Shown: positions 1 to 64,000, numbered from the stretch's first letter. The stretch is DNA of 64,000 nt from Patescibacteria group bacterium (GCA_022574205.1 JACZSL010000002.1:11965-75964), one strand, 5' to 3'. Notes: a model not told the origin generated them from the letters alone. Program-made: numbers and translations.

Positions 1-3000
1 TTTCAATTCTTTATTAGCTGAAAATGCAACATGTCCATAGTCACTTGTTGCGAAATTTTGTTTCTTACGAAGACTTTGAATAAAACGAGTGACTTCGCGT
101 ACTGTTCCTTCTTCTATTAATTCAGGGGATAGGTGAGTGTTTAGTCCTACTTTATCTCCAAGTGATTTTTTAAACACAATCTCTTTTATATTTACTTCGC
201 TCAAAATAAGAGATAGGAGCTCTTCTTCTTTCTCTAGAGTTTTTTCTCCAATGAAAAGTGTCTGCAGTGGTTGCCGTACACGGGTTCCCGCTAGTTCACG
301 TGCTTCAAGACTTGCAGATACAACATTTCGAACATGTGTCATTTTTTCCAAAAGTTTTTTGTCTATCCTGCCCGCAATCGGCCAGCTTTCAAGATGAACG
401 CTTTCTTTTTCTTCTCCTTTGGATACGCCAAGATATATTATCTCTGCAATAAACGGCATAAACGGAGCAATGAGTTTTGACAACTCTATTAATACGAACC
501 GTGTTGTGGCAAGTGCATATTGCTTGTCTTCTTCATCATCACCCTTGAAGCGGTCGCGGGAACGACGGACATACCATGTTGAAAAGTCTGTGACAAATTC
601 CCTAATGGGACGAGACGCCTTGATCGTATTGAATCCTTCAAGGTTATTTGTTACTTCGTTATTAAGTTCTGCCAGCCGTGAGAGGATCCATTTATCAAGT
701 ACGTTCTTGCTATTATACGGCTTAACAGAGGCGTTATATTGGTCCTTATAGAGTCCGTAGAATTTAAAGATGTTGAAGAGAATTGTGACCAAACGATTTT
801 TAACTTCTTTAACATCATTGTCAGTAAACCGCATGTCTTCTGCTTGCATGACAACACTTCGCATCAAATAGTAGCGAAGTGCGTCAGAACCAAATTCGTT
901 TATTAACTCCATTGGGTCCGTGAAATTATTTTTTGATTTTGCTATTTTGCTGCCGTCCTCGGCCAAAATATTTCCTGTTGTAATAACATTTTTAAATGCT
1001 ATGTCACCAAAAAGTGCTGTTCCCAGTACGTGCAGATAATAAAACCATGTTCTGGTTTGTCCTATGTATTCCGCTATAAAGTCTCCGGGGCTTCTCTTTT
1101 CAAAAACCTTTTTGTTTTCAAATGGGTAATGATATTCTGCAAATGGCACTGACCCACTATCAACCCAACCGTCTAACACTTCTGGCACGCGTTCAAGTTC
1201 CTCTCCACCCTTACTAACAAGTTTTATGTTATCTATATACGGACGATGGAGATCGAGTTCAAAATTTTCGTTATGCGGTAGCGGAACAAAATCACATGAC
1301 TTAAATTTGCTTGTGTTTATATAATCTTCTTCATAACCGCGAAGATTTGCTACTTCTTTTTTAGTCGTAGCTCCTTTTGCAATAGCGTCAATCATCCACA
1401 CTCCGTATTCATGTGTAACAATCAAAATATTTTTATTAGTGTACTTCGCGTCAATTTCATAAAGAAACTCCGCTATACGTTTCTTCATGTCTAGGATATT
1501 CTCTCCATCTTTTGGTCGCTTAACCATCTTCTCTTCAATTGAAGAAAAGAAATCTCTGTACTCTTGGATTGGTCTTCCGTTATAAACTCCTGATTGTATT
1601 TCACGAATGCGTTCTTCTGTGATCAGCTTATTTTTCGGTAGCCCAAGCGTCTCTCTTACAATCTCGGCTGTTTCTTGTGTGCGAAAAAGCGGAGACGCAA
1701 AGATAAGATCTATCTTTTTCTTTGATAGTTTTCTGGCAGAGATCGATACATTTTTTCTGCCAAGCTCAGTTAGGTGTGAAGGTACAGAATTATCCGCGCT
1801 AATAATATTATTAACATTACTATCTGCCCCTCCATGTCGCATTATCGTGTACGTATTTAGGGATGACTTAATGTGACTCTTAAGTTCAGCGAGCGAACCT
1901 ATTACCACAATATCACCTCCTTTGGACTTCCAAATCGGAAGAGGTGAAGCCCAGTAACGGTTTCTAGAGATCGTCCAATCTGGCGCGCTCTTTAGATTGT
2001 GTAGAAATCTACCGTTCTTTAAATGCCCCGGGAACCAATTTATCTTTTTGTTATTTTTTATCAGTTTTCTCTTAATTTTCTGAATGTTTATAAACCAAGA
2101 AGACAATGCATTATATAAGAGAGCGGTTCCACACCGGTGACAGTGCGGATACGAGTGAGTGTAGTTGTCGCGACTAAACATAAGTCCCCGCTTTTCTAAA
2201 TCATCCTTTACCTTCTTTTCTGCCTTTTTAAAATATTCGCCGCGAATAAGTTTCGGAGCGAGATCGTTAAAGTGTCCATTTGGGTTTAAGAGTTGTACTT
2301 GTGGTAGATTGATTTTGAAGCCGAGGTCGTAGTCATCTTCTCCGTACATTACAGCTGTGTGCACTATCCCGGTGCCCTCGTCTGTCGTAACAAAGTCTGC
2401 TTCCGTAACATAGTGAGATTTCTTCTTTGTATCTTTTATCGCTAATACTTCAAAAAGCGGTTCGTATTCAATTCCAAGCAACTCTTTCCCTTTTATTTCT
2501 TTAACTTTTGTGTATTCTCCCGCTAAACCAGTTGCTAATATTTTTGTCGCTAATATTACATGCTCATCTCCTTTTGCGACAACGCCATAAACTATGTCCC
2601 TTCCAACCGCAAGCGCAACATTACCGGGAAGCGTCCATGGTGTTGTTGTCCAAGCAAGTAAAAATGTATTCTTTGGAAGATTATGCTTCTTCGGGTTCTT
2701 AACTTTAAACTTTACTGTAACGGCTTCCTCTGTAATGTCTTTGTAACTTCTATCCTGCGCAATCTCCGCTTTTGCCAGGGGTGTCTCGCAATGTGGACAA
2801 TACAAAAGCACCTTGCGTCCTTCGTACAACAACTTCTTGTCGTAGATTTGTTTTAATCCCCACCATACACTTTCGATAAACGAATTGTCCATTGTTTTGT
2901 ATGAATCATCAAAGTGAACCCAGCGCCCAATTCGATCAATGTATTTTTTCCATTGTTGCTCACAACGAAGTACGGCGTCGCGGCACGTTTGATTAAACTT

Positions 3001-3342
3001 CTCTACGCCTATTTCTTCAATTTCTTTTTTAGTTTTGAGACCGAGTTCCCCCTCGACCATGTTTTCGATTGGGAGACCGTGACAATCCCAACCCCACCTT
3101 CGACGCACATGGTACCCGCGCATGGTCTTGTATCGTGGAATAACGTCTTTAATAATTGAGCTTAAAAGGTTTCCGGCGTGCGGGAGACCGGTAGCAAACG
3201 GAGGGCCGTCGTAGAAGACAAATTCCCCTTTTGGGGCCCTTTTTTCAAGGCTTTTTTCGAAAATTTGGTTTTTTTGCCAAAAAGCTAGAATCTCTTCCTC
3301 TCGTTTCGCCGTTTCACTTATTTTACGCTTACTTTCCAGCAT
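1..3342 (-). CDS. ileS: Isoleucyl-tRNA synthetase (eukaryote-like type), 3'-partial at the window edge, with a ~200-aa histidine-phosphatase (PGAM-family) domain inserted
   Basis: Manual minus-strand translation from ATG at 3342: ...PPFATGLPHAGN (HIGH-region variant)... TTPWTLPGN and HTAVMYGEDDYDLG (CP1 editing)... DWTISRNRYWASPLPIW... [RHGGADSN... SPLFRTQETA... IVTHEYG]... DLHRPYID... VLDGWVDSGS... KIAKS. No minus-strand ORF in the supplied track terminates inside 1-3342, consistent with one continuous frame running off the window. Confidence 0.85.
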   Translation of the reverse strand, partial: MLESKRKISETAKREEEILAFWQKNQIFEKSLEKRAPKGEFVFYDGPPFATGLPHAGNLLSSIIKDVIPRYKTMRGYHVRRRWGWDCHGLPIENMVEGELGLKTKKEIEEIGVEKFNQTCRDAVLRCEQQWKKYIDRIGRWVHFDDSYKTMDNSFIESVWWGLKQIYDKKLLYEGRKVLLYCPHCETPLAKAEIAQDRSYKDITEEAVTVKFKVKNPKKHNLPKNTFLLAWTTTPWTLPGNVALAVGRDIVYGVVAKGDEHVILATKILATGLAGEYTKVKEIKGKELLGIEYEPLFEVLAIKDTKKKSHYVTEADFVTTDEGTGIVHTAVMYGEDDYDLGFKINLPQVQLLNPNGHFNDLAPKLIRGEYFKKAEKKVKDDLEKRGLMFSRDNYTHSYPHCHRCGTALLYNALSSWFINIQKIKRKLIKNNKKINWFPGHLKNGRFLHNLKSAPDWTISRNRYWASPLPIWKSKGGDIVVIGSLAELKSHIKSSLNTYTIMRHGGADSNVNNIISADNSVPSHLTELGRKNVSISARKLSKKKIDLIFASPLFRTQETAEIVRETLGLPKNKLITEERIREIQSGVYNGRPIQEYRDFFSSIEEKMVKRPKDGENILDMKKRIAEFLYEIDAKYTNKNILIVTHEYGVWMIDAIAKGATTKKEVANLRGYEEDYINTSKFKSCDFVPLPHNENFELDLHRPYIDNIKLVSKGGEELERVPEVLDGWVDSGSVPFAEYHYPFENKKVFEKRSPGDFIAEYIGQTRTWFYYLHVLGTALFGDIAFKNVITTGNILAEDGSKIAKSKNNFTDPMELINEFGSDALRYYLMRSVVMQAEDMRFTDNDVKEVKNRLVTILFNIFKFYGLYKDQYNASVKPYNSKNVLDKWILSRLAELNNEVTNNLEGFNTIKASRPIREFVTDFSTWYVRRSRDRFKGDDEEDKQYALATTRFVLIELSKLIAPFMPFIAEIIYLGVSKGEEKESVHLESWPIAGRIDKKLLEKMTHVRNVVSASLEARELAGTRVRQPLQTLFIGEKTLEKEEELLSLILSEVNIKEIVFKKSLGDKVGLNTHLSPELIEEGTVREVTRFIQSLRKKQNFATSDYGHVAFSANKELK

Positions 3343-3407
3343 ATAGAAGCTAATACTAGCACCATTACAATCTTGTGTAAAAATCGAAAGTAGGTCAAAG
3401 TGAAAGA

Positions 3408-4022
3408 GTGAAAGAGTGTGTTTTAAAACATTTTGAGAAAGTAGACAAAAAACTTTTCGAGGCAGTAAGTCCTGAAATGAAAAGGGTGACTCTTGATAAT
3501 GCCAAAAAAACACCCAATGAATATTTTATATCTCTCTGCAGAAGTATCGTCGGCCAACAACTTTCAAGAAAAGCCGCGCGAACTATTTATCTTCGGTTCA
3601 AAGCACTCTTTCCGAAAAACACGATTTCTCCTAAAAAATTACTCAAGTTTACAGAACACGACCTTCGTGGAGTCGGTATGTCATACGGAAAAGCTCGAGC
3701 CTTACGCGACTTAGCAGATAAAATATTAGAGAAGAAAATATCTTTTGCGTGCATTCATGAATATGACAACGAAAAAATTGAGGACATGCTTTTACAAATC
3801 CACGGGGTAGGTCCGTGGACAGTTGAGATGTTTATGATGTTTTCGCTTGGACGCGAAGACATATTTTCAACAAAAGACTTGGGTCTTCAAAAAGGTGTTC
3901 GGAAGATCTACAATCTCAAATCAAAACCAGACGAAAAGAAAATGGAGAAGATCAGCAAAAAATGGTCCCCTTATCAAACCTACGCCGCTCTTATTCTTTG
4001 GAATTCTGTAGATAATCAATAA
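3408..4022 (+). CDS. alkA: DNA-3-methyladenine glycosylase II / HhH-GPD base-excision glycosylase
   Basis: HhH-GPD motif ...LLQIHGVGPWTVEMFMMFSLGREDIFSTKDLGLQKG... Confidence 0.7.
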   Translation: MKECVLKHFEKVDKKLFEAVSPEMKRVTLDNAKKTPNEYFISLCRSIVGQQLSRKAARTIYLRFKALFPKNTISPKKLLKFTEHDLRGVGMSYGKARALRDLADKILEKKISFACIHEYDNEKIEDMLLQIHGVGPWTVEMFMMFSLGREDIFSTKDLGLQKGVRKIYNLKSKPDEKKMEKISKKWSPYQTYAALILWNSVDNQ

Positions 4023-4040
4023 AAAACAAAAAGCGCCCGT

Positions 4041-4295
4041 CTAAGCAACGGACGCACTTTTTGTCTTCGGGGCTTTTGGCATCTTAGTATGATAAACTCT
4101 GATGCTTTGGTCATCTCGAGCGCCCACTGATCCGACTGCCCGGTCGATTTCTTCTTCTCTTTCTGCAACAAATATTGCTCCATGGGGTTCGCCTGGAATG
4201 ACGAATGCCCATGGCTTCTGCACTATTCCGCAGGCAATTAGAATACTTTCTTCAGGACTCACCGTAACACTATTACGCTTAGGTGAAATATACAT
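4041..4295 (-). CDS. hypothetical small protein
   Basis: 84-aa ORF with protein-like composition, convergent with alkA; no recognisable family. Confidence 0.25.
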   Translation of the reverse strand: MYISPKRNSVTVSPEESILIACGIVQKPWAFVIPGEPHGAIFVAEREEEIDRAVGSVGARDDQSIRVYHTKMPKAPKTKSASVA

Positions 4296-4489
4296 ATTTT
4301 TCTCCCAAATAAAAGTTACATTGCGGTGTGACTCCTATCTTAATTATGCTCTTTAAAACAAGAGTTAAAAGAGTGCGGGTGTGGACAACTCAAAAATCTG
4401 TGGTTTTACCACAGATTTCATAAGATACCTAGCTTTGTAAAACGAAAACACCCAAGGGGTTTTCATTTACCCCTTGAGCGATTACTTTT

Positions 4490-4656
4490 TACTTGAGTGC
4501 TTCTCTAATCTGTTGCTTTGTCACCAAACTGCGATGACTCATCTGACCCCATATGAAAGAAACTCTCCGCGCTAAACTTTCGTTTGGCGACATACTCCGT
4601 CCTGCTGATTTGCGCAACGTTTCAAGCAATTCTGACGAAGTCTTAAGTTCATTCAT
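4490..4656 (-). CDS. hypothetical small protein (~55 aa), below the ORF-track length cutoff
   Basis: Manual translation MNELKTSSELLETLRKSAGRSMSPNESLARRVSFIWGQMSHRSLVTKQQIREALK. Two hairpins followed by T-runs lie downstream on the minus strand at about 4385-4410 and 4455-4485. Confidence 0.25.
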
Positions 4657-4712
4657 GCTAATTTACTCCTTGCAATCCACCTTGAGCGTAGCAAACGCGC
4701 ATGTGTTGTCAA

Positions 4713-6374
4713 TTACATATGCTCTGGTGTTTTAATACCTAAAAGCCACAGGCCGTTTTGCATTGTGATTTGGAATGCACGAGTCAGCGCAAGGCCGTAT
4801 TTCTCGTTTTTTCCACCAATGACCGGCACATTTGCATACCAACTGTTAAATGCGCTTGCTAACTCGGTTAAATACACCGTCACATGATGCGGCTCATACT
4901 CGACTTTTGCTCGCTTGGCTATTTCAGGAAAACGATAGAGTATCCGTTCAAGCTCTGTCACAACTTTCGGCGCATCTTTAACATCCCCTTCTCCTCCCTT
5001 AGAGAGGAGTGCGAGTGAGCGCGTATGCGCGTACTGAAGATACGGCCCAGAGTCGCCCTCAAAAGAAAGTGCTTTATCAAAATCAAATACAATGTCACGA
5101 CCCGTTGCTTGTTTAAGTATTGAAAACTTAAGCCCTCCTACTGAAATACTTTCCGCAACTGCTTCTTTATCTTTAATATCTCTGTCTTTCATTTTTTCCT
5201 CCACAGCCTTCTCCACCTCTGCCAAAAGCGATTCCGCAGAAATTACGTCTCCTTTTCGCGACGACATCTTGCCGCTTGGTAGCCTCATCATGCCATGTGT
5301 TATGTGCAACATCTTTTTCTCAAGCTTTGGATGCACTTCCCCAAATGCAGCACGCATTACTTTAAAGTATTCTTTTTGTTCTTCTGCAGTAATTGTGATT
5401 GAAAGATCAAGAGAATAATCATTAAATTTCTGCGTCGCAAGACCTAAATCTTTTGTCTCATATGTTGGAAGTCCCTCTGAAGTAATAAAAACCCTTGTAT
5501 GTAAGCCATGTTTTTCGCCGCGATACACAATCGCTCCATCGCTCTCCTCAAATACTTTTTTATTTTCTTCTACAAACTTTTTACCAACACCAACCATTTC
5601 ACTTTCAAAGTAATATTTGTCGAACTTTGTCCCAAGTTTTTTATAAATCTCCTCAAAATGTTCTAGGGAAACCTCGCGCCCACGTTTATACAGTTCGTCT
5701 ACAACAACATCTCCCTTGGAGTAAACTTTTTTATTAATCTCATCTATTGTTTCTTTTGCTTTTACATTATTCTCATATGCCTTAGCACCATATGCATACG
5801 CTTCTCCAAGATATTTTACTGTAACATTTTTCTCTTTCAGCTCCGTCATTCCATAAATCGCTTTTGCAACATGAAGTCCCACATCTCCTTGATAGTTTGC
5901 ACGAATCGTTTCCGCTCCGGAATTTTCTATAAGACGCGCGATGGATTCACCAATGGCGTTTGCCATTAAGTGACCAATGTGCATTTCTTTAAACGGATTG
6001 GGATCAGTGTATTCGACCATAACTTTCTTTCCCTTAAGTGTTTCGTTCTTACCCCATTTTTCCTTTTGATTTATGATCATTTCTGTTTGTGCTGTAAAAA
6101 ACTCTCGAGACAAATGGAAGTTAATAAATCCCGGCCCGGCGACTTCTATTTTTTCAATCTCATCTGTTTTTTTCTTATTTAAAATTTCAACAATCCTTTC
6201 CGCCAATTCTTTAGGGTTCTTGCCCTCATGTTTAGCGCACATCATAGCTATATTCGTCGAAAAATCCCCATTACTGAGCTCATTTGGGTGCTCGAGCAAA
6301 ACCTCCTCGGTTTTTATACCAAGCTTCTTAAGTGCTTTTTGTATTTGCTCCACAATTAACGTATATATGTTCAT
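4713..6374 (-). CDS. argS: Arginyl-tRNA synthetase
   Basis: Class I aaRS with HIGH-type motif (EMHIGHLMANAIGE) and ArgRS N-terminal and anticodon-binding architecture. Confidence 0.9.
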   Translation of the reverse strand: MNIYTLIVEQIQKALKKLGIKTEEVLLEHPNELSNGDFSTNIAMMCAKHEGKNPKELAERIVEILNKKKTDEIEKIEVAGPGFINFHLSREFFTAQTEMIINQKEKWGKNETLKGKKVMVEYTDPNPFKEMHIGHLMANAIGESIARLIENSGAETIRANYQGDVGLHVAKAIYGMTELKEKNVTVKYLGEAYAYGAKAYENNVKAKETIDEINKKVYSKGDVVVDELYKRGREVSLEHFEEIYKKLGTKFDKYYFESEMVGVGKKFVEENKKVFEESDGAIVYRGEKHGLHTRVFITSEGLPTYETKDLGLATQKFNDYSLDLSITITAEEQKEYFKVMRAAFGEVHPKLEKKMLHITHGMMRLPSGKMSSRKGDVISAESLLAEVEKAVEEKMKDRDIKDKEAVAESISVGGLKFSILKQATGRDIVFDFDKALSFEGDSGPYLQYAHTRSLALLSKGGEGDVKDAPKVVTELERILYRFPEIAKRAKVEYEPHHVTVYLTELASAFNSWYANVPVIGGKNEKYGLALTRAFQITMQNGLWLLGIKTPEHM

Positions 6375-6385
6375 ATGCTATAAGA

Positions 6386-7672
6386 TTACACAAACGAGTC
6401 AGGAATGGGAAAATTTTTGGAGAGTTCAAATATCTCGTACCTAATTTTCTTTTTCGTGTTTGCGTCGTCCATATTTTCTAGTGTGTCGATGATAAGTTCC
6501 GCAACACGTGCACATTCTTTTTCGCCAAACCCGCGAGTTGTAATAGCTGGCGTTCCAAATCTTATACCAGAAGGGTCCATAGGTTTGCGTGGATCGTTTG
6601 CAATCATGTTCATGTTGAGTGTTATGCCAACTTTGTCCAACACCGTTTGCGCGTCTTTACCACCCACATTAAGTGAGCCGAAAACATCTGCAAGAATAAG
6701 ATGGTTTGAAGTTCCGCCAGCAAGCATGCGAATATTTCGCGCATGAAAAACTTTTTCCATGGCTTTTGCGTTTTTCAATATCTGTTTGGTATATTTCTTG
6801 AAAGACGGTGATAATGCTTCTTTGAAACAAACTGCTTTGGCAGCAATTTGGCTCATGTGTGGACCTCCTTGAAGCCCTGGAAATACGGCTTTGTTGACCG
6901 CTTTTGCGAGATCTTCACTATTGCGAACAAGGATCATTCCACCTCGAGGTCCCCGAAGCGTCTTATGTGTTGTTGTAGTTATGACATCAAAACCGTAATC
7001 AAAAGGATTTTTATGAGATCCTCCTGCAATTAACCCTGCAACGTGCGCCATGTCTGCGACAGTGTATGCCCCTACTTCACGACCTATCTCTACAAACTTT
7101 TCATAATCAAGTTCTCGCGAATACGCAGAGTATCCTGCAAGTATTATTTTTGGTTTCTCTTTTTTTGCAGTTTTAAGTAATGCGTCGTAATCAATCTCTC
7201 CAGTTTCCAGATCTTTCATGCCATAGCGTACAAAGTTAAATACTTTTGTCATGACTGTCGCCGGGCTACCATGCGTTAAGTGTCCGCCGTGCGAAAGATC
7301 CATTCCGAGAACGGTATCTCCGGGTTTCATTAATGCAAAAAACATCGCGACATTTGCCGGCGCGCCTGAAAGCGGTTGAACGTTAGCGTATTTACAATTA
7401 AAGAGTTTGCGTGCTCTGTCGCGCGCAAGATTTTCTACATCATCAGTAAACTCTTGCCCACCGTAGTAACGCTTGCCGGGATATCCTTCAGAATATTTGT
7501 TGGTTAAAACGCTGCCAAGAGTCTCGAGCACGGCACGCGAGACGTAGTTTTCCGAAGGGATAAGTTCAAGCCCTTCAGCTTGTCGCTTTTCCTCTCCTTT
7601 TATAGCCTTGTAGATTGCTGCATCCTCGGTTTTTAATCTTGAATGTTCCATATTTATAGTAGTGTCGTCCAT
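6386..7672 (-). CDS. glyA: Serine hydroxymethyltransferase
   Basis: LELIPSENYVSRAVLETLGSVLTNKYSEGYPGKRYYGG...; PLP-lysine region THKTLRGPRGG. Confidence 0.95.
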   Translation of the reverse strand: MDDTTINMEHSRLKTEDAAIYKAIKGEEKRQAEGLELIPSENYVSRAVLETLGSVLTNKYSEGYPGKRYYGGQEFTDDVENLARDRARKLFNCKYANVQPLSGAPANVAMFFALMKPGDTVLGMDLSHGGHLTHGSPATVMTKVFNFVRYGMKDLETGEIDYDALLKTAKKEKPKIILAGYSAYSRELDYEKFVEIGREVGAYTVADMAHVAGLIAGGSHKNPFDYGFDVITTTTHKTLRGPRGGMILVRNSEDLAKAVNKAVFPGLQGGPHMSQIAAKAVCFKEALSPSFKKYTKQILKNAKAMEKVFHARNIRMLAGGTSNHLILADVFGSLNVGGKDAQTVLDKVGITLNMNMIANDPRKPMDPSGIRFGTPAITTRGFGEKECARVAELIIDTLENMDDANTKKKIRYEIFELSKNFPIPDSFV

Positions 7673-7749
7673 TGTACCATTTTATAAAAAAGTTAAAAAA
7701 TGAGTGATTTGATGGACGAACTCAAAGAAGGTATGATGAGCGTTATACT

Positions 7750-8217
7750 ATGAGTAAAAATAGCAAAAGCGAAAGAAATAATTTTGTTGACTTGCGTCAT
7801 GCTGCTAGAGACTCAGGATACCATGATGTAATTGCTGATATTTTAGATATTAAAAAATGTCCGTTTTGTCCTGAAAATTTTAAGTGGCACAAAAAACCCA
7901 CACTAGCCAAAGAGCGTGGGTGGTTTATAACTGAAAATACATGGCCATACGAGAATGCAAAACATCACTTCCTCATCATCCCAAAAAAACATATTGTAAC
8001 CATAGATGATGTGAGTGATGAAGATTTTAATGCAGTCAAAAAATTGACACGCGTGGTCAGTGAAAAACATAATATAACCGGAGGAGGCTTAACACTGAGA
8101 TTTGGAGACTCAACATTCACCGGATCAACAGTAACTCACTTACACTTTCATCTCATTGTCCCTGAGTTAGAAAGGGGGGAGAAGAATGCTAAACCTGTGT
8201 ATTTCCCCATTGGATAA
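7750..8217 (+). CDS. HIT-family nucleotide hydrolase/transferase with N-terminal CxxC
   Basis: Histidine triad HLHFHLIVP; CPFCP motif. Confidence 0.6.
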   Translation: MSKNSKSERNNFVDLRHAARDSGYHDVIADILDIKKCPFCPENFKWHKKPTLAKERGWFITENTWPYENAKHHFLIIPKKHIVTIDDVSDEDFNAVKKLTRVVSEKHNITGGGLTLRFGDSTFTGSTVTHLHFHLIVPELERGEKNAKPVYFPIG

Positions 8218-8271
8218 ATGTAAAAAAATACGCCGCAACAGCGGTGTATTATGTCTGACTTCTCGCAAATA

Positions 8272-9126
8272 CTAAAGCGCGACATCTACCTTTATAAATG
8301 GGTGTGGGTCGTATTCTTCGAGCGTGAAGTCGTTCATGGTGAAGTTAAATATGTCGGTAATTTCGGGGGTCAGTGTTACTTTCGGAAATGGCCGTGGTTC
8401 TCGTTTGAGCTGCTCTCTTGCTCCTTCTTTATGGCTTGCGTACAGATGGGCATCAAGAACGGTGTGTACAAACTCGCCGGGTTTATGCCCAGTAACTTGT
8501 GCTAGCATAAGGAGAAGTAATGAGTACATACCAATGTTGTAAGGTACTCCCACAAAAAAATCGCCACTTCTCTGCGACATATGGAGTGACAATACCCCAT
8601 CTTGGGCAAAGCACATAATGTCGCCGTGGCACGGGGCAAGAAAAGCTTTATCGAGATTCCCCGGATTCCATGTTGTTGCTTTCCATCTACGCCATTCGGG
8701 GTGCTTTTTAAGCCCGTTTACAATCCATTCGATTTGATTAATCTCACGTCCGTCTGCTGTCCGCCAATGAATCCAGTTTGGTCCGTATATGGGCCCAACA
8801 TCACCAGCCTCAAGACCAAGCGGTTCGGAAATCTCTTTGGTTGCCCATGGGTCCCACATGGTGACGCCTTGTTCGTGAAGAAAATCTAATTTGCTCTCGC
8901 CGCGCAAATTCCAAAGTAATTCTGCCACGACATTTTTCCAAAAAACCTTTTTCGTCGTAAGTAATGGAAACTTTCCGCCACTAAGATCAAAGCGCATTGT
9001 GCGAACAAATACTGCAGTGGTGGGGTCATCTTGTGGTCCTTTTTTGGGGGCTGCAGAAAGTAATTCCTCTAGAATCCTCAAGTACTGATATTCTGGATGT
9101 TGCGTTTTATTGGTTGAAGTTGCCAT
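8272..9126 (-). CDS. thyA: Thymidylate synthase (ThyA type)
   Basis: Near full-length similarity to ThyA: ...RRWKATTWNPGNLDKAFLAPCHGDIMCFA..., ...DAHLYASH... Confidence 0.95.
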   Translation of the reverse strand: MATSTNKTQHPEYQYLRILEELLSAAPKKGPQDDPTTAVFVRTMRFDLSGGKFPLLTTKKVFWKNVVAELLWNLRGESKLDFLHEQGVTMWDPWATKEISEPLGLEAGDVGPIYGPNWIHWRTADGREINQIEWIVNGLKKHPEWRRWKATTWNPGNLDKAFLAPCHGDIMCFAQDGVLSLHMSQRSGDFFVGVPYNIGMYSLLLLMLAQVTGHKPGEFVHTVLDAHLYASHKEGAREQLKREPRPFPKVTLTPEITDIFNFTMNDFTLEEYDPHPFIKVDVAL

Positions 9127-9198
9127 AAATCACCTTTTGTGGATATCTCCAATATCGTCTTAGCTCAAGATACCACGAATGGCAAGTTGTGTAAAAAT

Positions 9199-10029
9199 CT
9201 ATTTGGAAATTGGGATTAAAAATAAAGACACCCCCGCTTGTTTCAACACCATACCGCCATCGCAATTAGACGATCCTTGACTAAAATAACATGTATCGAT
9301 CCCAGAGTGTGCAATTAATTTGGCGCAAACTGAGCAAGGAAAATGCGTGACATATAGCTTGGTACCCCCCAAAGAGAATCCCTCTTTCGCTGCGCGAGCA
9401 ATAATCAGTTGTTCGGCGTGTATGGTTGTGGAGAATTCTTGAAGCTCTCCAACTTCTAAAAAATCACGTATTGCACCGTGCGTATAAGGTTCAGTGTCAT
9501 TTGGAACGCCTTCATTATAAGCCCTCAAAATACATTTACCGTTCTTCACTAGCACAGCTCCAACCTGGCGCCACCAATCACTGCTCTTTTCTGCTTCTTG
9601 ATACGCATTCTGCATAAAAGATTTGTCTTTAGAATATAGAGATTCAGGAGCATTAACAGGATTTGTTGTGATTACAGAATCTTTGTCCCAACGCAAAAAT
9701 ACTGATTTAAAAACCACATCGCTCTCTTTAAAATACTTTTTGTGTATAGATCGCGAGATCTTGTCGTTAATTAGCAAGAGTTTCTCATTAACTAAGCGTG
9801 TAACCGCATTTTCATGTAGGATATTTACTTTAACCCCAAGGGTTATCAATATTTTTCCTACTGTCTTCGTCTCAAGAGATGCTATGTCAGGTTCGTGCGG
9901 CGAAAGTTTTGAGACAAATTTTCTGTCGATAAGATAAACTGTACCAATGGTTTTTTTATACTTAGAAAAGAATTCAAGATACCCTTTATGAATAACGGGA
10001 ACATAAATAATAAGATCTCTCTTGTTCAT
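9199..10029 (-). CDS. dCMP deaminase (ComEB-like) with a ~130-aa N-terminal domain of unknown function
   Basis: C-terminal CMP/dCMP deaminase zinc motif HAEQLIIARAAK...PCSVCAKLI. Confidence 0.75.
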   Translation of the reverse strand: MNKRDLIIYVPVIHKGYLEFFSKYKKTIGTVYLIDRKFVSKLSPHEPDIASLETKTVGKILITLGVKVNILHENAVTRLVNEKLLLINDKISRSIHKKYFKESDVVFKSVFLRWDKDSVITTNPVNAPESLYSKDKSFMQNAYQEAEKSSDWWRQVGAVLVKNGKCILRAYNEGVPNDTEPYTHGAIRDFLEVGELQEFSTTIHAEQLIIARAAKEGFSLGGTKLYVTHFPCSVCAKLIAHSGIDTCYFSQGSSNCDGGMVLKQAGVSLFLIPISK

Positions 10030-10038
10030 TTTTATGAA

Positions 10039-10578
10039 TTAAGATTTTAGTTTGTTTATTGCGTCGAGCAAATGATCCTTCACAACGTTTTGTATTATGT
10101 CAGACGTAGAAGTGGTTTCTGCCTGACGAGGTAACGTGATTAATTCTCCGCAATGTTTTTTAATTTCTTTTTTTTGAGCAGCTGTATAAGATTCTCCTAC
10201 AACACTGACAAAAATATCTATAGGAACTTTTTTTATAAGACCAAATTTCCATTGCCCCTTTGGATCAATATCGTCAATAAGAACAATGTAGTCAATACAA
10301 TCCTGATATGAAAGCATCTCCATCCGTTCTTGTTCAGGAATAACTGGTCGTAAAGGATCTTTATATAATTTTATTCCCTTATCACTATCAACACCTACGA
10401 TAAGTATATCCCCTTGCTCCTTCGCTCTGTTTAAATATCGTAAATGACCAATATGAAGCATGTCCCACGACCCTATAGTGCACACAATCTTATGCCCGAG
10501 TTCTCTGTGCGCGCAAGCATATTTTTTAAGCTCTCGATAATTGGAAACTATTTTTTTGTTTATTTTCAGATTGTACAT
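10039..10578 (-). CDS. Cytidylyltransferase-like nucleotidyltransferase (RfaE domain II / TagD-like)
   Basis: GSWDMLHIGHLRYLNRAKEQGDILIVGVDSD, an (H/T)xGH nucleotidyltransferase motif. Confidence 0.6.
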   Translation of the reverse strand: MYNLKINKKIVSNYRELKKYACAHRELGHKIVCTIGSWDMLHIGHLRYLNRAKEQGDILIVGVDSDKGIKLYKDPLRPVIPEQERMEMLSYQDCIDYIVLIDDIDPKGQWKFGLIKKVPIDIFVSVVGESYTAAQKKEIKKHCGELITLPRQAETTSTSDIIQNVVKDHLLDAINKLKS

Positions 10579-10666
10579 ACAAGCATGTGAATATAAACAA
10601 GTATACTTGGTCGTAATGTTGATTCAAGGAGACAAAACTTTTTCGTAGTGGTATAAAATAGGGGAA

Positions 10667-11164
10667 ATGGATAAGCCAATCATCAGCATAATTGTAGCTA
10701 TTTCTAAGGCAAATCGCGGAATCGGTAAAGGACCGAGCCTTTTATGGCGTATTTCGGATGATCTCAAGCGTTTTAAGGCCCTAACTTTAGGACACCCTAT
10801 AATAATGGGGCAAACCACTTATGAGTCCATTGGCAAACCCCTGCCGGAAAGGACCAACATAATCGTGTCAAATGATGATAAATATGAAGCTCGGGGTACA
10901 ATAGTTACTCATTCAATAGAGGAGTCTCTGGAAAAAGCAAAAGAGGTTGAAGAAAATGAAATATTTATAATAGGTGGAGGACAAATATATAAACAGTTCT
11001 TACCATTAGTGGATAGGCTATATCTAACTATAATAGAAGGAGAGCGCGAAGCTGACGTTTTTTTCCCCGAATATGAAAAAGAATTTACAAAAAAAATATC
11101 CAAAGAAAATCGAGTTTCTCCAGATGGAATCAAATATAGTTGGGTTATATTAGAAAAAGAATAG
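10667..11164 (+). CDS. folA: Dihydrofolate reductase
   Basis: ISIIVAISKANRGIGKGPSLLWRISDDLKRFKALTLGHPIIMGQTTYESIG... Confidence 0.9.
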   Translation: MDKPIISIIVAISKANRGIGKGPSLLWRISDDLKRFKALTLGHPIIMGQTTYESIGKPLPERTNIIVSNDDKYEARGTIVTHSIEESLEKAKEVEENEIFIIGGGQIYKQFLPLVDRLYLTIIEGEREADVFFPEYEKEFTKKISKENRVSPDGIKYSWVILEKE

Positions 11165-11992
11165 TTATTTACTTAACAAAACAAGATTGTTTAACAGTGT
11201 CGCAATAGTAATAGGACCAATCCCCCCTGGAACTGGACTATAGAGTGAAGCTTTAGCGCTGCACGCCGAGCTCGTGTCTCCGACCAGGCTCCCTTCTAAC
11301 TCACTCGTCGCGGCATCTAACAATACGACACCGTATTTTATCATGTCTGGTTTGATTAAGTTTGGTACACCAGCGCCGGTTACAATAATGTCAGCTTTTT
11401 GAATTTCTTCCACAAAATTTTCGGATTTACTGTCGAGAGAAACAACGTCCGCTCCTTGGTTTGTAAGCCACACTGCCGCTGGCCTTCCTACTAGCGCTCC
11501 CTTACCAACAACTACTGCTCGCTTTCCGTTTACATTAACATTGCCTCGTATAAGAATTTCGTTAATTGAAGCGATGACTGGTGGAAGAATAGTATTTGTA
11601 CCCTTTTGAAATTTTTCATTGCTTGCGTTACCAAGCACATCAACGTCAAGCTCAATCGGTACAGTATTTAATACGGCTTGTTTGTCTATATGAGACGGAA
11701 GAGGTAGTTGTACAATAATGCCGTCGACGGTATCTGCTGCAGCTTTAATTGCCTGTATTAATGTTTCTGTTGTTACACTCTCTTTGAAGCGAGCTATCTC
11801 TACATTGATACCGATCTTCTTGGCTATCTTTTGTTTTAATGACACATAGCGCGCGGTTACATTGTTTTGTCCAACTAAAACCACAAAAAGCTTGGGGCTT
11901 CTTTCTAGTTTTTTTATTACTCGCTTAAGCTCAGAAATGATGTCTTGAGCTATTTTCTTGCCATCTACAATCATGATTTTAAAAACCCGCAA
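11165..11992 (-). CDS. folD: Bifunctional methylene-THF dehydrogenase/cyclohydrolase
   Basis: Full-length FolD similarity (…YSPVPGGIGPITIATLLNNL…). The true start is probably the internal Met at 11974 (MIVDGKKIAQDI), because a terminator hairpin overlaps the longer ORF. Confidence 0.9.
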   Translation of the reverse strand: MRVFKIMIVDGKKIAQDIISELKRVIKKLERSPKLFVVLVGQNNVTARYVSLKQKIAKKIGINVEIARFKESVTTETLIQAIKAAADTVDGIIVQLPLPSHIDKQAVLNTVPIELDVDVLGNASNEKFQKGTNTILPPVIASINEILIRGNVNVNGKRAVVVGKGALVGRPAAVWLTNQGADVVSLDSKSENFVEEIQKADIIVTGAGVPNLIKPDMIKYGVVLLDAATSELEGSLVGDTSSACSAKASLYSPVPGGIGPITIATLLNNLVLLSK

Positions 11993-12019
11993 TTGCGGGT
12001 TTCTTTTTGTCTTTCCTTA
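11992..12019. terminator. Bidirectional intrinsic terminator (hairpin acccgcaattgcgggt flanked by an A-run and a T-run)
   Basis: aaaaacccgcaattgcgggtttcttttt, downstream of rplK on the minus strand. Confidence 0.6.
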
Positions 12020-12110
12020 TTTCACTTCGATTCCTTACAGGAACTGTACACCTTTAGGGTATGTTATTCGCCCGCTCATAACATATCTCTAAAGGTCGAT
12101 CGAAGTTTCA

Positions 12111-12533
12111 TTACTTCACTTCGATCCCCATACTTCGCGCAGTGCCTTCTATAATCTTATCTGCCGCCTCTAGATCGTGGGCTGTTAAGTCGGGCATTTT
12201 CTTTTCCGAGATCTCTCGCACTTGTGCTTTAGTTATTGTTCCTGCTTTTTTTACAAGATTTTTCCCGGAGCCTTTTGGTTTTCCGAGCGCCTTCAAAAGA
12301 AGGCGGGATGCAGGTGGTGTTTTCAATATAAAATCAAAACTCCTATCCTCATATACTGAAATCTCAACGGGAATAATGTCTCCCATCATGTCCCTCGTTG
12401 CGTCATTAAAACGATTGACGAAATCGCCAATATTAATACCAGCCTGACCAAGAGCAGGACCGACAGGGGGCGCCGGCGTTGCTTTGCCCGCTGGAATTTG
12501 AAGTTTCATTTTTCTTTCTACTTTTTTTGCCAT
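12111..12533 (-). CDS. rplK: Ribosomal protein L11
   Basis: [35 protein letters not shown]... Confidence 0.95.
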
Positions 12534-12546
12534 GACGGAATAATAC

Positions 12547-13092
12547 TTATATTTTCTTTACTTGCAAGAAATCTAGTTCAACTGGTGTCTCGCGACCAAA
12601 CATAGAGACCATGATCTTGACTTTACCGCGTTCTTCGTCAATCTCTCCCACCTTACCTTCGAGTTCTTTAAATGGTCCATCTATAATACTAACTAGATCG
12701 TCAAGATTAAGATCAATCTTATGCTTAACAGTTTCGTCGTTCATCCGACGAAAGAGAGCTTCCACTTCTTCAGTGGCAAGTGGTACAGGGTGAATACCAC
12801 TTCCCACAAAACCAGTTACGCGGGGAGTGTTTCGAACTACGTACCACGAATCATCGTCAACAATCATATCGACTAGAATGTAACCAGGATATACTTTTTC
12901 CTCTTCGACGACTCGCTTGCCGCTTTTAATTTTGATCTTCTTTTCAGTTGGAACAACCACGTCAAAAATCTTTTCCTTCATGCCGAGGCTTTCAATGCGC
13001 TGTCTAAGATTTCGCATAACAGCATTTTCATATCCTGCGTATGTGTGGATTGCGTACCAATTCCGTTCCTGATGTGCCTCTTGTTTTACCAT
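12547..13092 (-). CDS. nusG: Transcription antitermination factor NusG
   Basis: NGN domain plus C-terminal KOW ([35 protein letters not shown]). Confidence 0.9.
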
Positions 13093-13287
13093 GTCTTAGA
13101 TTTTGTTAATTATTTTGAGTGTTAACGAAAATTGATGTTACAAAACATTAGACCGAGCACATAGTGTGTGCTGACTAGATGATCGGAAATGTTTGACAGT
13201 GGCCTGTAAATTTTTTGCATACTTGTTTGGTTCGTGCTATGTGCTCGGCTAATCAATTAATAGTCGTCCTCGCAAGCTCGGACTCCT

Positions 13288-13476
13288 TTAATTACTAAAG
13301 AAGAAAAAGTCTATGGCTGTTGTAAAAATAAAATCAAAAAGCCCAAGATATAAAGATACAGCGATTGAAATAGCGATAACAAGCACAGTGAAGACCAAGA
13401 CTTGTTTCTGTGTTGGCCAACTAACGTGTTTGAGTTCACCTTTGGTGTCTCGTAGATATTGTGTAAACCTGCCCAT
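13288..13476 (-). CDS. secE: Preprotein translocase subunit SecE
   Basis: MGRFTQYLRDTKGELKHVSWPTQKQVLVFTVLVIAISIAVSLYLGLFDF; the listed ORF extends further upstream through a terminator-like hairpin, so an internal start is preferred. Confidence 0.8.
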   Translation of the reverse strand: MGRFTQYLRDTKGELKHVSWPTQKQVLVFTVLVIAISIAVSLYLGLFDFIFTTAIDFFFFSN

Positions 13477-13594
13477 AGTTTCTCTTACTAAAAAACCCCC
13501 CGAGGGGCTATCAATGCGTCTATAGTATCGAATGCGAACCAAAAGTCAAGTTACACTGGATTGTCTTAGGTCCCGTTAAGACGTGTGAGACTAT

Positions 13595-13870
13595 TCACCT
13601 AGCGTGCCCAAGGAATACTTTCTCAAGAATGTCACTTTCCTCTAGCTTTTTTGTGTCTCCGTCCGCAACCACACGTCCTTTGTCTAGGATGTAACCTCGG
13701 TCTACAACAGAGAAGAGTGATTTTAAGTTGTGTTCCACGACAAATATAGCTGTGCCATGATGTTCGTTGATATTTCGGATGAGTGCGAATACTTCTTTCA
13801 CAACCTTGGGGGCAAGACCAAGTGATGGTTCGTCGAGCAGCAGCACTGGGTCGGATTTTGTGTTCTTATT
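13595..13870 (-). pseudogene. C-terminal fragment of a LivF/LivG-like ABC transporter ATPase (no Walker A or signature motif)
   Basis: Stop-bounded frame ...NKNTKSDPVLLLDEPSLGLAPKVVKEVFALIRNINEHHGTAIFVVEHNLKSLFSVVDRGYILDKGRVV... matches only the last ~90 aa of LivF-type ATPases. Confidence 0.6.
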
Positions 13871-13891
13871 TTATGGCTTAAAACAACAGTT

Positions 13892-14770
13892 TTAACGAAT
13901 TTCGTAGGTAATTGAGACGTTTGAGGTGATCTTATTTTCGCCAACTGGAATTTCCGGAGCTTCTAGGCCACCGGCACCAAACACCGTGCTTTCAATAGCT
14001 AAATCAAAACTTCTTGCGTAAACTGGGTATCCTCCGCCTTCACTGAAACTAACCACGCGTATAAGTTTGACGCCAAGATCTCGCGCGAGCTGTTTCGCTT
14101 TTGTCCTCGCGTCATCTATAGCTTCACGGCGTGCATCGCGCTTCAGCTCATCCTCGTCGTCAATAGTAAAGTTAAGCCCACTGACATTGGTGACTCCAAC
14201 AGAACCAATTTCTGCGAGGATCTCTCCTGCTTTATCTATGTCACGTATTTTTACAGAAATTGTTTGACTCACATTGTATCCAGTGAGCTCTCTCTTGCCT
14301 CCACCGCAAGGAAATCCTGGTTTACAAATTTCGCGTATATATGTGTACTGTGGGTAAACATTGTATGCAGTCGTCTTGATATCGCGCTCTTCAACGTTAG
14401 CCCCGCGTAAGAGCCCTAGTGCAACATTAATCTTTCTTGTCGCCTCAGCTTGTGCTTCTTTTACGGTTACTTTTTCTTCAGAGACCGAGAAAGAGAAGCT
14501 TCCGATATCAGGAACTGCAAAGACTTCGCCGACTCCACTTACAGTAATCGTGTTGGTTGCCGGGACTCCGCCGCCGATAAATCGGTATGATTTGATTTCG
14601 CCTACTGTCTTCACAAAAAGAAAAAGGGAGAGAAGGAGAAGCACTAAAATGATTGATCCTTTTATTTTGTCATGGCGCATATAATGCATTACGCTCTGTG
14701 CGTCGTTGTCCATATTGTTATAAATTATTCCATTATCAGTGGCCATAGAGTACCATGCTTCTCTCCACAA
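13892..14770 (-). CDS. SIMPL/DUF541 (BP26/OMP28-like) secreted or membrane-anchored protein
   Basis: N-terminal TM segment, then a DUF541-like region (…GYNVSQTISVKIRDIDKAGEIL…). Confidence 0.6.
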   Translation of the reverse strand: MWREAWYSMATDNGIIYNNMDNDAQSVMHYMRHDKIKGSIILVLLLLSLFLFVKTVGEIKSYRFIGGGVPATNTITVSGVGEVFAVPDIGSFSFSVSEEKVTVKEAQAEATRKINVALGLLRGANVEERDIKTTAYNVYPQYTYIREICKPGFPCGGGKRELTGYNVSQTISVKIRDIDKAGEILAEIGSVGVTNVSGLNFTIDDEDELKRDARREAIDDARTKAKQLARDLGVKLIRVVSFSEGGGYPVYARSFDLAIESTVFGAGGLEAPEIPVGENKITSNVSITYEIR

Positions 14771-14833
14771 TAGAAATCGCCCACAAGCTCTAGATAATAA
14801 GTTTTCTTTTATTCTTCATACACCCGTCTTATT

Positions 14834-15832
14834 TTAGAGATATTCGAATAAAAGTTCTTCAAACCCGCTTCCAAACAAAAGGAAACCGTATTGCACAAGA
14901 AGGCCGAAACTCCCAAGCACAAGGAGAGCACCGAGAGCAACAAGAAAGAGGCCGCCGCCCACTCCAAGCACGTCTATTTTTTCATGCCTTTTTGCTATAA
15001 GCGCCATTCCAATCCCGGATAGAGTCGGAATAATAAACGCCTGAAATCCTTGAAGTAAAGTTTCGGATATGTTCACTCCAAACTTGCTGAATATTGAAAC
15101 AACAACAAGATCGAGAATAAGGCCAAATAAAAATCCTACAACGCCGAGGATTCCTACGCGGTGTTTGGAAAGATATGCAAAGAAGTTGCTGATTTTTTCC
15201 ATTGCCTGTGAAAAGCCAAACGCAATCAAAAGAAACGGCACCGCCAACCCCATTGAAAAGATTGCAAGAAGGAGTGCGCCTTGCAGTATAGACCCCTCTG
15301 AAGATGCGAGCAGTAAAATTGAGCCCAAAATAGGTCCGACGCATGGCGTCCATCCAAACGCAAACGCACCACCGATGGTGAGTGAGGTTGTTGGTTTTCC
15401 TATCTTTAGGAATTTAGGCATCTTTATTCTCTTGTCTGCCTGCAAAAAGGGAATCTTGAAAAGGCCGAGCATAAAAGCACCGAAGAGGATGACCAAAAGA
15501 CCGCTGACTTGCCCTATACGTATTCGCAACAGTCCTTCTCCCTCAAGGGTTGTGGGGCCGATGCCAAAAAATTGCAAAATCTGTACAAGGCTGCCAAAGA
15601 GAGCTCCGAAAATAATGAATACGATTGAAAATCCCAAAATGAAGAACACTCCGTTTCGAAATACTTTTTTCTTTGCCTCGCGTGCGCTATCCGGATTTTC
15701 TAGATCACCTTTTGATACACCGCTTATAAAGCCGAGATACGCTGGCACGAGAGGGAGCGTACAGGGAGCGAGAAATGTTATAAGTCCTGCGATAAAGGCA
15801 GAGACGGCAATTCCTATGCTTATTTCAATCAC
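14834..15832 (-). CDS. ccdA: Cytochrome c-type biogenesis / thiol-disulfide transporter CcdA (DsbD family)
   Basis: Polytopic membrane protein with LAPCTLPLVPAYLGF and ...GWTPCVGPILGSIL... Cys motifs. Confidence 0.8.
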   Translation of the reverse strand: MIEISIGIAVSAFIAGLITFLAPCTLPLVPAYLGFISGVSKGDLENPDSAREAKKKVFRNGVFFILGFSIVFIIFGALFGSLVQILQFFGIGPTTLEGEGLLRIRIGQVSGLLVILFGAFMLGLFKIPFLQADKRIKMPKFLKIGKPTTSLTIGGAFAFGWTPCVGPILGSILLLASSEGSILQGALLLAIFSMGLAVPFLLIAFGFSQAMEKISNFFAYLSKHRVGILGVVGFLFGLILDLVVVSIFSKFGVNISETLLQGFQAFIIPTLSGIGMALIAKRHEKIDVLGVGGGLFLVALGALLVLGSFGLLVQYGFLLFGSGFEELLFEYL

Positions 15833-16042
15833 GATTTTTCTTAGATTTTGTTAGTGAACGGAGTGAGCTTAGAAAATCTTAGACCCCGCACTATTTTTGC
15901 TGTTAATTTACCTCGCAACATGCGTGCGCGAATAGCGCATCCCTTTATGGGCGAAGCGTGTTGCTTGAATGTATTCAGTTCTGGGTTGTTAATTAACATA
16001 TATATGTTTTTGTTTTGCAAAAATGGTGCTGGGGTGATTTTG

Positions 16043-16609
16043 CTAAGAGTTTAGTATTGAATTAACCTTTTCCACCATTTCCTTCAATTTCATTGGCCCG
16101 CGTTTATGAATGCGAACATTGCCTTCGCTGTCAACGAAAAGAGTTTCCGGCATAGAGAAGCCGCCGATTGATCGATAAAACGAGTCCTTTGGATCGAGCA
16201 AGAATGTGTATGCATCACTTATTCCTGCGTTGTCTGTGTAATTCTTCGCTGTGCTTAGAGACTCCTGTCTGTCTATGGCAATAACCGCTATGTCGTCAGG
16301 AAATAGCTCTTGCAAATCACGGAATGCTGGCAACTCTTCCACACAAAACGGACACCATGCTGCCCACGAGTTAATTACAAGTATCTTGCCAGGGAAATCA
16401 TTTACAGAGACTTGATTACCATCGTAATCAGAGAGTGTAAACTGTGGTACTTTATCGAACTGTTCTGATTCTGTAGAAACTTCAGAGGATGTCTCTGCGC
16501 CAGTTCCTTCACGAGTTATTTCTTCTGCGGGGTTTTCGCGAGAAGAGATAAAAGCAAACCCACCGACTCCAATAACGATTACTATGATCGCTATTATTAA
16601 TTTGTTCAT
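16043..16609 (-). CDS. TlpA/ResA-like thioredoxin-fold thiol-disulfide oxidoreductase
   Basis: N-terminal TM; WAAWCPFCVEELP CxxC motif. Confidence 0.8.
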   Translation of the reverse strand: MNKLIIAIIVIVIGVGGFAFISSRENPAEEITREGTGAETSSEVSTESEQFDKVPQFTLSDYDGNQVSVNDFPGKILVINSWAAWCPFCVEELPAFRDLQELFPDDIAVIAIDRQESLSTAKNYTDNAGISDAYTFLLDPKDSFYRSIGGFSMPETLFVDSEGNVRIHKRGPMKLKEMVEKVNSILNS

Positions 16610-16614
16610 ATTAG

Positions 16615-17337
16615 TTAGTTATTTAATGCTTGGATAATAATTTGATTTATTTGTTCATACGGAAGCGCCCCGCTAAATGGAAACACCTGTCCGTTTTCCG
16701 CTACTACTATGTTAAACGGTGTTCCTCTTCCGCCAGAAGCAATAGCGTTTTGTCCGTCCACCTGTACACGTTCATTATGACGGCCCGAATTAAGACACTC
16801 GGTAAAAGCCACTTTTTCAATCCCCAGACTTGAGGCGGTTTCAACATACAGACTCTCTCCAAGCGAAGACTGACTTTCAAAAAGCTTGCCAATAAATTTC
16901 CAAAAGGCATCGTTTCCTCCAAGTTCGGCTACACACTCCGAAGCAATACTTGCAATAAGCGCACGTGAGTGAATACTAGTAAGCGGGAAATGCCTGTATA
17001 CCCACCGCACCTCGCCATCTGATTCTTCCACTATGCGTGAAAGTGTTGGATGGAGTCTCCGACAAAACGGACATTCAAGGTCAGAGTATTCGACAATCGT
17101 CACAGAAGCATTTACGTTTCCAAAAATGTGATCGCTGTCATCAACGGGACGCAGGTTTTCTGCAGTCGATGAATTGTTGTTGCCAAACCCACCCCCGGAC
17201 GCGCTTCCTGCGTTAGCTGCATCTAGAGATGCTCCTCCTGATGAAAACATAAGAGCAGCTCCAATAAAAAGCCCTGCAAGTACAATTGAACCTGGAATAA
17301 TGTAAGGATTTTGTTGCTTTTTTTGGTTTACTGACAT
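16615..17337 (-). CDS. DsbA-like thioredoxin-domain protein
   Basis: N-terminal TM; YSDLECPFCRRLHP CxxC motif. Confidence 0.7.
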   Translation of the reverse strand: MSVNQKKQQNPYIIPGSIVLAGLFIGAALMFSSGGASLDAANAGSASGGGFGNNNSSTAENLRPVDDSDHIFGNVNASVTIVEYSDLECPFCRRLHPTLSRIVEESDGEVRWVYRHFPLTSIHSRALIASIASECVAELGGNDAFWKFIGKLFESQSSLGESLYVETASSLGIEKVAFTECLNSGRHNERVQVDGQNAIASGGRGTPFNIVVAENGQVFPFSGALPYEQINQIIIQALNN

Positions 17338-17353
17338 GTTTTTTTAGCGTAAC

Positions 17354-18001
17354 CTATCTTCGATGTCCTCCTATTGGAGCCTGTACACGCTCAGGACCTT
17401 TGTTTATGAATCGTGCAATGAAATCACTTATGCGAGACTCGAGCGCCTCCGCCTCAAGGCTTCCAAGATCAAAGCTGTCAACATGCCCCCACGCGACAAG
17501 TGCGACGTCGAGATCATTATCTGTCCTTGGTGTAATAATTACTTTTGACGCCGCAAACTCCCGAAGCAACTCCTTATCAGTTTCGGCAATATCAGGTTTG
17601 TACGCGATCCAAATGTCGCCGTGTTCAAGATTATGAACTATTTGTTCATCGGGTACATGTTCGTCAACATCATAAAACCCTGCACGTGCGGTGCTCGCGT
17701 AGTGCGAGCCACTCGAGGGAGGATTTGAGCTGTACGGTGGATGTTCCGACCCCACTTTGATGTGTTGGCGACCGTCTGATGGAAAAGATTCGCTAAAATC
17801 TTCACCTTGTGGCCCGCTCTTTTGTGAAATAACTACAAATCCCCACAAGGAAAGGGCTATAATAATGATTGTAATGCCCCACTTTGTGATTGATTTTTTT
17901 GCAGTTCCGCTCTTAGCTTCTTGTCTCTGCAACCCCCTCTTTTTAATCTGTTGTGCTTTCTTCTCTTTGTAAGAGAGCTCTTGATCTTTTTCTGTTTCCA
18001 T
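17354..18001 (-). CDS. DUF3105 membrane-anchored protein
   Basis: TM anchor; ...SNPPSSGSHY... HNLEHGDIWIAY. Confidence 0.55.
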   Translation of the reverse strand: METEKDQELSYKEKKAQQIKKRGLQRQEAKSGTAKKSITKWGITIIIIALSLWGFVVISQKSGPQGEDFSESFPSDGRQHIKVGSEHPPYSSNPPSSGSHYASTARAGFYDVDEHVPDEQIVHNLEHGDIWIAYKPDIAETDKELLREFAASKVIITPRTDNDLDVALVAWGHVDSFDLGSLEAEALESRISDFIARFINKGPERVQAPIGGHRR

Positions 18002-18017
18002 ATAACTAAATTAATAC

Positions 18018-19124
18018 TTAATTAAATAATTCTGTGTCTGGATGCACCGCAAGCCACGAGAACCAAAATGCTCCAATGTATGGAAGTGGTTGTCTTCTAG
18101 CGCCAATGAACATGCGTACTCCTCCAATATTACTCTTCTCAATGGTAATATCATTACCTAGAAATATATCTTTCGTTTCCCCAATAGGAAGCGCCTCGTT
18201 GTCATAAGCTTTAAACTTGCCGTCTATTTCAATACCAAGAACATATACTTTTGGATGTAGGCGGTCATCGTTGAAACTTGCTCCGAAGGAAACGTCACGG
18301 TTTGTGTAGTAGTTTCCATACGGATCTCTCCCATAATTTCTTGAAAAGCCGGTGTCTTGTGAAAGTATTTTTGTCTTTGGGTGTTTCCCTTTCCAATCGC
18401 CATAAAGAACAGCGTCTGACGGAATGATAGTAAGTTTACGGCCTGTGTGAATCCCGAGCACCGCCTCCCCCAAGACTTGTGACCATAGCGACTCATCGTC
18501 TTCGTTTGGGGTTCGATTATACATTAGAAGATTTGAACGCCATAGCCGCCCCGATACGCCAAACTCTGTCGGACTGCCATTAAGCTCTCTATCAAAAATA
18601 ATACCGGTAAGACACAGTGGGCAGTACGAAATAAGCAGTGGGTCTCCGGCCACAGTATCGTTTACAAGTTCGTGCCACACTAAAATGGAGTATGGGTAGA
18701 AACGTGTTTCTCCTTTGTAGGAGAGCCCGAGTCCAGGGTTGTCATCAGATAAATATTCATCTGCTTCGCTTATGTTTACAAACTTTGGATTATCAATTGA
18801 CGGAATCCCGTCTTTAGGAGGGCCGCCTGAAAGAATTTCATTGATTGGAATTGAGTGTTTTGTACCGTCAGTGACAAAAATCTCACGGGAACTTGTGCCG
18901 GGGATTTCTATCGTAGACCCATCGTTTACTCCGTCCAACACCTCCTCCTTCTCTGTGCCTTCGCTCGCTTTTATATTATTTAATTCAGCTTCTGTTGTTT
19001 CTTCAGTGTTAAGTGGTGTAGTCTCCCCTGTTGGTAATTCGAATCGCTCTCCTCTCGTAAAAATGAAAGCCGCTCCAAGAGCGATTGCAAGCAAAATAAT
19101 GATAATGACGGTGCTCGAACTCAT
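18018..19124 (-). CDS. DUF3179 secreted protein (CPLC motif)
   Basis: N-terminal TM/signal; ...LLISYCPLCLTG... WFSWLAVHPDTELF. Confidence 0.55.
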   Translation of the reverse strand: MSSSTVIIIILLAIALGAAFIFTRGERFELPTGETTPLNTEETTEAELNNIKASEGTEKEEVLDGVNDGSTIEIPGTSSREIFVTDGTKHSIPINEILSGGPPKDGIPSIDNPKFVNISEADEYLSDDNPGLGLSYKGETRFYPYSILVWHELVNDTVAGDPLLISYCPLCLTGIIFDRELNGSPTEFGVSGRLWRSNLLMYNRTPNEDDESLWSQVLGEAVLGIHTGRKLTIIPSDAVLYGDWKGKHPKTKILSQDTGFSRNYGRDPYGNYYTNRDVSFGASFNDDRLHPKVYVLGIEIDGKFKAYDNEALPIGETKDIFLGNDITIEKSNIGGVRMFIGARRQPLPYIGAFWFSWLAVHPDTELFN

Positions 19125-19230
19125 CCCATTAGATAATTATTCTTTTAATATTTGATGTTGGCATTGTGTTTTTCGTTTTATTTACATTTAAGAATATTTG
19201 GCGTAATCGTAATTACTAACGGGACAAGTA

Positions 19231-19524
19231 TTACGTATTGATTACATTCATAATTCGTCTAATGTCGTCCGACAATGCAGACTTGTGCACTTCATAACAC
19301 ACATTTTGTCCATCTCGGAAAGACTTGAGCACGCCTCGTGCCTCGAGATTTGAAAGCTGATGAGACGCAGCTGAGTGAGATATGCCGACAGCTTCTGCAA
19401 TTTCATAAACACACATGGCTTCCGATGAATATAGTAGCGAAAGAATACGAAAACGGGTCGCGTCAGCAAGAATTTTGAACGCGATGGTTGCTTTTGTTGT
19501 ATCGAATCTTAGCGTTTGAAGCAT
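19231..19524 (-). CDS. ArsR/SmtB-family metalloregulator
   Basis: wHTH: FRILSLLYSSEAMCVYEIAEAVGISHSAASHQLSNLEARGVL. Confidence 0.8.
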   Translation of the reverse strand: MLQTLRFDTTKATIAFKILADATRFRILSLLYSSEAMCVYEIAEAVGISHSAASHQLSNLEARGVLKSFRDGQNVCYEVHKSALSDDIRRIMNVINT

Positions 19525-19541
19525 GGATCTAGTATATGTAG

Positions 19542-19566
19542 ATATATGAATATATGCTCATATATC
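19542..19566. promoter_or_regulatory. Candidate ArsR operator in the divergent ArsR/ZIP promoter region (ATATATG half-sites ×3, one inverted)
   Basis: gatatatgaatatatgctcatatatcaa: imperfect palindrome aatatatg-ct-catatatc. Confidence 0.4.
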
Positions 19567-19624
19567 AATATACTATAACACCAAGTAACTAGCAAATGGA
19601 CACGACTTAGGCTACCATTTACTT

Positions 19625-20398
19625 ATGACGGAAGCTTTCCTATATTCGATTATAAGCGTGCTCATAGTAAGTACGATTTCGCTCATAGGTATTTTTACCC
19701 TTACTCTTAGCCCTAGATTGCTCAAAAAGTCTGTGTTTGTGCTTGTGAGTTTGGCTGTCGGTGCGCTCCTGGGGGATGCTCTGATTCATCTATTCCCTGA
19801 AGCGCTTGAGGAAACGGGAAGTGCACAAATAGCATCTTTCTATGCACTTCTTGGCATGCTCATATTTTTTGTACTCGAAAAGTTTCTTCACTGGCATCAC
19901 CATACAGAACATGTTGGTGAAGAGCTCCTTGCGCCGGGTGGAAAACAAAAAATAAATCCGCTCGGTTATCTTATATTGACGTCTGATAGTTTTCACAACC
20001 TTATTGACGGCATGATCATAGGCGCCAGTTTTATGGTAAATACCGAACTGGGTATTGCAACAACAATTGCCGTCGTCCTTCACGAAATTCCACAAGAGAT
20101 CGGAGATTTTGGAGTTCTCATACACTCTGGGTTTAGTAAACTTCGCGCATTGCTTGTTAATTTTGGTACAGCGTTGTTTTCATTTCTTGGTGTTGGTATT
20201 GTTTTTCTCCTTCAAAATGTAAGTGAAAATATCAGCGGCATTCTAGCGGCGTTTGCGGCGGGAACCTTCCTTTATATTGCAGGAAGTGATCTCGTTCCAG
20301 AGTTACAAAAAACTCGCAGAGTCGGCGAGTCAATTTTGCAGTTTGTTGCCATGTGCGTGGGGATGGGTATTATGTTTGCTCTGTTGTTGTTAGAGTAA
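19625..20398 (+). CDS. zupT: ZIP-family zinc/metal transporter (ZupT-like)
   Basis: Eight-TM protein with the HEIPQEIGDFGVL ZIP signature. Confidence 0.8.
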   Translation: MTEAFLYSIISVLIVSTISLIGIFTLTLSPRLLKKSVFVLVSLAVGALLGDALIHLFPEALEETGSAQIASFYALLGMLIFFVLEKFLHWHHHTEHVGEELLAPGGKQKINPLGYLILTSDSFHNLIDGMIIGASFMVNTELGIATTIAVVLHEIPQEIGDFGVLIHSGFSKLRALLVNFGTALFSFLGVGIVFLLQNVSENISGILAAFAAGTFLYIAGSDLVPELQKTRRVGESILQFVAMCVGMGIMFALLLLE

Positions 20399-20756
20399 TT
20401 TGGCACCTTTGTGTCTTTTGTCATAGGCTTTTGTTTTGTATTGAAAACACAAAACACCAGCCTTGACTGGTGTTTGTGTCGCAACCCGCAGTAACACCCC
20501 CTGTTCCTGTCCAGGTGTTACTTGGACTAGAACATGCGTTTGCAGATACATACATTGTAGTAAATACTGGCTTATTTTCAAGGGAATTTATCCACCTCTG
20601 TGTATAAACGAATATGTTAAAATCCTGTAAAAATGCGGGATTTTTGCTTGTTTATTAGAGTGTTTTTAGTATGGTCCAAAACCTTGTGCTGCAAGATATA
20701 CACCAATAAATCTACATAAAAAAAACAGCCCATAGAAATAGTTATTTTGAATCTTC

Positions 20757-20831
20757 TGGGCGACTAGAGAGAATCGAACTCTCATCGCGGGTTCCACAAA
20801 CCCGAGTGTTAACCGTTACACCATAGTCGCC
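20757..20831 (-). tRNA. tRNA-His (GTG) with encoded G-1
   Basis: Reverse complement GGCGACTATGGTGTAACGG...CGGGTTTGTGGAACCCG...TTCGATTCTCTCTAGTCGCCCA; cloverleaf with anticodon loop tTGTGga. Confidence 0.85.
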
Positions 20832-20873
20832 ATGTGTGCTTTTTATAGCAAATTAAAGCTAAAAAAGATACTC

Positions 20874-21293
20874 TTACTTCAACAAAAACTCTTTTGCTTT
20901 CCTCAACACCTCCCTCCTATTACTATATTGTATGAGCTTATTTGCTTCCTCAAATGTCGCCCACTTGTAGCTTTGTATTTCACTTTCTTGCGGCACTACT
21001 ACATTGTTTTCTACAAAACCCAGAAAATAATGCACTTCTTTTCTATACGACTTACCTTCATCTCGGACAACAATATATTCCTCTACTACTTTAAAGTCTT
21101 CAACGATGTCGATTTTATGTATTCCTGTTTCCTCGCTGAATTCACGCAGGGCTGTTTGTAGATCACTTTCGCCTTTTTCCTGCTCGCCCTTCGGGAAACT
21201 AAACGAGTCGTTTGTTTGTTGAACTATTAAGTAAAGATTATCACCTTCTACTTTATGGACGGGAATAATACCGCATGATTTTTTGTGTATCAT
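20874..21293 (-). CDS. NUDIX hydrolase
   Basis: Nudix box GEQEKGESDLQTALREFSEETGI. Confidence 0.8.
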   Translation of the reverse strand: MIHKKSCGIIPVHKVEGDNLYLIVQQTNDSFSFPKGEQEKGESDLQTALREFSEETGIHKIDIVEDFKVVEEYIVVRDEGKSYRKEVHYFLGFVENNVVVPQESEIQSYKWATFEEANKLIQYSNRREVLRKAKEFLLK

Positions 21294-21420
21294 CCCGATA
21301 GTAATAGGACACGGACACAGACTGTCCTTGCCACAAGATTAAACTTTCATTAATGTTCGACTTTTCCATTATATTTTGTCTCAGTGTCCGTCCTGCTTGC
21401 CGGCAGGCAGGGATTACTAT
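21294..21420 (-). repeat. ~130-bp repeated leader/MITE-like element, copy 1 (ends exactly at the NUDIX start codon)
   Basis: ~80% identical to 53081-53210; terminal inverted repeats cccgatagtaat/attactat(aagg); internal GC palindrome cctgcttgccggcaggcagg. Confidence 0.6.
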
Positions 21421-21431
21421 AAGGACTCATG

Positions 21432-21513
21432 TGCCCAGGGGGGGACTTGAACCCCCAAGCCGTGAAGCATACGCCCCTCAAGCGTACGAGTTTACCAATT
21501 TCTCCACCTGGGC
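21432..21513 (-). tRNA. tRNA-Leu (GAG), long variable arm
   Basis: Reverse complement GCCCAGGTGGAGAAATTGGTAAAC..TACGCTTGAGGGGCGTA..GGTTCAAGTCCCCCCCTGGGCA. Confidence 0.8.
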
Positions 21514-22188
21514 TTACAGTGTTTTATTTACGACACTTAATGCTTTTTCTATTTTTCTGCGTTTGCGAGATAAGCATATCACGTTTTTGTCGTAATACAT
21601 TTTTTTTAGGATCTTTAGTGATTCACTTTTTGCAAACCTTAATTGGTGTACGTTACCAAATTTGGAGCACACAATATGCCCTTTCACACTGATTAATTTC
21701 CCGAGCTCCTCTTTTATCCAATCTATGTGTTTTCTACTAGCAGAAGCAAAAACAACGTAAAACATGTAGCTTTTTTTCCAACGAGGATCCCAATACGAAT
21801 AAAAACACCCATCCCCATCATGATGACCTCTAAGAAAATCAAAGAAGTATGTTAGTGGAATTTCTATCTTGCCTATAATTTTTGTCTTGGCTGGACTAAA
21901 GCCAGCACCCAAAAGAAATTTGTACAACTTGACACTACCAAACTGAATTCTTGTGGTTCTTTTGCCAGTATGGGTAGAAATTTTGGTTCCAATTTTAACA
22001 TTAATGTTAAGACAACGCATAAAATTTAAAAGTTGTTCTTTGTCCTTGGAGGTTAAGTCAAAATGTCTTCCATCTATCGAGAGACTTCCATCAGTAGCTA
22101 AAAGCCCCATTGCATATGCAAAATTTGGACTCCACTTGGTACTTATTTCACTATTTCTCTTCACATTAGTCGTGCAATAATCATACAA
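21514..22188 (-). CDS. LAGLIDADG homing endonuclease (two-motif, single chain); its stop directly abuts the tRNA-Leu 5' end
   Basis: LLATDGSLSIDG and FLRGHHDGDGCF LAGLIDADG motifs. Confidence 0.75.
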   Translation of the reverse strand: MYDYCTTNVKRNSEISTKWSPNFAYAMGLLATDGSLSIDGRHFDLTSKDKEQLLNFMRCLNINVKIGTKISTHTGKRTTRIQFGSVKLYKFLLGAGFSPAKTKIIGKIEIPLTYFFDFLRGHHDGDGCFYSYWDPRWKKSYMFYVVFASASRKHIDWIKEELGKLISVKGHIVCSKFGNVHQLRFAKSESLKILKKMYYDKNVICLSRKRRKIEKALSVVNKTL

Positions 22189-22265
22189 AATATATCATTT
22201 CTGCTCAAGTATATAGCGTATACCACAGAAATTAAAATAAAAATCGTACCTATATGGTACAACTT

Positions 22266-22799
22266 TTATTTCTTCTCTTCTTTTTTTTGTTCAGCTTTCG
22301 GAGTCTCTTCAACTTTTGTATCCGTAGTAGAGCTCTCTTTTACCGGATCTTTCGTTTCTTTTTGTTCTTCTTTGGCTGATTCTGTATTTAGAGCATCTTC
22401 GGCTGCAGCTTTTGCTTTTTCTGCAATATCACTTTCTGTTGCAAGATCCATGAGTCTCATATGGCGCATCTGGCGACGGATTTCACGTGCAACTTTTTCG
22501 CGAATATAATACAGTTTCGATCTGCTGACTTTGCTTCTTCGGACGATTTCAATTTTATCAATCATCGGCGAGTAAAGTGGAAAAACCTTTTCAATGCCGA
22601 AGCCGTCCGAAACACGTCTGACTGTAAAAGTCGCGCCGGCCTCGTTACCGTGCTTCCTAGCAAGTACTAAACCCTCAAATGCCTGCAAGCGAGTCTTTCC
22701 TTTTTCCTGGATTTTTTGCCATACACGCACAGTGTCACCAGCACGAATACCGATGTCACGTCTACTTTTCATATTTACTTGCGATGTTGTGATTGCCAT
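22266..22799 (-). CDS. rplS: Ribosomal protein L19 with a Lys/Glu-rich C-terminal extension
   Basis: ...[58 protein letters not shown]...; start chosen at MAITTSQ by alignment to L19. Confidence 0.85.
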
Positions 22800-23004
22800 A
22801 CGCCTGAATAGGCCAAACTTTAGCACAAGAAGTGCGGTTGTGCAAGAATACGCTAGATTCTGAGCGCTTTTATGGAGCTAAAATCACAGACTATTTTTGA
22901 ATGTCCCAGAAACTGTTTACGAAACGGGTGGATTGTCGACAGCCTACGCTCTCCATCGCTACTTACCTTACCACCCACTACCTACTACGATCGGTTGTAG
23001 TACC

Positions 23005-23044
23005 CACTTCGACTCCCGCCTGCCGGCGGGCAGGAATCGAAGTG
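23005..23044. repeat. GC-rich 40-nt hairpin of the CCTGCCGGC(R)GGCAGG palindrome family (possible terminator of the rluA-like gene / start of the rplS leader)
   Basis: cacttcgactcccgcctgccggcgggcaggaatcgaagtg: 8-bp outer stem plus GC-rich inner stem. Confidence 0.5.
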
Positions 23045-23057
23045 TGTAAGCTGTATA

Positions 23058-23777
23058 TTAATTTCTTAATTCCTTTAACGCTCTTTCAAAATCTTTTGGC
23101 AAAGGTGCTTCGGCGCAAAGAGTTGCCCCACTTGATAGACTTAGAGTAAGCGAATACGCGTGAAGTGCTAAGCGCTCGAAACCAAGCGCACACTCTCGCT
23201 TAGGGGCGTAAAGTGGGTCGCACACAATTGGGTGGTGGAGTGCTTTAAAATGGACACGTAGTTGGTGTGTTCTTCCTGTCTTAGGGCGTGCTTCTACATA
23301 TGAAAATTCGCCGTTCTCTTCAAGCACATCGTATTTGGTCAAAGCTTCCCGAAGTTTGCCGCGCGCGGACTTTTCGGCAGAACGCAGTCGAAAATTTTTA
23401 TTGCTTCGACCAATTGTTAAAGTTATAATTCCTTCCCCATCTTTAGGTACACCATATAAAAAAGCCCTATAGACCTTTGCTACCTTACTTTCTTTAAACT
23501 GCTGTTTCAGATGTGTATAAGCTTTTTGGTTTTTAGCAACAATAAGTACCCCTGATGTGTCGCGGTCAATTCTGTGGACAATACCAGGGCGGTGTATCTC
23601 TTTGTCGTCCATAATTTGGGTCTCTCCGACGTCCTGAATGCCAGGGTACTTTGAAATAAGCCAGTCTGTAACTGAGGGCTCTTTTGTCTTTCCGTCGAAA
23701 TGCACCACAAGCCCTGAGGGTTTGTCGAGCACAAGAGTGTCTATGTCTTCGTAGATAATTTTTGGGCTTTTATTCAC
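23058..23777 (-). CDS. RluA-family pseudouridine synthase
   Basis: S4-like N-terminus; catalytic HRIDRDTSGVLIVAKN. Confidence 0.85.
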   Translation of the reverse strand: MNKSPKIIYEDIDTLVLDKPSGLVVHFDGKTKEPSVTDWLISKYPGIQDVGETQIMDDKEIHRPGIVHRIDRDTSGVLIVAKNQKAYTHLKQQFKESKVAKVYRAFLYGVPKDGEGIITLTIGRSNKNFRLRSAEKSARGKLREALTKYDVLEENGEFSYVEARPKTGRTHQLRVHFKALHHPIVCDPLYAPKRECALGFERLALHAYSLTLSLSSGATLCAEAPLPKDFERALKELRN

Positions 23778-24472
23778 TTTCCAATTCTTCGCTCTCGCTC
23801 TTTATATTCGTCGAGTACGTGATTAAATTCTTCTTCGTCAAAATCTGGCCAGAGTGTGCCTGTAAAGTAAAGCTCACTGTAGACCGACTGCCACGGAAGA
23901 AAGTTTGAAAGACGCATTGTGTTTCCAGTTCTGATAATTATATCTGGGTCCGGGAGACCGTTCGTCCATAATTCTTTTTCAAACTCTTTTTCGGTGACTT
24001 CTTTTTTTTGGCCTTTTTTTAGAATGGAGTTTACTGCATGCACGATTTCAGCCCGCCCTCCGTATGAAAGCGCAAACGCCACCGTCTTCTCTTTAAATGT
24101 TTTTGTTTCTTCTTCCACCTTGCTCATCAGCGCCTGCACTAGTTTAGGCCACCGCTCACGTTGCCCAATAAAGCGCACACTTGTTTTCTTTTTTTTGGCC
24201 TCATCGAGTATCTCATGTAGTCCAGACTTTAAGAACTTCGTAAGGTTTGTGACTTCTTCTTTGCTTCGTTTCCAATTTTCTGTTGAAAATGCATAGAATA
24301 TGAGGTTTTTAACACCTGCTTTTTCTGCCCACGAAATACACGCTTTGAGATTATCAAATCCCGCACGATGTCCTTTTGCGACTGTGAGGCCGTTATCCTT
24401 CGCCCATCTGCGATTGCCATCAATGATAATACCTATAGACAGTGGTGTTTTGTATTTCTTTTGTACTGACAT
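23774..24472 (-). CDS. uppS: Undecaprenyl-diphosphate synthase
   Basis: IIDGNRRWAK... cis-prenyltransferase motifs. Confidence 0.9.
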   Translation of the reverse strand: MSVQKKYKTPLSIGIIIDGNRRWAKDNGLTVAKGHRAGFDNLKACISWAEKAGVKNLIFYAFSTENWKRSKEEVTNLTKFLKSGLHEILDEAKKKKTSVRFIGQRERWPKLVQALMSKVEEETKTFKEKTVAFALSYGGRAEIVHAVNSILKKGQKKEVTEKEFEKELWTNGLPDPDIIIRTGNTMRLSNFLPWQSVYSELYFTGTLWPDFDEEEFNHVLDEYKERERRIGK

Positions 24473-24478
24473 GTTTGT

Positions 24479-24754
24479 TTAGAAAACAATCGAAAAGTCT
24501 CTAAATGTTCCCTCCGAATCCTTCCACACTACCTCAACGTTCTTGATCAACGCAAGCACAGGTCCTTTGTGTAAATACTTAATCAATTTTTTAAGTTCTA
24601 CTTCACCACCCTCAGCAACAACCATTACGCCGCCATCGTCACTATTTTGAACTGTGCCAGAAAGCCCAAGTTTCATCGCTTTGCGCCAGACAAAATCCCG
24701 AAACATAACCATTTGCACACTGCCTGTAATTTTAGCTTCTATTTGGTGATTCAT
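24479..24754 (-). CDS. acyP: Acylphosphatase
   Basis: ...VQMVMFRDFVWRKAMKLGLSGTVQNSDDGGV... Confidence 0.75.
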   Translation of the reverse strand: MNHQIEAKITGSVQMVMFRDFVWRKAMKLGLSGTVQNSDDGGVMVVAEGGEVELKKLIKYLHKGPVLALIKNVEVVWKDSEGTFRDFSIVF

Positions 24755-24762
24755 ATTTAGTG

Positions 24763-24835
24763 CGCGATGAGAGACTTGAACTCCCGACCTTCTCGGTGTA
24801 AACGAGCTGCTCTACCAACTGAGCTAATCGCGCAA
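24763..24835 (-). tRNA. tRNA-Val (TAC)
   Basis: Reverse complement GCGCGATTAGCTCAGTTGGTAGAGCAGCTCGTTTACACCGAGAAGGTCGGGAGTTCAAGTCTCTCATCGCGCA. Confidence 0.8.
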
Positions 24836-25018
24836 TATCGAAAGTATATAAAAATTCGATGATTTTTCAACCGTGCATGGAAGAATGGGCTTGGTCTCGC
24901 CCCAAGCTTAAAACAAGCTTTTGGAGAGCGTGTTTTTCCTCACGTTCGATCCTTACCTCTAAAACAAATTAAACAAAGTACACGTATCTGAGTCGGTGCG
25001 TGTACTTTGTTCAATGCG

Positions 25019-25090
25019 CCCCCGGGAGGAATCGAACCCCCATCCAAAGCTTAGAAGTCTCTTGTTCTATCCATTAAACTACGGGGGCAA
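25019..25090 (-). tRNA. tRNA-Arg (TCT)
   Basis: Reverse complement GCCCCCGTAGTTTAATGGATAGAACAAGAGACTTCTAAGCTTTGGATGGGGGTTCGATTCCTCCCGGGGGCG; anticodon loop CTTCTAA. Confidence 0.65.
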
Positions 25091-25127
25091 GATTCTGGAA
25101 TTGAAATCGTTATTATCCTAGCATAAT

Positions 25128-25451
25128 TCAACGCACATTAGGTGCTGGTGGCAGATTTTTCTTGAGTTCCAAGAATTTGGTTTCTTTTTCTTCAAAGAGG
25201 TTAAGTGTCTTGTCGAGTTGCTTCAAATTAAGAACTATTACTTTTGCCGTTTCGTCTCTTTGAACGACAAAAATAGAGCCCTTGTTAATTTGTAAAAAAA
25301 GATATGTACTAAACAAAACATTTATGAGATTTAATAAGAGAAAGAATCCGAATACTAAAATCCAGTCGCGTTCTACTCGAGTGCGGTCATGATCCCCGTA
25401 TCCGTTGATAAATGAATTGCCTATTTTGCTTTGTAGATTTTCCAAAAACAT
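25128..25451 (-). CDS. hypothetical single-TM protein, last gene of the pilMNO operon
   Basis: 107-aa ORF with one TM segment; position only. Confidence 0.35.
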   Translation of the reverse strand: MFLENLQSKIGNSFINGYGDHDRTRVERDWILVFGFFLLLNLINVLFSTYLFLQINKGSIFVVQRDETAKVIVLNLKQLDKTLNLFEEKETKFLELKKNLPPAPNVR

Positions 25452-25558
25452 ATCTATGCCGTTATAAATTAATCTTTAGTCTATTTTCTCTCGCAATGCT
25501 TTGTTGCAATGTAAACGTCTCTAAGAATTGTGCGTCATCTTTTAATTTCATATCTGTA

Positions 25559-26110
25559 TTATTTTGTCTTTGTTATCAAAAGTCTAAAATCGCCTCGCCA
25601 TGCATATGCGCTCGTCTCTGCCTCCAATGATTTATTAAACTGTAGTCGAGTAATCCTTACCTTATAAGGCAGTGTCTCAAGTAGAAGAAAAGTGTGGTAC
25701 ACACCTTCCCACGACCCTTCTACGTTAATATCAAGAGATAGTTCCTCAACAAATGCCGAATTCTCGTTGACTTCTTTTCCAATTGAACGAACCTCGATCA
25801 CGACACCTGTCTGTGTCTCCAATGATTCAATACCTTCTAGGAAAGCCACAATACTTCTATCTGTAAGAATACGTTTTTGTAGGGCGTCACGTTTCTCTTT
25901 CGTTTCCTCTACTGAAACAAGCAGGTCGTCCAATCTCAGCTCTTGTTCGGACGCCTGACTGATACTGTCTTCCTTGATAGATATGGCTCTGTTGGTCGCC
26001 CTAATCTCGCCGAATAAAAATATGTACGCAACAATAACAAAAACAAGTGTAAGTATGAAGACGGAGACGGAGACGGAGACGGAACTAATTATTTTTGAAA
26101 ATTTTCCCAT
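25559..26110 (-). CDS. pilO: Type IV pilus assembly protein PilO-like
   Basis: Single TM then coiled-coil, downstream of pilN; contains an in-frame (GACGGA)x4 repeat encoding SVSVSVSV. Confidence 0.55.
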   Translation of the reverse strand: MGKFSKIISSVSVSVSVFILTLVFVIVAYIFLFGEIRATNRAISIKEDSISQASEQELRLDDLLVSVEETKEKRDALQKRILTDRSIVAFLEGIESLETQTGVVIEVRSIGKEVNENSAFVEELSLDINVEGSWEGVYHTFLLLETLPYKVRITRLQFNKSLEAETSAYAWRGDFRLLITKTK

Positions 26111-26111
26111 A

Positions 26112-26648
26112 TTAAAAGTCTCCTTTCACTTTAATAGTGAAATCGATGTCACGATCTTTTGCTAAATTTGATACTGGAAATTCAACACTTGTAAACAAAG
26201 CATCACCTTCGATTGCGCTGGAAAAACTAGTTAGTTGGCCTCGGCTTTCGGCAGTGCCGCCAATGCTTAAGAGTGTGCCGTCCGGGGTTTTGTCTAGAAG
26301 CACTTGTTTAATGATGACACCGTTTGGTTTATGCGAGAGGGCTGTACTGATAACTAAAGACGGGGAGGTTTCTGTGATGTCTTCGCTTAAAGCGGTAAGA
26401 TGTCGTTTTGTGCTAATAAGTATGTTATTTAGCGTGTCCGCTGTCTCTTTGTCAGCTTTTTTCTCTAGTAAGCTTGCTTGATTACTAACAACACGCTCTT
26501 TTGCTTTTGAGAGAAGGAACGATGGCAGTAAAAGTACCGTGCCTATGACGGTTGTCATAATAAATCCCGATACAATAACCAGTACAAGTCGAAGGGTGTA
26601 CTCCCGGTGGAGTTTCTTTTTTTGTTCGAGGGGGAGAAGGTTAATCAT
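26112..26648 (-). CDS. pilN: Type IV pilus assembly protein PilN
   Basis: Hallmark N-terminus MINLLPLEQKKKL..., single TM. Confidence 0.7.
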   Translation of the reverse strand: MINLLPLEQKKKLHREYTLRLVLVIVSGFIMTTVIGTVLLLPSFLLSKAKERVVSNQASLLEKKADKETADTLNNILISTKRHLTALSEDITETSPSLVISTALSHKPNGVIIKQVLLDKTPDGTLLSIGGTAESRGQLTSFSSAIEGDALFTSVEFPVSNLAKDRDIDFTIKVKGDF

Positions 26649-27768
26649 GTCGTTCTAGTGTAAGGTTTTGAAGCGCCAACCCAATTGACGTGGCGTATGC
26701 TAATGAATGTCGCTTATCAATCGGAGGAATGGCGTCCTCAAAAGAGAGTACATTTCCCCACACGTTGGCGATTTCAACAGGAATTTTAATGCTGTTTGAC
26801 AGGTAGTCGGCAAGTCCTGCAAGGTTTGAACTTCCTCCGCAAAGAATTATTTTATCGATTGCCGGCGCTTTTTTCTTGTCTGGAGTTGATCGGGTATTCC
26901 AATAGATATAGCGTTTATCGATTTCATCCCGAAGAGATTTAACTTCTTTCATAAGATCCTCAAATAACGCTTTATTCGTATCAAACTGTGAAAGACCTTT
27001 TTTATTTTTTATCTCTATAATACCCGCCTCATCAAGATGTGGTAAATGCTTTTTTATTGCCGCAGTCAAACCCTCGCCACCAACCGACACGGTGGAGGCA
27101 AATCTTAATGTGCCGCGGCTGACAACGGCAACACCAGTCCTGGCGTGGCCAAAATCAACAATCATGTAAGTACCTTTGGAGTCCGGAACAACACTGCGGG
27201 CAGTAGATTGTGTCTCGATCTCAAGCGTATGTGGAGTAAGTCCGGCACTCTTAAAAATGAAGACATAGTCATTAATGATTTCGCGGGAATATGCGGCAAC
27301 ACTCAAAACCATGTTTCCTACTTGATCTTTCGTCAGGATTTCATAATCAAAGACAGCGTCTCTTGCGGAAATTGGTATGTGCTCCTCAAGTTTAAACTCG
27401 AGAACACTTCTTACGCTCTGCCCGGGGGCAATTTTAGAGATTGTGGTTTGAAATAGATATGATTTTTCTTCTGGGAGTGAAATATTTACAAAATCAAGGC
27501 TGTGTTCCTCTTTTAATTTCTTCAGCTCCTCAGTAAGACGTTTTGCATCCTTTATTTTTCCCTGTACAACAATCCCTTCTTCAATCATAGAGGTGCCGAA
27601 TCGCCCAACACGTATGTTATCATGTTTTGTGACAAGCTCGAGAAATCGAATCGACACGTCGGAGATATCAATACCGACTGTTGGCATTATGATGAGTTGT
27701 GGTGGAGGAAAAAATTTCAAAAACTGACCTTTGAGCCCTTTGTGTATGTTTCCATTGTGACTGTGCAT
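26641..27768 (-). CDS. pilM: Type IV pilus assembly protein PilM (actin-like ATPase fold)
   Basis: ...TVGIDISDVSIRFLEL... PilM/FtsA-like; 4-bp overlap with pilN. Confidence 0.75.
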   Translation of the reverse strand: MHSHNGNIHKGLKGQFLKFFPPPQLIIMPTVGIDISDVSIRFLELVTKHDNIRVGRFGTSMIEEGIVVQGKIKDAKRLTEELKKLKEEHSLDFVNISLPEEKSYLFQTTISKIAPGQSVRSVLEFKLEEHIPISARDAVFDYEILTKDQVGNMVLSVAAYSREIINDYVFIFKSAGLTPHTLEIETQSTARSVVPDSKGTYMIVDFGHARTGVAVVSRGTLRFASTVSVGGEGLTAAIKKHLPHLDEAGIIEIKNKKGLSQFDTNKALFEDLMKEVKSLRDEIDKRYIYWNTRSTPDKKKAPAIDKIILCGGSSNLAGLADYLSNSIKIPVEIANVWGNVLSFEDAIPPIDKRHSLAYATSIGLALQNLTLERHD

Positions 27769-27885
27769 GTATCTTTATTATACCCGTCACCATCAAAGCA
27801 AAAAAGTGCTTGGGGTGTTTGTATCCACACACCTTTAGTGTTTAGGGCGGTGCGTGTAGCCCATAGTTATGAAAATTGTAACGTA

Positions 27886-28473
27886 CTAAATGAGGAGAAT
27901 TAAAAGTATGAGAGCGATAAGCGTAAAAGTAATTATGGTGAAGTGCTTGAAAACAATTCGTGTGATGTTTTCGCCAAATACGTGGACAATATAGGCTGCT
28001 GCGTAAAGCTGGAGCGCTCTTCCAATAATACTTGCTACAAGAAATGTCAAAAATGGTGCTCCCAAAAAGCCCGCAGACAATGTAAATACCTTATACGGAA
28101 GGGGTGTGAATGCTCCTGCGAAAACCACAAGAAATACGCTTCCGGAATAAAGTATTTTAGCCTCCTCAAGCCCTTCAGTTAAGCCATAAAATTCGATTAT
28201 TTTAGACCCTATGGTGTCGAAGAAAAAGAATCCAATGATGTAGCCTAATATGCCTCCAAGAACAGAAAAAATGGTTGCGATCGATGCGTGTAGGACCCAA
28301 CGTTTTGCACCAAATGCGATGATGGCTACAAGAAAAAAAATAGTTGGTATGGGGAAAAATGATGATTCGCTGAAGGAAATTACGGCAAGCCACGTTTTAG
28401 CGTTGCGGCTATTGGCGCGCTCTTTAAGCCAGTGGTGAAGTCCTGTTTTTAACTTGTGCATATTCTCCAACAT
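27886..28473 (-). CDS. DedA/YqaA-family membrane protein
   Basis: Polytopic; ...AGAFTPLPYKVFTLSAGFLG... Confidence 0.55.
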   Translation of the reverse strand: MLENMHKLKTGLHHWLKERANSRNAKTWLAVISFSESSFFPIPTIFFLVAIIAFGAKRWVLHASIATIFSVLGGILGYIIGFFFFDTIGSKIIEFYGLTEGLEEAKILYSGSVFLVVFAGAFTPLPYKVFTLSAGFLGAPFLTFLVASIIGRALQLYAAAYIVHVFGENITRIVFKHFTIITFTLIALILLILLI

Positions 28474-28476
28474 ATT

Positions 28477-28854
28477 TTAAACACGATCTATATAACTTTG
28501 TAAAATAATAGCTGCTGCTGAAGCGTCTATTTTATCGTGTCGTTCTTGAATGTGTTCAGCTTCTTTGGTGCTTAGTGTTTCTGGCTCCAGATAAACCGGA
28601 ACATTTGCCTTTTTGGTGATTGTCTTATTGAAACGTTTAATGTCTTCCATTATAGGATTTTCTTCCCCTTTATAATCTGTTGACTCGCCCACTATAACAG
28701 CATCGACTCCCTCTTGTTTCACCAGATTAACAATATAGAGAATGGTGTGCACGTCATTTTTTATTACTTCCTTTGGAAAAGCCATTCTGCCGTCCGAGTC
28801 GGAGACAGCAATCCCTATTTTTTTCTTTCCATAATCAATACCAAGTAATTTCAT
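28477..28854 (-). CDS. ruvX: Holliday-junction resolvase-like YqgF/RuvX
   Basis: MKLLGIDYGKKKIGIAVSDSDGRMAFP... Confidence 0.85.
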   Translation of the reverse strand: MKLLGIDYGKKKIGIAVSDSDGRMAFPKEVIKNDVHTILYIVNLVKQEGVDAVIVGESTDYKGEENPIMEDIKRFNKTITKKANVPVYLEPETLSTKEAEHIQERHDKIDASAAAIILQSYIDRV

Positions 28855-28887
28855 ATGTTTTAATATGGCGTATATGATGTTAACCCG

Positions 28888-29574
28888 CTAAGTTTGAAGT
28901 TGTGCTACTTTGGTATAATTACACACGCAAGGTGCCAGGTGACACGTATGGCAACCTTTGTAGAACATCTCTTCAAGCTCTCTTCCAATGTCGATGCTTA
29001 ATGAATTTGCGACACCGAAAAAACAAGACACATAGTCTGCAAGCTCCTCTTTAATTTCATCGAGCTGTTTTTGTTGATGCTGTCCTAGATAATTAAGAAT
29101 GGCTTCACTAACTTCGCCCATCTCTTCTGCTAAGTGTACGCCGGCATCAGCTGCTGTTCGTTGATCACTTTGGTAAATCTCGTCAAACATCTTTTGTATT
29201 TCTGGTATGCTGTTTGGTTTTTGCGATTTTCTAGATACTACCTTGTGTCGTTTTGTTACCTTGCTCTCTTTACATGAACATGGTTTTTTACCGCAATATG
29301 AGCATAGAGCAGGAAACCGTTTCCACACCACCTCTTCAAGATTAATATGAAGTCTGTTTACAGTAGCCATTTGCCATGCAAAAGCTATCATTAGATTCAG
29401 TTTTGTCTTTTTTAAATCTTCTTTTCGTATTCCCTTAAGAGCTCGCATAGTGAACCGTTGCTGGTGTGTTACAAGATCCCACACAGAATATAGACGGTCA
29501 TCAGGAAGCGTATACACTTCAGCAATGAGCTCTTGAAATTTACTTAAATTTTGATTTCTACGAAAGCTTGCCAT
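28888..29574 (-). CDS. MazG-like nucleotide pyrophosphohydrolase with two Cys-rich (zinc-ribbon-like) motifs
   Basis: ...LAEEMGEVSEAILNY... EELADYVSCFFGVANSL (EExxE-type); CSYCGKKPCSC and CHTCHLAPCVCN. Start moved to MASFRRNQ (29574) because the longer ORF overlaps tRNA-Ser. Confidence 0.5.
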   Translation of the reverse strand: MASFRRNQNLSKFQELIAEVYTLPDDRLYSVWDLVTHQQRFTMRALKGIRKEDLKKTKLNLMIAFAWQMATVNRLHINLEEVVWKRFPALCSYCGKKPCSCKESKVTKRHKVVSRKSQKPNSIPEIQKMFDEIYQSDQRTAADAGVHLAEEMGEVSEAILNYLGQHQQKQLDEIKEELADYVSCFFGVANSLSIDIGRELEEMFYKGCHTCHLAPCVCNYTKVAQLQT

Positions 29575-29592
29575 GACGATAATAAAACGAAT

Positions 29593-29680
29593 TTGGCGGT
29601 GAGGGTGGGATTCGAACCCACGGTACCTTTCGGTACGCTTGTTTTCAAGACAAGTCCGTTCGACCACTCCGGCACCTCAC
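29593..29680 (-). tRNA. tRNA-Ser (TGA), long variable arm, CCA encoded
   Basis: Reverse complement GGTGAGGTGCCGGAGTGGTCGAACGGACTTGTCTTGAAAACAAGCGTACCGAAAGGTACCGTGGGTTCGAATCCCACCCTCACCGCCA. Confidence 0.85.
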
Positions 29681-29784
29681 CCTTTAACTGTGCTGTAATA
29701 CTACACAGTGCATGTTGTAAACGCAACATATTTTGATTATTTTGTGGTATCGGAATATCTGTGGAGATATCGAACTGATAAGCT

Positions 29785-29817
29785 ACGTGTACACGTCAGG
29801 ACGTACGTCCTGACGTG
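29785..29817. repeat. Perfect palindromes ACGTGTACACGT and CACGTCAGGACGTACGTCCTGACGTG (copy A)
   Basis: Sequence agctacgtgtacacgtcaggacgtacgtcctgacgtggg, between divergent tRNA-Ser and the ORF at 29886; the 26-bp core recurs at 36361. Confidence 0.6.
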
Positions 29818-29885
29818 GGTGTCTTGCGTCACTAATCACACGTTTTTGTTCCGCAAAATTAACTCATTGCGCTATACTTATAGTA

Positions 29886-30347
29886 ATGGAAGATTCAATC
29901 ACGTGGGAAGCTCCCGAATTTGAATATTTGGAAAAACGCGCCGATTGGTACTGGATTTTAGGTATTGTCGCTGTTTTCGGTGTTATTCTTGCGATACTCC
30001 TTAAAAACTATTTATTTGCGATTTTAGTGCTTATAGGTGCTGGAACGATGACGCTGTATGCAAAAAAGCTACCTGAGACAGTGGAGTTTGCTGTTAGCAA
30101 GCATGGTGTGCAAGTAAATAAAGTACTGTATCCATATGGTTCGCTTGAATCATTTTGGATTAGCGAATTCAATGGTGAAGAGCCGAAGTTACTTTTGACA
30201 TCCAAAAAAATTCTTGCTCTTCAAATTATCATTCCTCTAGCCGATACGCCGCCAGAGGAGGTGCGTAATATGCTTCTACATCATGTTGAGGAGGTCGAGC
30301 AAGGTGAAAGCGTTGTCGAACATCTCTCTCGTTTTGTGAGGTTTTAA
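29886..30347 (+). CDS. hypothetical membrane protein
   Basis: 153-aa ORF with two TM segments. Confidence 0.4.
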   Translation: MEDSITWEAPEFEYLEKRADWYWILGIVAVFGVILAILLKNYLFAILVLIGAGTMTLYAKKLPETVEFAVSKHGVQVNKVLYPYGSLESFWISEFNGEEPKLLLTSKKILALQIIIPLADTPPEEVRNMLLHHVEEVEQGESVVEHLSRFVRF

Positions 30348-30384
30348 AGCGCTTATATTATTGTTGTAGTGGTCTTGCGCTTAT

Positions 30385-30457
30385 GCCCTCATAGTTTAAT
30401 GGATAGAATACATCTTTGCGGAAGATGTGATCGAGGTTCGATTCCTCGTGAGGGCAC
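30385..30457 (+). tRNA. tRNA-Arg (GCG)
   Basis: GCCCTCATAGTTTAATGGATAGAATACATCTTTGCGGAAGATGTGATCGAGGTTCGATTCCTCGTGAGGGCA; anticodon loop TTGCGGA. Confidence 0.65.
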
Positions 30458-30614
30458 AAAATAAGAAACTGGCGCGCCGAAGGTGCGCTAGTTTCTTGTT
30501 TGCCCGGTAGGAATCGAACGACGGAGCCCCGCCACTGGTCCGAGGGGCAAGTCGTGTCCCGCGGCACTTAGTGAACGAGGAGCATGCGACGAAGTGAACT
30601 TAGTGACCGTCAGG

Positions 30615-30634
30615 ACGATTCCTCGTGAGGGCAC
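30615..30634 (+). repeat. Exact 20-bp direct repeat of the tRNA-Arg(GCG) 3' end (att-site-like scar), 177 bp downstream of the tRNA
   Basis: cgattcctcgtgagggcaca occurs at 30438-30457 and 30615-30634. Confidence 0.7.
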
Positions 30635-30637
30635 ATA

Positions 30638-30666
30638 TGAAAAAAGCCAGCTTTGTGCTGGTTTTT
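30638..30666. terminator. Bidirectional intrinsic terminator
   Basis: aaaaaagccagctttgtgctggttttttt. Confidence 0.6.
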
Positions 30667-30852
30667 TTCATGTGTAAACCACAAGGAGCCGTTCACACGG
30701 CTCCTTGTAAAAATAAAACACTACTTTGAGAAAACCCAGCCGAATGTTCGAGTTCTTACCTGAGACTATACCATTATTCTTGCCTGAACAGAGACTTGTT
30801 ATCAACAATGTGTCGTTTAGTGGCTTTTAAAAACAACATTATTTAGTGTCCT

Positions 30853-31116
30853 CTAGTTTTTTGTGTTCACCAAGCGGGCGAGGCGTGACTTTTTTCGTGA
30901 GGCGGTATTTTTCTTTATTAGACCGCGTTTTTTAGCTTTATCGATTGCTTTGTAGGCGTTTTTGAGGAGTTTCTCTGCCTCCTCTTTCTTTCCATCTTTT
31001 GTAAGTTTTAAAATTACCTTAACCTCACGCAGCATGGTGGTTTGTCTGCGCATATTAAAAACCCTCTTTCGTGAAGAGCTTCGATATGCTTTTTTTGCTC
31101 CAACTGTAACTGGCAT
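30853..31116 (-). CDS. rpsT: Ribosomal protein S20
   Basis: MPVTVGAKKAYRSSSRKRVFNMRRQTTMLREVK...KAKKRGLIKKNTASRKKSRLARLV; internal start preferred over the 119-aa ORF. Confidence 0.8.
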   Translation of the reverse strand: MPVTVGAKKAYRSSSRKRVFNMRRQTTMLREVKVILKLTKDGKKEEAEKLLKNAYKAIDKAKKRGLIKKNTASRKKSRLARLVNTKN

Positions 31117-31200
31117 GGAGACAATACTACCCCATCTTCTATAAAAAGGCAAAGAATATAGGTGCTTTGTGAGTACCTCCCTATGGGCTATTATTGATGT

Positions 31201-31779
31201 ATGATAGCTCACTTAAAAGGCAAGGTTATCGAACTCAAAGAGACTTCTGTTGTTGTGTCGGCAGGTGGTGTTGGTTATCGTGTTTTTATTTCACCACAAA
31301 CCTCCAAAAACATAGGTAAAATAAATGGGGGGGTTGTGTCGCTTTTTACTTATCTATTTATTCGGGAACACTCAATGGACCTTTATGGTTTTGTTAAACA
31401 GGAGGAAATTGACTTTTTTGAAATGCTTATCACCGTTTCGGGTGTAGGACCAAAATCCGCGCTTGGAATATTGGGTATAGCTGATGTTGTTACTATTAAA
31501 CGTGCCATTGTTTCTCGCGATACTACGTACTTAACAAAGGTATCTGGTATAGGAAAAAAGAGTGCGCAAAAAATTATTATTGAACTTGAAGAAAAAGTTA
31601 CTGCGCTTGGTGGGTCAATGCTCGGTGCTCAAAGTTCTGATGTAGATCTTATTGAAGCTCTTACGTCGCTTGGTTATACCTCAAAAGAAGCGCGCGACGC
31701 AATAAGCCTCATTCCACAAAAATTGGAGGGAACCAACGCTCGTCTAAAGGAAGCTCTAAAACGACTTGGGGGTAAATAG
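31201..31779 (+). CDS. ruvA: Holliday junction branch-migration protein RuvA
   Basis: MIAHLKGKVIELKETSVVVSAGGVGYRVFIS...; HhH pair ...VSGVGPKSALGIL... Confidence 0.9.
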   Translation: MIAHLKGKVIELKETSVVVSAGGVGYRVFISPQTSKNIGKINGGVVSLFTYLFIREHSMDLYGFVKQEEIDFFEMLITVSGVGPKSALGILGIADVVTIKRAIVSRDTTYLTKVSGIGKKSAQKIIIELEEKVTALGGSMLGAQSSDVDLIEALTSLGYTSKEARDAISLIPQKLEGTNARLKEALKRLGGK

Positions 31780-31901
31780 TGTCGTTACAATTACCGATAT
31801 AAATTAAAAATAACCGCACATGATTAAAAAACATCTATGTTGTAAAAGGCATATTATGAGACATTCCGGACTTATCATTAATTTGTAACGGCACAAGTAT
31901 T

Positions 31902-33173
31902 ATGGAAACTTTCTTTCGGCTCATTAAATTAGTTATTCCAAAACCAGTGCTTGGGATCATACAACCACCATACCATTTTCTTCTCGCGGTTATGGGTGTA
32001 GTTTTATATAAATTTCCATCAAGGAAAATCTATATTGTCGGCGTTACTGGTACAAAAGGAAAGACGAGCACAGTTGAACTCATAAATGCCATGCTTGAAG
32101 AGGCTGGTTTAAATACAGCTCTTGCAAACACTATACGATTTAAAATAGGGGATAAGGAGGAGCGTAACCTTTTTAAAATGACAATGCCTGGTCGTTTTTT
32201 TATGCAAAAGTTTTTGCGCGATGCGGTGGATGCGTGCTGTAGTCACGCAGTTATTGAAATGACTAGTGAGGGTGTGAAGCAGTTTCGACATAAGTTTATT
32301 GAACTCGACGCTCTTGTATTTACCAATATTTCACCAGAGCATATTGAATCGCACGGCACCTTTCAAAACTACGTTCAAGCCAAACTGAAGCTTAAAATAT
32401 TGCTTGAGAAATCATCAAAAAATAAAAAGACTATTGTCGCTAACATGGACGACAAGTTTGGTAAAAGTTTTCTGAACGCGCACGTTGAGCGCAAGGTTCC
32501 ATACTCTCTTCTTACTGCAGAGCCATACAATATTCGCATTGATGGTGTTGCGCTCACATTTCACGACGTATATATAAGCTCTCCGCTCAAAGGTCTTTTT
32601 TCAGTCTACAATATTATTGCGGCTGCTAGTTTTGCATGGACACGTGGTGTAAAAATTGAGCAGATTAAGCGTGCAGTAGAGAGCTTGGTGACAATTCCTG
32701 GGCGTGTTGAGCTGATTTACGAAGGGCAAGACTTTACCGCTGTTGTTGACTATGCGCACACTCCGGACTCACTTGAAAAAGTTTACAAAGCGTTTCCGGG
32801 GAGAAGGCTTGTTTGTGTTCTTGGGAATACAGGCGGTGGTAGAGATGTAAGGAAGCGTCCTCTGATGGGCAAACTTGCAGAGGAATACTGCGCAGAGACT
32901 ATATTAACTGATGAAGATCCCTACGATGAGGATCCTGTGAAAATTATCAATGATATGAAAAAAGGCTTTAAACATTATAAACCGATTGTAATTATGGACC
33001 GGAGACTTGCAATACGTGCTGCCCTCGAAAAAGCAAAAAAGAATGATGTTGTGCTTATAACAGGTAAGGGTACAGATCCATATATCATGCGAGCGCGTGG
33101 AAAAAAAGAAGTTTGGAGTGATGCGAATGTTGTGCGAGAGGAGTTAAATAGGATTAGCCCGAAGAAATATTAA
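31902..33173 (+). CDS. Mur ligase family protein (MurE/MurT-like)
   Basis: ATP-binding GVTGTKGKTST; DYAHTPDSL; no N-terminal MurE domain. Confidence 0.55.
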   Translation: METFFRLIKLVIPKPVLGIIQPPYHFLLAVMGVVLYKFPSRKIYIVGVTGTKGKTSTVELINAMLEEAGLNTALANTIRFKIGDKEERNLFKMTMPGRFFMQKFLRDAVDACCSHAVIEMTSEGVKQFRHKFIELDALVFTNISPEHIESHGTFQNYVQAKLKLKILLEKSSKNKKTIVANMDDKFGKSFLNAHVERKVPYSLLTAEPYNIRIDGVALTFHDVYISSPLKGLFSVYNIIAAASFAWTRGVKIEQIKRAVESLVTIPGRVELIYEGQDFTAVVDYAHTPDSLEKVYKAFPGRRLVCVLGNTGGGRDVRKRPLMGKLAEEYCAETILTDEDPYDEDPVKIINDMKKGFKHYKPIVIMDRRLAIRAALEKAKKNDVVLITGKGTDPYIMRARGKKEVWSDANVVREELNRISPKKY

Positions 33174-33211
33174 TACTTCACAAAAAGAGTAACGCACCGT
33201 ATCATAGCCAT

Positions 33212-34165
33212 ATGCAAAACAGTTCAATGAAAGACATAGCAATATTAATAGCTCTTATTATTGTTGTCATATTGTCTTGGATTACAGGGACAAATAAGGG
33301 GATTACGGGCCAGCCTACAATACCGGGTGTTTCCCTTGAGGTTACCAGTTCTAATACCTCTTTTTATGGAAGGACGTCGGCATCGAACGCATCAAACGAT
33401 ATAGAAGAAGCGGTTGTTATACGTACACAAACTGAAATTGATGCGGTAGAATATGCACTTCAGTCAATAGAGCTATTCAGTGAAAAATCTCCTTACGAGG
33501 GCATGGTGACTATAGACAAGAGGTCTTTGGGTCCCCGCAATACAACTCCAGAACAAGAATACATACGTTTTATAGCTTCAAGACAAAATTCACAGAAAAT
33601 TCCTATAAGCGGTTGGAGAATTGAGAGTGTAATTACTGGCCGCTCGCTTGCTATTCCTGAAGCGTCCTATCTTCCTAGGTCGGGAGTTGTAAACAATAAA
33701 CTTCCTGTGTGGTTAGAGCCTGGAGACACCGTAATCTTGAGTACGGGTCGTTCTCCTATAGGTGTATCGTTTAGAACTAATCTTTGTACGGGGTATTTTA
33801 CCCAGTTTCAAACATTTAATCCGCGTTTGGAGGAAAGGTGTCCAGATGCTGAAAATGAAATTCTCTTTTACACCGGAGATAGGAGTGTTTTAGTAGATAA
33901 TGCGTGTATGGATTTTGTTGAACGAATTGGTCGTTGTGATATAACAATAAAAGTGCCAATACTTCTTTCGTCCCTTTGCCACGATGCTATAGGGTTGGAA
34001 ATCAACTACAACAGTTGTGTGGATCACCACAAAGACAGCGCTTCTTTTGTTGGAAATGATTGGAGACTGTTTCTTAAGCGAGAGGAGGAGTTGTGGAGAT
34101 CAAAACGAGAATTATTAAAACTTGTTGATCAAAATGGTAAAGTGGTGGATGTATATTCATACTAA
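33212..34165 (+). CDS. hypothetical membrane-anchored protein (possible lamin-tail-like beta domain)
   Basis: N-terminal TM; ...IPISGWRIESVITGRSLAIPEASYLPRSGVVNNKLPVWLEPGDTVIL... Confidence 0.35.
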   Translation: MQNSSMKDIAILIALIIVVILSWITGTNKGITGQPTIPGVSLEVTSSNTSFYGRTSASNASNDIEEAVVIRTQTEIDAVEYALQSIELFSEKSPYEGMVTIDKRSLGPRNTTPEQEYIRFIASRQNSQKIPISGWRIESVITGRSLAIPEASYLPRSGVVNNKLPVWLEPGDTVILSTGRSPIGVSFRTNLCTGYFTQFQTFNPRLEERCPDAENEILFYTGDRSVLVDNACMDFVERIGRCDITIKVPILLSSLCHDAIGLEINYNSCVDHHKDSASFVGNDWRLFLKREEELWRSKRELLKLVDQNGKVVDVYSY

Positions 34166-34641
34166 CGATCGAGGGCACGATATAAAATAATGCCGGCGGT
34201 TGTTGCGACATTGAGTGATTCTTTTTTTCCATGCATGGGTATAAAAATTGTATGGTCGCACCTCTCTAAAAGGGCTTGTGACAGGCCTCGAACTTCATTT
34301 CCAAATACAAAGGCTGCTTTCTTTGGTGTGTTAAATTTTTTGTAGTCAGTTGCGTCTTTTCCCTGTTCAACCGCAACTACGACGAAATTGTCTTTCTTTA
34401 AACGACGCAAAAGGTTTCCTATGTTGGAAATGTGTTCCCAAAAAACATTTTTTTCCGTGCCGAGTGCCGTTTTGTGAAGATCACTCCGTATGCGTCCAAA
34501 CCTGTCACGTGGCGTGGGTGAATATCCCGAAAGATATATCGTATCAATACCGATTGCGTCAGCGACTCTAAAAATGGCGCCGACATTCTGGACGCTCCTC
34601 ACGTTGTGGAGCACGATGTATGAAATATGTTTCTTTTTCAT
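34162..34641 (-). CDS. SpoU/TrmH-family RNA 2'-O-methyltransferase (TrmL-sized)
   Basis: ...NVGAIFRVADAIGIDTIYL...; ...FVFGNEVRGLS... Confidence 0.75.
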   Translation of the reverse strand: MKKKHISYIVLHNVRSVQNVGAIFRVADAIGIDTIYLSGYSPTPRDRFGRIRSDLHKTALGTEKNVFWEHISNIGNLLRRLKKDNFVVVAVEQGKDATDYKKFNTPKKAAFVFGNEVRGLSQALLERCDHTIFIPMHGKKESLNVATTAGIILYRALDR

Positions 34642-34753
34642 CCCGATAGTGTCAGGTCGCGATCATCGCCTACCTACTGTTTAGTGTTTATATCGTTGTG
34701 GTTTCGACTTTTTGTATTCATATTATATCTTTACCTCGTGACCGCGGACACTA

Positions 34754-35200
34754 TTGGGATTCATCCTATATTTATACGAAATATGCTACTATGACGCCAT
34801 GCTTAATGTTTTTCCGGAACTGCTTTTCTTGTCATTTTTTGCGCCGTTAGTGTTGCGTGCCGTTTTAGGTTTCGTATTGTTGTCATATAGTTTGAATCGT
34901 CTCTATAGGCGTAAGCGTGAGTTTGAAGGTCTTTTTCTAAATCATTTTCCCTTAAATGGGAAAACACTGTTGTTAGCGGTAGGTATTCTTGAACTTGTGT
35001 TTGGCTTGGGATTGATTGCTGGCCTCTACACACAAATAATTGCGCTTGGCGTTATTCTTCTCTCACTAACGGCCATTCTTGGTAAAAATCCCGTACTTTT
35101 ATTTAGGAGTAGTCGGCTCATCTACTTTTTTATGTTAGGAATTTCGATTTCACTTCTATTGTCAGGGGCAGGGGGTTTTGCGTTTGACCTTCCACTTTAA
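34754..35200 (+). CDS. hypothetical polytopic membrane protein
   Basis: 148-aa ORF with four predicted TM helices. Confidence 0.35.
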   Translation: MGFILYLYEICYYDAMLNVFPELLFLSFFAPLVLRAVLGFVLLSYSLNRLYRRKREFEGLFLNHFPLNGKTLLLAVGILELVFGLGLIAGLYTQIIALGVILLSLTAILGKNPVLLFRSSRLIYFFMLGISISLLLSGAGGFAFDLPL

Positions 35201-35207
35201 CGTTGCT

Positions 35208-36029
35208 TTACTGATAAGAAGCGATTGCTCTTTCTAGTATCTCCCTTTTTTCAAGATTCTGTTTCCATATACTATTCGAGCGGTTTCCGTTTATGCACAC
35301 GCCGGGAGAGAAATTGATTTCTTTTTGGAATTTTTGTAGATTCTCTTTTCCAACAATAACAACCTCATTTGGCTTTTGAATAGACGAGCCAATATCAAAA
35401 TCGAGAAGGAGTATTTTAATAGTTTCCAAAACGGAGGTGTCTTTTTGGTAGCCGCGCACTCTGCGTGATCTATTATTAAAATTCATACATCCTTCATCGT
35501 CAAAAAATGCTCTTAAAAATTCGCGCTTAAGATGTTTTGGAAATGTATTTACGTTTGAAAAAAGCTCCTGGGATTTCTTTTTTATATGAGCGGCAAGTGC
35601 AACATTAAAATAACTAATTCGGAGTACTCCTGTAGACTTATTACAATAACGAGTGGGTTCAAAGTCGTATATTTCTTTCATAATAGTCTCAACTCTTTTA
35701 ATCAAACTCGTGCTTCTATTATTATAAATACAGCCATGGGTGTTTATTTCTCCATCAAACAAAAAATGAGAAATGAGAAGTACCATGTTCGTATTCCATG
35801 TTGAGAATTCTTTAAAACTTCTTGAACTTTTTCCTTTCCGGTTTTCAGACATCCTAATAATCCTTGTGCGTGACGCGTCCTGGATCATTCTCAATTTTTG
35901 AGTGCTTAGAGGAATGTCGCGTATGTGAAAATAGACTGATGTTTTCGGTCGGCCTGTGATTTTAACAATCTCAGGTAGGGTGTGATCCTGACTTCGTAAG
36001 ACAACGCATTGCTGTTTAAAATTATTCAT
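35208..36029 (-). CDS. LAGLIDADG homing endonuclease (two-motif); its start codon lies 2 nt after the tRNA-Lys 3' end
   Basis: LISHFLFDGEINTHGC and FLRAFFDDEGCMNF motifs. Confidence 0.7.
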   Translation of the reverse strand: MNNFKQQCVVLRSQDHTLPEIVKITGRPKTSVYFHIRDIPLSTQKLRMIQDASRTRIIRMSENRKGKSSRSFKEFSTWNTNMVLLISHFLFDGEINTHGCIYNNRSTSLIKRVETIMKEIYDFEPTRYCNKSTGVLRISYFNVALAAHIKKKSQELFSNVNTFPKHLKREFLRAFFDDEGCMNFNNRSRRVRGYQKDTSVLETIKILLLDFDIGSSIQKPNEVVIVGKENLQKFQKEINFSPGVCINGNRSNSIWKQNLEKREILERAIASYQ

Positions 36030-36030
36030 G

Positions 36031-36103
36031 TCCGCCCAGCAGGACTCGAACCTGCGACCTTGAAGTTAAAAGCTTCCTGCTCTACCAGCTGAGCTATGGG
36101 CGG
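36031..36103 (-). tRNA. tRNA-Lys (TTT)
   Basis: Reverse complement CCGCCCATAGCTCAGCTGGTAGAGCAGGAAGCTTTTAACTTCAAGGTCGCAGGTTCGAGTCCTGCTGGGCGGA; anticodon loop CTTTTAA; unusual C1:G72. Confidence 0.75.
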
Positions 36104-36285
36104 ATGTATTATTATCGCACGAGCTACCAAGACAGCTATGGGCGGATGTATTATTATCGCACGAGCTACCAAGACAGCTATGGGCGGATGTATTATTATC
36201 GCACGAGCTACCAAGACAGCTATGGGCGGATGTATTGTTCGACTGTTATTTACCAAAACAGCTATGGGCGGTTGCCTTTATATAG
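36094..36285. repeat. 42-bp tandem direct repeat array: 3 identical copies, a diverged 4th and a partial 5th; each copy begins with the first 10 nt of tRNA-Lys
   Basis: Unit ctatgggcggatgtattattatcgcacgagctaccaagacag at 36094, 36136, 36178, 36220 (diverged), 36262 (partial); each unit carries a TAATAAT -10-like box. Confidence 0.85.
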
Positions 36286-36355
36286 TAACATAGAGAGGTT
36301 CTACTTTCTAGTTTAAACTTACACGCAAACTTGCGCTAGTTATTATACACGCAAA

Positions 36356-36391
36356 ACCCACGTCAGGACGTACGTCCTGACGTGGGTTTCG
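36356..36391 (-). terminator. 36-bp perfect palindrome (copy B of the CACGTCAGGACGTACGTCCTGACGTG element), likely intrinsic terminator of the holA-like gene
   Basis: aaacccacgtcaggacgtacgtcctgacgtgggttt; on the minus strand the hairpin is followed by TTTT. Confidence 0.55.
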
Positions 36392-36459
36392 TGAACTTTG
36401 CGCGCCCTCCCATAACTCAAGCAGCTGTTTGAGTTATGGAATATTTTAAAAAAATACTT

Positions 36460-37191
36460 TTATAGCCTCAGAATAAACATTTCTAGAGCATTATCTAGAG
36501 CGTGTTTCCCTCTACGAGCATCATGGTATAGCGAGACAAGGTGCGAGGAAAGTTGCTTTAGTTCTTCGGTAGAATATTTGCGTGCCCCTTGTTTTGCTTT
36601 CCGGTAAACAAATGGATTAAGCCCTGCCTCATCGGCTGTATTCGACATGTGGGCTAACAGCATTGTTTTTGTACCCCAGGTCAAAATACCGTGCATCTCT
36701 TCAGCGCTCGTATTATAAAGCTTTCCTTTCTGATATAAGATCCACAACATTTTTTTATTCCTTGCTACAAGTGCGTTGCTTAAATCAAAGATTTTAAACG
36801 GCTTAATGGATTTTTGGCTTTTTACACTCACATGCTCTTCTACTTTTTCAGCGTGTTTAGAAAACTTGCTTACGGTTTTTTTGTCGATCTTTCCTTCAAG
36901 GAAAATAAAAATATTGTCTGACTCAGATATTGCTTTGAGGTTATCTTCGATCTCCTCTTTAGCAACCTCGTTTTCTAACACAGTGTCATAAAGAATTATC
37001 AGCTTCGTTTCAAAAAGTCCCGCGCTTTTGGCCTTCTCTAGTATTTCTCCCTTTTCGAAATGCCAAGCGTCAACACGGAGCGCTGTGACATTTGGCTTTT
37101 TCTTTATTAAGATATCTAAAAGATGGTTTGCTTTCTTTCGCGCTTTTTCGCCGTTTGTACCATAAATGAGATAAATCATAATTTTATTCAC
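36460..37191 (-). CDS. holA: DNA polymerase III delta subunit-like (short)
   Basis: N-terminal IYLIYGTNGEKARKKANHLL... LFETKLIILYD pattern typical of HolA; 4-bp overlap with polA. Confidence 0.45.
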   Translation of the reverse strand: MNKIMIYLIYGTNGEKARKKANHLLDILIKKKPNVTALRVDAWHFEKGEILEKAKSAGLFETKLIILYDTVLENEVAKEEIEDNLKAISESDNIFIFLEGKIDKKTVSKFSKHAEKVEEHVSVKSQKSIKPFKIFDLSNALVARNKKMLWILYQKGKLYNTSAEEMHGILTWGTKTMLLAHMSNTADEAGLNPFVYRKAKQGARKYSTEELKQLSSHLVSLYHDARRGKHALDNALEMFILRL

Positions 37192-39557
37192 ATGCTCTTA
37201 AGTTCTCCCCAATTCCCACCATATTTCACTTCAACGACAAGTGGTACGCCTTTTGCTTGTTTTTGCGATAAGATATTTTCCATAATTTTTTTGAGCTCTA
37301 GCGCCACTTTTTTAACAAGTGATGTTTTAATCTCAAAAACGAGTTCATCATGTACTTGTAGGAGAAGACGGACGTTTTCTTCTAGTTTGTTTTTTACAAT
37401 ATAATCCGCAACTTTTTTCATTGCAATCTTAATGACGTCTGCCGACGTTCCTTGAATAGGTGCGTTTATTGCCATGCGTTCTGCATGTGCACGAATGTGT
37501 GGTAAACGTGAACGAATGTCTTCAAAATAGCGCCGTCTGCCAAAAAGAGTCTCGGTATACCCAAGTTTTGCGGCACTTGCCTTTATGTTGTCAAGATATG
37601 ACGCAAGTCCTTCATATTGTCTAAAGTATTCGTTGTAAAATTCCTGCGCCTCTTTTCTGTCTGTCTGCAAATTAGCACGTAGCGCGTTTACACCCATACC
37701 ATAAAGAATCCCGAAGTTAATTATTTTAGCTTTACGTCTCATTTCAGCATCAACACGATCCCCTGCCACATTAAACACTGCTTTTGCAACCGCCTGGTGG
37801 ACATCACCCCCACTCTTAAATATGCCCATGAGTTTTTTGTCGCGAGAAAGGATTGAGGCAATACGTAGTTCGATTTGTGAGTAATCAAGCGACACAAGTT
37901 CATACCCGCCCTTTGCGACAAATGCTTTTCTTATGTTTCGTCCGAGCTCGCTTTTAATGGGTATATTTTGGAGATTTGGGTTCCTCGACGACATACGCCC
38001 CGTAGTTGTTCCAGCTTGTAATAACGTAGTGTGTATTCGACTTCGTTTGTCGACCAACTTTGGAAGGTTGTCGATATATGTTGATAGAAGTTTCTGAAGC
38101 TCTCGGTAAGCGAGAATCTCTTTTATGATTGGATGCTCTTCTTTCATCTTCTCAAGTTCTGATTCTCTGGTAGATTTCTGGCCTGTGCTTGTTTTTTTAT
38201 GATTTTTGATGGACAGGTCCATTTTTTCGAACAAAATGTTGCCGAGCTGGCGTGGTGAGTTAATGTTGAACTTTTCTCCTGCGTATTTATAAATTCGCCC
38301 TTCTATTTTCGATACTTTGCTGTGGTATTCTTTGGAAAGTTTTTTTATGTATTTAAGGTCAAGTTTGATTCCTTTCTTTTCCATTTCCTCAATTATAGGA
38401 ATGAGAGGTAATTCTATTTTCTCATAGACAGAAAAAGTCTTGTTTTTTTTGAGCTCTTGGAAAATGTAAGATCGCGCCTCGAGAATATCCTTCTTCCTTG
38501 TAAACTGCAATATGTCGTCGTGTTCGGGAAGCGATATGTCTGAGCGTAAAACCCAAAGAGCAAGTGCAAGCTCTTTTTCCTCTTTTGGAGAAAGGGTTTT
38601 TTCATTTACAGATATAAGTGTGGCTTGTTTGTATCCAAAAAAATTCCGGGCGCGGTTGGAAAGCGTTCGAAAATTAAGGTCAGCAAATAAGTCGATGATT
38701 GTTTCAACGTTAACACTTTCGTGCCATTTTTGTGTAGGTAAAGAAAAATTAATCGGTACGTCGCGTCTAATCTCGCCAAGCATTTTTGAGAAGAGCGCTT
38801 CCTCTTCGTTGTCTTTCAGAAGCCTTATTATTCGTGGTTTGATACCAGCTTTCTCAAATGGTTTTTCGCTTTTCTTTAAAATTTTATACATAGACTCAAT
38901 GGTACCGAAATTTTGTATGAGGATAGTTGCTGTTTTCTCGCCGATTCCACGAATTCCAATTATATTGTCGGACGGATCGCCCCTTAAGCCTTTGAAGTCT
39001 GGTAAAAGCTCTGGCGGAAAGCCAAAGCGATCAATCACTGCTTCTTCATCGTATAAAATAGTGTCTGTTATCCCCTTTCGTAGTGTGTACACTTGTACTT
39101 TTTTCTTGTCAACAAGCTGTAATGTGTCCATGTCGCCAGAAGCTATGATGATTTCTATGTTTTTGTTATTCTTTTGTTTTTCTACAATTGTTCCTAATAC
39201 GTCGTCGGCCTCAAACCCTTCGTGCTCGTATATTGGAATGTTAAATACTTCAAATATGTCCCGGGATCTGTCTAGTTGACTGGATAATTCGTCGTCTGTT
39301 TCTCTTCGGCCAGCTTTATAGTCTTTGTATACTTCGTGGCGATACGTAGGCTTAGGAAGGTCATAGCAAGCAACAATATAATCCGGTTTTAAGTCACCCG
39401 CAATTTTAAAAAGCATTGCAGAAAGACCATACAGCGCACCCGTAGGCTCGCCGCTGGTCGATGAAAAGTCCGGAAGCGCGTGGTACGCGCGATGAATAAT
39501 AGCATGTGCGTCCAAGAGAATAAGTCGTGTTTTCTTTCTGTGTGTAGCTTTTGTCAT
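37188..39557 (-). CDS. polA: DNA polymerase I (5'-3' exonuclease plus polymerase domains)
   Basis: N-terminal 5'-nuclease (LILLDAHAIIHRAYHAL); polymerase motif A DYSQIELRI, motif B ...RRKAKIINFGILYG..., motif C QVHDELVFE. Confidence 0.9.
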   Translation of the reverse strand: MTKATHRKKTRLILLDAHAIIHRAYHALPDFSSTSGEPTGALYGLSAMLFKIAGDLKPDYIVACYDLPKPTYRHEVYKDYKAGRRETDDELSSQLDRSRDIFEVFNIPIYEHEGFEADDVLGTIVEKQKNNKNIEIIIASGDMDTLQLVDKKKVQVYTLRKGITDTILYDEEAVIDRFGFPPELLPDFKGLRGDPSDNIIGIRGIGEKTATILIQNFGTIESMYKILKKSEKPFEKAGIKPRIIRLLKDNEEEALFSKMLGEIRRDVPINFSLPTQKWHESVNVETIIDLFADLNFRTLSNRARNFFGYKQATLISVNEKTLSPKEEKELALALWVLRSDISLPEHDDILQFTRKKDILEARSYIFQELKKNKTFSVYEKIELPLIPIIEEMEKKGIKLDLKYIKKLSKEYHSKVSKIEGRIYKYAGEKFNINSPRQLGNILFEKMDLSIKNHKKTSTGQKSTRESELEKMKEEHPIIKEILAYRELQKLLSTYIDNLPKLVDKRSRIHTTLLQAGTTTGRMSSRNPNLQNIPIKSELGRNIRKAFVAKGGYELVSLDYSQIELRIASILSRDKKLMGIFKSGGDVHQAVAKAVFNVAGDRVDAEMRRKAKIINFGILYGMGVNALRANLQTDRKEAQEFYNEYFRQYEGLASYLDNIKASAAKLGYTETLFGRRRYFEDIRSRLPHIRAHAERMAINAPIQGTSADVIKIAMKKVADYIVKNKLEENVRLLLQVHDELVFEIKTSLVKKVALELKKIMENILSQKQAKGVPLVVEVKYGGNWGELKSM

Positions 39558-39558
39558 T

Positions 39559-40017
39559 TTATAAAAGGTTCAGCGTAATGTCTCTTGTTGTTTCGTCTAT
39601 GGTTTCAAACATAACTGTGTTGATGCTTGCGGGGAGGGCGCTTGAAATAAATTCGGGCCATTCAATAAAAATGATGTTTTTGGGATCACCTAAAACTCGT
39701 TCCCATCCAAGCGTTAAAAGATCGTCTCCGCTTGTCAGGCGGTATGCGTCTATGTGGTACAAATTTGAAAAACGTTTGTTTTTTAGTGGGTAGCTTTTTT
39801 GAATTACAAATGTTGGGCTTGTGACGATTTCTTCAACACCAAATGCGCGTGCAACACTTTTCATAAACGTTGTTTTCCCTGAGCCGAGTTCTCCATATAG
39901 ACCGACAACTGTTGCTTGTTCTTGATCCTTGCTCTTTTCGAGCGAAGCCACAAAATCGTGTGCTACTTTTTCTGTGTCTTTAGAGCTTCTTGAGTGGATT
40001 TTCTTCATCTCGGTCAT
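39559..40017 (-). CDS. tsaE: tRNA t6A biosynthesis ATPase TsaE
   Basis: GELGSGKTTFMKSVARAFGV. Confidence 0.8.
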   Translation of the reverse strand: MTEMKKIHSRSSKDTEKVAHDFVASLEKSKDQEQATVVGLYGELGSGKTTFMKSVARAFGVEEIVTSPTFVIQKSYPLKNKRFSNLYHIDAYRLTSGDDLLTLGWERVLGDPKNIIFIEWPEFISSALPASINTVMFETIDETTRDITLNLL

Positions 40018-40109
40018 TGTACCATTTCATAATTAAAAAAAGAGAGAGGGTAGAAACGTGTGTGTGTTTCTCTCCTCTCTCGTTGTTCATCTGGGCGCCA
40101 AACGCACCG

Positions 40110-40541
40110 CTAGTGGCGTCGTATTACGGGGTCGTGATACATGATGTACGGCTGGATGTAGTACGGCTGGATGTTGTGGTAGCCGAATTGATAGCCGAGA
40201 TGTCTGCCGCCGTAGCCGAAAAAGCGTTCTGGGTTTAATGCCCTATTGACACTTTCTGCTGCTCCAGCAAGTCCTTTTATTGTTGCGATGGTGTTGTCAA
40301 AAGGTTGTGCCGGCCCAAGCCCTTGCCATATTGCGAAGCGAGGAAGTGTCTGTTGTTGCTGAACAACCATTACTGGTTGTTGTTGCGCGGCAACAACTGT
40401 TCTATCAACCTGCTGTTGTGGTGCGGTGGTGCTATTCTGGGTGGAATGCGTGTGTGATGTAACTGATGGATACGGTGTGCTTGTGGCGCATCCGCCCGCA
40501 AACACCACACTGATGAAAAGGACCAAAATTCGAATGTTCAT
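40110..40541 (-). CDS. hypothetical Gln-rich lipoprotein
   Basis: Signal peptide plus lipobox-like VVFAGGCATS. Confidence 0.4.
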   Translation of the reverse strand: MNIRILVLFISVVFAGGCATSTPYPSVTSHTHSTQNSTTAPQQQVDRTVVAAQQQPVMVVQQQQTLPRFAIWQGLGPAQPFDNTIATIKGLAGAAESVNRALNPERFFGYGGRHLGYQFGYHNIQPYYIQPYIMYHDPVIRRH

Positions 40542-40709
40542 GTCTACCTCCTTCGGTAGTGGTTATGTTCGTTTAACTTACTGTCTTAATCTACCCCTAT
40601 TGTATCATATTTGAGCTCTTTGTCAAGTGCGTGTGTATGCGTTGCTTGGGTTTTGGTTTGTCGCACTCGATTTGTAGGTGGTTTAATATCAGGCTATTAT
40701 TAAAGACAA

Positions 40710-42461
40710 ATGATTAAATTTGATGAAGAACGGCAAAATAAAAAGCTAGCCCAGCTCCGCCACAGGGAGGAGGAGGATCTTGCTCGCACTCTTTCTGTGA
40801 AATATGGGGTTAAGTATGTCGACCTCTCACGTGTTGCTATTAACACAAACGCACTGATCCACCTTTCAGAGGAAAAGTCCCGAGCCGCTGAGGTTGCTAT
40901 TTTCAATCAAGTAAGTAAAAAGTTGTCTATTGCTGTGCGATCGCCTAAAAAAATTGAGGTGGGTGCTATTGTACAGGGGCTAGAGAAGCGTGGGTACACC
41001 ACAGAACTCTATATGGTTTCTGTGGCAAGTCTCGAGCGAGCGTGGGTAATGTATAAAGAAATCTCGCATGCTGCTGAGGTTAAACGTGGTTCTGTAGATA
41101 TTTCAAGCGATGAACTGCAGTCAACGGTGGCAAAACTTAAAACATTCGAGGATGTGCGGGCGCTTATAAAAGAGGTGTTGAACATGGACAAAGCACATCG
41201 TGTGTCGCGCTTCGTTGAAACAATTCTGGCTGGTGCAATCGCTATTGATGCTTCGGATATACACATCGAACCGGAGGAAAAATATGTTCGTTTGCGTTAT
41301 CGCCTGAATGGCGTGCTCACTGATGTGGTTAATTTTGACATAGATATTTATAATTTAGTACTTTCCCGTATAAAACTCGTCTCTGGCTTAAAACTTAATG
41401 TTAGAGATTCAGCCCAAGATGGTAGGTTTAGTGTGGGCATTGATAATGTTGACACCGAGATTAGAACATCCATACTTCCTGATGCGTATGGAGAAAGTAT
41501 TGTCATGCGTATTTTGAATCCACAGTCAATTAAGATTTCTATTGATGATATTGGAATGAATCCTAAGCTCCTTGCGATTGTCAAAAGAGAGTTAAAAAAA
41601 CCAAACGGCATGATTCTTACAACAGGGCCAACAGGAAGTGGAAAGACAACAACTCTTTACACTTTCCTTTCAAAAATTCACACTTCTGAGATTAAAATAA
41701 TCACTATTGAGGACCCTGTTGAATATCATCTTCCTGGGATTGTGCAAAGTCAGGTAGACGGTAAGGATTATACGTTCGCCACAGGACTTCGAGCGGCACT
41801 TCGACAAGATCCGGACGTAATTATGGTTGGGGAGATTCGTGACGAAGAAGTTGCGAGAACTGCAATACACTCTGCGCTTACTGGTCACCTTGTTCTTTCA
41901 ACACTTCACACAAATACAGCTGCTGGTGCGTTTCCAAGGCTTATTGACTTAGGTGTGGTGCCAAACGTTATAGGTTCTGCGGTCAATATGGTGATGGCAC
42001 AACGACTTGTTCGCACGCTCTGTGAGCACTGTAAGAAAGAGGTGCCTCTACAGGGTGAACAAAAAAAACTTGTTGAGTACATCCTAGGTACTATTGAAAT
42101 TAAAGAGCAAATACCAGAAAAAATAGACACGGTATGGGAACCTGGGCAGTGTAGCAAGTGCAATCACTTGGGGTATGGAAAGCGTGTAAGTATTTATGAA
42201 GCTATTCTTATGGACAAAAAGATTGAGCAAGCGGTTGAAAGAAAAGCAAGTGAGCGCGAGATAGCAGAAATTGCTAGGAGTCAAGGTATTCTCACGCTTC
42301 GACAAGACGGTATTCTGAAAGTCATTCGTGGCATAACTTCCATAAGAGAGCTTGGACGTGTGGTATCTCTTAATGATAGTATTGACCAAGCTGAGCTTGA
42401 TAAGGTCTTTGAAGAGAGGGTAGCGGAAAATCCGATCCATAACCCTCTAAGCAACACTTGA
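40710..42461 (+). CDS. pilB: Type IV pilus assembly ATPase PilB (GspE family)
   Basis: N-terminal GspE_N-like domain; Walker A ILTTGPTGSGKTTTLY; Asp and His boxes; tetracysteine CEHC...CSKC. Confidence 0.9.
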   Translation: MIKFDEERQNKKLAQLRHREEEDLARTLSVKYGVKYVDLSRVAINTNALIHLSEEKSRAAEVAIFNQVSKKLSIAVRSPKKIEVGAIVQGLEKRGYTTELYMVSVASLERAWVMYKEISHAAEVKRGSVDISSDELQSTVAKLKTFEDVRALIKEVLNMDKAHRVSRFVETILAGAIAIDASDIHIEPEEKYVRLRYRLNGVLTDVVNFDIDIYNLVLSRIKLVSGLKLNVRDSAQDGRFSVGIDNVDTEIRTSILPDAYGESIVMRILNPQSIKISIDDIGMNPKLLAIVKRELKKPNGMILTTGPTGSGKTTTLYTFLSKIHTSEIKIITIEDPVEYHLPGIVQSQVDGKDYTFATGLRAALRQDPDVIMVGEIRDEEVARTAIHSALTGHLVLSTLHTNTAAGAFPRLIDLGVVPNVIGSAVNMVMAQRLVRTLCEHCKKEVPLQGEQKKLVEYILGTIEIKEQIPEKIDTVWEPGQCSKCNHLGYGKRVSIYEAILMDKKIEQAVERKASEREIAEIARSQGILTLRQDGILKVIRGITSIRELGRVVSLNDSIDQAELDKVFEERVAENPIHNPLSNT

Positions 42462-42641
42462 GTAAACAAATGCTTGGTGTTTCGTCTAAGGATGACCACA
42501 GATGAGAGCAAGCTCCGTCCACGGCGTCCTCGTCGGACAGCCAATTGCTTAGAGGGCTATGAACCGGATTTGGTTCAGAGCCTTTCTTTATCAAAACAGC
42601 CTCGTTTGAGACTGCCTTCAATTTATCATAAAAATTTACTT

Positions 42642-43652
42642 ATGTCAAGTGGTACTTCAAAAAACAGGGATGCCTTGCTTTTGGACCAAACACTCCGCCC
42701 GATTGGTTGGGATGAGTATGTTGGTCAGCAAAAAATAAAAGAAAATTTAAAAATCCTTTTAACCGCAGCGTGTGAACGCTCACAGCCTCCAGAGCATCTT
42801 CTTTTTTATGGTCCGCCTGGACTGGGGAAAACAACATTAGCACATTTAATTGCACGAGAGCTTGGCGCACAAATGAAAATAACAAGTGGTCCTGCAATTG
42901 AGCGTGTTGGAGATCTCGCGTCAATTCTTACAAACTTAAGTAGTGGTGATATATTATTTATCGACGAGGTGCACCGACTCAATAAAACAATTGAAGAAGT
43001 ACTCTACCCCGCCATGGAAAGTGGTGTACTAGATATTATTATTGGAAAAGGGCCGTCTGCGCGAACTATTCAGTTGGAATTACCGCCATTTACATTAATT
43101 GCAGCCACAACTCGTATTGCACTTCTTTCTTCTCCGCTTCGTTCTAGGTTTTCAGGCGGCACGTTTAGATTAAACTTCTATTCAAATCAGGAGATTGAGA
43201 AAATAATAAAACGATCTGCTGGGATTCTTAACGTGTCTATACAGGATGATGCGTGTAAAGAAATAGCTAAAAGGAGCCGTTTTACGCCAAGAACAGCAAA
43301 CTACCTTCTAAAGCGTTCGAGAGACTTTGCTCAGGTAAATAAATCCGACCTTACACGCCGAATGGTTGATGGCGCGCTTTCGCTACTTGAGATTGATAAC
43401 TTGGGTTTGACTGCTTCTGATAAATATTTACTTTTAACTATTATTCATAAATTTAATGGTGGTCCTGTTGGATTAAACACGCTTTCGGCCGCAACAAGTG
43501 AAGAGATGGCAACAATTGAAGAAGTGTCAGAACCATATTTGATTCAGCTTGGACTTATTGAACGGACGCCGCGTGGGCGTGTTACGACAGAGCGTGCTTA
43601 TGAGCACTTTGGTGTAAAAACCCCGGTAAATAAACAAAGTGAACTTTTGTAA
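42642..43652 (+). CDS. ruvB: Holliday junction helicase RuvB
   Basis: LRPIGWDEYVGQQKIKENL...LFYGPPGLGKTTLAHLIA...DEVHRL; start set at MSSGTSKNRD; the listed ORF has a 56-aa basic extension that is probably spurious. Confidence 0.9.
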   Translation: MSSGTSKNRDALLLDQTLRPIGWDEYVGQQKIKENLKILLTAACERSQPPEHLLFYGPPGLGKTTLAHLIARELGAQMKITSGPAIERVGDLASILTNLSSGDILFIDEVHRLNKTIEEVLYPAMESGVLDIIIGKGPSARTIQLELPPFTLIAATTRIALLSSPLRSRFSGGTFRLNFYSNQEIEKIIKRSAGILNVSIQDDACKEIAKRSRFTPRTANYLLKRSRDFAQVNKSDLTRRMVDGALSLLEIDNLGLTASDKYLLLTIIHKFNGGPVGLNTLSAATSEEMATIEEVSEPYLIQLGLIERTPRGRVTTERAYEHFGVKTPVNKQSELL

Positions 43653-43877
43653 ATGAGATTCCGTATTCTATGAGCTCGCGAAATAGAATGCGGCAAAGCG
43701 AATTTACCCACCTAAATTTTTGAACAAACATTATGACAAGAGCAAACACATTAAGAAAACAAAACGCGTATGTTACACTAGTGCATTATTTTGGTGTGTA
43801 TTCAAAAACTTGGGCGAGTCTAAGATTCTGTAACGTAAATTTTCGCTTCGCTCAAACTTACTAACAAAATCTAAGAT

Positions 43878-44408
43878 ATGTCTGGGCATAATAAGTGGTC
43901 AAAAATTAAACATAAGAAAGCGGCGACTGATGCTGAAAAAAGTCGGGTTTTTTCAAAACATGCCCGCTTAATTATTATGGAAAGTCAAAAGGTTAATGGG
44001 GATGTGAATAGTCCACAACTAAAAACAGTTATAGAAAAAGCAAAAAAGGACAACATGCCACAGGATAATATAAAGCGTGCTGTGAGTAAGGGTGTTGGCA
44101 CTAATATTGAACAAATTGAGGAAGTAACATACGAAGTATATGGGCCAGGTGGTTCTGCGCTTATTATATCTGGTGTTACTGATAATAAAAACCGCACCGC
44201 TGCAGAAATAAAACACATTCTCTCTCAAAAGAATTTGTCTTTAGCCCAACCAGGTGCCGCTTTGTGGGCGTTTGAAAAAAAAGATGGGAAGTGGGAGGCA
44301 AAAACAAAAATACATTTAAACGATGAAGATGGGGATGTTCTGAAGGATGTGCTTGACCTACTCGAAGATCACGTTGATGTAAAAAGTGTGTACACTAATG
44401 TAGACTAG
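43878..44408 (+). CDS. yebC: YebC/PmpR-family regulator, compact variant
   Basis: MSGHNKWSKIKHKKAATDAEKSRVFSKHARLI...; ~70 aa shorter than typical YebC. Confidence 0.75.
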   Translation: MSGHNKWSKIKHKKAATDAEKSRVFSKHARLIIMESQKVNGDVNSPQLKTVIEKAKKDNMPQDNIKRAVSKGVGTNIEQIEEVTYEVYGPGGSALIISGVTDNKNRTAAEIKHILSQKNLSLAQPGAALWAFEKKDGKWEAKTKIHLNDEDGDVLKDVLDLLEDHVDVKSVYTNVD

Positions 44409-44411
44409 TAT

Positions 44412-44936
44412 ATGACAAAGACACATAAAGACTTTGTGCGTGAACAAACAAAAGGTATTCGCGTTTGCTCAATTGATCCAGGGTATAGTCGACTTGGTGT
44501 TGCGGTACTGGAAAAAAATAAAGGTAGAGAGGTTTTGTTGTTCTCTGACTGCATCACAACGCCAAAATCAAAATTATTTGAAGAACGCCTTGTACTGATT
44601 GGAGATAAAATAAATAATATCTTAGACACTTATACACCAAATGCTATTGCGGTTGAAACCCTGTTTCTTACAAAAAATCAAAAGACGGTTATGTATGTTG
44701 CTGGTGTACGTGGTGTCATAGCCTATATTGCGGCTCAGCGTAAGATTCCATTGTATGAATATTCCCCTCCACAAATCAAAGTTGCTGTAACGGGTTATGG
44801 GAAGAGCGATAAGGAGCAAGTCACCAGTATGGTGAAGCGTCTAATTCCTATCTCAAAGAAGAAAGCGCTTGACGACGAATACGACGCTATTGCTGTCGGT
44901 CTTACATGTTTTGCTATTGAGAAAACACTTAAGTAA
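44412..44936 (+). CDS. ruvC: Holliday junction resolvase RuvC
   Basis: IRVCSIDPGYSRLGVAVLE...; conserved yebC-ruvC adjacency. Confidence 0.85.
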   Translation: MTKTHKDFVREQTKGIRVCSIDPGYSRLGVAVLEKNKGREVLLFSDCITTPKSKLFEERLVLIGDKINNILDTYTPNAIAVETLFLTKNQKTVMYVAGVRGVIAYIAAQRKIPLYEYSPPQIKVAVTGYGKSDKEQVTSMVKRLIPISKKKALDDEYDAIAVGLTCFAIEKTLK

Positions 44937-45017
44937 GGTTCGCTTACCGGTATGGGTGGTTTTAATGGTTATATTATGGTCCGATAGGATTATTTACTCA
45001 CCTGTTCGGTTACTACT

Positions 45018-46238
45018 CTATGTTTTTACACGTATACGAACGAAGCGTTTCTTCCCAACCCTAAGATCGGTGTTGTTATCTACTTGGTGTTTTATGTCGC
45101 TAATTTTTTCTCTCGTACTGATAACAGTTATGGCTCCTGACTCGATCAATCTTCGGTAATCGTTTTTAGATCTAACCACACCAGCTTCAACAAGAGCGTT
45201 TATAAGCAATGTTCCTTTTTTAACTAAAATTTTTAGTCCTTCCTCTGGCATTGTTCCATCATGGAATGCTTCTTTAAAGCTCTTTTCTGCTTTGTTTGAT
45301 TTTTTGTTCCCGTGATACATCTCTACAATTTCTCGAGCTAGATTACTTTTTGCGTCTTTATGGTGAAGGCTTCCTTCAAGAAGTCCTTGACGTATTTTTT
45401 GTATTTCTTTAAGTGGTACGCGTGTACATAGTGTGAGATAAGAAATGATTAAGTCGTCTTTAATGCTCATAATCTTACCGTACATATTATCTGGAGCGTC
45501 GTTTATATTAACGTCGTTCCCCCAGCTGGAGCTCATTTTGCGCCCGTCTAGACCTTCGAGTATTGGTGTTGTTAGTATGTTTTGTGGTCTTTGGTTGTAA
45601 TGTTCTTGGAGTTTTCTTCCGGAGAGAAGATTAAACCATTGGTCTGTTCCTCCAATTTCTACGTCAGCCCTAACCACAACACTATCGTACCCCTGCATGA
45701 CTGGATACAAAGTTTCGCGTAGCGAAACGCGTGTTCCGCCTCTTAAGCGTTTTTTTATATTATCGCGCGCAATAAAATCAGCTACTGAAAATTGGTTTGT
45801 TTGTTCGCAAATTTCTTGGTATGTAAGTTTCCTCAGCCATTTTGAGTTTAGATATCGCTCTGTTTTTCTAAGATTTAGAATTTTTCCTGCTTGTTTAAAA
45901 TATGTTTTCCTGTTTTCCTCGATTTGTTTGTGTGTAAGTTGTGGTCTTTCACTTTCCTTGTCTGAAGTATCCCCAATAACTCCTGTGAAATCACCAACAA
46001 TAAAAATAATGGTATGACCAAGTTTTTGAAAATCACGAAGCTTTAGGAGTGGGACACTTCGTCCTAGATGAATATTAGGACTCGTTGGATCAATGCCAAA
46101 TTTAATTCGAAGCTTGCGACCGCTCTCTAACTCATTTTTCAAGTGTTCCTCGACAACAATTCTATCAACGCCACGCTCGAGAACTTCATTGAAGCCCTCG
46201 GTTGTTATATGATCGTTCTTTTTGTTTGTAAAAAACAT
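45018..46238 (-). CDS. tyrS: Tyrosyl-tRNA synthetase
   Basis: HIGH-type GIDPTSPNIHLG; KMSKS-type GRKMSSSWGN; C-terminal S4 domain. Confidence 0.9.
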   Translation of the reverse strand: MFFTNKKNDHITTEGFNEVLERGVDRIVVEEHLKNELESGRKLRIKFGIDPTSPNIHLGRSVPLLKLRDFQKLGHTIIFIVGDFTGVIGDTSDKESERPQLTHKQIEENRKTYFKQAGKILNLRKTERYLNSKWLRKLTYQEICEQTNQFSVADFIARDNIKKRLRGGTRVSLRETLYPVMQGYDSVVVRADVEIGGTDQWFNLLSGRKLQEHYNQRPQNILTTPILEGLDGRKMSSSWGNDVNINDAPDNMYGKIMSIKDDLIISYLTLCTRVPLKEIQKIRQGLLEGSLHHKDAKSNLAREIVEMYHGNKKSNKAEKSFKEAFHDGTMPEEGLKILVKKGTLLINALVEAGVVRSKNDYRRLIESGAITVISTREKISDIKHQVDNNTDLRVGKKRFVRIRVKT

Positions 46239-46378
46239 GTACCAACTTTATCATAATTACCGCTCTTCTGAAATTCACTACTCGTCGTTTTTCTGTTGCG
46301 GAAAATGGTGTTTTATTCGTATAGCTTACTTACGCACCAGTGTTGTTGTCGTTGCTGTTTTAGGCTACCATTTACCAC

Positions 46379-48580
46379 ATGCGACGTAATAGAAAGCGGG
46401 TTCGTGCTCACATAAATGGCTTTTTTAGGAATATTCTCCTTTTGGGTTTTGTTGGGGGTTTTTTTCTTGCTGGAGCGTTTCTTTTGTGGGCATCTACTTT
46501 AAAAATCCCAGATCTTGACAGTCTCTACCAAAGAAAGGTCGCCCAATCTACTAAAATTTACGACCGCACTGGGGAAATTCTACTTTTTAATGTTCATGAA
46601 GATATACGTAGGACAATTGTTCCTTTAAGTGATATTTCTAGAAACATAGAAAATGCGACTATCGCGATAGAGGATGTAGAGTTTTATGAGCACCGGGGTG
46701 TTAAACCGCAAGCAATTCTTCGTGCGTTATTTGTAAATATTGGTGAGTTGAATTTTAGTCAAGGTGGATCAACGATTACACAGCAAGTGGTAAAAAATTC
46801 GATTTTAACAAAAGAGAAAAAACTTTCCCGTAAACTAAAAGAGTTGATTTTAGCTCTTAAGGTTGAACAGCAGTTAACAAAAGAACAAATTTTAGAGCTA
46901 TATCTAAATGAAACACCTTATGGTGGAAGTGTGTATGGTGTTGAAGAAGCAAGTAAGACCTTTTTTGGGAAATCATCAAGTGATGTAACGCTTGCAGAAG
47001 CTGCGTTTCTTGCGGCACTCCCAAAAGCTCCAACATTTTATTCTCCATACGGAAATAATCGCGACGAATTGGAGGAGCGTAAAAATCTTGTGCTTGAGAG
47101 AATGTTTAATAACGGCTTTATTTCGCGTGGAGAATATGAATTTGCACAAAAAGAGCAGATAGAATTTCAAGGGCAGGCTGTTTTAGGAATAAGAGCTCCA
47201 CATTTTGTTATGTTTGTACGTGAGTATTTATCTAGGACTTATGGCGATCGTGCTATTGAAGAGCGTGGTTTTAGGGTTATAACAACGTTAGATTATGAAC
47301 TACAAGAAAAGGGTGAGGAGATTGTTGCGCGCTTTGTTGAAACAAACGTTGAAAACTTCAACGCGTCGAATGCTGGTCTCGTTGCGGTTGATCCAAAAAC
47401 TGGACAGATTCTAGTAATGGTTGGGTCTAGAAACTATTTTGATGAAGAGATTGATGGAAATTTTAATATAACACTTGCAGAACGTCAGCCAGGATCAGCG
47501 TTTAAGCCATTCGTTTACGCAACAGCGTTATTTAAAGGATACACAACAGAAACTGTAGTGTTTGATACACAAACACAATTCTCAACACTATGTGACTTTG
47601 ATGACTTAGAAAATGAAAATACGGAGTGTTATTCGCCTAGAAATTATGATAATATATTTCGCGGTCCGGTAACTTTTCGTGATGCGCTTGCACAATCCAT
47701 TAATGTACCGTCTGTAAAAGTGTTGTATCTTGCTGGGATACAAGATTCCATTAAAACAGCGAGTAGTATGGGTATTACAACATTAAGTGATGCAGGTCGG
47801 TATGGGCTAACTCTTGTGCTTGGTGGTGGTGAAGTAACTCTTCTTGATATGACAAGTGCATATGGTGTTTTTGCGAATGAAGGGAAAAGAAATCCATATG
47901 TAGGTATTCTTCGTATAGAGGATAGTAATGGTGTTGTTGTTGAAGAATTTTCACACAACCCAATAAAAGTGATATCAGAGGAAGTTGCTCTTCGGATATC
48001 TGATATTCTTTCGGATAATAAAGCGCGTACACCGGCATTTGGTAGTCGATCGGATTTATATTTTCCAGGATACGATGTTGCTGTTAAAACAGGGACAACA
48101 AATGATTCTCGCGACGCATGGATTATTGGATATTCTCCAACAATTGCTGTTGGAGCGTGGGCTGGAAATAACGACAATTCACCTATGGAAAAGAAAGTTG
48201 CTGGGTTTATTATTGCGCCATTGTGGAATGCTTTTATGCAGGAAATATTAGTTAAGGTACCAAACGAGCGTTTTAGATCTGCACCACAGGAATATAATGA
48301 AAATATAAAACCAGTATTACGGGGTGTGTGGGAAGGTGGAGATTTATACTTTATAGATGATAGAACTGGAAGTCCTGCGACAGAAAACACACCTATGGAG
48401 AACATGAAAGAAATTATAGTAAAGAATGTACACTCAATACTCTACTGGGTAGATAAAAATGACCCTCGTGGGGAGAAACCAGATAGCCCAGAAGATAGTT
48501 CACAGTTTAATGCTTGGGAGTATGGGGTTTTTGAGTGGAAAAAAACCAACGGTATTGTTGATGATGTATTACCTTATTAG
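46379..48580 (+). CDS. Class A penicillin-binding protein (glycosyltransferase plus transpeptidase)
   Basis: GT51 motifs IEDVEFYEHRGV and GGSTITQQVVKN; transpeptidase SAFKPFVYATAL, SxN, KTGT. Confidence 0.9.
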   Translation: MRRNRKRVRAHINGFFRNILLLGFVGGFFLAGAFLLWASTLKIPDLDSLYQRKVAQSTKIYDRTGEILLFNVHEDIRRTIVPLSDISRNIENATIAIEDVEFYEHRGVKPQAILRALFVNIGELNFSQGGSTITQQVVKNSILTKEKKLSRKLKELILALKVEQQLTKEQILELYLNETPYGGSVYGVEEASKTFFGKSSSDVTLAEAAFLAALPKAPTFYSPYGNNRDELEERKNLVLERMFNNGFISRGEYEFAQKEQIEFQGQAVLGIRAPHFVMFVREYLSRTYGDRAIEERGFRVITTLDYELQEKGEEIVARFVETNVENFNASNAGLVAVDPKTGQILVMVGSRNYFDEEIDGNFNITLAERQPGSAFKPFVYATALFKGYTTETVVFDTQTQFSTLCDFDDLENENTECYSPRNYDNIFRGPVTFRDALAQSINVPSVKVLYLAGIQDSIKTASSMGITTLSDAGRYGLTLVLGGGEVTLLDMTSAYGVFANEGKRNPYVGILRIEDSNGVVVEEFSHNPIKVISEEVALRISDILSDNKARTPAFGSRSDLYFPGYDVAVKTGTTNDSRDAWIIGYSPTIAVGAWAGNNDNSPMEKKVAGFIIAPLWNAFMQEILVKVPNERFRSAPQEYNENIKPVLRGVWEGGDLYFIDDRTGSPATENTPMENMKEIIVKNVHSILYWVDKNDPRGEKPDSPEDSSQFNAWEYGVFEWKKTNGIVDDVLPY

Positions 48581-48587
48581 TATTGTT

Positions 48588-48857
48588 CTATAAAACATTT
48601 TTAATAAATTCCTTTTTTTTGCTAAGTTTTTTGTTTAATCGTCTGATAATGTCTTGTTTATTTAGATATATTTCGTGTTTTAGTGTTGGATGGGTTTTAA
48701 TATAAAGAATGTTTCTAGTTATTGAAATGTTTTTAGTAGAAATTGCATTGTTGAATATTTCTTTTATAACTTCACAAAAGGCCTCTTTAATAATTTTATC
48801 CCTTGGTGTTGCGAGTGTGTACTTGCGTAAAATATCCTTAATTTTACTTAAGCCCAT
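48588..48857 (-). CDS. DUF721/DciA-like small protein downstream of dnaN
   Basis: Position after dnaA-dnaN; basic C-terminus; size typical of DUF721. Confidence 0.4.
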   Translation of the reverse strand: MGLSKIKDILRKYTLATPRDKIIKEAFCEVIKEIFNNAISTKNISITRNILYIKTHPTLKHEIYLNKQDIIRRLNKKLSKKKEFIKNVL

Positions 48858-48858
48858 A

Positions 48859-49962
48859 TTACTTATTCATTGGCATAACAAGATAAAGGTATGATGGGTC
48901 GCTCACACCTTCCATAACCATTGGTTTCCCAAGGCCACTAAAAGACAGGGAAACACTATCTGATGGGATAATTTGTAGTGCGTCAGTAATATATCGGTGA
49001 TTAAAGTTAATATCTAAATCTTCTCCATCAACAGCTGCTTGGAGTTGTTCTGTTGTCTCTCCTACATCTTGATTACTTGAAGTTAGGGTACATTTTCTTT
49101 GTTTTGATGAAATATGAAAACAAACCTGATTAAACTTATCAGAGAAAATATTTATTTTCTTTAAACTATTAATAAGGTCTTGTTTTAGTGTAATAATTTT
49201 TGTTGTGACTTTTTTAGGAATAATTTGGTGGTAATCTGGGTAAATACCGTCAATTAGCCTTGATGTTATGTATATGTTGTCAGATGAGAAAGATATTTGA
49301 TTTTTAGTAAAAGTTACTATAACTTCTCCAATATTTGAGTGTTCTAGTGCTTTTATTATTTCTGGTATGTTTTTAATAGGTATAATAAGTGGGTTAAAAT
49401 TTGGAACATTTTTATTTATTATAACTTTCTCAGATAGACGGAATGAGTCTGTTGCTGTAAATGTTATTTTTTTGTTTTGTATAGATATATATACACTTGC
49501 AAGTTCTGGTTTAATTGATAAGTTGGATGAACTAAACCATACTGAATTTAGGCCATTAAGAAAATCCTTAATGTCTATTGTAAATGAATTATTACTTTTA
49601 ACTTTAGGTAGTAATGGAAAATCTTCATGTGGTAGTGATTTTATAAGTGTTGAACTTGTGTGTGTTATTATTGAAAGGTTGTCATTTTTACTTAATAATT
49701 TAATTGATACACCATTATATATAGAATTTATAACGTTATAAAAAACTGAACCAGAAACTGCCATTATACCATCTTCTATTATTTTTGCTGGAATATTAAC
49801 TTCAACACCTAAATCAAGATTTGTTGCTTTTAGTTTTAAACTTGATCCTTTTGCCTCTATTAAAATACATCCAAGAACAGGAAGATTAAGATTTTTTCCA
49901 ACAGCCCTTTCAACAATATAAATATTATCAACGAGATTTTCTTTTAAACATTCAACCTTCAT
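48859..49962 (-). CDS. dnaN: DNA polymerase III beta sliding clamp
   Basis: MKVECLKENLVDNIYIVERAVGKNLNLPVLGCILIEA... three-domain clamp. Confidence 0.9.
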   Translation of the reverse strand: MKVECLKENLVDNIYIVERAVGKNLNLPVLGCILIEAKGSSLKLKATNLDLGVEVNIPAKIIEDGIMAVSGSVFYNVINSIYNGVSIKLLSKNDNLSIITHTSSTLIKSLPHEDFPLLPKVKSNNSFTIDIKDFLNGLNSVWFSSSNLSIKPELASVYISIQNKKITFTATDSFRLSEKVIINKNVPNFNPLIIPIKNIPEIIKALEHSNIGEVIVTFTKNQISFSSDNIYITSRLIDGIYPDYHQIIPKKVTTKIITLKQDLINSLKKINIFSDKFNQVCFHISSKQRKCTLTSSNQDVGETTEQLQAAVDGEDLDINFNHRYITDALQIIPSDSVSLSFSGLGKPMVMEGVSDPSYLYLVMPMNK

Positions 49963-50179
49963 ATTCTATATATTATTTATTTTTACTATTAACACTGTGT
50001 ATATGTATAAAACTTAATAAACCCTTATAATAAGCTCTTTTCTAAAACATCTACATAAACAACATGTGATTAACTTATAATAATATGTGGACTATTTTAC
50101 ATTAAATAAACTAAAATACATTTTTACACCAACTTATTAACAAATCATCCACATAATAAAATACGTTTTCCACAAATTG
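49963..50179. promoter_or_regulatory. Candidate oriC segment / DnaA-box cluster in the AT-rich dnaA-dnaN intergenic region
   Basis: tcatccaca (50145-50153) and ttttccaca (50166-50174) are each 8/9 to TTATCCACA; tgtggacta (50087-50095); region about 80% AT. Confidence 0.4.
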
Positions 50180-51538
50180 TTATTTTAGAATCATACGAAT
50201 TTGATTTATTTCCTGTTCAAGAACACTATCAACTTTTAAATTTTTTCTAATTTTTTCACATGAATGTATAACTGTTGTGTGATCTCTACCACCAAGTTTT
50301 TGTCCAATACTCGGATAAGAAATACCAAAATCTTCCCGTAAAATATACATAATAAGCTGACGAGGCTTAACTATTTCTTTCCGTCGAGTTTTCTCATAAA
50401 TATTTTGCTCAGTAATATCATAAAATTCCGCAATTTTCCTCACAACTTCCTTTGCAGATATAAGTTTTTTTGTTCTTGTATTATTTTTTATTAAGCTTTC
50501 AATTTCAGGAAGTGTTAGGGTTGTATCTTGAAGTTGAGATTGACATATAATAGTGTTAAGTGCTCCCTCAAGATCACGAATATTCCCTTGTATTGTTGAA
50601 GCAAGGTAGTCAATAATTTTATCTGAAAGTAATAAATTATTATGTAGTGCTTTAGATTTTAAAATAGCAACACGCGAGTCGTGATCTGGGGCTGGTATAT
50701 CAACAATCATACCAGCGCCAAAACGGCTCTTCAGACGACTTTCAAGATCTGGGATATAGTTTGGGTGCTTATCTGATGTTAATATAATCTGTTTATTATT
50801 ATCATAAAGAGCATTAAATAGATGAAAAAGCTCCTCCTGAGTCTTTTCCTTCTTAGAAAGAAATTGAATATCGTCCATAATAAGAACATCATACTGACGA
50901 TACTTCTCTTTAAACACATTAACTTTAGCCTCCTGAACAGCGTTCACATAATCAACAGTAAATTTCTCACTCGTTAAATAGAATACTTTTCTAGCAGGAT
51001 TTATTTTCTTTAATTGATTACCAACAGCTTGTGCAAGGTGTGTTTTTCCATGACCTGTTGGACTATAAAGAAAAAGAGGATTATATGCAATTCCAGGTTT
51101 TTTAATAACAGCCTGGCTTGCTGCATGAGCCAACTCATTAAATGAACCAACAACAAAATTTTCAAATGTATATCGTGGATTTAAATTATCATTTTTATTG
51201 ATATAAAAATCCTTAAGTGGTAACTCATATGTTGGTGTTGGTTTTTTAGCCACACCACCAACCAACTCCTTTATCACACTATTATCACGATTTTTTACAA
51301 TATTATATTCAAGTCCACGAACCCCGTCAGAAAAACCCCTAAGTGTTTTAAGAATAAATCTATGATATTTTTGCACCATCCAATCCTTAACAAACTGGTT
51401 CGGCACACCAAGGAAAATAACCCCACTCTCCTGTTTAATAATGTACGTATCCTTAAACCATGTGCTGAAATTTGCTCGTGATATATTAAGTTCAATATCA
51501 ACAAGTGTATTTTCCCATAATTGTTTATTACCAAGCAT
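50180..51538 (-). CDS. dnaA: Chromosomal replication initiator DnaA
   Basis: LFLYSPTGHGKTHLAQAVGN (Walker A); C-terminal HTH ...GGRDHTTVIHSCEKI... Confidence 0.95.
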   Translation of the reverse strand: MLGNKQLWENTLVDIELNISRANFSTWFKDTYIIKQESGVIFLGVPNQFVKDWMVQKYHRFILKTLRGFSDGVRGLEYNIVKNRDNSVIKELVGGVAKKPTPTYELPLKDFYINKNDNLNPRYTFENFVVGSFNELAHAASQAVIKKPGIAYNPLFLYSPTGHGKTHLAQAVGNQLKKINPARKVFYLTSEKFTVDYVNAVQEAKVNVFKEKYRQYDVLIMDDIQFLSKKEKTQEELFHLFNALYDNNKQIILTSDKHPNYIPDLESRLKSRFGAGMIVDIPAPDHDSRVAILKSKALHNNLLLSDKIIDYLASTIQGNIRDLEGALNTIICQSQLQDTTLTLPEIESLIKNNTRTKKLISAKEVVRKIAEFYDITEQNIYEKTRRKEIVKPRQLIMYILREDFGISYPSIGQKLGGRDHTTVIHSCEKIRKNLKVDSVLEQEINQIRMILK

Positions 51539-51723
51539 GTGGTGAAATGTAATGCTAATAAGCCGAATAAGATATGTATGATTATCAAATTATACTCTTC
51601 TCGTGGAAAAGTAAATCTTGAAAAACTTGAATAAGTATGTTAATAAAATGTGCATAAGACATAATTGTTACTGTACTAAATAAAAGTAGTCAGGCTTTAA
51701 TTATTCTGTTATAATGTTAAATA
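51539..51723. promoter_or_regulatory. Divergent dnaA/rpmH promoter region with DnaA-box-like sites (second oriC candidate)
   Basis: tgtgcataa (51649-51657) is 8/9 to TGTGGATAA; cgtggaaaa; AT-rich. Confidence 0.35.
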
Positions 51724-51858
51724 ATGTCTATTACATACAAACCAAAGAGGCGAAAAAGGGCTAAAACTCACGGTTTTTTAAGCCGCAAAAAGACACCAGG
51801 TGGACGTAAAGTCCTTAAAAGACGAGCACGAAAAGGAAGAACGCACTTGTCTGTGTAG
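51724..51858 (+). CDS. rpmH: Ribosomal protein L34 (44 aa; below the ORF-track cutoff)
   Basis: Manual translation [44 protein letters not shown]. Confidence 0.9.
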
Positions 51859-51890
51859 AATTATGCCTGTGTATAACACACTCTAGAATT

Positions 51891-52220
51891 GTGAATAAAA
51901 GAAAACCGGTAACTAGAAAAATTTTCGACCGCATTTTAAAAACCGGAAAAACATACCATCAACCACTATTTAGTTTTCACACACTACACACACTTGAAAA
52001 TGTATACAGGATTGTGTGTGTTGTACCAAAGAGCACGGAAAAGTCTGCTGTTGTTAGAAACAAGTTACGACGTCGTTGTTACTATGCGATTTATAAACTA
52101 CTCAACAATAATAAGTATTTTTTAGCAATCCTATTTATTAAATCAGGCGCGAAACGCCTTCCATATAAATTATTTGAGGAAAAGATAGCCGTTCTTCTCA
52201 AAAGATCCGGCATACTGTAA
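51891..52220 (+). CDS. rnpA: RNase P protein component
   Basis: Basic protein ...VVRNKLRRRCYYAIYKLL...; canonical rpmH-rnpA order. Confidence 0.85.
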   Translation: MNKRKPVTRKIFDRILKTGKTYHQPLFSFHTLHTLENVYRIVCVVPKSTEKSAVVRNKLRRRCYYAIYKLLNNNKYFLAILFIKSGAKRLPYKLFEEKIAVLLKRSGIL

Positions 52221-52331
52221 ACACTTACCACCGCATCAATAATTACAACACCACATTAACTGCACGTAAAGAACATTTGTAAAATACATCAAAACTTGAA
52301 CCTTAATACAAACTACGCTAGGATTATGTGA

Positions 52332-53063
52332 ATGATATCAGGATTATTTCACACATTCTTCTACAACCCTATATACAACGGGCTTGTTTTTTTGATAGAC
52401 ATCGTTCCACTTGCTGATGTTGGTGTAGCAATTATTCTTATTACTGTTTTAGTTAAGCTTCTCCTCTTCCCTATTTCACAAAAGGCTGTGCGCACACAGT
52501 TCATCATGAGGGGGTTACAGCCACAACTCGAAAAGATTAAAGAAAAGTATGCAAAGGACAAGCAGGCGCAAGCGCGCAAAACAATGGACCTTTATAAGGA
52601 GAAAGGAATTAATCCATTTTCTGGAATTCTTCTTATTTTCATCCAAATCCCGATTATTTTGGCACTCTACTGGGTATTTTTCCGTGGCGGACTACCAGAA
52701 ATAGATCTAAGCATTCTATATTCTTTTATAAACGAACCAAGTAAAATTAATATGAATTTTCTCGGGTTGATTCCTATGGATGGCCGCAGTATCGTTCTTG
52801 CGTTTCTTGCAGGACTGTCACAATATTTCCAGATTAAACTTTCATTGCCAGACCTCAAAAAAAGAGACGACAAAGCAAGCCTTAAGGATGATTTTGCACG
52901 GAGCTTCCAACTTCAAATGCGTTACATGCTCCCGCTATTTATATTCGGTTTTTCATATTTCGTTTCAGCAGCAGTTGCATTATATTGGTTTACAAGTAAT
53001 ATATTTGCCATTGGGCAAGAGATTTTCTTAAGAGGAAGGCTGGCTAAAGAAAAGAAAGACTAA
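52332..53063 (+). CDS. yidC: Membrane protein insertase YidC/Oxa1 (short form)
   Basis: ...LYKEKGINPFSGILLIFIQIPIILALYWVF... Confidence 0.9.
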   Translation: MISGLFHTFFYNPIYNGLVFLIDIVPLADVGVAIILITVLVKLLLFPISQKAVRTQFIMRGLQPQLEKIKEKYAKDKQAQARKTMDLYKEKGINPFSGILLIFIQIPIILALYWVFFRGGLPEIDLSILYSFINEPSKINMNFLGLIPMDGRSIVLAFLAGLSQYFQIKLSLPDLKKRDDKASLKDDFARSFQLQMRYMLPLFIFGFSYFVSAAVALYWFTSNIFAIGQEIFLRGRLAKEKKD

Positions 53064-53080
53064 CTAAAAACAAAATAAAT

Positions 53081-53210
53081 CCCGATAGTAATCCCTGCCT
53101 GCCGGCAGGCAGGATGGACACTAAGACAATATATTATGAGAAAGTCGATTATCAAAAAAACTTAATCTTGTGGCAAGGATAATTTCAGTTCGTGTCCTAT
53201 TACTATCGGG
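53081..53210 (+). repeat. ~130-bp repeated leader/MITE-like element, copy 2, with perfect 12-bp terminal inverted repeats and a perfect 20-bp GC palindrome; ends exactly at the jag start codon
   Basis: cccgatagtaat ... attactatcggg|ATG; cctgcctgccggcaggcagg at 53094-53113; ~80% identical to the 21294-21420 copy in the same orientation relative to the downstream gene. Confidence 0.65.
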
Positions 53211-53690
53211 ATGAAAAACGAGGAAATAAAAAATACCATCGAAACGTTTTTGGAAAAAATGACAATACCATTTGACGATGTTGAGTGTATAGAAACCAAC
53301 CTCCACAGTACATTTTTAGTACATTCAAGCGACGCCGGTATCTTAATAGGAGTAAAGGGAGAAACGCTAGAGGCATTAGGTTATCTTATCAGGCGAGTAG
53401 TCGAGAAAAACAACACCGAAGACGATAGAAGTGTTTTTATTGTTGATGTAAACAACTACCAAACAAAAAAAATCCAAGAGCTTATCGACAGTGCGCAGGC
53501 ATCAGCACGCAGGGTAAAATTATTTAAACAAAGCGTCGAGCTTTCCCCCATGACCAGCTACGAACGCATGCTAATACATTCACTTTTCACAGACGACAAA
53601 GAAATTACCACCACCTCCTACGGCGACGGAAAATTTCGTCGCATTGTACTCCAACTTCAGGGAGTGGAAAACTCTGAAGAAGTAGTCTAA
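53211..53690 (+). CDS. Jag/KhpB-like R3H RNA-binding protein
   Basis: KH-like ...GILIGVKGETLEALGYLIRRVV...; R3H ...SYERMLIHSLF...; canonical position after yidC. Confidence 0.8.
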   Translation: MKNEEIKNTIETFLEKMTIPFDDVECIETNLHSTFLVHSSDAGILIGVKGETLEALGYLIRRVVEKNNTEDDRSVFIVDVNNYQTKKIQELIDSAQASARRVKLFKQSVELSPMTSYERMLIHSLFTDDKEITTTSYGDGKFRRIVLQLQGVENSEEVV

Positions 53691-53706
53691 TATAGAATAA
53701 ACGACA

Positions 53707-54966
53707 CTATTTACCTAAGCGCAGGCTCCAAAGAGAGGAGTCTCTTTTGTTTATGAAAAAGAGGTATTCTCCAGACTCACTTACAGCAAGATTAACCATA
53801 TCAATAGTGAAATCTCTCTCTTGCCTAAGGTCAACGAGCAGGCGTGTAACATCTCTCGACACATCAATTTCCCAAATACTGTCGGAGAAAGAAATTTTTC
53901 CCTGATACCAACTATCAGGGTATAAGTCCTCTGAAACCACGAATGGCACACCACAGTAGACAATATTCCTATTAACGGGGCTCCACCCACACTTTTCTGG
54001 GAGTGTTTTAACAGAGAATAAACGCATATCGCGCGTTTTTAGTTCGAATAAGAAAAGACCAAAATCACCACTAGTGCTTTTAGACAATAGAATACGGTCT
54101 CCATACGGGCTTGTGTTTACTGTTAATCCCAAAATACCATCCAGGAGCTTTTCTGGAACAGCACCACCCCCCTCCTCAAGAGAGTATACTAAGCCAGCTA
54201 CTAGACCAGAAGCTTTTGTGGTAAAGAAGATTTTTCCACTATTTGTTATCTCGTAGAGGAGTTCGTGGAGGAATGAACGATATACCGTTTCCACACCAGA
54301 GCCGTTGAAAGAAGATTTTTTAAGCAAAGTCTCGCGATCTCCACGAATAGTATAGAAAATATTTTCACCAACATCATCAGTTGTGAAGAAATCTATGTCA
54401 TCCGGAAGAAAACGTCCATCGATCGTAGAGACAGACGTGCCACTAACAATGTGAGCATTAAACGTCTTTATAACATCGTTTTCATCCAGATAACGAAGTA
54501 CAACCCGTGTAGCATTTTTATTCCAAATCGCCTCATAAACACCTGGAATTGTGGTGTTTGTAACGCGTACAGACTCAATTTTTTCCGGATCAACTTGGTA
54601 TATATTCCCTGTTATACGCTCAACGAAGCGCACAGACGGAGCTCCGTCGCTTGTTGTTGTGGCAACAAATCCAGCCACAGGTGTTGTTGTTAGTTGCTGT
54701 AGCACACTTTCTCCAAACTGACGCCTTTTTAACACAAGATTATCATCAAAACCAAAACCAACAAACCCACCCTCATTTTCAAATGTGAGTGGTGGGCGCT
54801 CTTCGTCTAAACCAAGTACAGAATCATCAGAAAAGAGACCACCAAAAAAACCAACATTTTCTTGACTATCGCCAGATGACCCCCCACCATCCCTTTGTAT
54901 TAGAAAAAACCAACCCAAAATTCCAAGGATCAATGTGATAATAAATATAATTAGTATTTTTTTCAT
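53707..54966 (-). CDS. hypothetical membrane-anchored extracellular protein (first listed gene of the T4SS-like cluster region)
   Basis: Start moved to MKKILIIFIITLIL (TM anchor); Gly/Ser-rich linker; beta-rich body. Confidence 0.4.
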   Translation of the reverse strand: MKKILIIFIITLILGILGWFFLIQRDGGGSSGDSQENVGFFGGLFSDDSVLGLDEERPPLTFENEGGFVGFGFDDNLVLKRRQFGESVLQQLTTTPVAGFVATTTSDGAPSVRFVERITGNIYQVDPEKIESVRVTNTTIPGVYEAIWNKNATRVVLRYLDENDVIKTFNAHIVSGTSVSTIDGRFLPDDIDFFTTDDVGENIFYTIRGDRETLLKKSSFNGSGVETVYRSFLHELLYEITNSGKIFFTTKASGLVAGLVYSLEEGGGAVPEKLLDGILGLTVNTSPYGDRILLSKSTSGDFGLFLFELKTRDMRLFSVKTLPEKCGWSPVNRNIVYCGVPFVVSEDLYPDSWYQGKISFSDSIWEIDVSRDVTRLLVDLRQERDFTIDMVNLAVSESGEYLFFINKRDSSLWSLRLGK

Positions 54967-55007
54967 GATGTAAATAAATACAGAATGTACATATAATACA
55001 ATGAAAC

Positions 55008-55919
55008 TTAGCCGCCAGCACCAGGACGATAGCACGGGGTGGCCGACACAAACAACGGTCTCGAGGACGCGTCTCTCCGTGCTTGTTCACAAAGCAGAGA
55101 ATCGTTAACAGGTACGGGACACTGCTGTTGTGTTAGACGTCTGTCGTCAGACCCCACCGACGTAGTGATATCATAACAAAATTCCCTACCTATTCCTCTA
55201 GAGCCGTCGGCTGTCGAGAAGCACCCTTCTTCTATACCATAAGAGATAAAAACTTGTCTTGGACGGGCCTTATACTCTTCTTCCCCAGCAAGGCATTGTT
55301 CCAAGGTAGTCCATATGGTTTCTTCACCAGAAAAAAATCCAAAACTACCACATTCTATATCAGCAAATCCACCAGCATCGTCGCCAACAAAACAAAAACC
55401 TTGATCTATTATTACTCTGTTGGCATATCCTGTCAGCGCCGCGGCTTCCTCAGCACGACTACGATCATCAAGTTCTATTCCAGAAACTACACCACCAACC
55501 TTGTCTTGAAGTGTGCCAAAAAAGTCGAAACTAAGAATCTTTGGGTTAATTGTTTGCAGAACCAGAACGGAAAGAAGAACAATTAGGAGTCCCCCAAACA
55601 CACCAGTCATACATTTTTTCGCCGCCTCTTTTGAGCTTATTGCTTCGCTCATCATATACTGAAAACCACAAATCATTAACTTGATTACTGCAAGAACTGC
55701 AATTATAGAAATGAAAAGAACAAAAATATTGTTAAAATATTGCACCAATCCGGAAGGACCCCCAGTATTCACAGAACTCCCAACACCAGGAAGCGGGGAA
55801 ATAGGCGTATACGATTGCGCAAACACAGTGTCTACAAACAACAACATTAGAATACAACACAACGCAAACGTTAATATGTAAGTGGTTTGTGCGGACTTGA
55901 ATTTACTTGGAAAAAACAT
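55008..55919 (-). CDS. VirB2/TrbC-like pilin candidate with a ~170-aa Cys-rich C-terminal domain
   Basis: Signal peptide (…VFA|QS), two hydrophobic helices separated by a short charged loop (LVQYFNNIFVLFISIIAVLAVIKLMICG / MTGVFGGLLIVLLSVLVL), then a domain with ≥9 Cys. Confidence 0.35.
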   Translation of the reverse strand: MFFPSKFKSAQTTYILTFALCCILMLLFVDTVFAQSYTPISPLPGVGSSVNTGGPSGLVQYFNNIFVLFISIIAVLAVIKLMICGFQYMMSEAISSKEAAKKCMTGVFGGLLIVLLSVLVLQTINPKILSFDFFGTLQDKVGGVVSGIELDDRSRAEEAAALTGYANRVIIDQGFCFVGDDAGGFADIECGSFGFFSGEETIWTTLEQCLAGEEEYKARPRQVFISYGIEEGCFSTADGSRGIGREFCYDITTSVGSDDRRLTQQQCPVPVNDSLLCEQARRDASSRPLFVSATPCYRPGAGG

Positions 55920-56965
55920 TATTCAAATAAAACATTAAACGAGGTCTCCGCTTCTTGCAAAACTTTAAACGGAAGGTTGTTGTTTATTACTTTTAATAAT
56001 ACCTCTGCCTGACCCGTTTCTACACCCTCACGACGAAACGTAATTTCGTTTCCCTGTTCTTCTCTGGGGATATCAATATCTTTTCTGTCTACACGCCATC
56101 TATAATTTAATAGCCTCCCAAAAACATCCTCAAGGGAAAAGAAATAAGGTTCTGCGCGAAAAACAACTTCGTCTTCTGTAAAATTATACAAACCCTTTAT
56201 TACAGAACCGTACACCACACCCTCAAGAGGCCGCTTTTCATAGATTAGAATCTCTTGTGCGTATACCGGGACAACAGCAGTACTCTGCGCGCGCACAGAG
56301 CCATTTGGTGACGAAACGGAAACAGACACAATAAGCGGCACTTCACGAAGAATCTCGTTTTGGAGCACAATACTTTGCCTGCCAACTCCGGACGCTTTCC
56401 CCAAAACAACACCGCTCTGACTCCACGTATAAACAAGCTTTTTTGGATCTATCTTCTTTCCGGCACTATCTGCAATTTCAGGCATAGCAACAAACGTTAT
56501 TAGACCCGCGGACGGAGCAAGAGCTTTCCCTCTATAAAAAGGGGGTGTATACGAGAATGCTTCCCATACAAGATTTATTTCACTAGGAATTACCTCAACC
56601 TCACGAACAAAAAGTTCTCCTTTATCCGTTTCGATCACAACACTCACCCTACTGGAACTTCCAAGTCCTCGTGTGGTGAAACGAGCACGACTCTCCCCAA
56701 CACCAACAAGCCGCACAGTTCCGTTTAGTGTCCACGTTATATTAGAAAGTCCCAGATCAATCGTTTCACTTTCCAAAGTAACAACAACCATTTCGTATAA
56801 CCCCGGGGTTTTTGGTGAGAGAGTTATGGATATTGAGCCAGTTGCCGCTTGCGCATGCGTCTCTAAGGCAAGCATGAGCACAAAAAGTAAGCTAAAAACC
56901 ACAATAACCGCCACACAATAGACTCGAATTGGATTATATGTATTAATCGGGAGAATATGTTTCAT
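55919..56965 (-). CDS. hypothetical secreted protein
   Basis: N-terminal signal/TM; beta-rich; start overlaps the upstream stop (operon packing). Confidence 0.4.
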   Translation of the reverse strand: MKHILPINTYNPIRVYCVAVIVVFSLLFVLMLALETHAQAATGSISITLSPKTPGLYEMVVVTLESETIDLGLSNITWTLNGTVRLVGVGESRARFTTRGLGSSSRVSVVIETDKGELFVREVEVIPSEINLVWEAFSYTPPFYRGKALAPSAGLITFVAMPEIADSAGKKIDPKKLVYTWSQSGVVLGKASGVGRQSIVLQNEILREVPLIVSVSVSSPNGSVRAQSTAVVPVYAQEILIYEKRPLEGVVYGSVIKGLYNFTEDEVVFRAEPYFFSLEDVFGRLLNYRWRVDRKDIDIPREEQGNEITFRREGVETGQAEVLLKVINNNLPFKVLQEAETSFNVLFE

Positions 56966-56976
56966 AGAATAATATA

Positions 56977-57555
56977 CTATATACCTTGTACAAAAGCATT
57001 AAAACCAGCTTTCTTGCTTGCCATTTTTCTAAAGCGTTCATTATTCTCTAGGACGCGCACTAACACAAGACTTACGGACGCCATGGGGAGTATTCCTGTG
57101 AAAGGCAGAATCTCGAGAACCATACTTACAACGAAAACTACAAGTTTGCGTGAGGTGAGTTTAACGTCATTCATCATATAATATATAAGGAGAGTAAACG
57201 TAATCATCAGACCAAAAATCACACTAAAAATGATTAAAATAACCGAAAACGTAAACACAATATCTAACATATCTTTCAACAACGTAAGAAACAACATCGC
57301 TATAAATAAAGGGCCGGTTAATTTTTTTTGTGATTGTTGCGGTTTTCTTTGTTTCTCCGCTTCACGTCCTTTTCGTTTTTTCAGTCTTTGTTGCGCGATA
57401 CGCGCAACCTTTTCAGCACCCACAACCATTGCCTCCACACTCGCCTGCTCAGGGGCTCTCTGCGCCGCACGCGCAGGTCTGTGCATTGAACCGTAAGCAG
57501 CTGCTCGCGTCCCGATTCTTCGAACCCTTTGCAAATTTTCATTTTTATCTGCCAT
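56977..57555 (-). CDS. hypothetical membrane protein (basic N-terminus plus 3-4 TM)
   Basis: Composition and hydropathy only. Confidence 0.35.
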   Translation of the reverse strand: MADKNENLQRVRRIGTRAAAYGSMHRPARAAQRAPEQASVEAMVVGAEKVARIAQQRLKKRKGREAEKQRKPQQSQKKLTGPLFIAMLFLTLLKDMLDIVFTFSVILIIFSVIFGLMITFTLLIYYMMNDVKLTSRKLVVFVVSMVLEILPFTGILPMASVSLVLVRVLENNERFRKMASKKAGFNAFVQGI

Positions 57556-57556
57556 A

Positions 57557-59401
57557 TTACTTATCTATATTTTGTGGTGCGTTTTGAGCGTCCCCATGTT
57601 CTGCTTTCAGCTCCTCTTTAGCTTTTTTAATAGCAAGCAGTTGTGATGGGTCTGAGGTAATAATCTGGTCTTCAGTGTACGAGGCAATAATCTTAATTGC
57701 GACGTGTTTCAGCCCGGCAAAGAAGATTCCCTCACCCACACCACTCTCAAGTAAAAGATATTTTTCCTCATCAGTCAAATGGAATGTTTTTTGGAGTAAG
57801 TCAACAGATGTTGGAGACTGTTTCATAAGAAGCTGAATCGAGGAGTTTGTAAGCATCGGTGTTCCGTACGGACTTCGTAAGAAGTCCTCAACGTCTTGAG
57901 TAATAGTCGCAAGGCCAAGATAATATTTTCTTCCGCGTTTCGCCATACTATAAAGGAAACTTGCGGTATCTTCTGATTTCATCATCCACCACGCCTCGTC
58001 AATAACTAAAAGTCTTTTACGAAGATCACGCCTCACCGCGTTCCAGATAAAGTGTGTCACGATATACATCGCAATACTTTTGAGGTCATCCTCCATATCT
58101 CGTACTGAAAAAACAACGAATTTTTTATTAATATCAACATTGGTTGGCCTATTAATAAAGTCAGACCACGAGCCTTTAGTATATTTCTCAAGACGCTGAA
58201 CCAGACTTTCAGCCCCCTCCATTCCAGCAAGCACAAGCTCGAAATCGGACAGTAAAGGAGGCTCAACCCCTTCAAAATTCGAATCAGCAGTAATATCTTT
58301 CAAAGCATATGTTTCCGTGATTGCACGGTCCACAATAGAATCTTCCTCAGGAGTAAGACCACCAAACATCATACGAAATAGACCAACAAGATTTATTACC
58401 TGTGAGCGAAGTACATCAGTAGGAGCTTCGTCCTCTCGAGGTATTGGTAAATCAAATGGGTTAATGTGGTGTTCCGAAGAAAGGGAAATTTTAAAGTATC
58501 TTCCACCGGTTGCATTCGAAAGATACTCGTATTCACGCTCTGGGTCAATTACGATGACGTCAATATCGAACATAAGCGATCTCAGAATCTCAAGCTTCAT
58601 TGCATAACTCTTGCCAGAACCACTTTTTGCGAACACCACAGAGTTGTAATTCTCAAGAGAAAAACGATCAAAGAGCACTAAACCGGAATTATGCCTGTTC
58701 ACTCCGTATAGAATTCCTCGATCTGAAGTTAAGTCAAATGAAATAAACGGAAAAATACTAGAAAGCGGAGACGAATTCAATTTAGAGTGAACGCTTAAAA
58801 GATCGATCCCAAGGGGGATAACACTCATAAAACCCTGTTCTTGTTGGAAAAGCGCAGGCTTTATGTAAATAAGTTTCGAGTCAAGAAGTCCTTTTAGCTC
58901 CGACTCCAACTTGTCTAGATCTTCAGTCGAATTTCCATATATAGTTATATATACACCAACATCAAACAATTTTTCCTTCGCCTGCATAAGATCATCACGT
59001 AATTGCTCTAGGTCTTGATGCGCGGTATCAAGTTTTGGATCGCGAACAAGACCTTTATCCTGCCGCATATGGATCTGACTTTGCACTTCAGCAACTTTTT
59101 TCTGAAAACGTTTTAAGGCAACTGTTGTATCAACAGGGTGTATAAAAATCGAAATGTCTATCACACGATCAAGATTTATCACAGGAGAGAACCAGCTTTG
59201 GTTTAGAAATCTTGGATATGAAATAACAAAGAAAGTGCGGGCTATTTTCTCACCCAAATGAAGCTCGCGTGGCGACACCCTAAGCGCACTAGGAGCAATA
59301 ACATCTTTCAACTGAAGCACTCCGGCTTCATAAATTTGTTGAGGCAACACCGGTGCGCCCATCCCTTTCTTTTTTGGTTTAAATATATCTAAGAGACCCA
59401 T
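57557..59401 (-). CDS. virB4: VirB4/TrbE/CagE-family type IV secretion ATPase
   Basis: N-terminal ...LGEKIARTFFVISYPRFLNQSWFSPVINL..SIFIHP; Walker A VVFAKSGSGKSYAMK; Walker B/arginine-finger region LLVIDEAWWMM...GRKYYLGLATITQ. Confidence 0.85.
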   Translation of the reverse strand: MGLLDIFKPKKKGMGAPVLPQQIYEAGVLQLKDVIAPSALRVSPRELHLGEKIARTFFVISYPRFLNQSWFSPVINLDRVIDISIFIHPVDTTVALKRFQKKVAEVQSQIHMRQDKGLVRDPKLDTAHQDLEQLRDDLMQAKEKLFDVGVYITIYGNSTEDLDKLESELKGLLDSKLIYIKPALFQQEQGFMSVIPLGIDLLSVHSKLNSSPLSSIFPFISFDLTSDRGILYGVNRHNSGLVLFDRFSLENYNSVVFAKSGSGKSYAMKLEILRSLMFDIDVIVIDPEREYEYLSNATGGRYFKISLSSEHHINPFDLPIPREDEAPTDVLRSQVINLVGLFRMMFGGLTPEEDSIVDRAITETYALKDITADSNFEGVEPPLLSDFELVLAGMEGAESLVQRLEKYTKGSWSDFINRPTNVDINKKFVVFSVRDMEDDLKSIAMYIVTHFIWNAVRRDLRKRLLVIDEAWWMMKSEDTASFLYSMAKRGRKYYLGLATITQDVEDFLRSPYGTPMLTNSSIQLLMKQSPTSVDLLQKTFHLTDEEKYLLLESGVGEGIFFAGLKHVAIKIIASYTEDQIITSDPSQLLAIKKAKEELKAEHGDAQNAPQNIDK

Positions 59402-59650
59402 GTTTGTACCGTTATAAACTAATATTAAATTTAATCTCCTTCATAATATTCTTTTTATAATATTGATGTATTTTAATAATATATGATAAATTTTTAATTT
59501 CTATCGGCACCTGTACCGCCTGCCCCGTTGTGAGCTCTACTCTACTTTGGGTTATAAATTAATGATAAGTCTAACTTCTCTAATAAGATATCTTTTGTAA
59601 TGTGGATGTTTATTGGTAATATCTTGTCAGTATTTAATTTCATATCGGTA

Positions 59651-60313
59651 CTATTTTTCAAGTGGAATTGGTTTTGATAACTCACCAGGGTTAAAGAGCC
59701 TGTAAAATAATTCAATAATTTCTTCCGTGCCGAGACTTACAACCCGAATACCTGTTCGAGCAAGACCCTGCTCTACAACCGACACCCTCTGCTCTATTTG
59801 AGAACGGCTTTTCTCGAAAGCCACGGCTTTAGCCTCACTTTTTGTTTTCTTCCCCTCCCCTTTTTTCTCTACAAGTTCGAGTAGAGAAAACAGTCCTTTT
59901 TTTGCCTGCACAACAGAAGCAGAATATGGAATTACAATAAAAAAGTGTTTTGACATAATATTTGTATCTTCCACAAACTTCTTCACGAACTCAATATATT
60001 CACGTGTCTGGATCTGCATTAAATCATTTGTTTGCGCCTTATACCGCTCTTCAAGGAGCGCGATATAAGGGCGAATATCAAGATCGCGTGACTGAATGAA
60101 GATCTGCACCGGAAACTCAAGGGAATTAAGAAAGTTTTGGAATTGGGAAAGAATTGCTTCTTGCTCGTCGGCACCTTTAAGCGCAAAGTTTAATGAACTC
60201 GTCATAACTATAGCTCGCATCGAACCATCTTTCAGTATTACGATTCCATCACGCACCTCTTCAATTGGTACGAAGTCCTGTGTCGCCCTTGCATCTTTAA
60301 TTGATATTGCCAT
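59651..60313 (-). CDS. hypothetical soluble T4SS-cluster protein (weak resemblance to VirB4 N-terminal domain)
   Basis: ...DFVPIEEVRDGIVILKDGSMRAIVMTSSLNFALKGADEQEAILSQFQNFLNSL...; no TM. Confidence 0.3.
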   Translation of the reverse strand: MAISIKDARATQDFVPIEEVRDGIVILKDGSMRAIVMTSSLNFALKGADEQEAILSQFQNFLNSLEFPVQIFIQSRDLDIRPYIALLEERYKAQTNDLMQIQTREYIEFVKKFVEDTNIMSKHFFIVIPYSASVVQAKKGLFSLLELVEKKGEGKKTKSEAKAVAFEKSRSQIEQRVSVVEQGLARTGIRVVSLGTEEIIELFYRLFNPGELSKPIPLEK

Positions 60314-60731
60314 CGTCCTGTTTGTTATTAATATCTAAACTCTCTTGAATATCTAAACTCCATGATAAATCTTTTAATTTACTGTCAGAAAGCCTTGGAA
60401 CAAACAAACCGAGATCCTCCTCCCCTCCCTCATCCCTCTTCTTAATTTTTCGGTCTTGTTTTTTCCACACATATAAGCGTTTTCTTCCGGCATAATGGAA
60501 AGCAGCCTCCAACACTTCTATAAAAGGTCTATCGTTTACCTTATAGAATGCGAGGGCCGCACCAAGAGCAACAATGGGCGCAGCAAGAAGCACAGCGAGC
60601 ACGAGCGGAAGAAATGAATACAAAACAAAAACAATACCGGCTGAGCCGACAATGTAGACAAACTGCTTCACGGTGAGCGGTCCGAAAATTTTATCTTCAA
60701 CATCAATATATTGTGGTACTTGAAAACGCAT
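60297..60731 (-). CDS. PrgI/VirB3-like small membrane protein
   Basis: MRFQVPQYIDVEDKIFGPLTVKQFVYIVGSAGIVFVLY... two TM; PrgI-family N-terminal pattern; overlaps neighbouring genes. Confidence 0.5.
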   Translation of the reverse strand: MRFQVPQYIDVEDKIFGPLTVKQFVYIVGSAGIVFVLYSFLPLVLAVLLAAPIVALGAALAFYKVNDRPFIEVLEAAFHYAGRKRLYVWKKQDRKIKKRDEGGEEDLGLFVPRLSDSKLKDLSWSLDIQESLDINNKQDDGNIN

Positions 60732-60743
60732 ATATTTATTCTA

Positions 60744-61169
60744 CTATATTGGCTCGCGATATGGATCCACGGCGTATTCGTGACTCGGTCTCTTTTTGTC
60801 TTCAATTACAGACCCGACATCTTTATTTGACTCACGCTCTTTATCCCTATTCAAAAACGCCTCTTCTAAAAGCTCTCTATTTGGAATCAAGATATTTTCA
60901 TTAATTACCTTAACAATTTTTTCTGTTCGATCTCGCGAGATTTGTGCCCTATGTCTGATGTTTGTAACTAAACCATTAGGATTTTCAAGGCCCAATAGAA
61001 CAAGCATTATTTCATTTTCCACAGCAATTCGTTGGTGATCTTGAAGCGGGTGACCCTCTGCCACCCTAGATAACACACCCTCAAAGTGACTAGAAACAAA
61101 TAAATCCCGTAGCGCTTGTGGCAACTCTAAAAATGTTTTTTGCAATGTATTACTTAATTCCTCGTTCAT
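60744..61169 (-). CDS. hypothetical protein, paralog B of a tandem pair
   Basis: Shares the LPxxL...ExxLLxLLGxE N-terminal pattern with the 61182-61745 product. Confidence 0.35.
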   Translation of the reverse strand: MNEELSNTLQKTFLELPQALRDLFVSSHFEGVLSRVAEGHPLQDHQRIAVENEIMLVLLGLENPNGLVTNIRHRAQISRDRTEKIVKVINENILIPNRELLEEAFLNRDKERESNKDVGSVIEDKKRPSHEYAVDPYREPI

Positions 61170-61181
61170 TTTACTTGTTAG

Positions 61182-61745
61182 TTATTGGTTTGGCGTTTGA
61201 GGTTGTTGGTCGTTCGCCGACCCATTAAAGTTTCTCACCAACACTATTAACCTTTCTGTTTTATCTAACTTTTCACGCAATTGATTAGCAATATCCTGTC
61301 GTTCTCTGGACACAAACCACGCCGGCGAGTAGGATCTTTTAGCTTGCGGCATAGATTTCTCTAAAGTATCGACAACACCCCCTTCCTTTTCAGCCATATT
61401 GCTTCCTGTTTCTCCAGCAAGAGCTTTTTGTATTTTACCAATTTCTTCTAACGATTCATCAATCGAACGAAAAACTTCCATATGTACATGTCCTGCGATT
61501 GTGCTTGCTAAATCACTGTCCAGACCTGGAACACTTTTCAGATTAAACTCGTAATTAGACATATGTTCAATACCTAACAATATTAACAACGTTTCTTCTG
61601 TGATTGCTTCAAGCTGTTCTTTTGGAATTTTGTATTGCGCTAGTACTTGTGAAAGTCTCCCCCTTTGCACGATTGATCCTACCACTTGTTGTAAATCAGC
61701 AGGCAATCTCTTGTAATTATCTATTAGTATTTGTTGTTCGTCCAT
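61182..61745 (-). CDS. hypothetical protein, paralog A of a tandem pair
   Basis: LPADLQQVVGSIVQRGRLSQVLAQYKIPKEQLEAITEETLLILLGIEHMSNY... Confidence 0.35.
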   Translation of the reverse strand: MDEQQILIDNYKRLPADLQQVVGSIVQRGRLSQVLAQYKIPKEQLEAITEETLLILLGIEHMSNYEFNLKSVPGLDSDLASTIAGHVHMEVFRSIDESLEEIGKIQKALAGETGSNMAEKEGGVVDTLEKSMPQAKRSYSPAWFVSRERQDIANQLREKLDKTERLIVLVRNFNGSANDQQPQTPNQ

Positions 61746-61754
61746 AAAATTTTT

Positions 61755-63656
61755 CTAGGTGTCTTTGCCCGTGTCTATTGGATTTTTAGCAAAATAATCC
61801 TTCAAACCATCATCGATGCCTTTTTCCTTTCTTTTTATGCTTTTTCTTTGCGCTTTAAGTTCTTTGATTTCGTTATCAAGCAATGTCAGATCTTTCTCTT
61901 TCTCACTTAGGACTTTCTGTGCATTATCCAGTTCGTATTGAATCTCGTTAGCATTTGAGTGATTTCCATCAGAGCGCGCTTGAATGTAAGCTTTTCTTTT
62001 TGTGTCAACATCCTGCTCAGCTTTGGATTTAGCGTCTTTCTTGTCTTTATAATCTTCTTTTGTTTTAAAGTCGTCGATTTGTTTTACAATCCCCCTGTTA
62101 TGCTCTCTTTCTTTTAATTTCCCTATCTTTTGCGCCGCTTCTTTGTCTCTACGAGAAGTCCACAGTCCTAAACGAGATGGAGACTTTTTATCTCTCAAAT
62201 TTTCGGCATATTTTTCCCTTTCTGTGTCTGTCATACCTAAGCTATCAGCAAATTTCTCATCTTTCTTTGTTTTATCATCCATCTTTTTTGCAAAACCTCC
62301 TTTTCCTCCACCCTTAACCCCCTTAATTCCAACAAGCCCTAGCGCTTTTGATACCCCTTTTACATTTCTTATATCTCCACTTGACCCCGCAATACCCTGA
62401 AAAGCTTTTAATTGCACTCTAGCAAATCTGCCACCTTCAGCCGCGCGTTTTTGCAAACTTTCATTTTGAGCCACTCTACTCGCTATCCGTCCGGCAGTTT
62501 GTCTATAAGCAAGAGCTGCTGCTCCAGCTCCTCCAGCTCCCACAGCAACTCCCACAGCAACCCCACCTTTCGCAAATCTTTTGGTAATTTTTGCAGCTGT
62601 AGCACCCGCTTCTCCAGCCGCAGCCTTGGCAATGTTAAGCGCGGCAATCAAAAGACCAATGATTATGGCAAAATTCATTAATATTCCGGCAGATTCAGAA
62701 AGCAACGAGTTATTATTCTTCCCCACACCAGAGCTTATTGCGGTTCCTAACTCTTGTTCAGGCGTAATCCAGCCAGCGAGAAAATTAGCGTCCAGAGTGA
62801 TAACCATAATCGCCGCTATTAGTACAAGAAATACAGGAACCACCAAGACATTTCCGATAAGCGCCGCAACCCACTTTTTCCAAAACGCCTGAGCTGCGCC
62901 GGTAGGAAGAATTGCCGCGACAAAAGCAACAGGGGAAGCAATAAGAACAATAATAAGAACAACCGTCCTCTGTACGAAAAGAAGTCCAGCTGATAAAAAT
63001 ACAAACCCGGAAATAAGAAGAAAGATTGTTCCCATAAGGTAAAAAGTAAACGTTTTCCGCGCTTCAATTTCTACACCTTCGTAGATGGAAGATGTTTTCA
63101 AGCTTGTAGACAATATCTCACCAATCGATGCCTTTCTTGTTAAGGTCCCCGAGTCGGTTGTAACCGTAACTTCAGGCGTAAGTGTTTCATAAATAAAACT
63201 CCCCGTTATATTTCCAGCATCAATCACCGCGCCAGTTAGGAAAAAACTAAAGTTTACAAGAAGTGCCGCTATAATAACATGAGTCACCAACCGCTTTGTT
63301 TGTACCCCGCCAATCTGAAGCACTGTCATGAAAGCGATGTAAAGGAGAATAAAAATGAATGCCATATTGGCAAGGTCGCGAAACACTTCCCATCCAACCC
63401 TTATCCCGCCAAGCTGATAGAATGAAGAATCAAGCGTTACTCGGAGAGCTATATCAAGGAAAGCCGCTCCAGCGCCGGAAATCCAACTACCGAACGTAAG
63501 CATAGCATCGCCAACAGCTTCTATTACGTCATTATGTACGATAGCGTAAACTGGTTCCGGCGTAAAAAATCCTCCAAAAGAAAGACTTAAAATAAGAACA
63601 ATAAACACTTTCGCAAGAGCCTTTTGTGCTTTTGTGCTTTTTTGAAAAATGTACAT
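61755..63656 (-). CDS. VirB6/TrbL-like polytopic membrane protein with a long charged C-terminal tail
   Basis: Signal/TM, then ≥6 TM helices, Gly/Ala-rich segment, ~200-aa Lys/Glu-rich coiled-coil tail. Confidence 0.6.
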   Translation of the reverse strand: MYIFQKSTKAQKALAKVFIVLILSLSFGGFFTPEPVYAIVHNDVIEAVGDAMLTFGSWISGAGAAFLDIALRVTLDSSFYQLGGIRVGWEVFRDLANMAFIFILLYIAFMTVLQIGGVQTKRLVTHVIIAALLVNFSFFLTGAVIDAGNITGSFIYETLTPEVTVTTDSGTLTRKASIGEILSTSLKTSSIYEGVEIEARKTFTFYLMGTIFLLISGFVFLSAGLLFVQRTVVLIIVLIASPVAFVAAILPTGAAQAFWKKWVAALIGNVLVVPVFLVLIAAIMVITLDANFLAGWITPEQELGTAISSGVGKNNNSLLSESAGILMNFAIIIGLLIAALNIAKAAAGEAGATAAKITKRFAKGGVAVGVAVGAGGAGAAALAYRQTAGRIASRVAQNESLQKRAAEGGRFARVQLKAFQGIAGSSGDIRNVKGVSKALGLVGIKGVKGGGKGGFAKKMDDKTKKDEKFADSLGMTDTEREKYAENLRDKKSPSRLGLWTSRRDKEAAQKIGKLKEREHNRGIVKQIDDFKTKEDYKDKKDAKSKAEQDVDTKRKAYIQARSDGNHSNANEIQYELDNAQKVLSEKEKDLTLLDNEIKELKAQRKSIKRKEKGIDDGLKDYFAKNPIDTGKDT

Positions 63657-63695
63657 TATGTTGTATTCAAGCCGGAAAAATTATCTGCTCTAAAA

Positions 63696-64000
<305 letters not shown>

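Follow-up and report, generated by a model that had tools for sequence, protein, structure and literature searches.

A VirB2-like pilin of a Patescibacteria type IV secretion system carries a variable, cysteine-rich C-terminal domain

The gene at 55008..55919 (minus strand) of the window (the whole 64,000-nucleotide stretch of Patescibacteria DNA that was analysed) was called as an open reading frame for a 303-aa VirB2-like type IV secretion system (T4SS) pilin precursor with a C-terminal Cys-rich head. On sequence comparison we give an even chance to the full functional reading of this gene, i.e., that it encodes a pilin of the chromosomal, origin-proximal Patescibacteria T4SS, in which the usual VirB2-like core of ~100 residues bears a surface-exposed recognition or adhesion head.

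The pilin gene ends with a stop codon at 55008-55010 and begins with an ATG that shares 1 nt with the stop codon of the gene upstream. The ENA gene call (P0078) is identical to the 303-aa window pilin; the NCBI annotation of the same gene (MCH8888958.1, IID26_00845) begins at Met25. From the alignment, Met1 is judged to be the better start because the extended N-terminus, including the lysines of its n-region, is retained in homologues. A signal peptide was assigned to residues 1-34 (55818..55919, minus strand) from hydropathy and from the retention of the N-terminus in homologues; it has K6 and K8 in its n-region, a hydrophobic core at residues 13-30 and the terminal sequence VFA↓QS, and cleavage would fall near Ala34.

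Three hydrophobic stretches were found in the window pilin by hydropathy (residues 13-34, 58-90 and 105-124), and AlphaFold2 predicted a signal-peptide helix at residues 5-34 and two helices of the pilin core at residues 55-90 and 97-124. The mature protein opens with the motif Y-T-P-I-S-P-L-P-G (residues 37-45; 55785..55811, minus strand), the columns of which are invariant or near-invariant in the alignment, and which was found in distant loci too. Hydropathy and AlphaFold2 together define the first pilin helix (residues 55-90; 55650..55757, minus strand), in which Cys84 is specific to the clade. It is followed by a short loop (residues 91-104, SEAISSKEAAKKCM; 55608..55649, minus strand) that is positively charged by charge count, with 3 Lys in 14 residues, and that contains Cys103. 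The hydrophobic core of the second helix (residues 105-124; 55548..55607, minus strand), defined by the same two methods as the first, ends in the family motif VLQTINP. Twelve cysteines are present in the protein: Cys21 and Cys22 in the signal peptide, Cys84 and Cys103, which form a clade-specific pair in the hairpin, and eight in the C-terminal part. The signal peptide and the succession of hydrophobic helix, charged loop and hydrophobic helix that had been proposed for this protein are therefore borne out by the hydropathy profile, the AlphaFold2 model and the three-lysine loop.

The family to which this core belongs was sought with profile searches. The Pfam T4SS_pilin model (PF18895) matched residues 58-122 of the window pilin with an E-value of 9e-5 and 22.9 bits, which is under its 26.6-bit gathering score, and the TrbC/VirB2 model (PF04956) matched with an E-value of 0.017 and 15.7 bits, below its gathering score of 27.9 bits. 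PF18895 matched 21 of the 22 relatives of the window pilin at E <= 0.01, and the orthologues P0011, P0014, P0015, P0018 and P0022 carry a precomputed PF18895 assignment; weak matches to TrbC were obtained in four of the 22 (best E 3e-5). An HMM was made from 53 canonical family members that had been retrieved with a pilin-core profile, 42 of which have Pfam's own PF18895 assignment, and against this HMM the window ORF scored 114.9 bits (E 1.2e-34). Residues 1-135 are thus placed in the Patescibacteria VirB2-like T4SS pilin family (PF18895), an assignment by sequence that is firm at family level. No match at E <= 1 was found when the sequences of solved structures were searched with a profile of the whole-protein alignment.

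Lengths in the canonical sample of 53 range over 86-168 aa, with a median of 134, and the C-terminal tails, measured in 38 cases, comprise 7-58 aa and are nearly all free of cysteine. At 303 aa, with a tail of 177 aa, the window pilin is outside this small single-domain size (precursor of ~90-170 aa), in a comparison where the canonical and the long-tailed samples are both biased by retrieval and from which the frequency of long tails is not derivable.

The genomic context of the pilin gene is that of a T4SS. Along the minus strand, the operon begins with a 633-aa protein (61755..63656), which produced no match in a family search and is equated, by position only, with the VirB6/TrbL-like protein of related loci. 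It is followed by two small proteins, a PrgI/VirB3-like protein (60297..60731), a TrsD/TraC-N-like protein that constitutes the separate N-terminal part of VirB4 (59651..60313), a VirB4-like ATPase of the CD1110 family (57557..59401; 378.8 bits against a cutoff of 325) and a 192-aa membrane protein (56977..57555). Next to these is a syntenic 348-aa secreted protein (55919..56965), the gene for which is translationally coupled to the pilin gene. Downstream of the pilin gene is a further syntenic protein of ~419 aa (53707..54966), with an N-terminal TM segment and a weak match to a TolB-like propeller; this protein likely starts at the ATG at 54966 rather than at the GTG at 55035. All of these genes are on the minus strand, and jag, yidC, dnaA and dnaN directly adjoin the operon. 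The layout agrees with the published Patescibacteria arrangement of an origin-proximal, monoderm-type T4SS with VirB2-like pilins (PMC12102498, PMC12857230).

Synteny with the window is common to loci L007, L008, L009, L012 and L013, and the slot of the pilin gene could be compared between them. In L007 and L008 the homologues of the window pilin lie in the same gene order as in the window, and long-tailed pilins occupy the same slot in L009 and in the distant loci L001 and L002. The slot pilin of L009 (P0020) is 472 aa long and contains two PKD domains followed by more Cys-containing sequence, and those of L001 and L002 (346 and 282 aa) have Cys-containing tails. In L012 and L013 the slot is held by short, ordinary pilins of 141 and 134 aa. 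As these short pilins sit at the same slot, the window pilin is, by synteny, a positional orthologue of the canonical short pilins that has been elaborated at its C-terminus. A different extension was found in a Saccharibacteria locus (L003), where the same hairpin is fused to an SLT_2 lytic transglycosylase domain (32.8 bits, above cutoff). A scan of GTDB genomes yielded six loci, all of them distant.

Full-length homologues of the window pilin, at 45-89% identity and from independent metagenomes, keep the core, the linker and all eight C-terminal cysteines. These homologues are uninterrupted, and the related T4SS clusters keep the fusion; since it is conserved in independent assemblies of different samples with shared synteny, a frameshift or assembly artefact that joined two genes was ruled out. 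Several elements of the original prediction are upheld by these comparisons. Its identification of a pilin is supported by the family HMM and by the T4SS operon, its claim that pilin and Cys-rich domain form one polypeptide by the retention of the fusion in independent assemblies with the same gene order, and its description of the fusion as unusual holds for the family, given the short and mostly Cys-free members that were sampled.

Beyond the second helix, AlphaFold2 and the alignment of homologues delimit a flexible linker of ~45 aa (residues 125-170; 55410..55547, minus strand). The pLDDT of residues 141-171 is below 50, indicative of disorder, and the equivalent region of the homologues is Gly-rich. 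The head that follows (residues 171-303; 133 aa) has a mass of 14.5 kDa and is acidic, with a pI of 4.3. Structure prediction of this C-terminal domain by AlphaFold2 gave two beta-beta-alpha-beta modules. Module 1 (residues 171-240; 55200..55409, minus strand) has the order strand-strand-helix-strand, with strands at residues 175-180 and 185-189, a helix at 206-218 and a strand at 229-235, and contains Cys176, Cys190, Cys209 and Cys233. Module 2 (residues 241-303; 55011..55199, minus strand) is strand-strand-helix-strand-strand, with strands at residues 248-255 and 260-266, a helix at 274-285 and strands at 290-293 and 297-299, and contains Cys248, Cys267, Cys277 and Cys296. Both modules had pLDDT values of ~70-88 in the full-length model, which was built with a 22-sequence alignment and has a mean pLDDT of 67; the head modelled alone was poor (pLDDT 56). 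Disulfides probably link Cys176 to Cys190 and Cys248 to Cys267, closing the hairpins, and Cys209 to Cys233 and Cys277 to Cys296, connecting each helix to the next strand, a pairing that was read off the register of the predicted secondary structure and not off coordinates.

The head appears to be built of modules. Shorter relatives have a single four-Cys unit of similar spacing (12-18, 6-9 and 15-19 residues), and the whole tail of P0007 is the equivalent of module 2 only, both of which fit a modular construction. BLASTP detected no similarity between modules 1 and 2; the grounds for relating the two to each other are their predicted secondary structure and their cysteine spacing, and any such relationship is accordingly put forward only as a possibility. 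Among 1.84 billion representative proteins, a head profile recovered only its own clade (three clusters) and two weak matches. The latter are to P0023 and P0024, both of them large and rich in repeats (HYR-type-like by eye), and were judged to be compositional and set aside. The head matched no family in Pfam or NCBIfam, and a Foldseek search of the PDB returned nothing at E <= 0.001, which is a weak test given the moderate confidence of the model; neither by fold nor by sequence match in these searches was the head linked to a known adhesin.

Several observations bear on the side of the membrane at which the tail is found. The mature N-terminal segment contains no Lys or Arg, versus three positive charges in the inter-helix loop. 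The number of cysteines is even in 25 of 27 related tails; of the two that do not follow this pattern, one has no cysteine, and the other has seven and leaves the family alignment after the seventh. The PKD domains of P0020 and the SLT_2 domain of L003, which are of types that are typically extracytoplasmic, occupy the position of the tail in these relatives. Together with the signal peptide and the conservation of the cysteines, the charge distribution, the even cysteine counts and the PKD and SLT_2 domains support the placement of the tail outside the cytoplasmic membrane. The inter-helix loop is predicted to lie in the cytoplasm as long as the protein is membrane-embedded, and to face the lumen once in a pilus. 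A cytoplasmic location of the Cys-rich part was considered and rejected, in view of the conserved cysteines, the positive-inside charges and the PKD and SLT domains found at the same position. The joint alternative of an artefactual fusion, produced by misassembly or a frameshift, or of a cytoplasmic Cys-rich part, is refuted by the same evidence and by the comparison of homologues, and its probability is negligible. The secreted, disulfide-type tail that had been proposed is consistent with this topology, with the eight conserved cysteines and their even numbers in relatives, and with the PKD and SLT_2 domains. The Cys-rich domain itself also stands, with eight cysteines instead of the nine or more that had been counted. 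The tip or adhesin-like role put forward for it is a guess at function.

The influence of strain-level variation on the head was examined by comparison with a near-identical strain from another sample (L010), with which the window shares an overlap of 1.6 kb. Identity is 97-100% in most 60-nt windows of this overlap, with two milder dips, to ~90% and ~80%, at the contig ends. In a patch in the head, identity falls to 48-68%, with indels; of the 78 alignment columns that differ within the gene, 61 are found in 156 nt. This hypervariable mosaic patch (gene nt 540-695; 55225..55380, minus strand) covers residues ~181-232 of module 1, and the cysteines that flank it are kept in both strains.

The concentration of the variation between near-identical strains in 156 nt could be taken as the mark of a diversity-generating retroelement acting on the head, and such elements are common in this radiation. 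However, substitutions of every type separate the two alleles of the patch, along with indels of 3 and 15 nt, and the 64-kb window contains no further copy of it that might serve as a template repeat. A retroelement is very improbable for these reasons. The simplest reading of the patch, on the evidence of these alleles, would be recombination with a divergent allele.

Variation of the head is also seen between more distant relatives. Locus L011 matches the window at 94% identity in the upstream gene and at 89% in the pilin core, but its tail consists of one four-Cys module that is unrelated. The cores of P0007, P0010, P0013 and P0014 are 94-98% identical to each other and their tails 33-49%. 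The tails of P0005 and P0014, at 51% identity, come close in similarity to the cores of this pair (67%), the cores being far more divergent than those of the P0007/P0010/P0013/P0014 group. These comparisons indicate that the head is the fast-evolving, exchangeable, mosaic part of the pilin.

A mechanism can be proposed in which every step is deduced from the sequence in combination with what is established for VirB2-type pilins. The precursor would be inserted via Sec/YidC and its signal peptide cut near Ala34, which would leave two helices in the membrane, with both termini outside and the Lys-rich loop on the cytoplasmic side. The tail would then fold extracellularly into two small strand-strand-helix-strand modules with two disulfides each. 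In solved conjugative pili, the positively charged loop of the helix-loop-helix lines the lumen (PMC11722321), a geometry that puts the termini, and would put a C-terminal extension, on the outside. Should the T4SS extract the core and assemble it in the manner of these pili, the loop of the window pilin would face the lumen and the ~45-residue linker would hold the 14.5-kDa acidic head outside on every subunit. The most likely role of the head is the recognition of, or adhesion to, the surface of a partner or host cell, a role that is proposed because the variation is concentrated in the exchangeable head. Host specificity may drive that variation, as may escape from phages or other antagonists. 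Instead of a recognition role, the concentration of variation in the head could also reflect selection exerted by a factor that binds it.

It is also conceivable that the head never decorates a filament. The tail could be a pro-domain or passenger, with the core cut off in the linker to form a smooth pilus and the Cys-rich domain degraded or released. C-terminal processing of VirB2-type pilins is established, with TrbC losing 27 residues and TrhA 5 (PMC11722321), and the ~45-residue disordered linker between core and head, and the separate folding and evolutionary history of the head, are compatible with such a cut. However, the segments that are known to be removed are short peptides of 5-27 residues and not folded disulfide domains, and the scanned operon proteins, several of which have no family assignment, include no recognisable TraF-like maturation peptidase. 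Diversification at strain level would be hard to explain for a segment that is discarded, though it would suit a released effector. We consider a pro-domain unlikely, while allowing it appreciable weight.

The other main alternative to a decorated pilus is that no extended pilus is formed. In a monoderm T4SS, the hairpin would then act as a membrane anchor or as a short element of a channel or stalk, and the head would be a receptor-binding or wall-interacting domain tethered at the cell surface by the linker. Pili are generally absent from the T4SSs of monoderm bacteria (PMC12102498, PMC12857230), the fusion of the hairpin to SLT_2 in Saccharibacteria makes more sense at the cell wall than along a filament, and a 14.5-kDa head on every subunit is sterically demanding. 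Set against this are the strong conservation of the core, which is a positional orthologue of canonical short pilins, the length of the linker, which makes display on a filament feasible, and the essentiality of pilin genes in one genetically tested Patescibacteria T4SS (PMC10633639). An anchor without a pilus is a minority reading in our estimation, and rather doubtful on this evidence.

The steric objection to a pilus with a head on every subunit can be approached with the dimensions of the T-pilus, which has C5 symmetry and a rise of 13.7 Å (PMC9905601). By a rough calculation, the surface available to each subunit is 654 Å^2 at the core and 861 Å^2 at a radius of 50 Å, and the cross-section of the head is ~814 Å^2. 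The calculation uses a core radius for the T-pilus that we take to be ~38 Å, and estimates that the head fits once it is ~12 Å or more beyond a T-pilus-like surface. Given the 45-residue linker, crowding would thus not forbid a fully decorated filament. We know of no solved conjugative pilin with a folded domain, and of no pilus structure for any member of the T4SS_pilin family.

The window pilin could also be a minor or tip pilin, capping a pilus whose major subunit is another pilin with its gene at a different place in the genome. Multiple pilin genes or arrays occur in many Patescibacteria (441 arrays in 383 assemblies; PMC12102498), the visible portion of this genome is 64 kb, and further pilin genes may lie outside it. 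Nevertheless, the profile search found no second pilin-like ORF in the 64-kb window or in the syntenic loci L007-L009, so that the pilin described here is the sole one in each, and it occupies the slot that is held in L012 and L013 by a single short pilin. A minor or tip pilin is therefore improbable.

A more far-reaching arrangement can be entertained, tentatively and as less likely than not: in a lineage of Patescibacteria, a 'bottle-brush' T4SS filament in which every subunit bears, on a flexible linker, an exchangeable, disulfide-locked, receptor-binding head, host range being shifted by the swapping of heads and by the hypervariable patch. The VirB2 hairpin would in this case be a general display scaffold in this radiation, as is suggested by relatives in which it is joined to PKD or lytic transglycosylase domains. 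With such a filament, if real, the T4SS would have its own equivalent of the globular head that type IV pilins carry, and head-cassette swapping and the hypervariable patch would set which host cells epibionts attach to or inject.

The window pilin can be placed among known systems by its shared and its distinct features. It resembles the Patescibacteria VirB2-like pilins of PF18895 in its signal peptide, its Y-x-P-[IL]-[SA]-P-[IL]-P-G motif, its two hydrophobic helices, its Lys-rich loop and its VLQTINP end, and in its position at the same slot of a VirB3/TrsD/VirB4 operon next to dnaA. It differs from the canonical members of that family in the addition of a linker, of a 133-aa, eight-Cys, two-module head and of the clade-specific pair of cysteines in the hairpin. 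It is also encoded by a single gene, unlike the pilins of Southlakia epibionticum, which form an array that is essential (PMC10633639). With the VirB2/TrbC/TraA pilins of diderms (PF04956; F, pED208, T, H and RP4) it has in common the helix-loop-helix, the positive loop and the long leader, but its host is monoderm. Mature diderm conjugative pilins comprise ~65-75 residues, and in some of them the C-terminus is not extended but undergoes trimming or cyclisation (PMC11722321).

In design principle, the combination of a helical stem with a variable disulfide head is that of the type IV pilus (T4P) pilins. In T4P pilins, a hydrophobic helical stem builds the core of the filament and a globular, disulfide-containing, variable head is exposed at the surface. 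The family and the machinery are nonetheless unrelated, with two helices in the window pilin instead of one and an operon with VirB4 instead of PilB/PilC. The class III signal peptide with its prepilin-peptidase site (G↓F/M-x-x-x-E) is absent from the window pilin sequence, which has an ordinary signal peptide. The proposed role, contact with a target cell, is like that of VirB5-type tip proteins and of the adhesins of Gram-positive T4SSs (PrgB), which are separate proteins with different folds, whereas the candidate contact domain of the window pilin is fused to the pilin itself. Homologues of adhesins such as PrgB were not detected in Patescibacteria (PMC12102498).

VirB2-like pilins of Patescibacteria have already been described (PMC12102498, PMC10633639), and the new part is the head domain only. 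Surveys of the pilins, their arrays and their location make no mention of an extra domain or a Cys-rich tail (PMC12102498, PMC12857230, PMC10633639), and the supplement of one of them lists VirB2 hits without their lengths (PMC12102498). In the literature library that was searched, no paper combines Patescibacteria, pilin, disulfide and T4SS. The window pilin would be, to our knowledge, the first natural case of a folded domain displayed by a VirB2-type pilin. Such display, if confirmed, would bear on the cargo capacity of conjugative pili and on the engineering of pilus display.

Patescibacteria account for a large fraction of bacterial diversity, and their way of life is to attach to other microbes. 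The T4SS and its pilins are essential for this lifestyle in the only species that has been tested genetically (PMC10633639). On the sequence comparisons above, a swappable, fast-evolving pilin head would be a concrete candidate for a host-recognition element, and it provides metagenome studies with a host-range marker that can be tested.

The window also contains genes for thiol-disulfide oxidoreductases. A DsbD_TM/CcdA-like gene (14834-15832), a Redoxin/TlpA-like gene with a CPFC motif (16043-16609) and a DsbA-like gene, also with CPFC (16615-17337), all on the minus strand, are candidate providers of disulfide chemistry for the pilin (14834-17337). A Dsb cluster adjacent to the pilin gene had been proposed; Dsb-type genes are indeed present in the window, at a distance of ~38 kb from the pilin gene rather than next to it.

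Two cysteines lie in the hairpin of the pilin, Cys84 in helix 1 and Cys103 at the start of helix 2 (window 55608-55670), and they are placed symmetrically around the hairpin loop (84 + 103 = 90 + 97). Among 83 family sequences, equivalents of both residues were present in 21 and of neither in 62, and there was no sequence (0 of 83) with a single one. As all 21 sequences with the pair belong to one clade, the co-occurrence of the two residues may reflect a single evolutionary event. Cys84 and Cys103 could form a putative disulfide staple, made when the loop comes to face a pilus lumen.

The C-terminal tail was compared with those of related proteins. A related genome has, at the syntenic position, the 472-aa pilin P0020 (L009 9001-10419), whose tail consists of two PKD domains followed by more cysteine-containing sequence. 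P0020 shows that the tail slot of the pilin is open to quite different extracellular domains. Two tandem ORFs of a Saccharibacteria MAG contig (CAYJDV010000043.1; L003 74-1867 and 1915-3639) have an N-terminal region of ~270 aa that is near-identical between them, together with a PF18895-like hairpin; their C-terminal parts differ. In one ORF this part scores 32.8 bits as an SLT_2 lytic transglycosylase domain; in the other it has no family assignment and looks by eye like a metallopeptidase. Judged by these domains, the tandem ORFs are predicted cell-wall enzymes fused to the pilin hairpin.

A further comparison was possible with the near-identical strain L010. Within the 348-aa secreted-protein gene upstream of the pilin, a segment (window 56300-56965; L010 1-180) is ~90% identical between the strains, amid neighbouring sequence that is 100% identical, which suggests that this gene holds a second, milder variable segment of the operon. 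Also in the window, VirB4 is in two pieces, a 220-aa TrsD/TraC-N-like protein (59651-60313) and a 614-aa CD1110-family ATPase (57557-59401), whose genes are separated by ~250 nt that appear to be non-coding; VirB4 is split likewise in related loci.

The T4SS operon starts ~2 kb from what is presumably the replication origin region (window about 48000-52300), where GC content falls to 31% near dnaN (48859-49962) and dnaA (50180-51538), adjoining yidC/jag. A PilB/GspE-type ATPase (window 40710-42461; T2SSE match, E 6e-119) indicates that the window probably also encodes a type IV pilus or type II secretion-like system, apart from the T4SS. The thiol-disulfide cluster (window 14834-19124) comprises CcdA/DsbD_TM-like, Redoxin and DsbA-like proteins, after which come DUF3105 and DUF3179 proteins. 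The window ORFs scanned yielded neither a DsbB nor a VKOR with which the DsbA-like protein could pair. A very long minus-strand ORF (window 1-3513; >1170 aa), which extends past the window start, contains 10 cysteines and two CxxC motifs.
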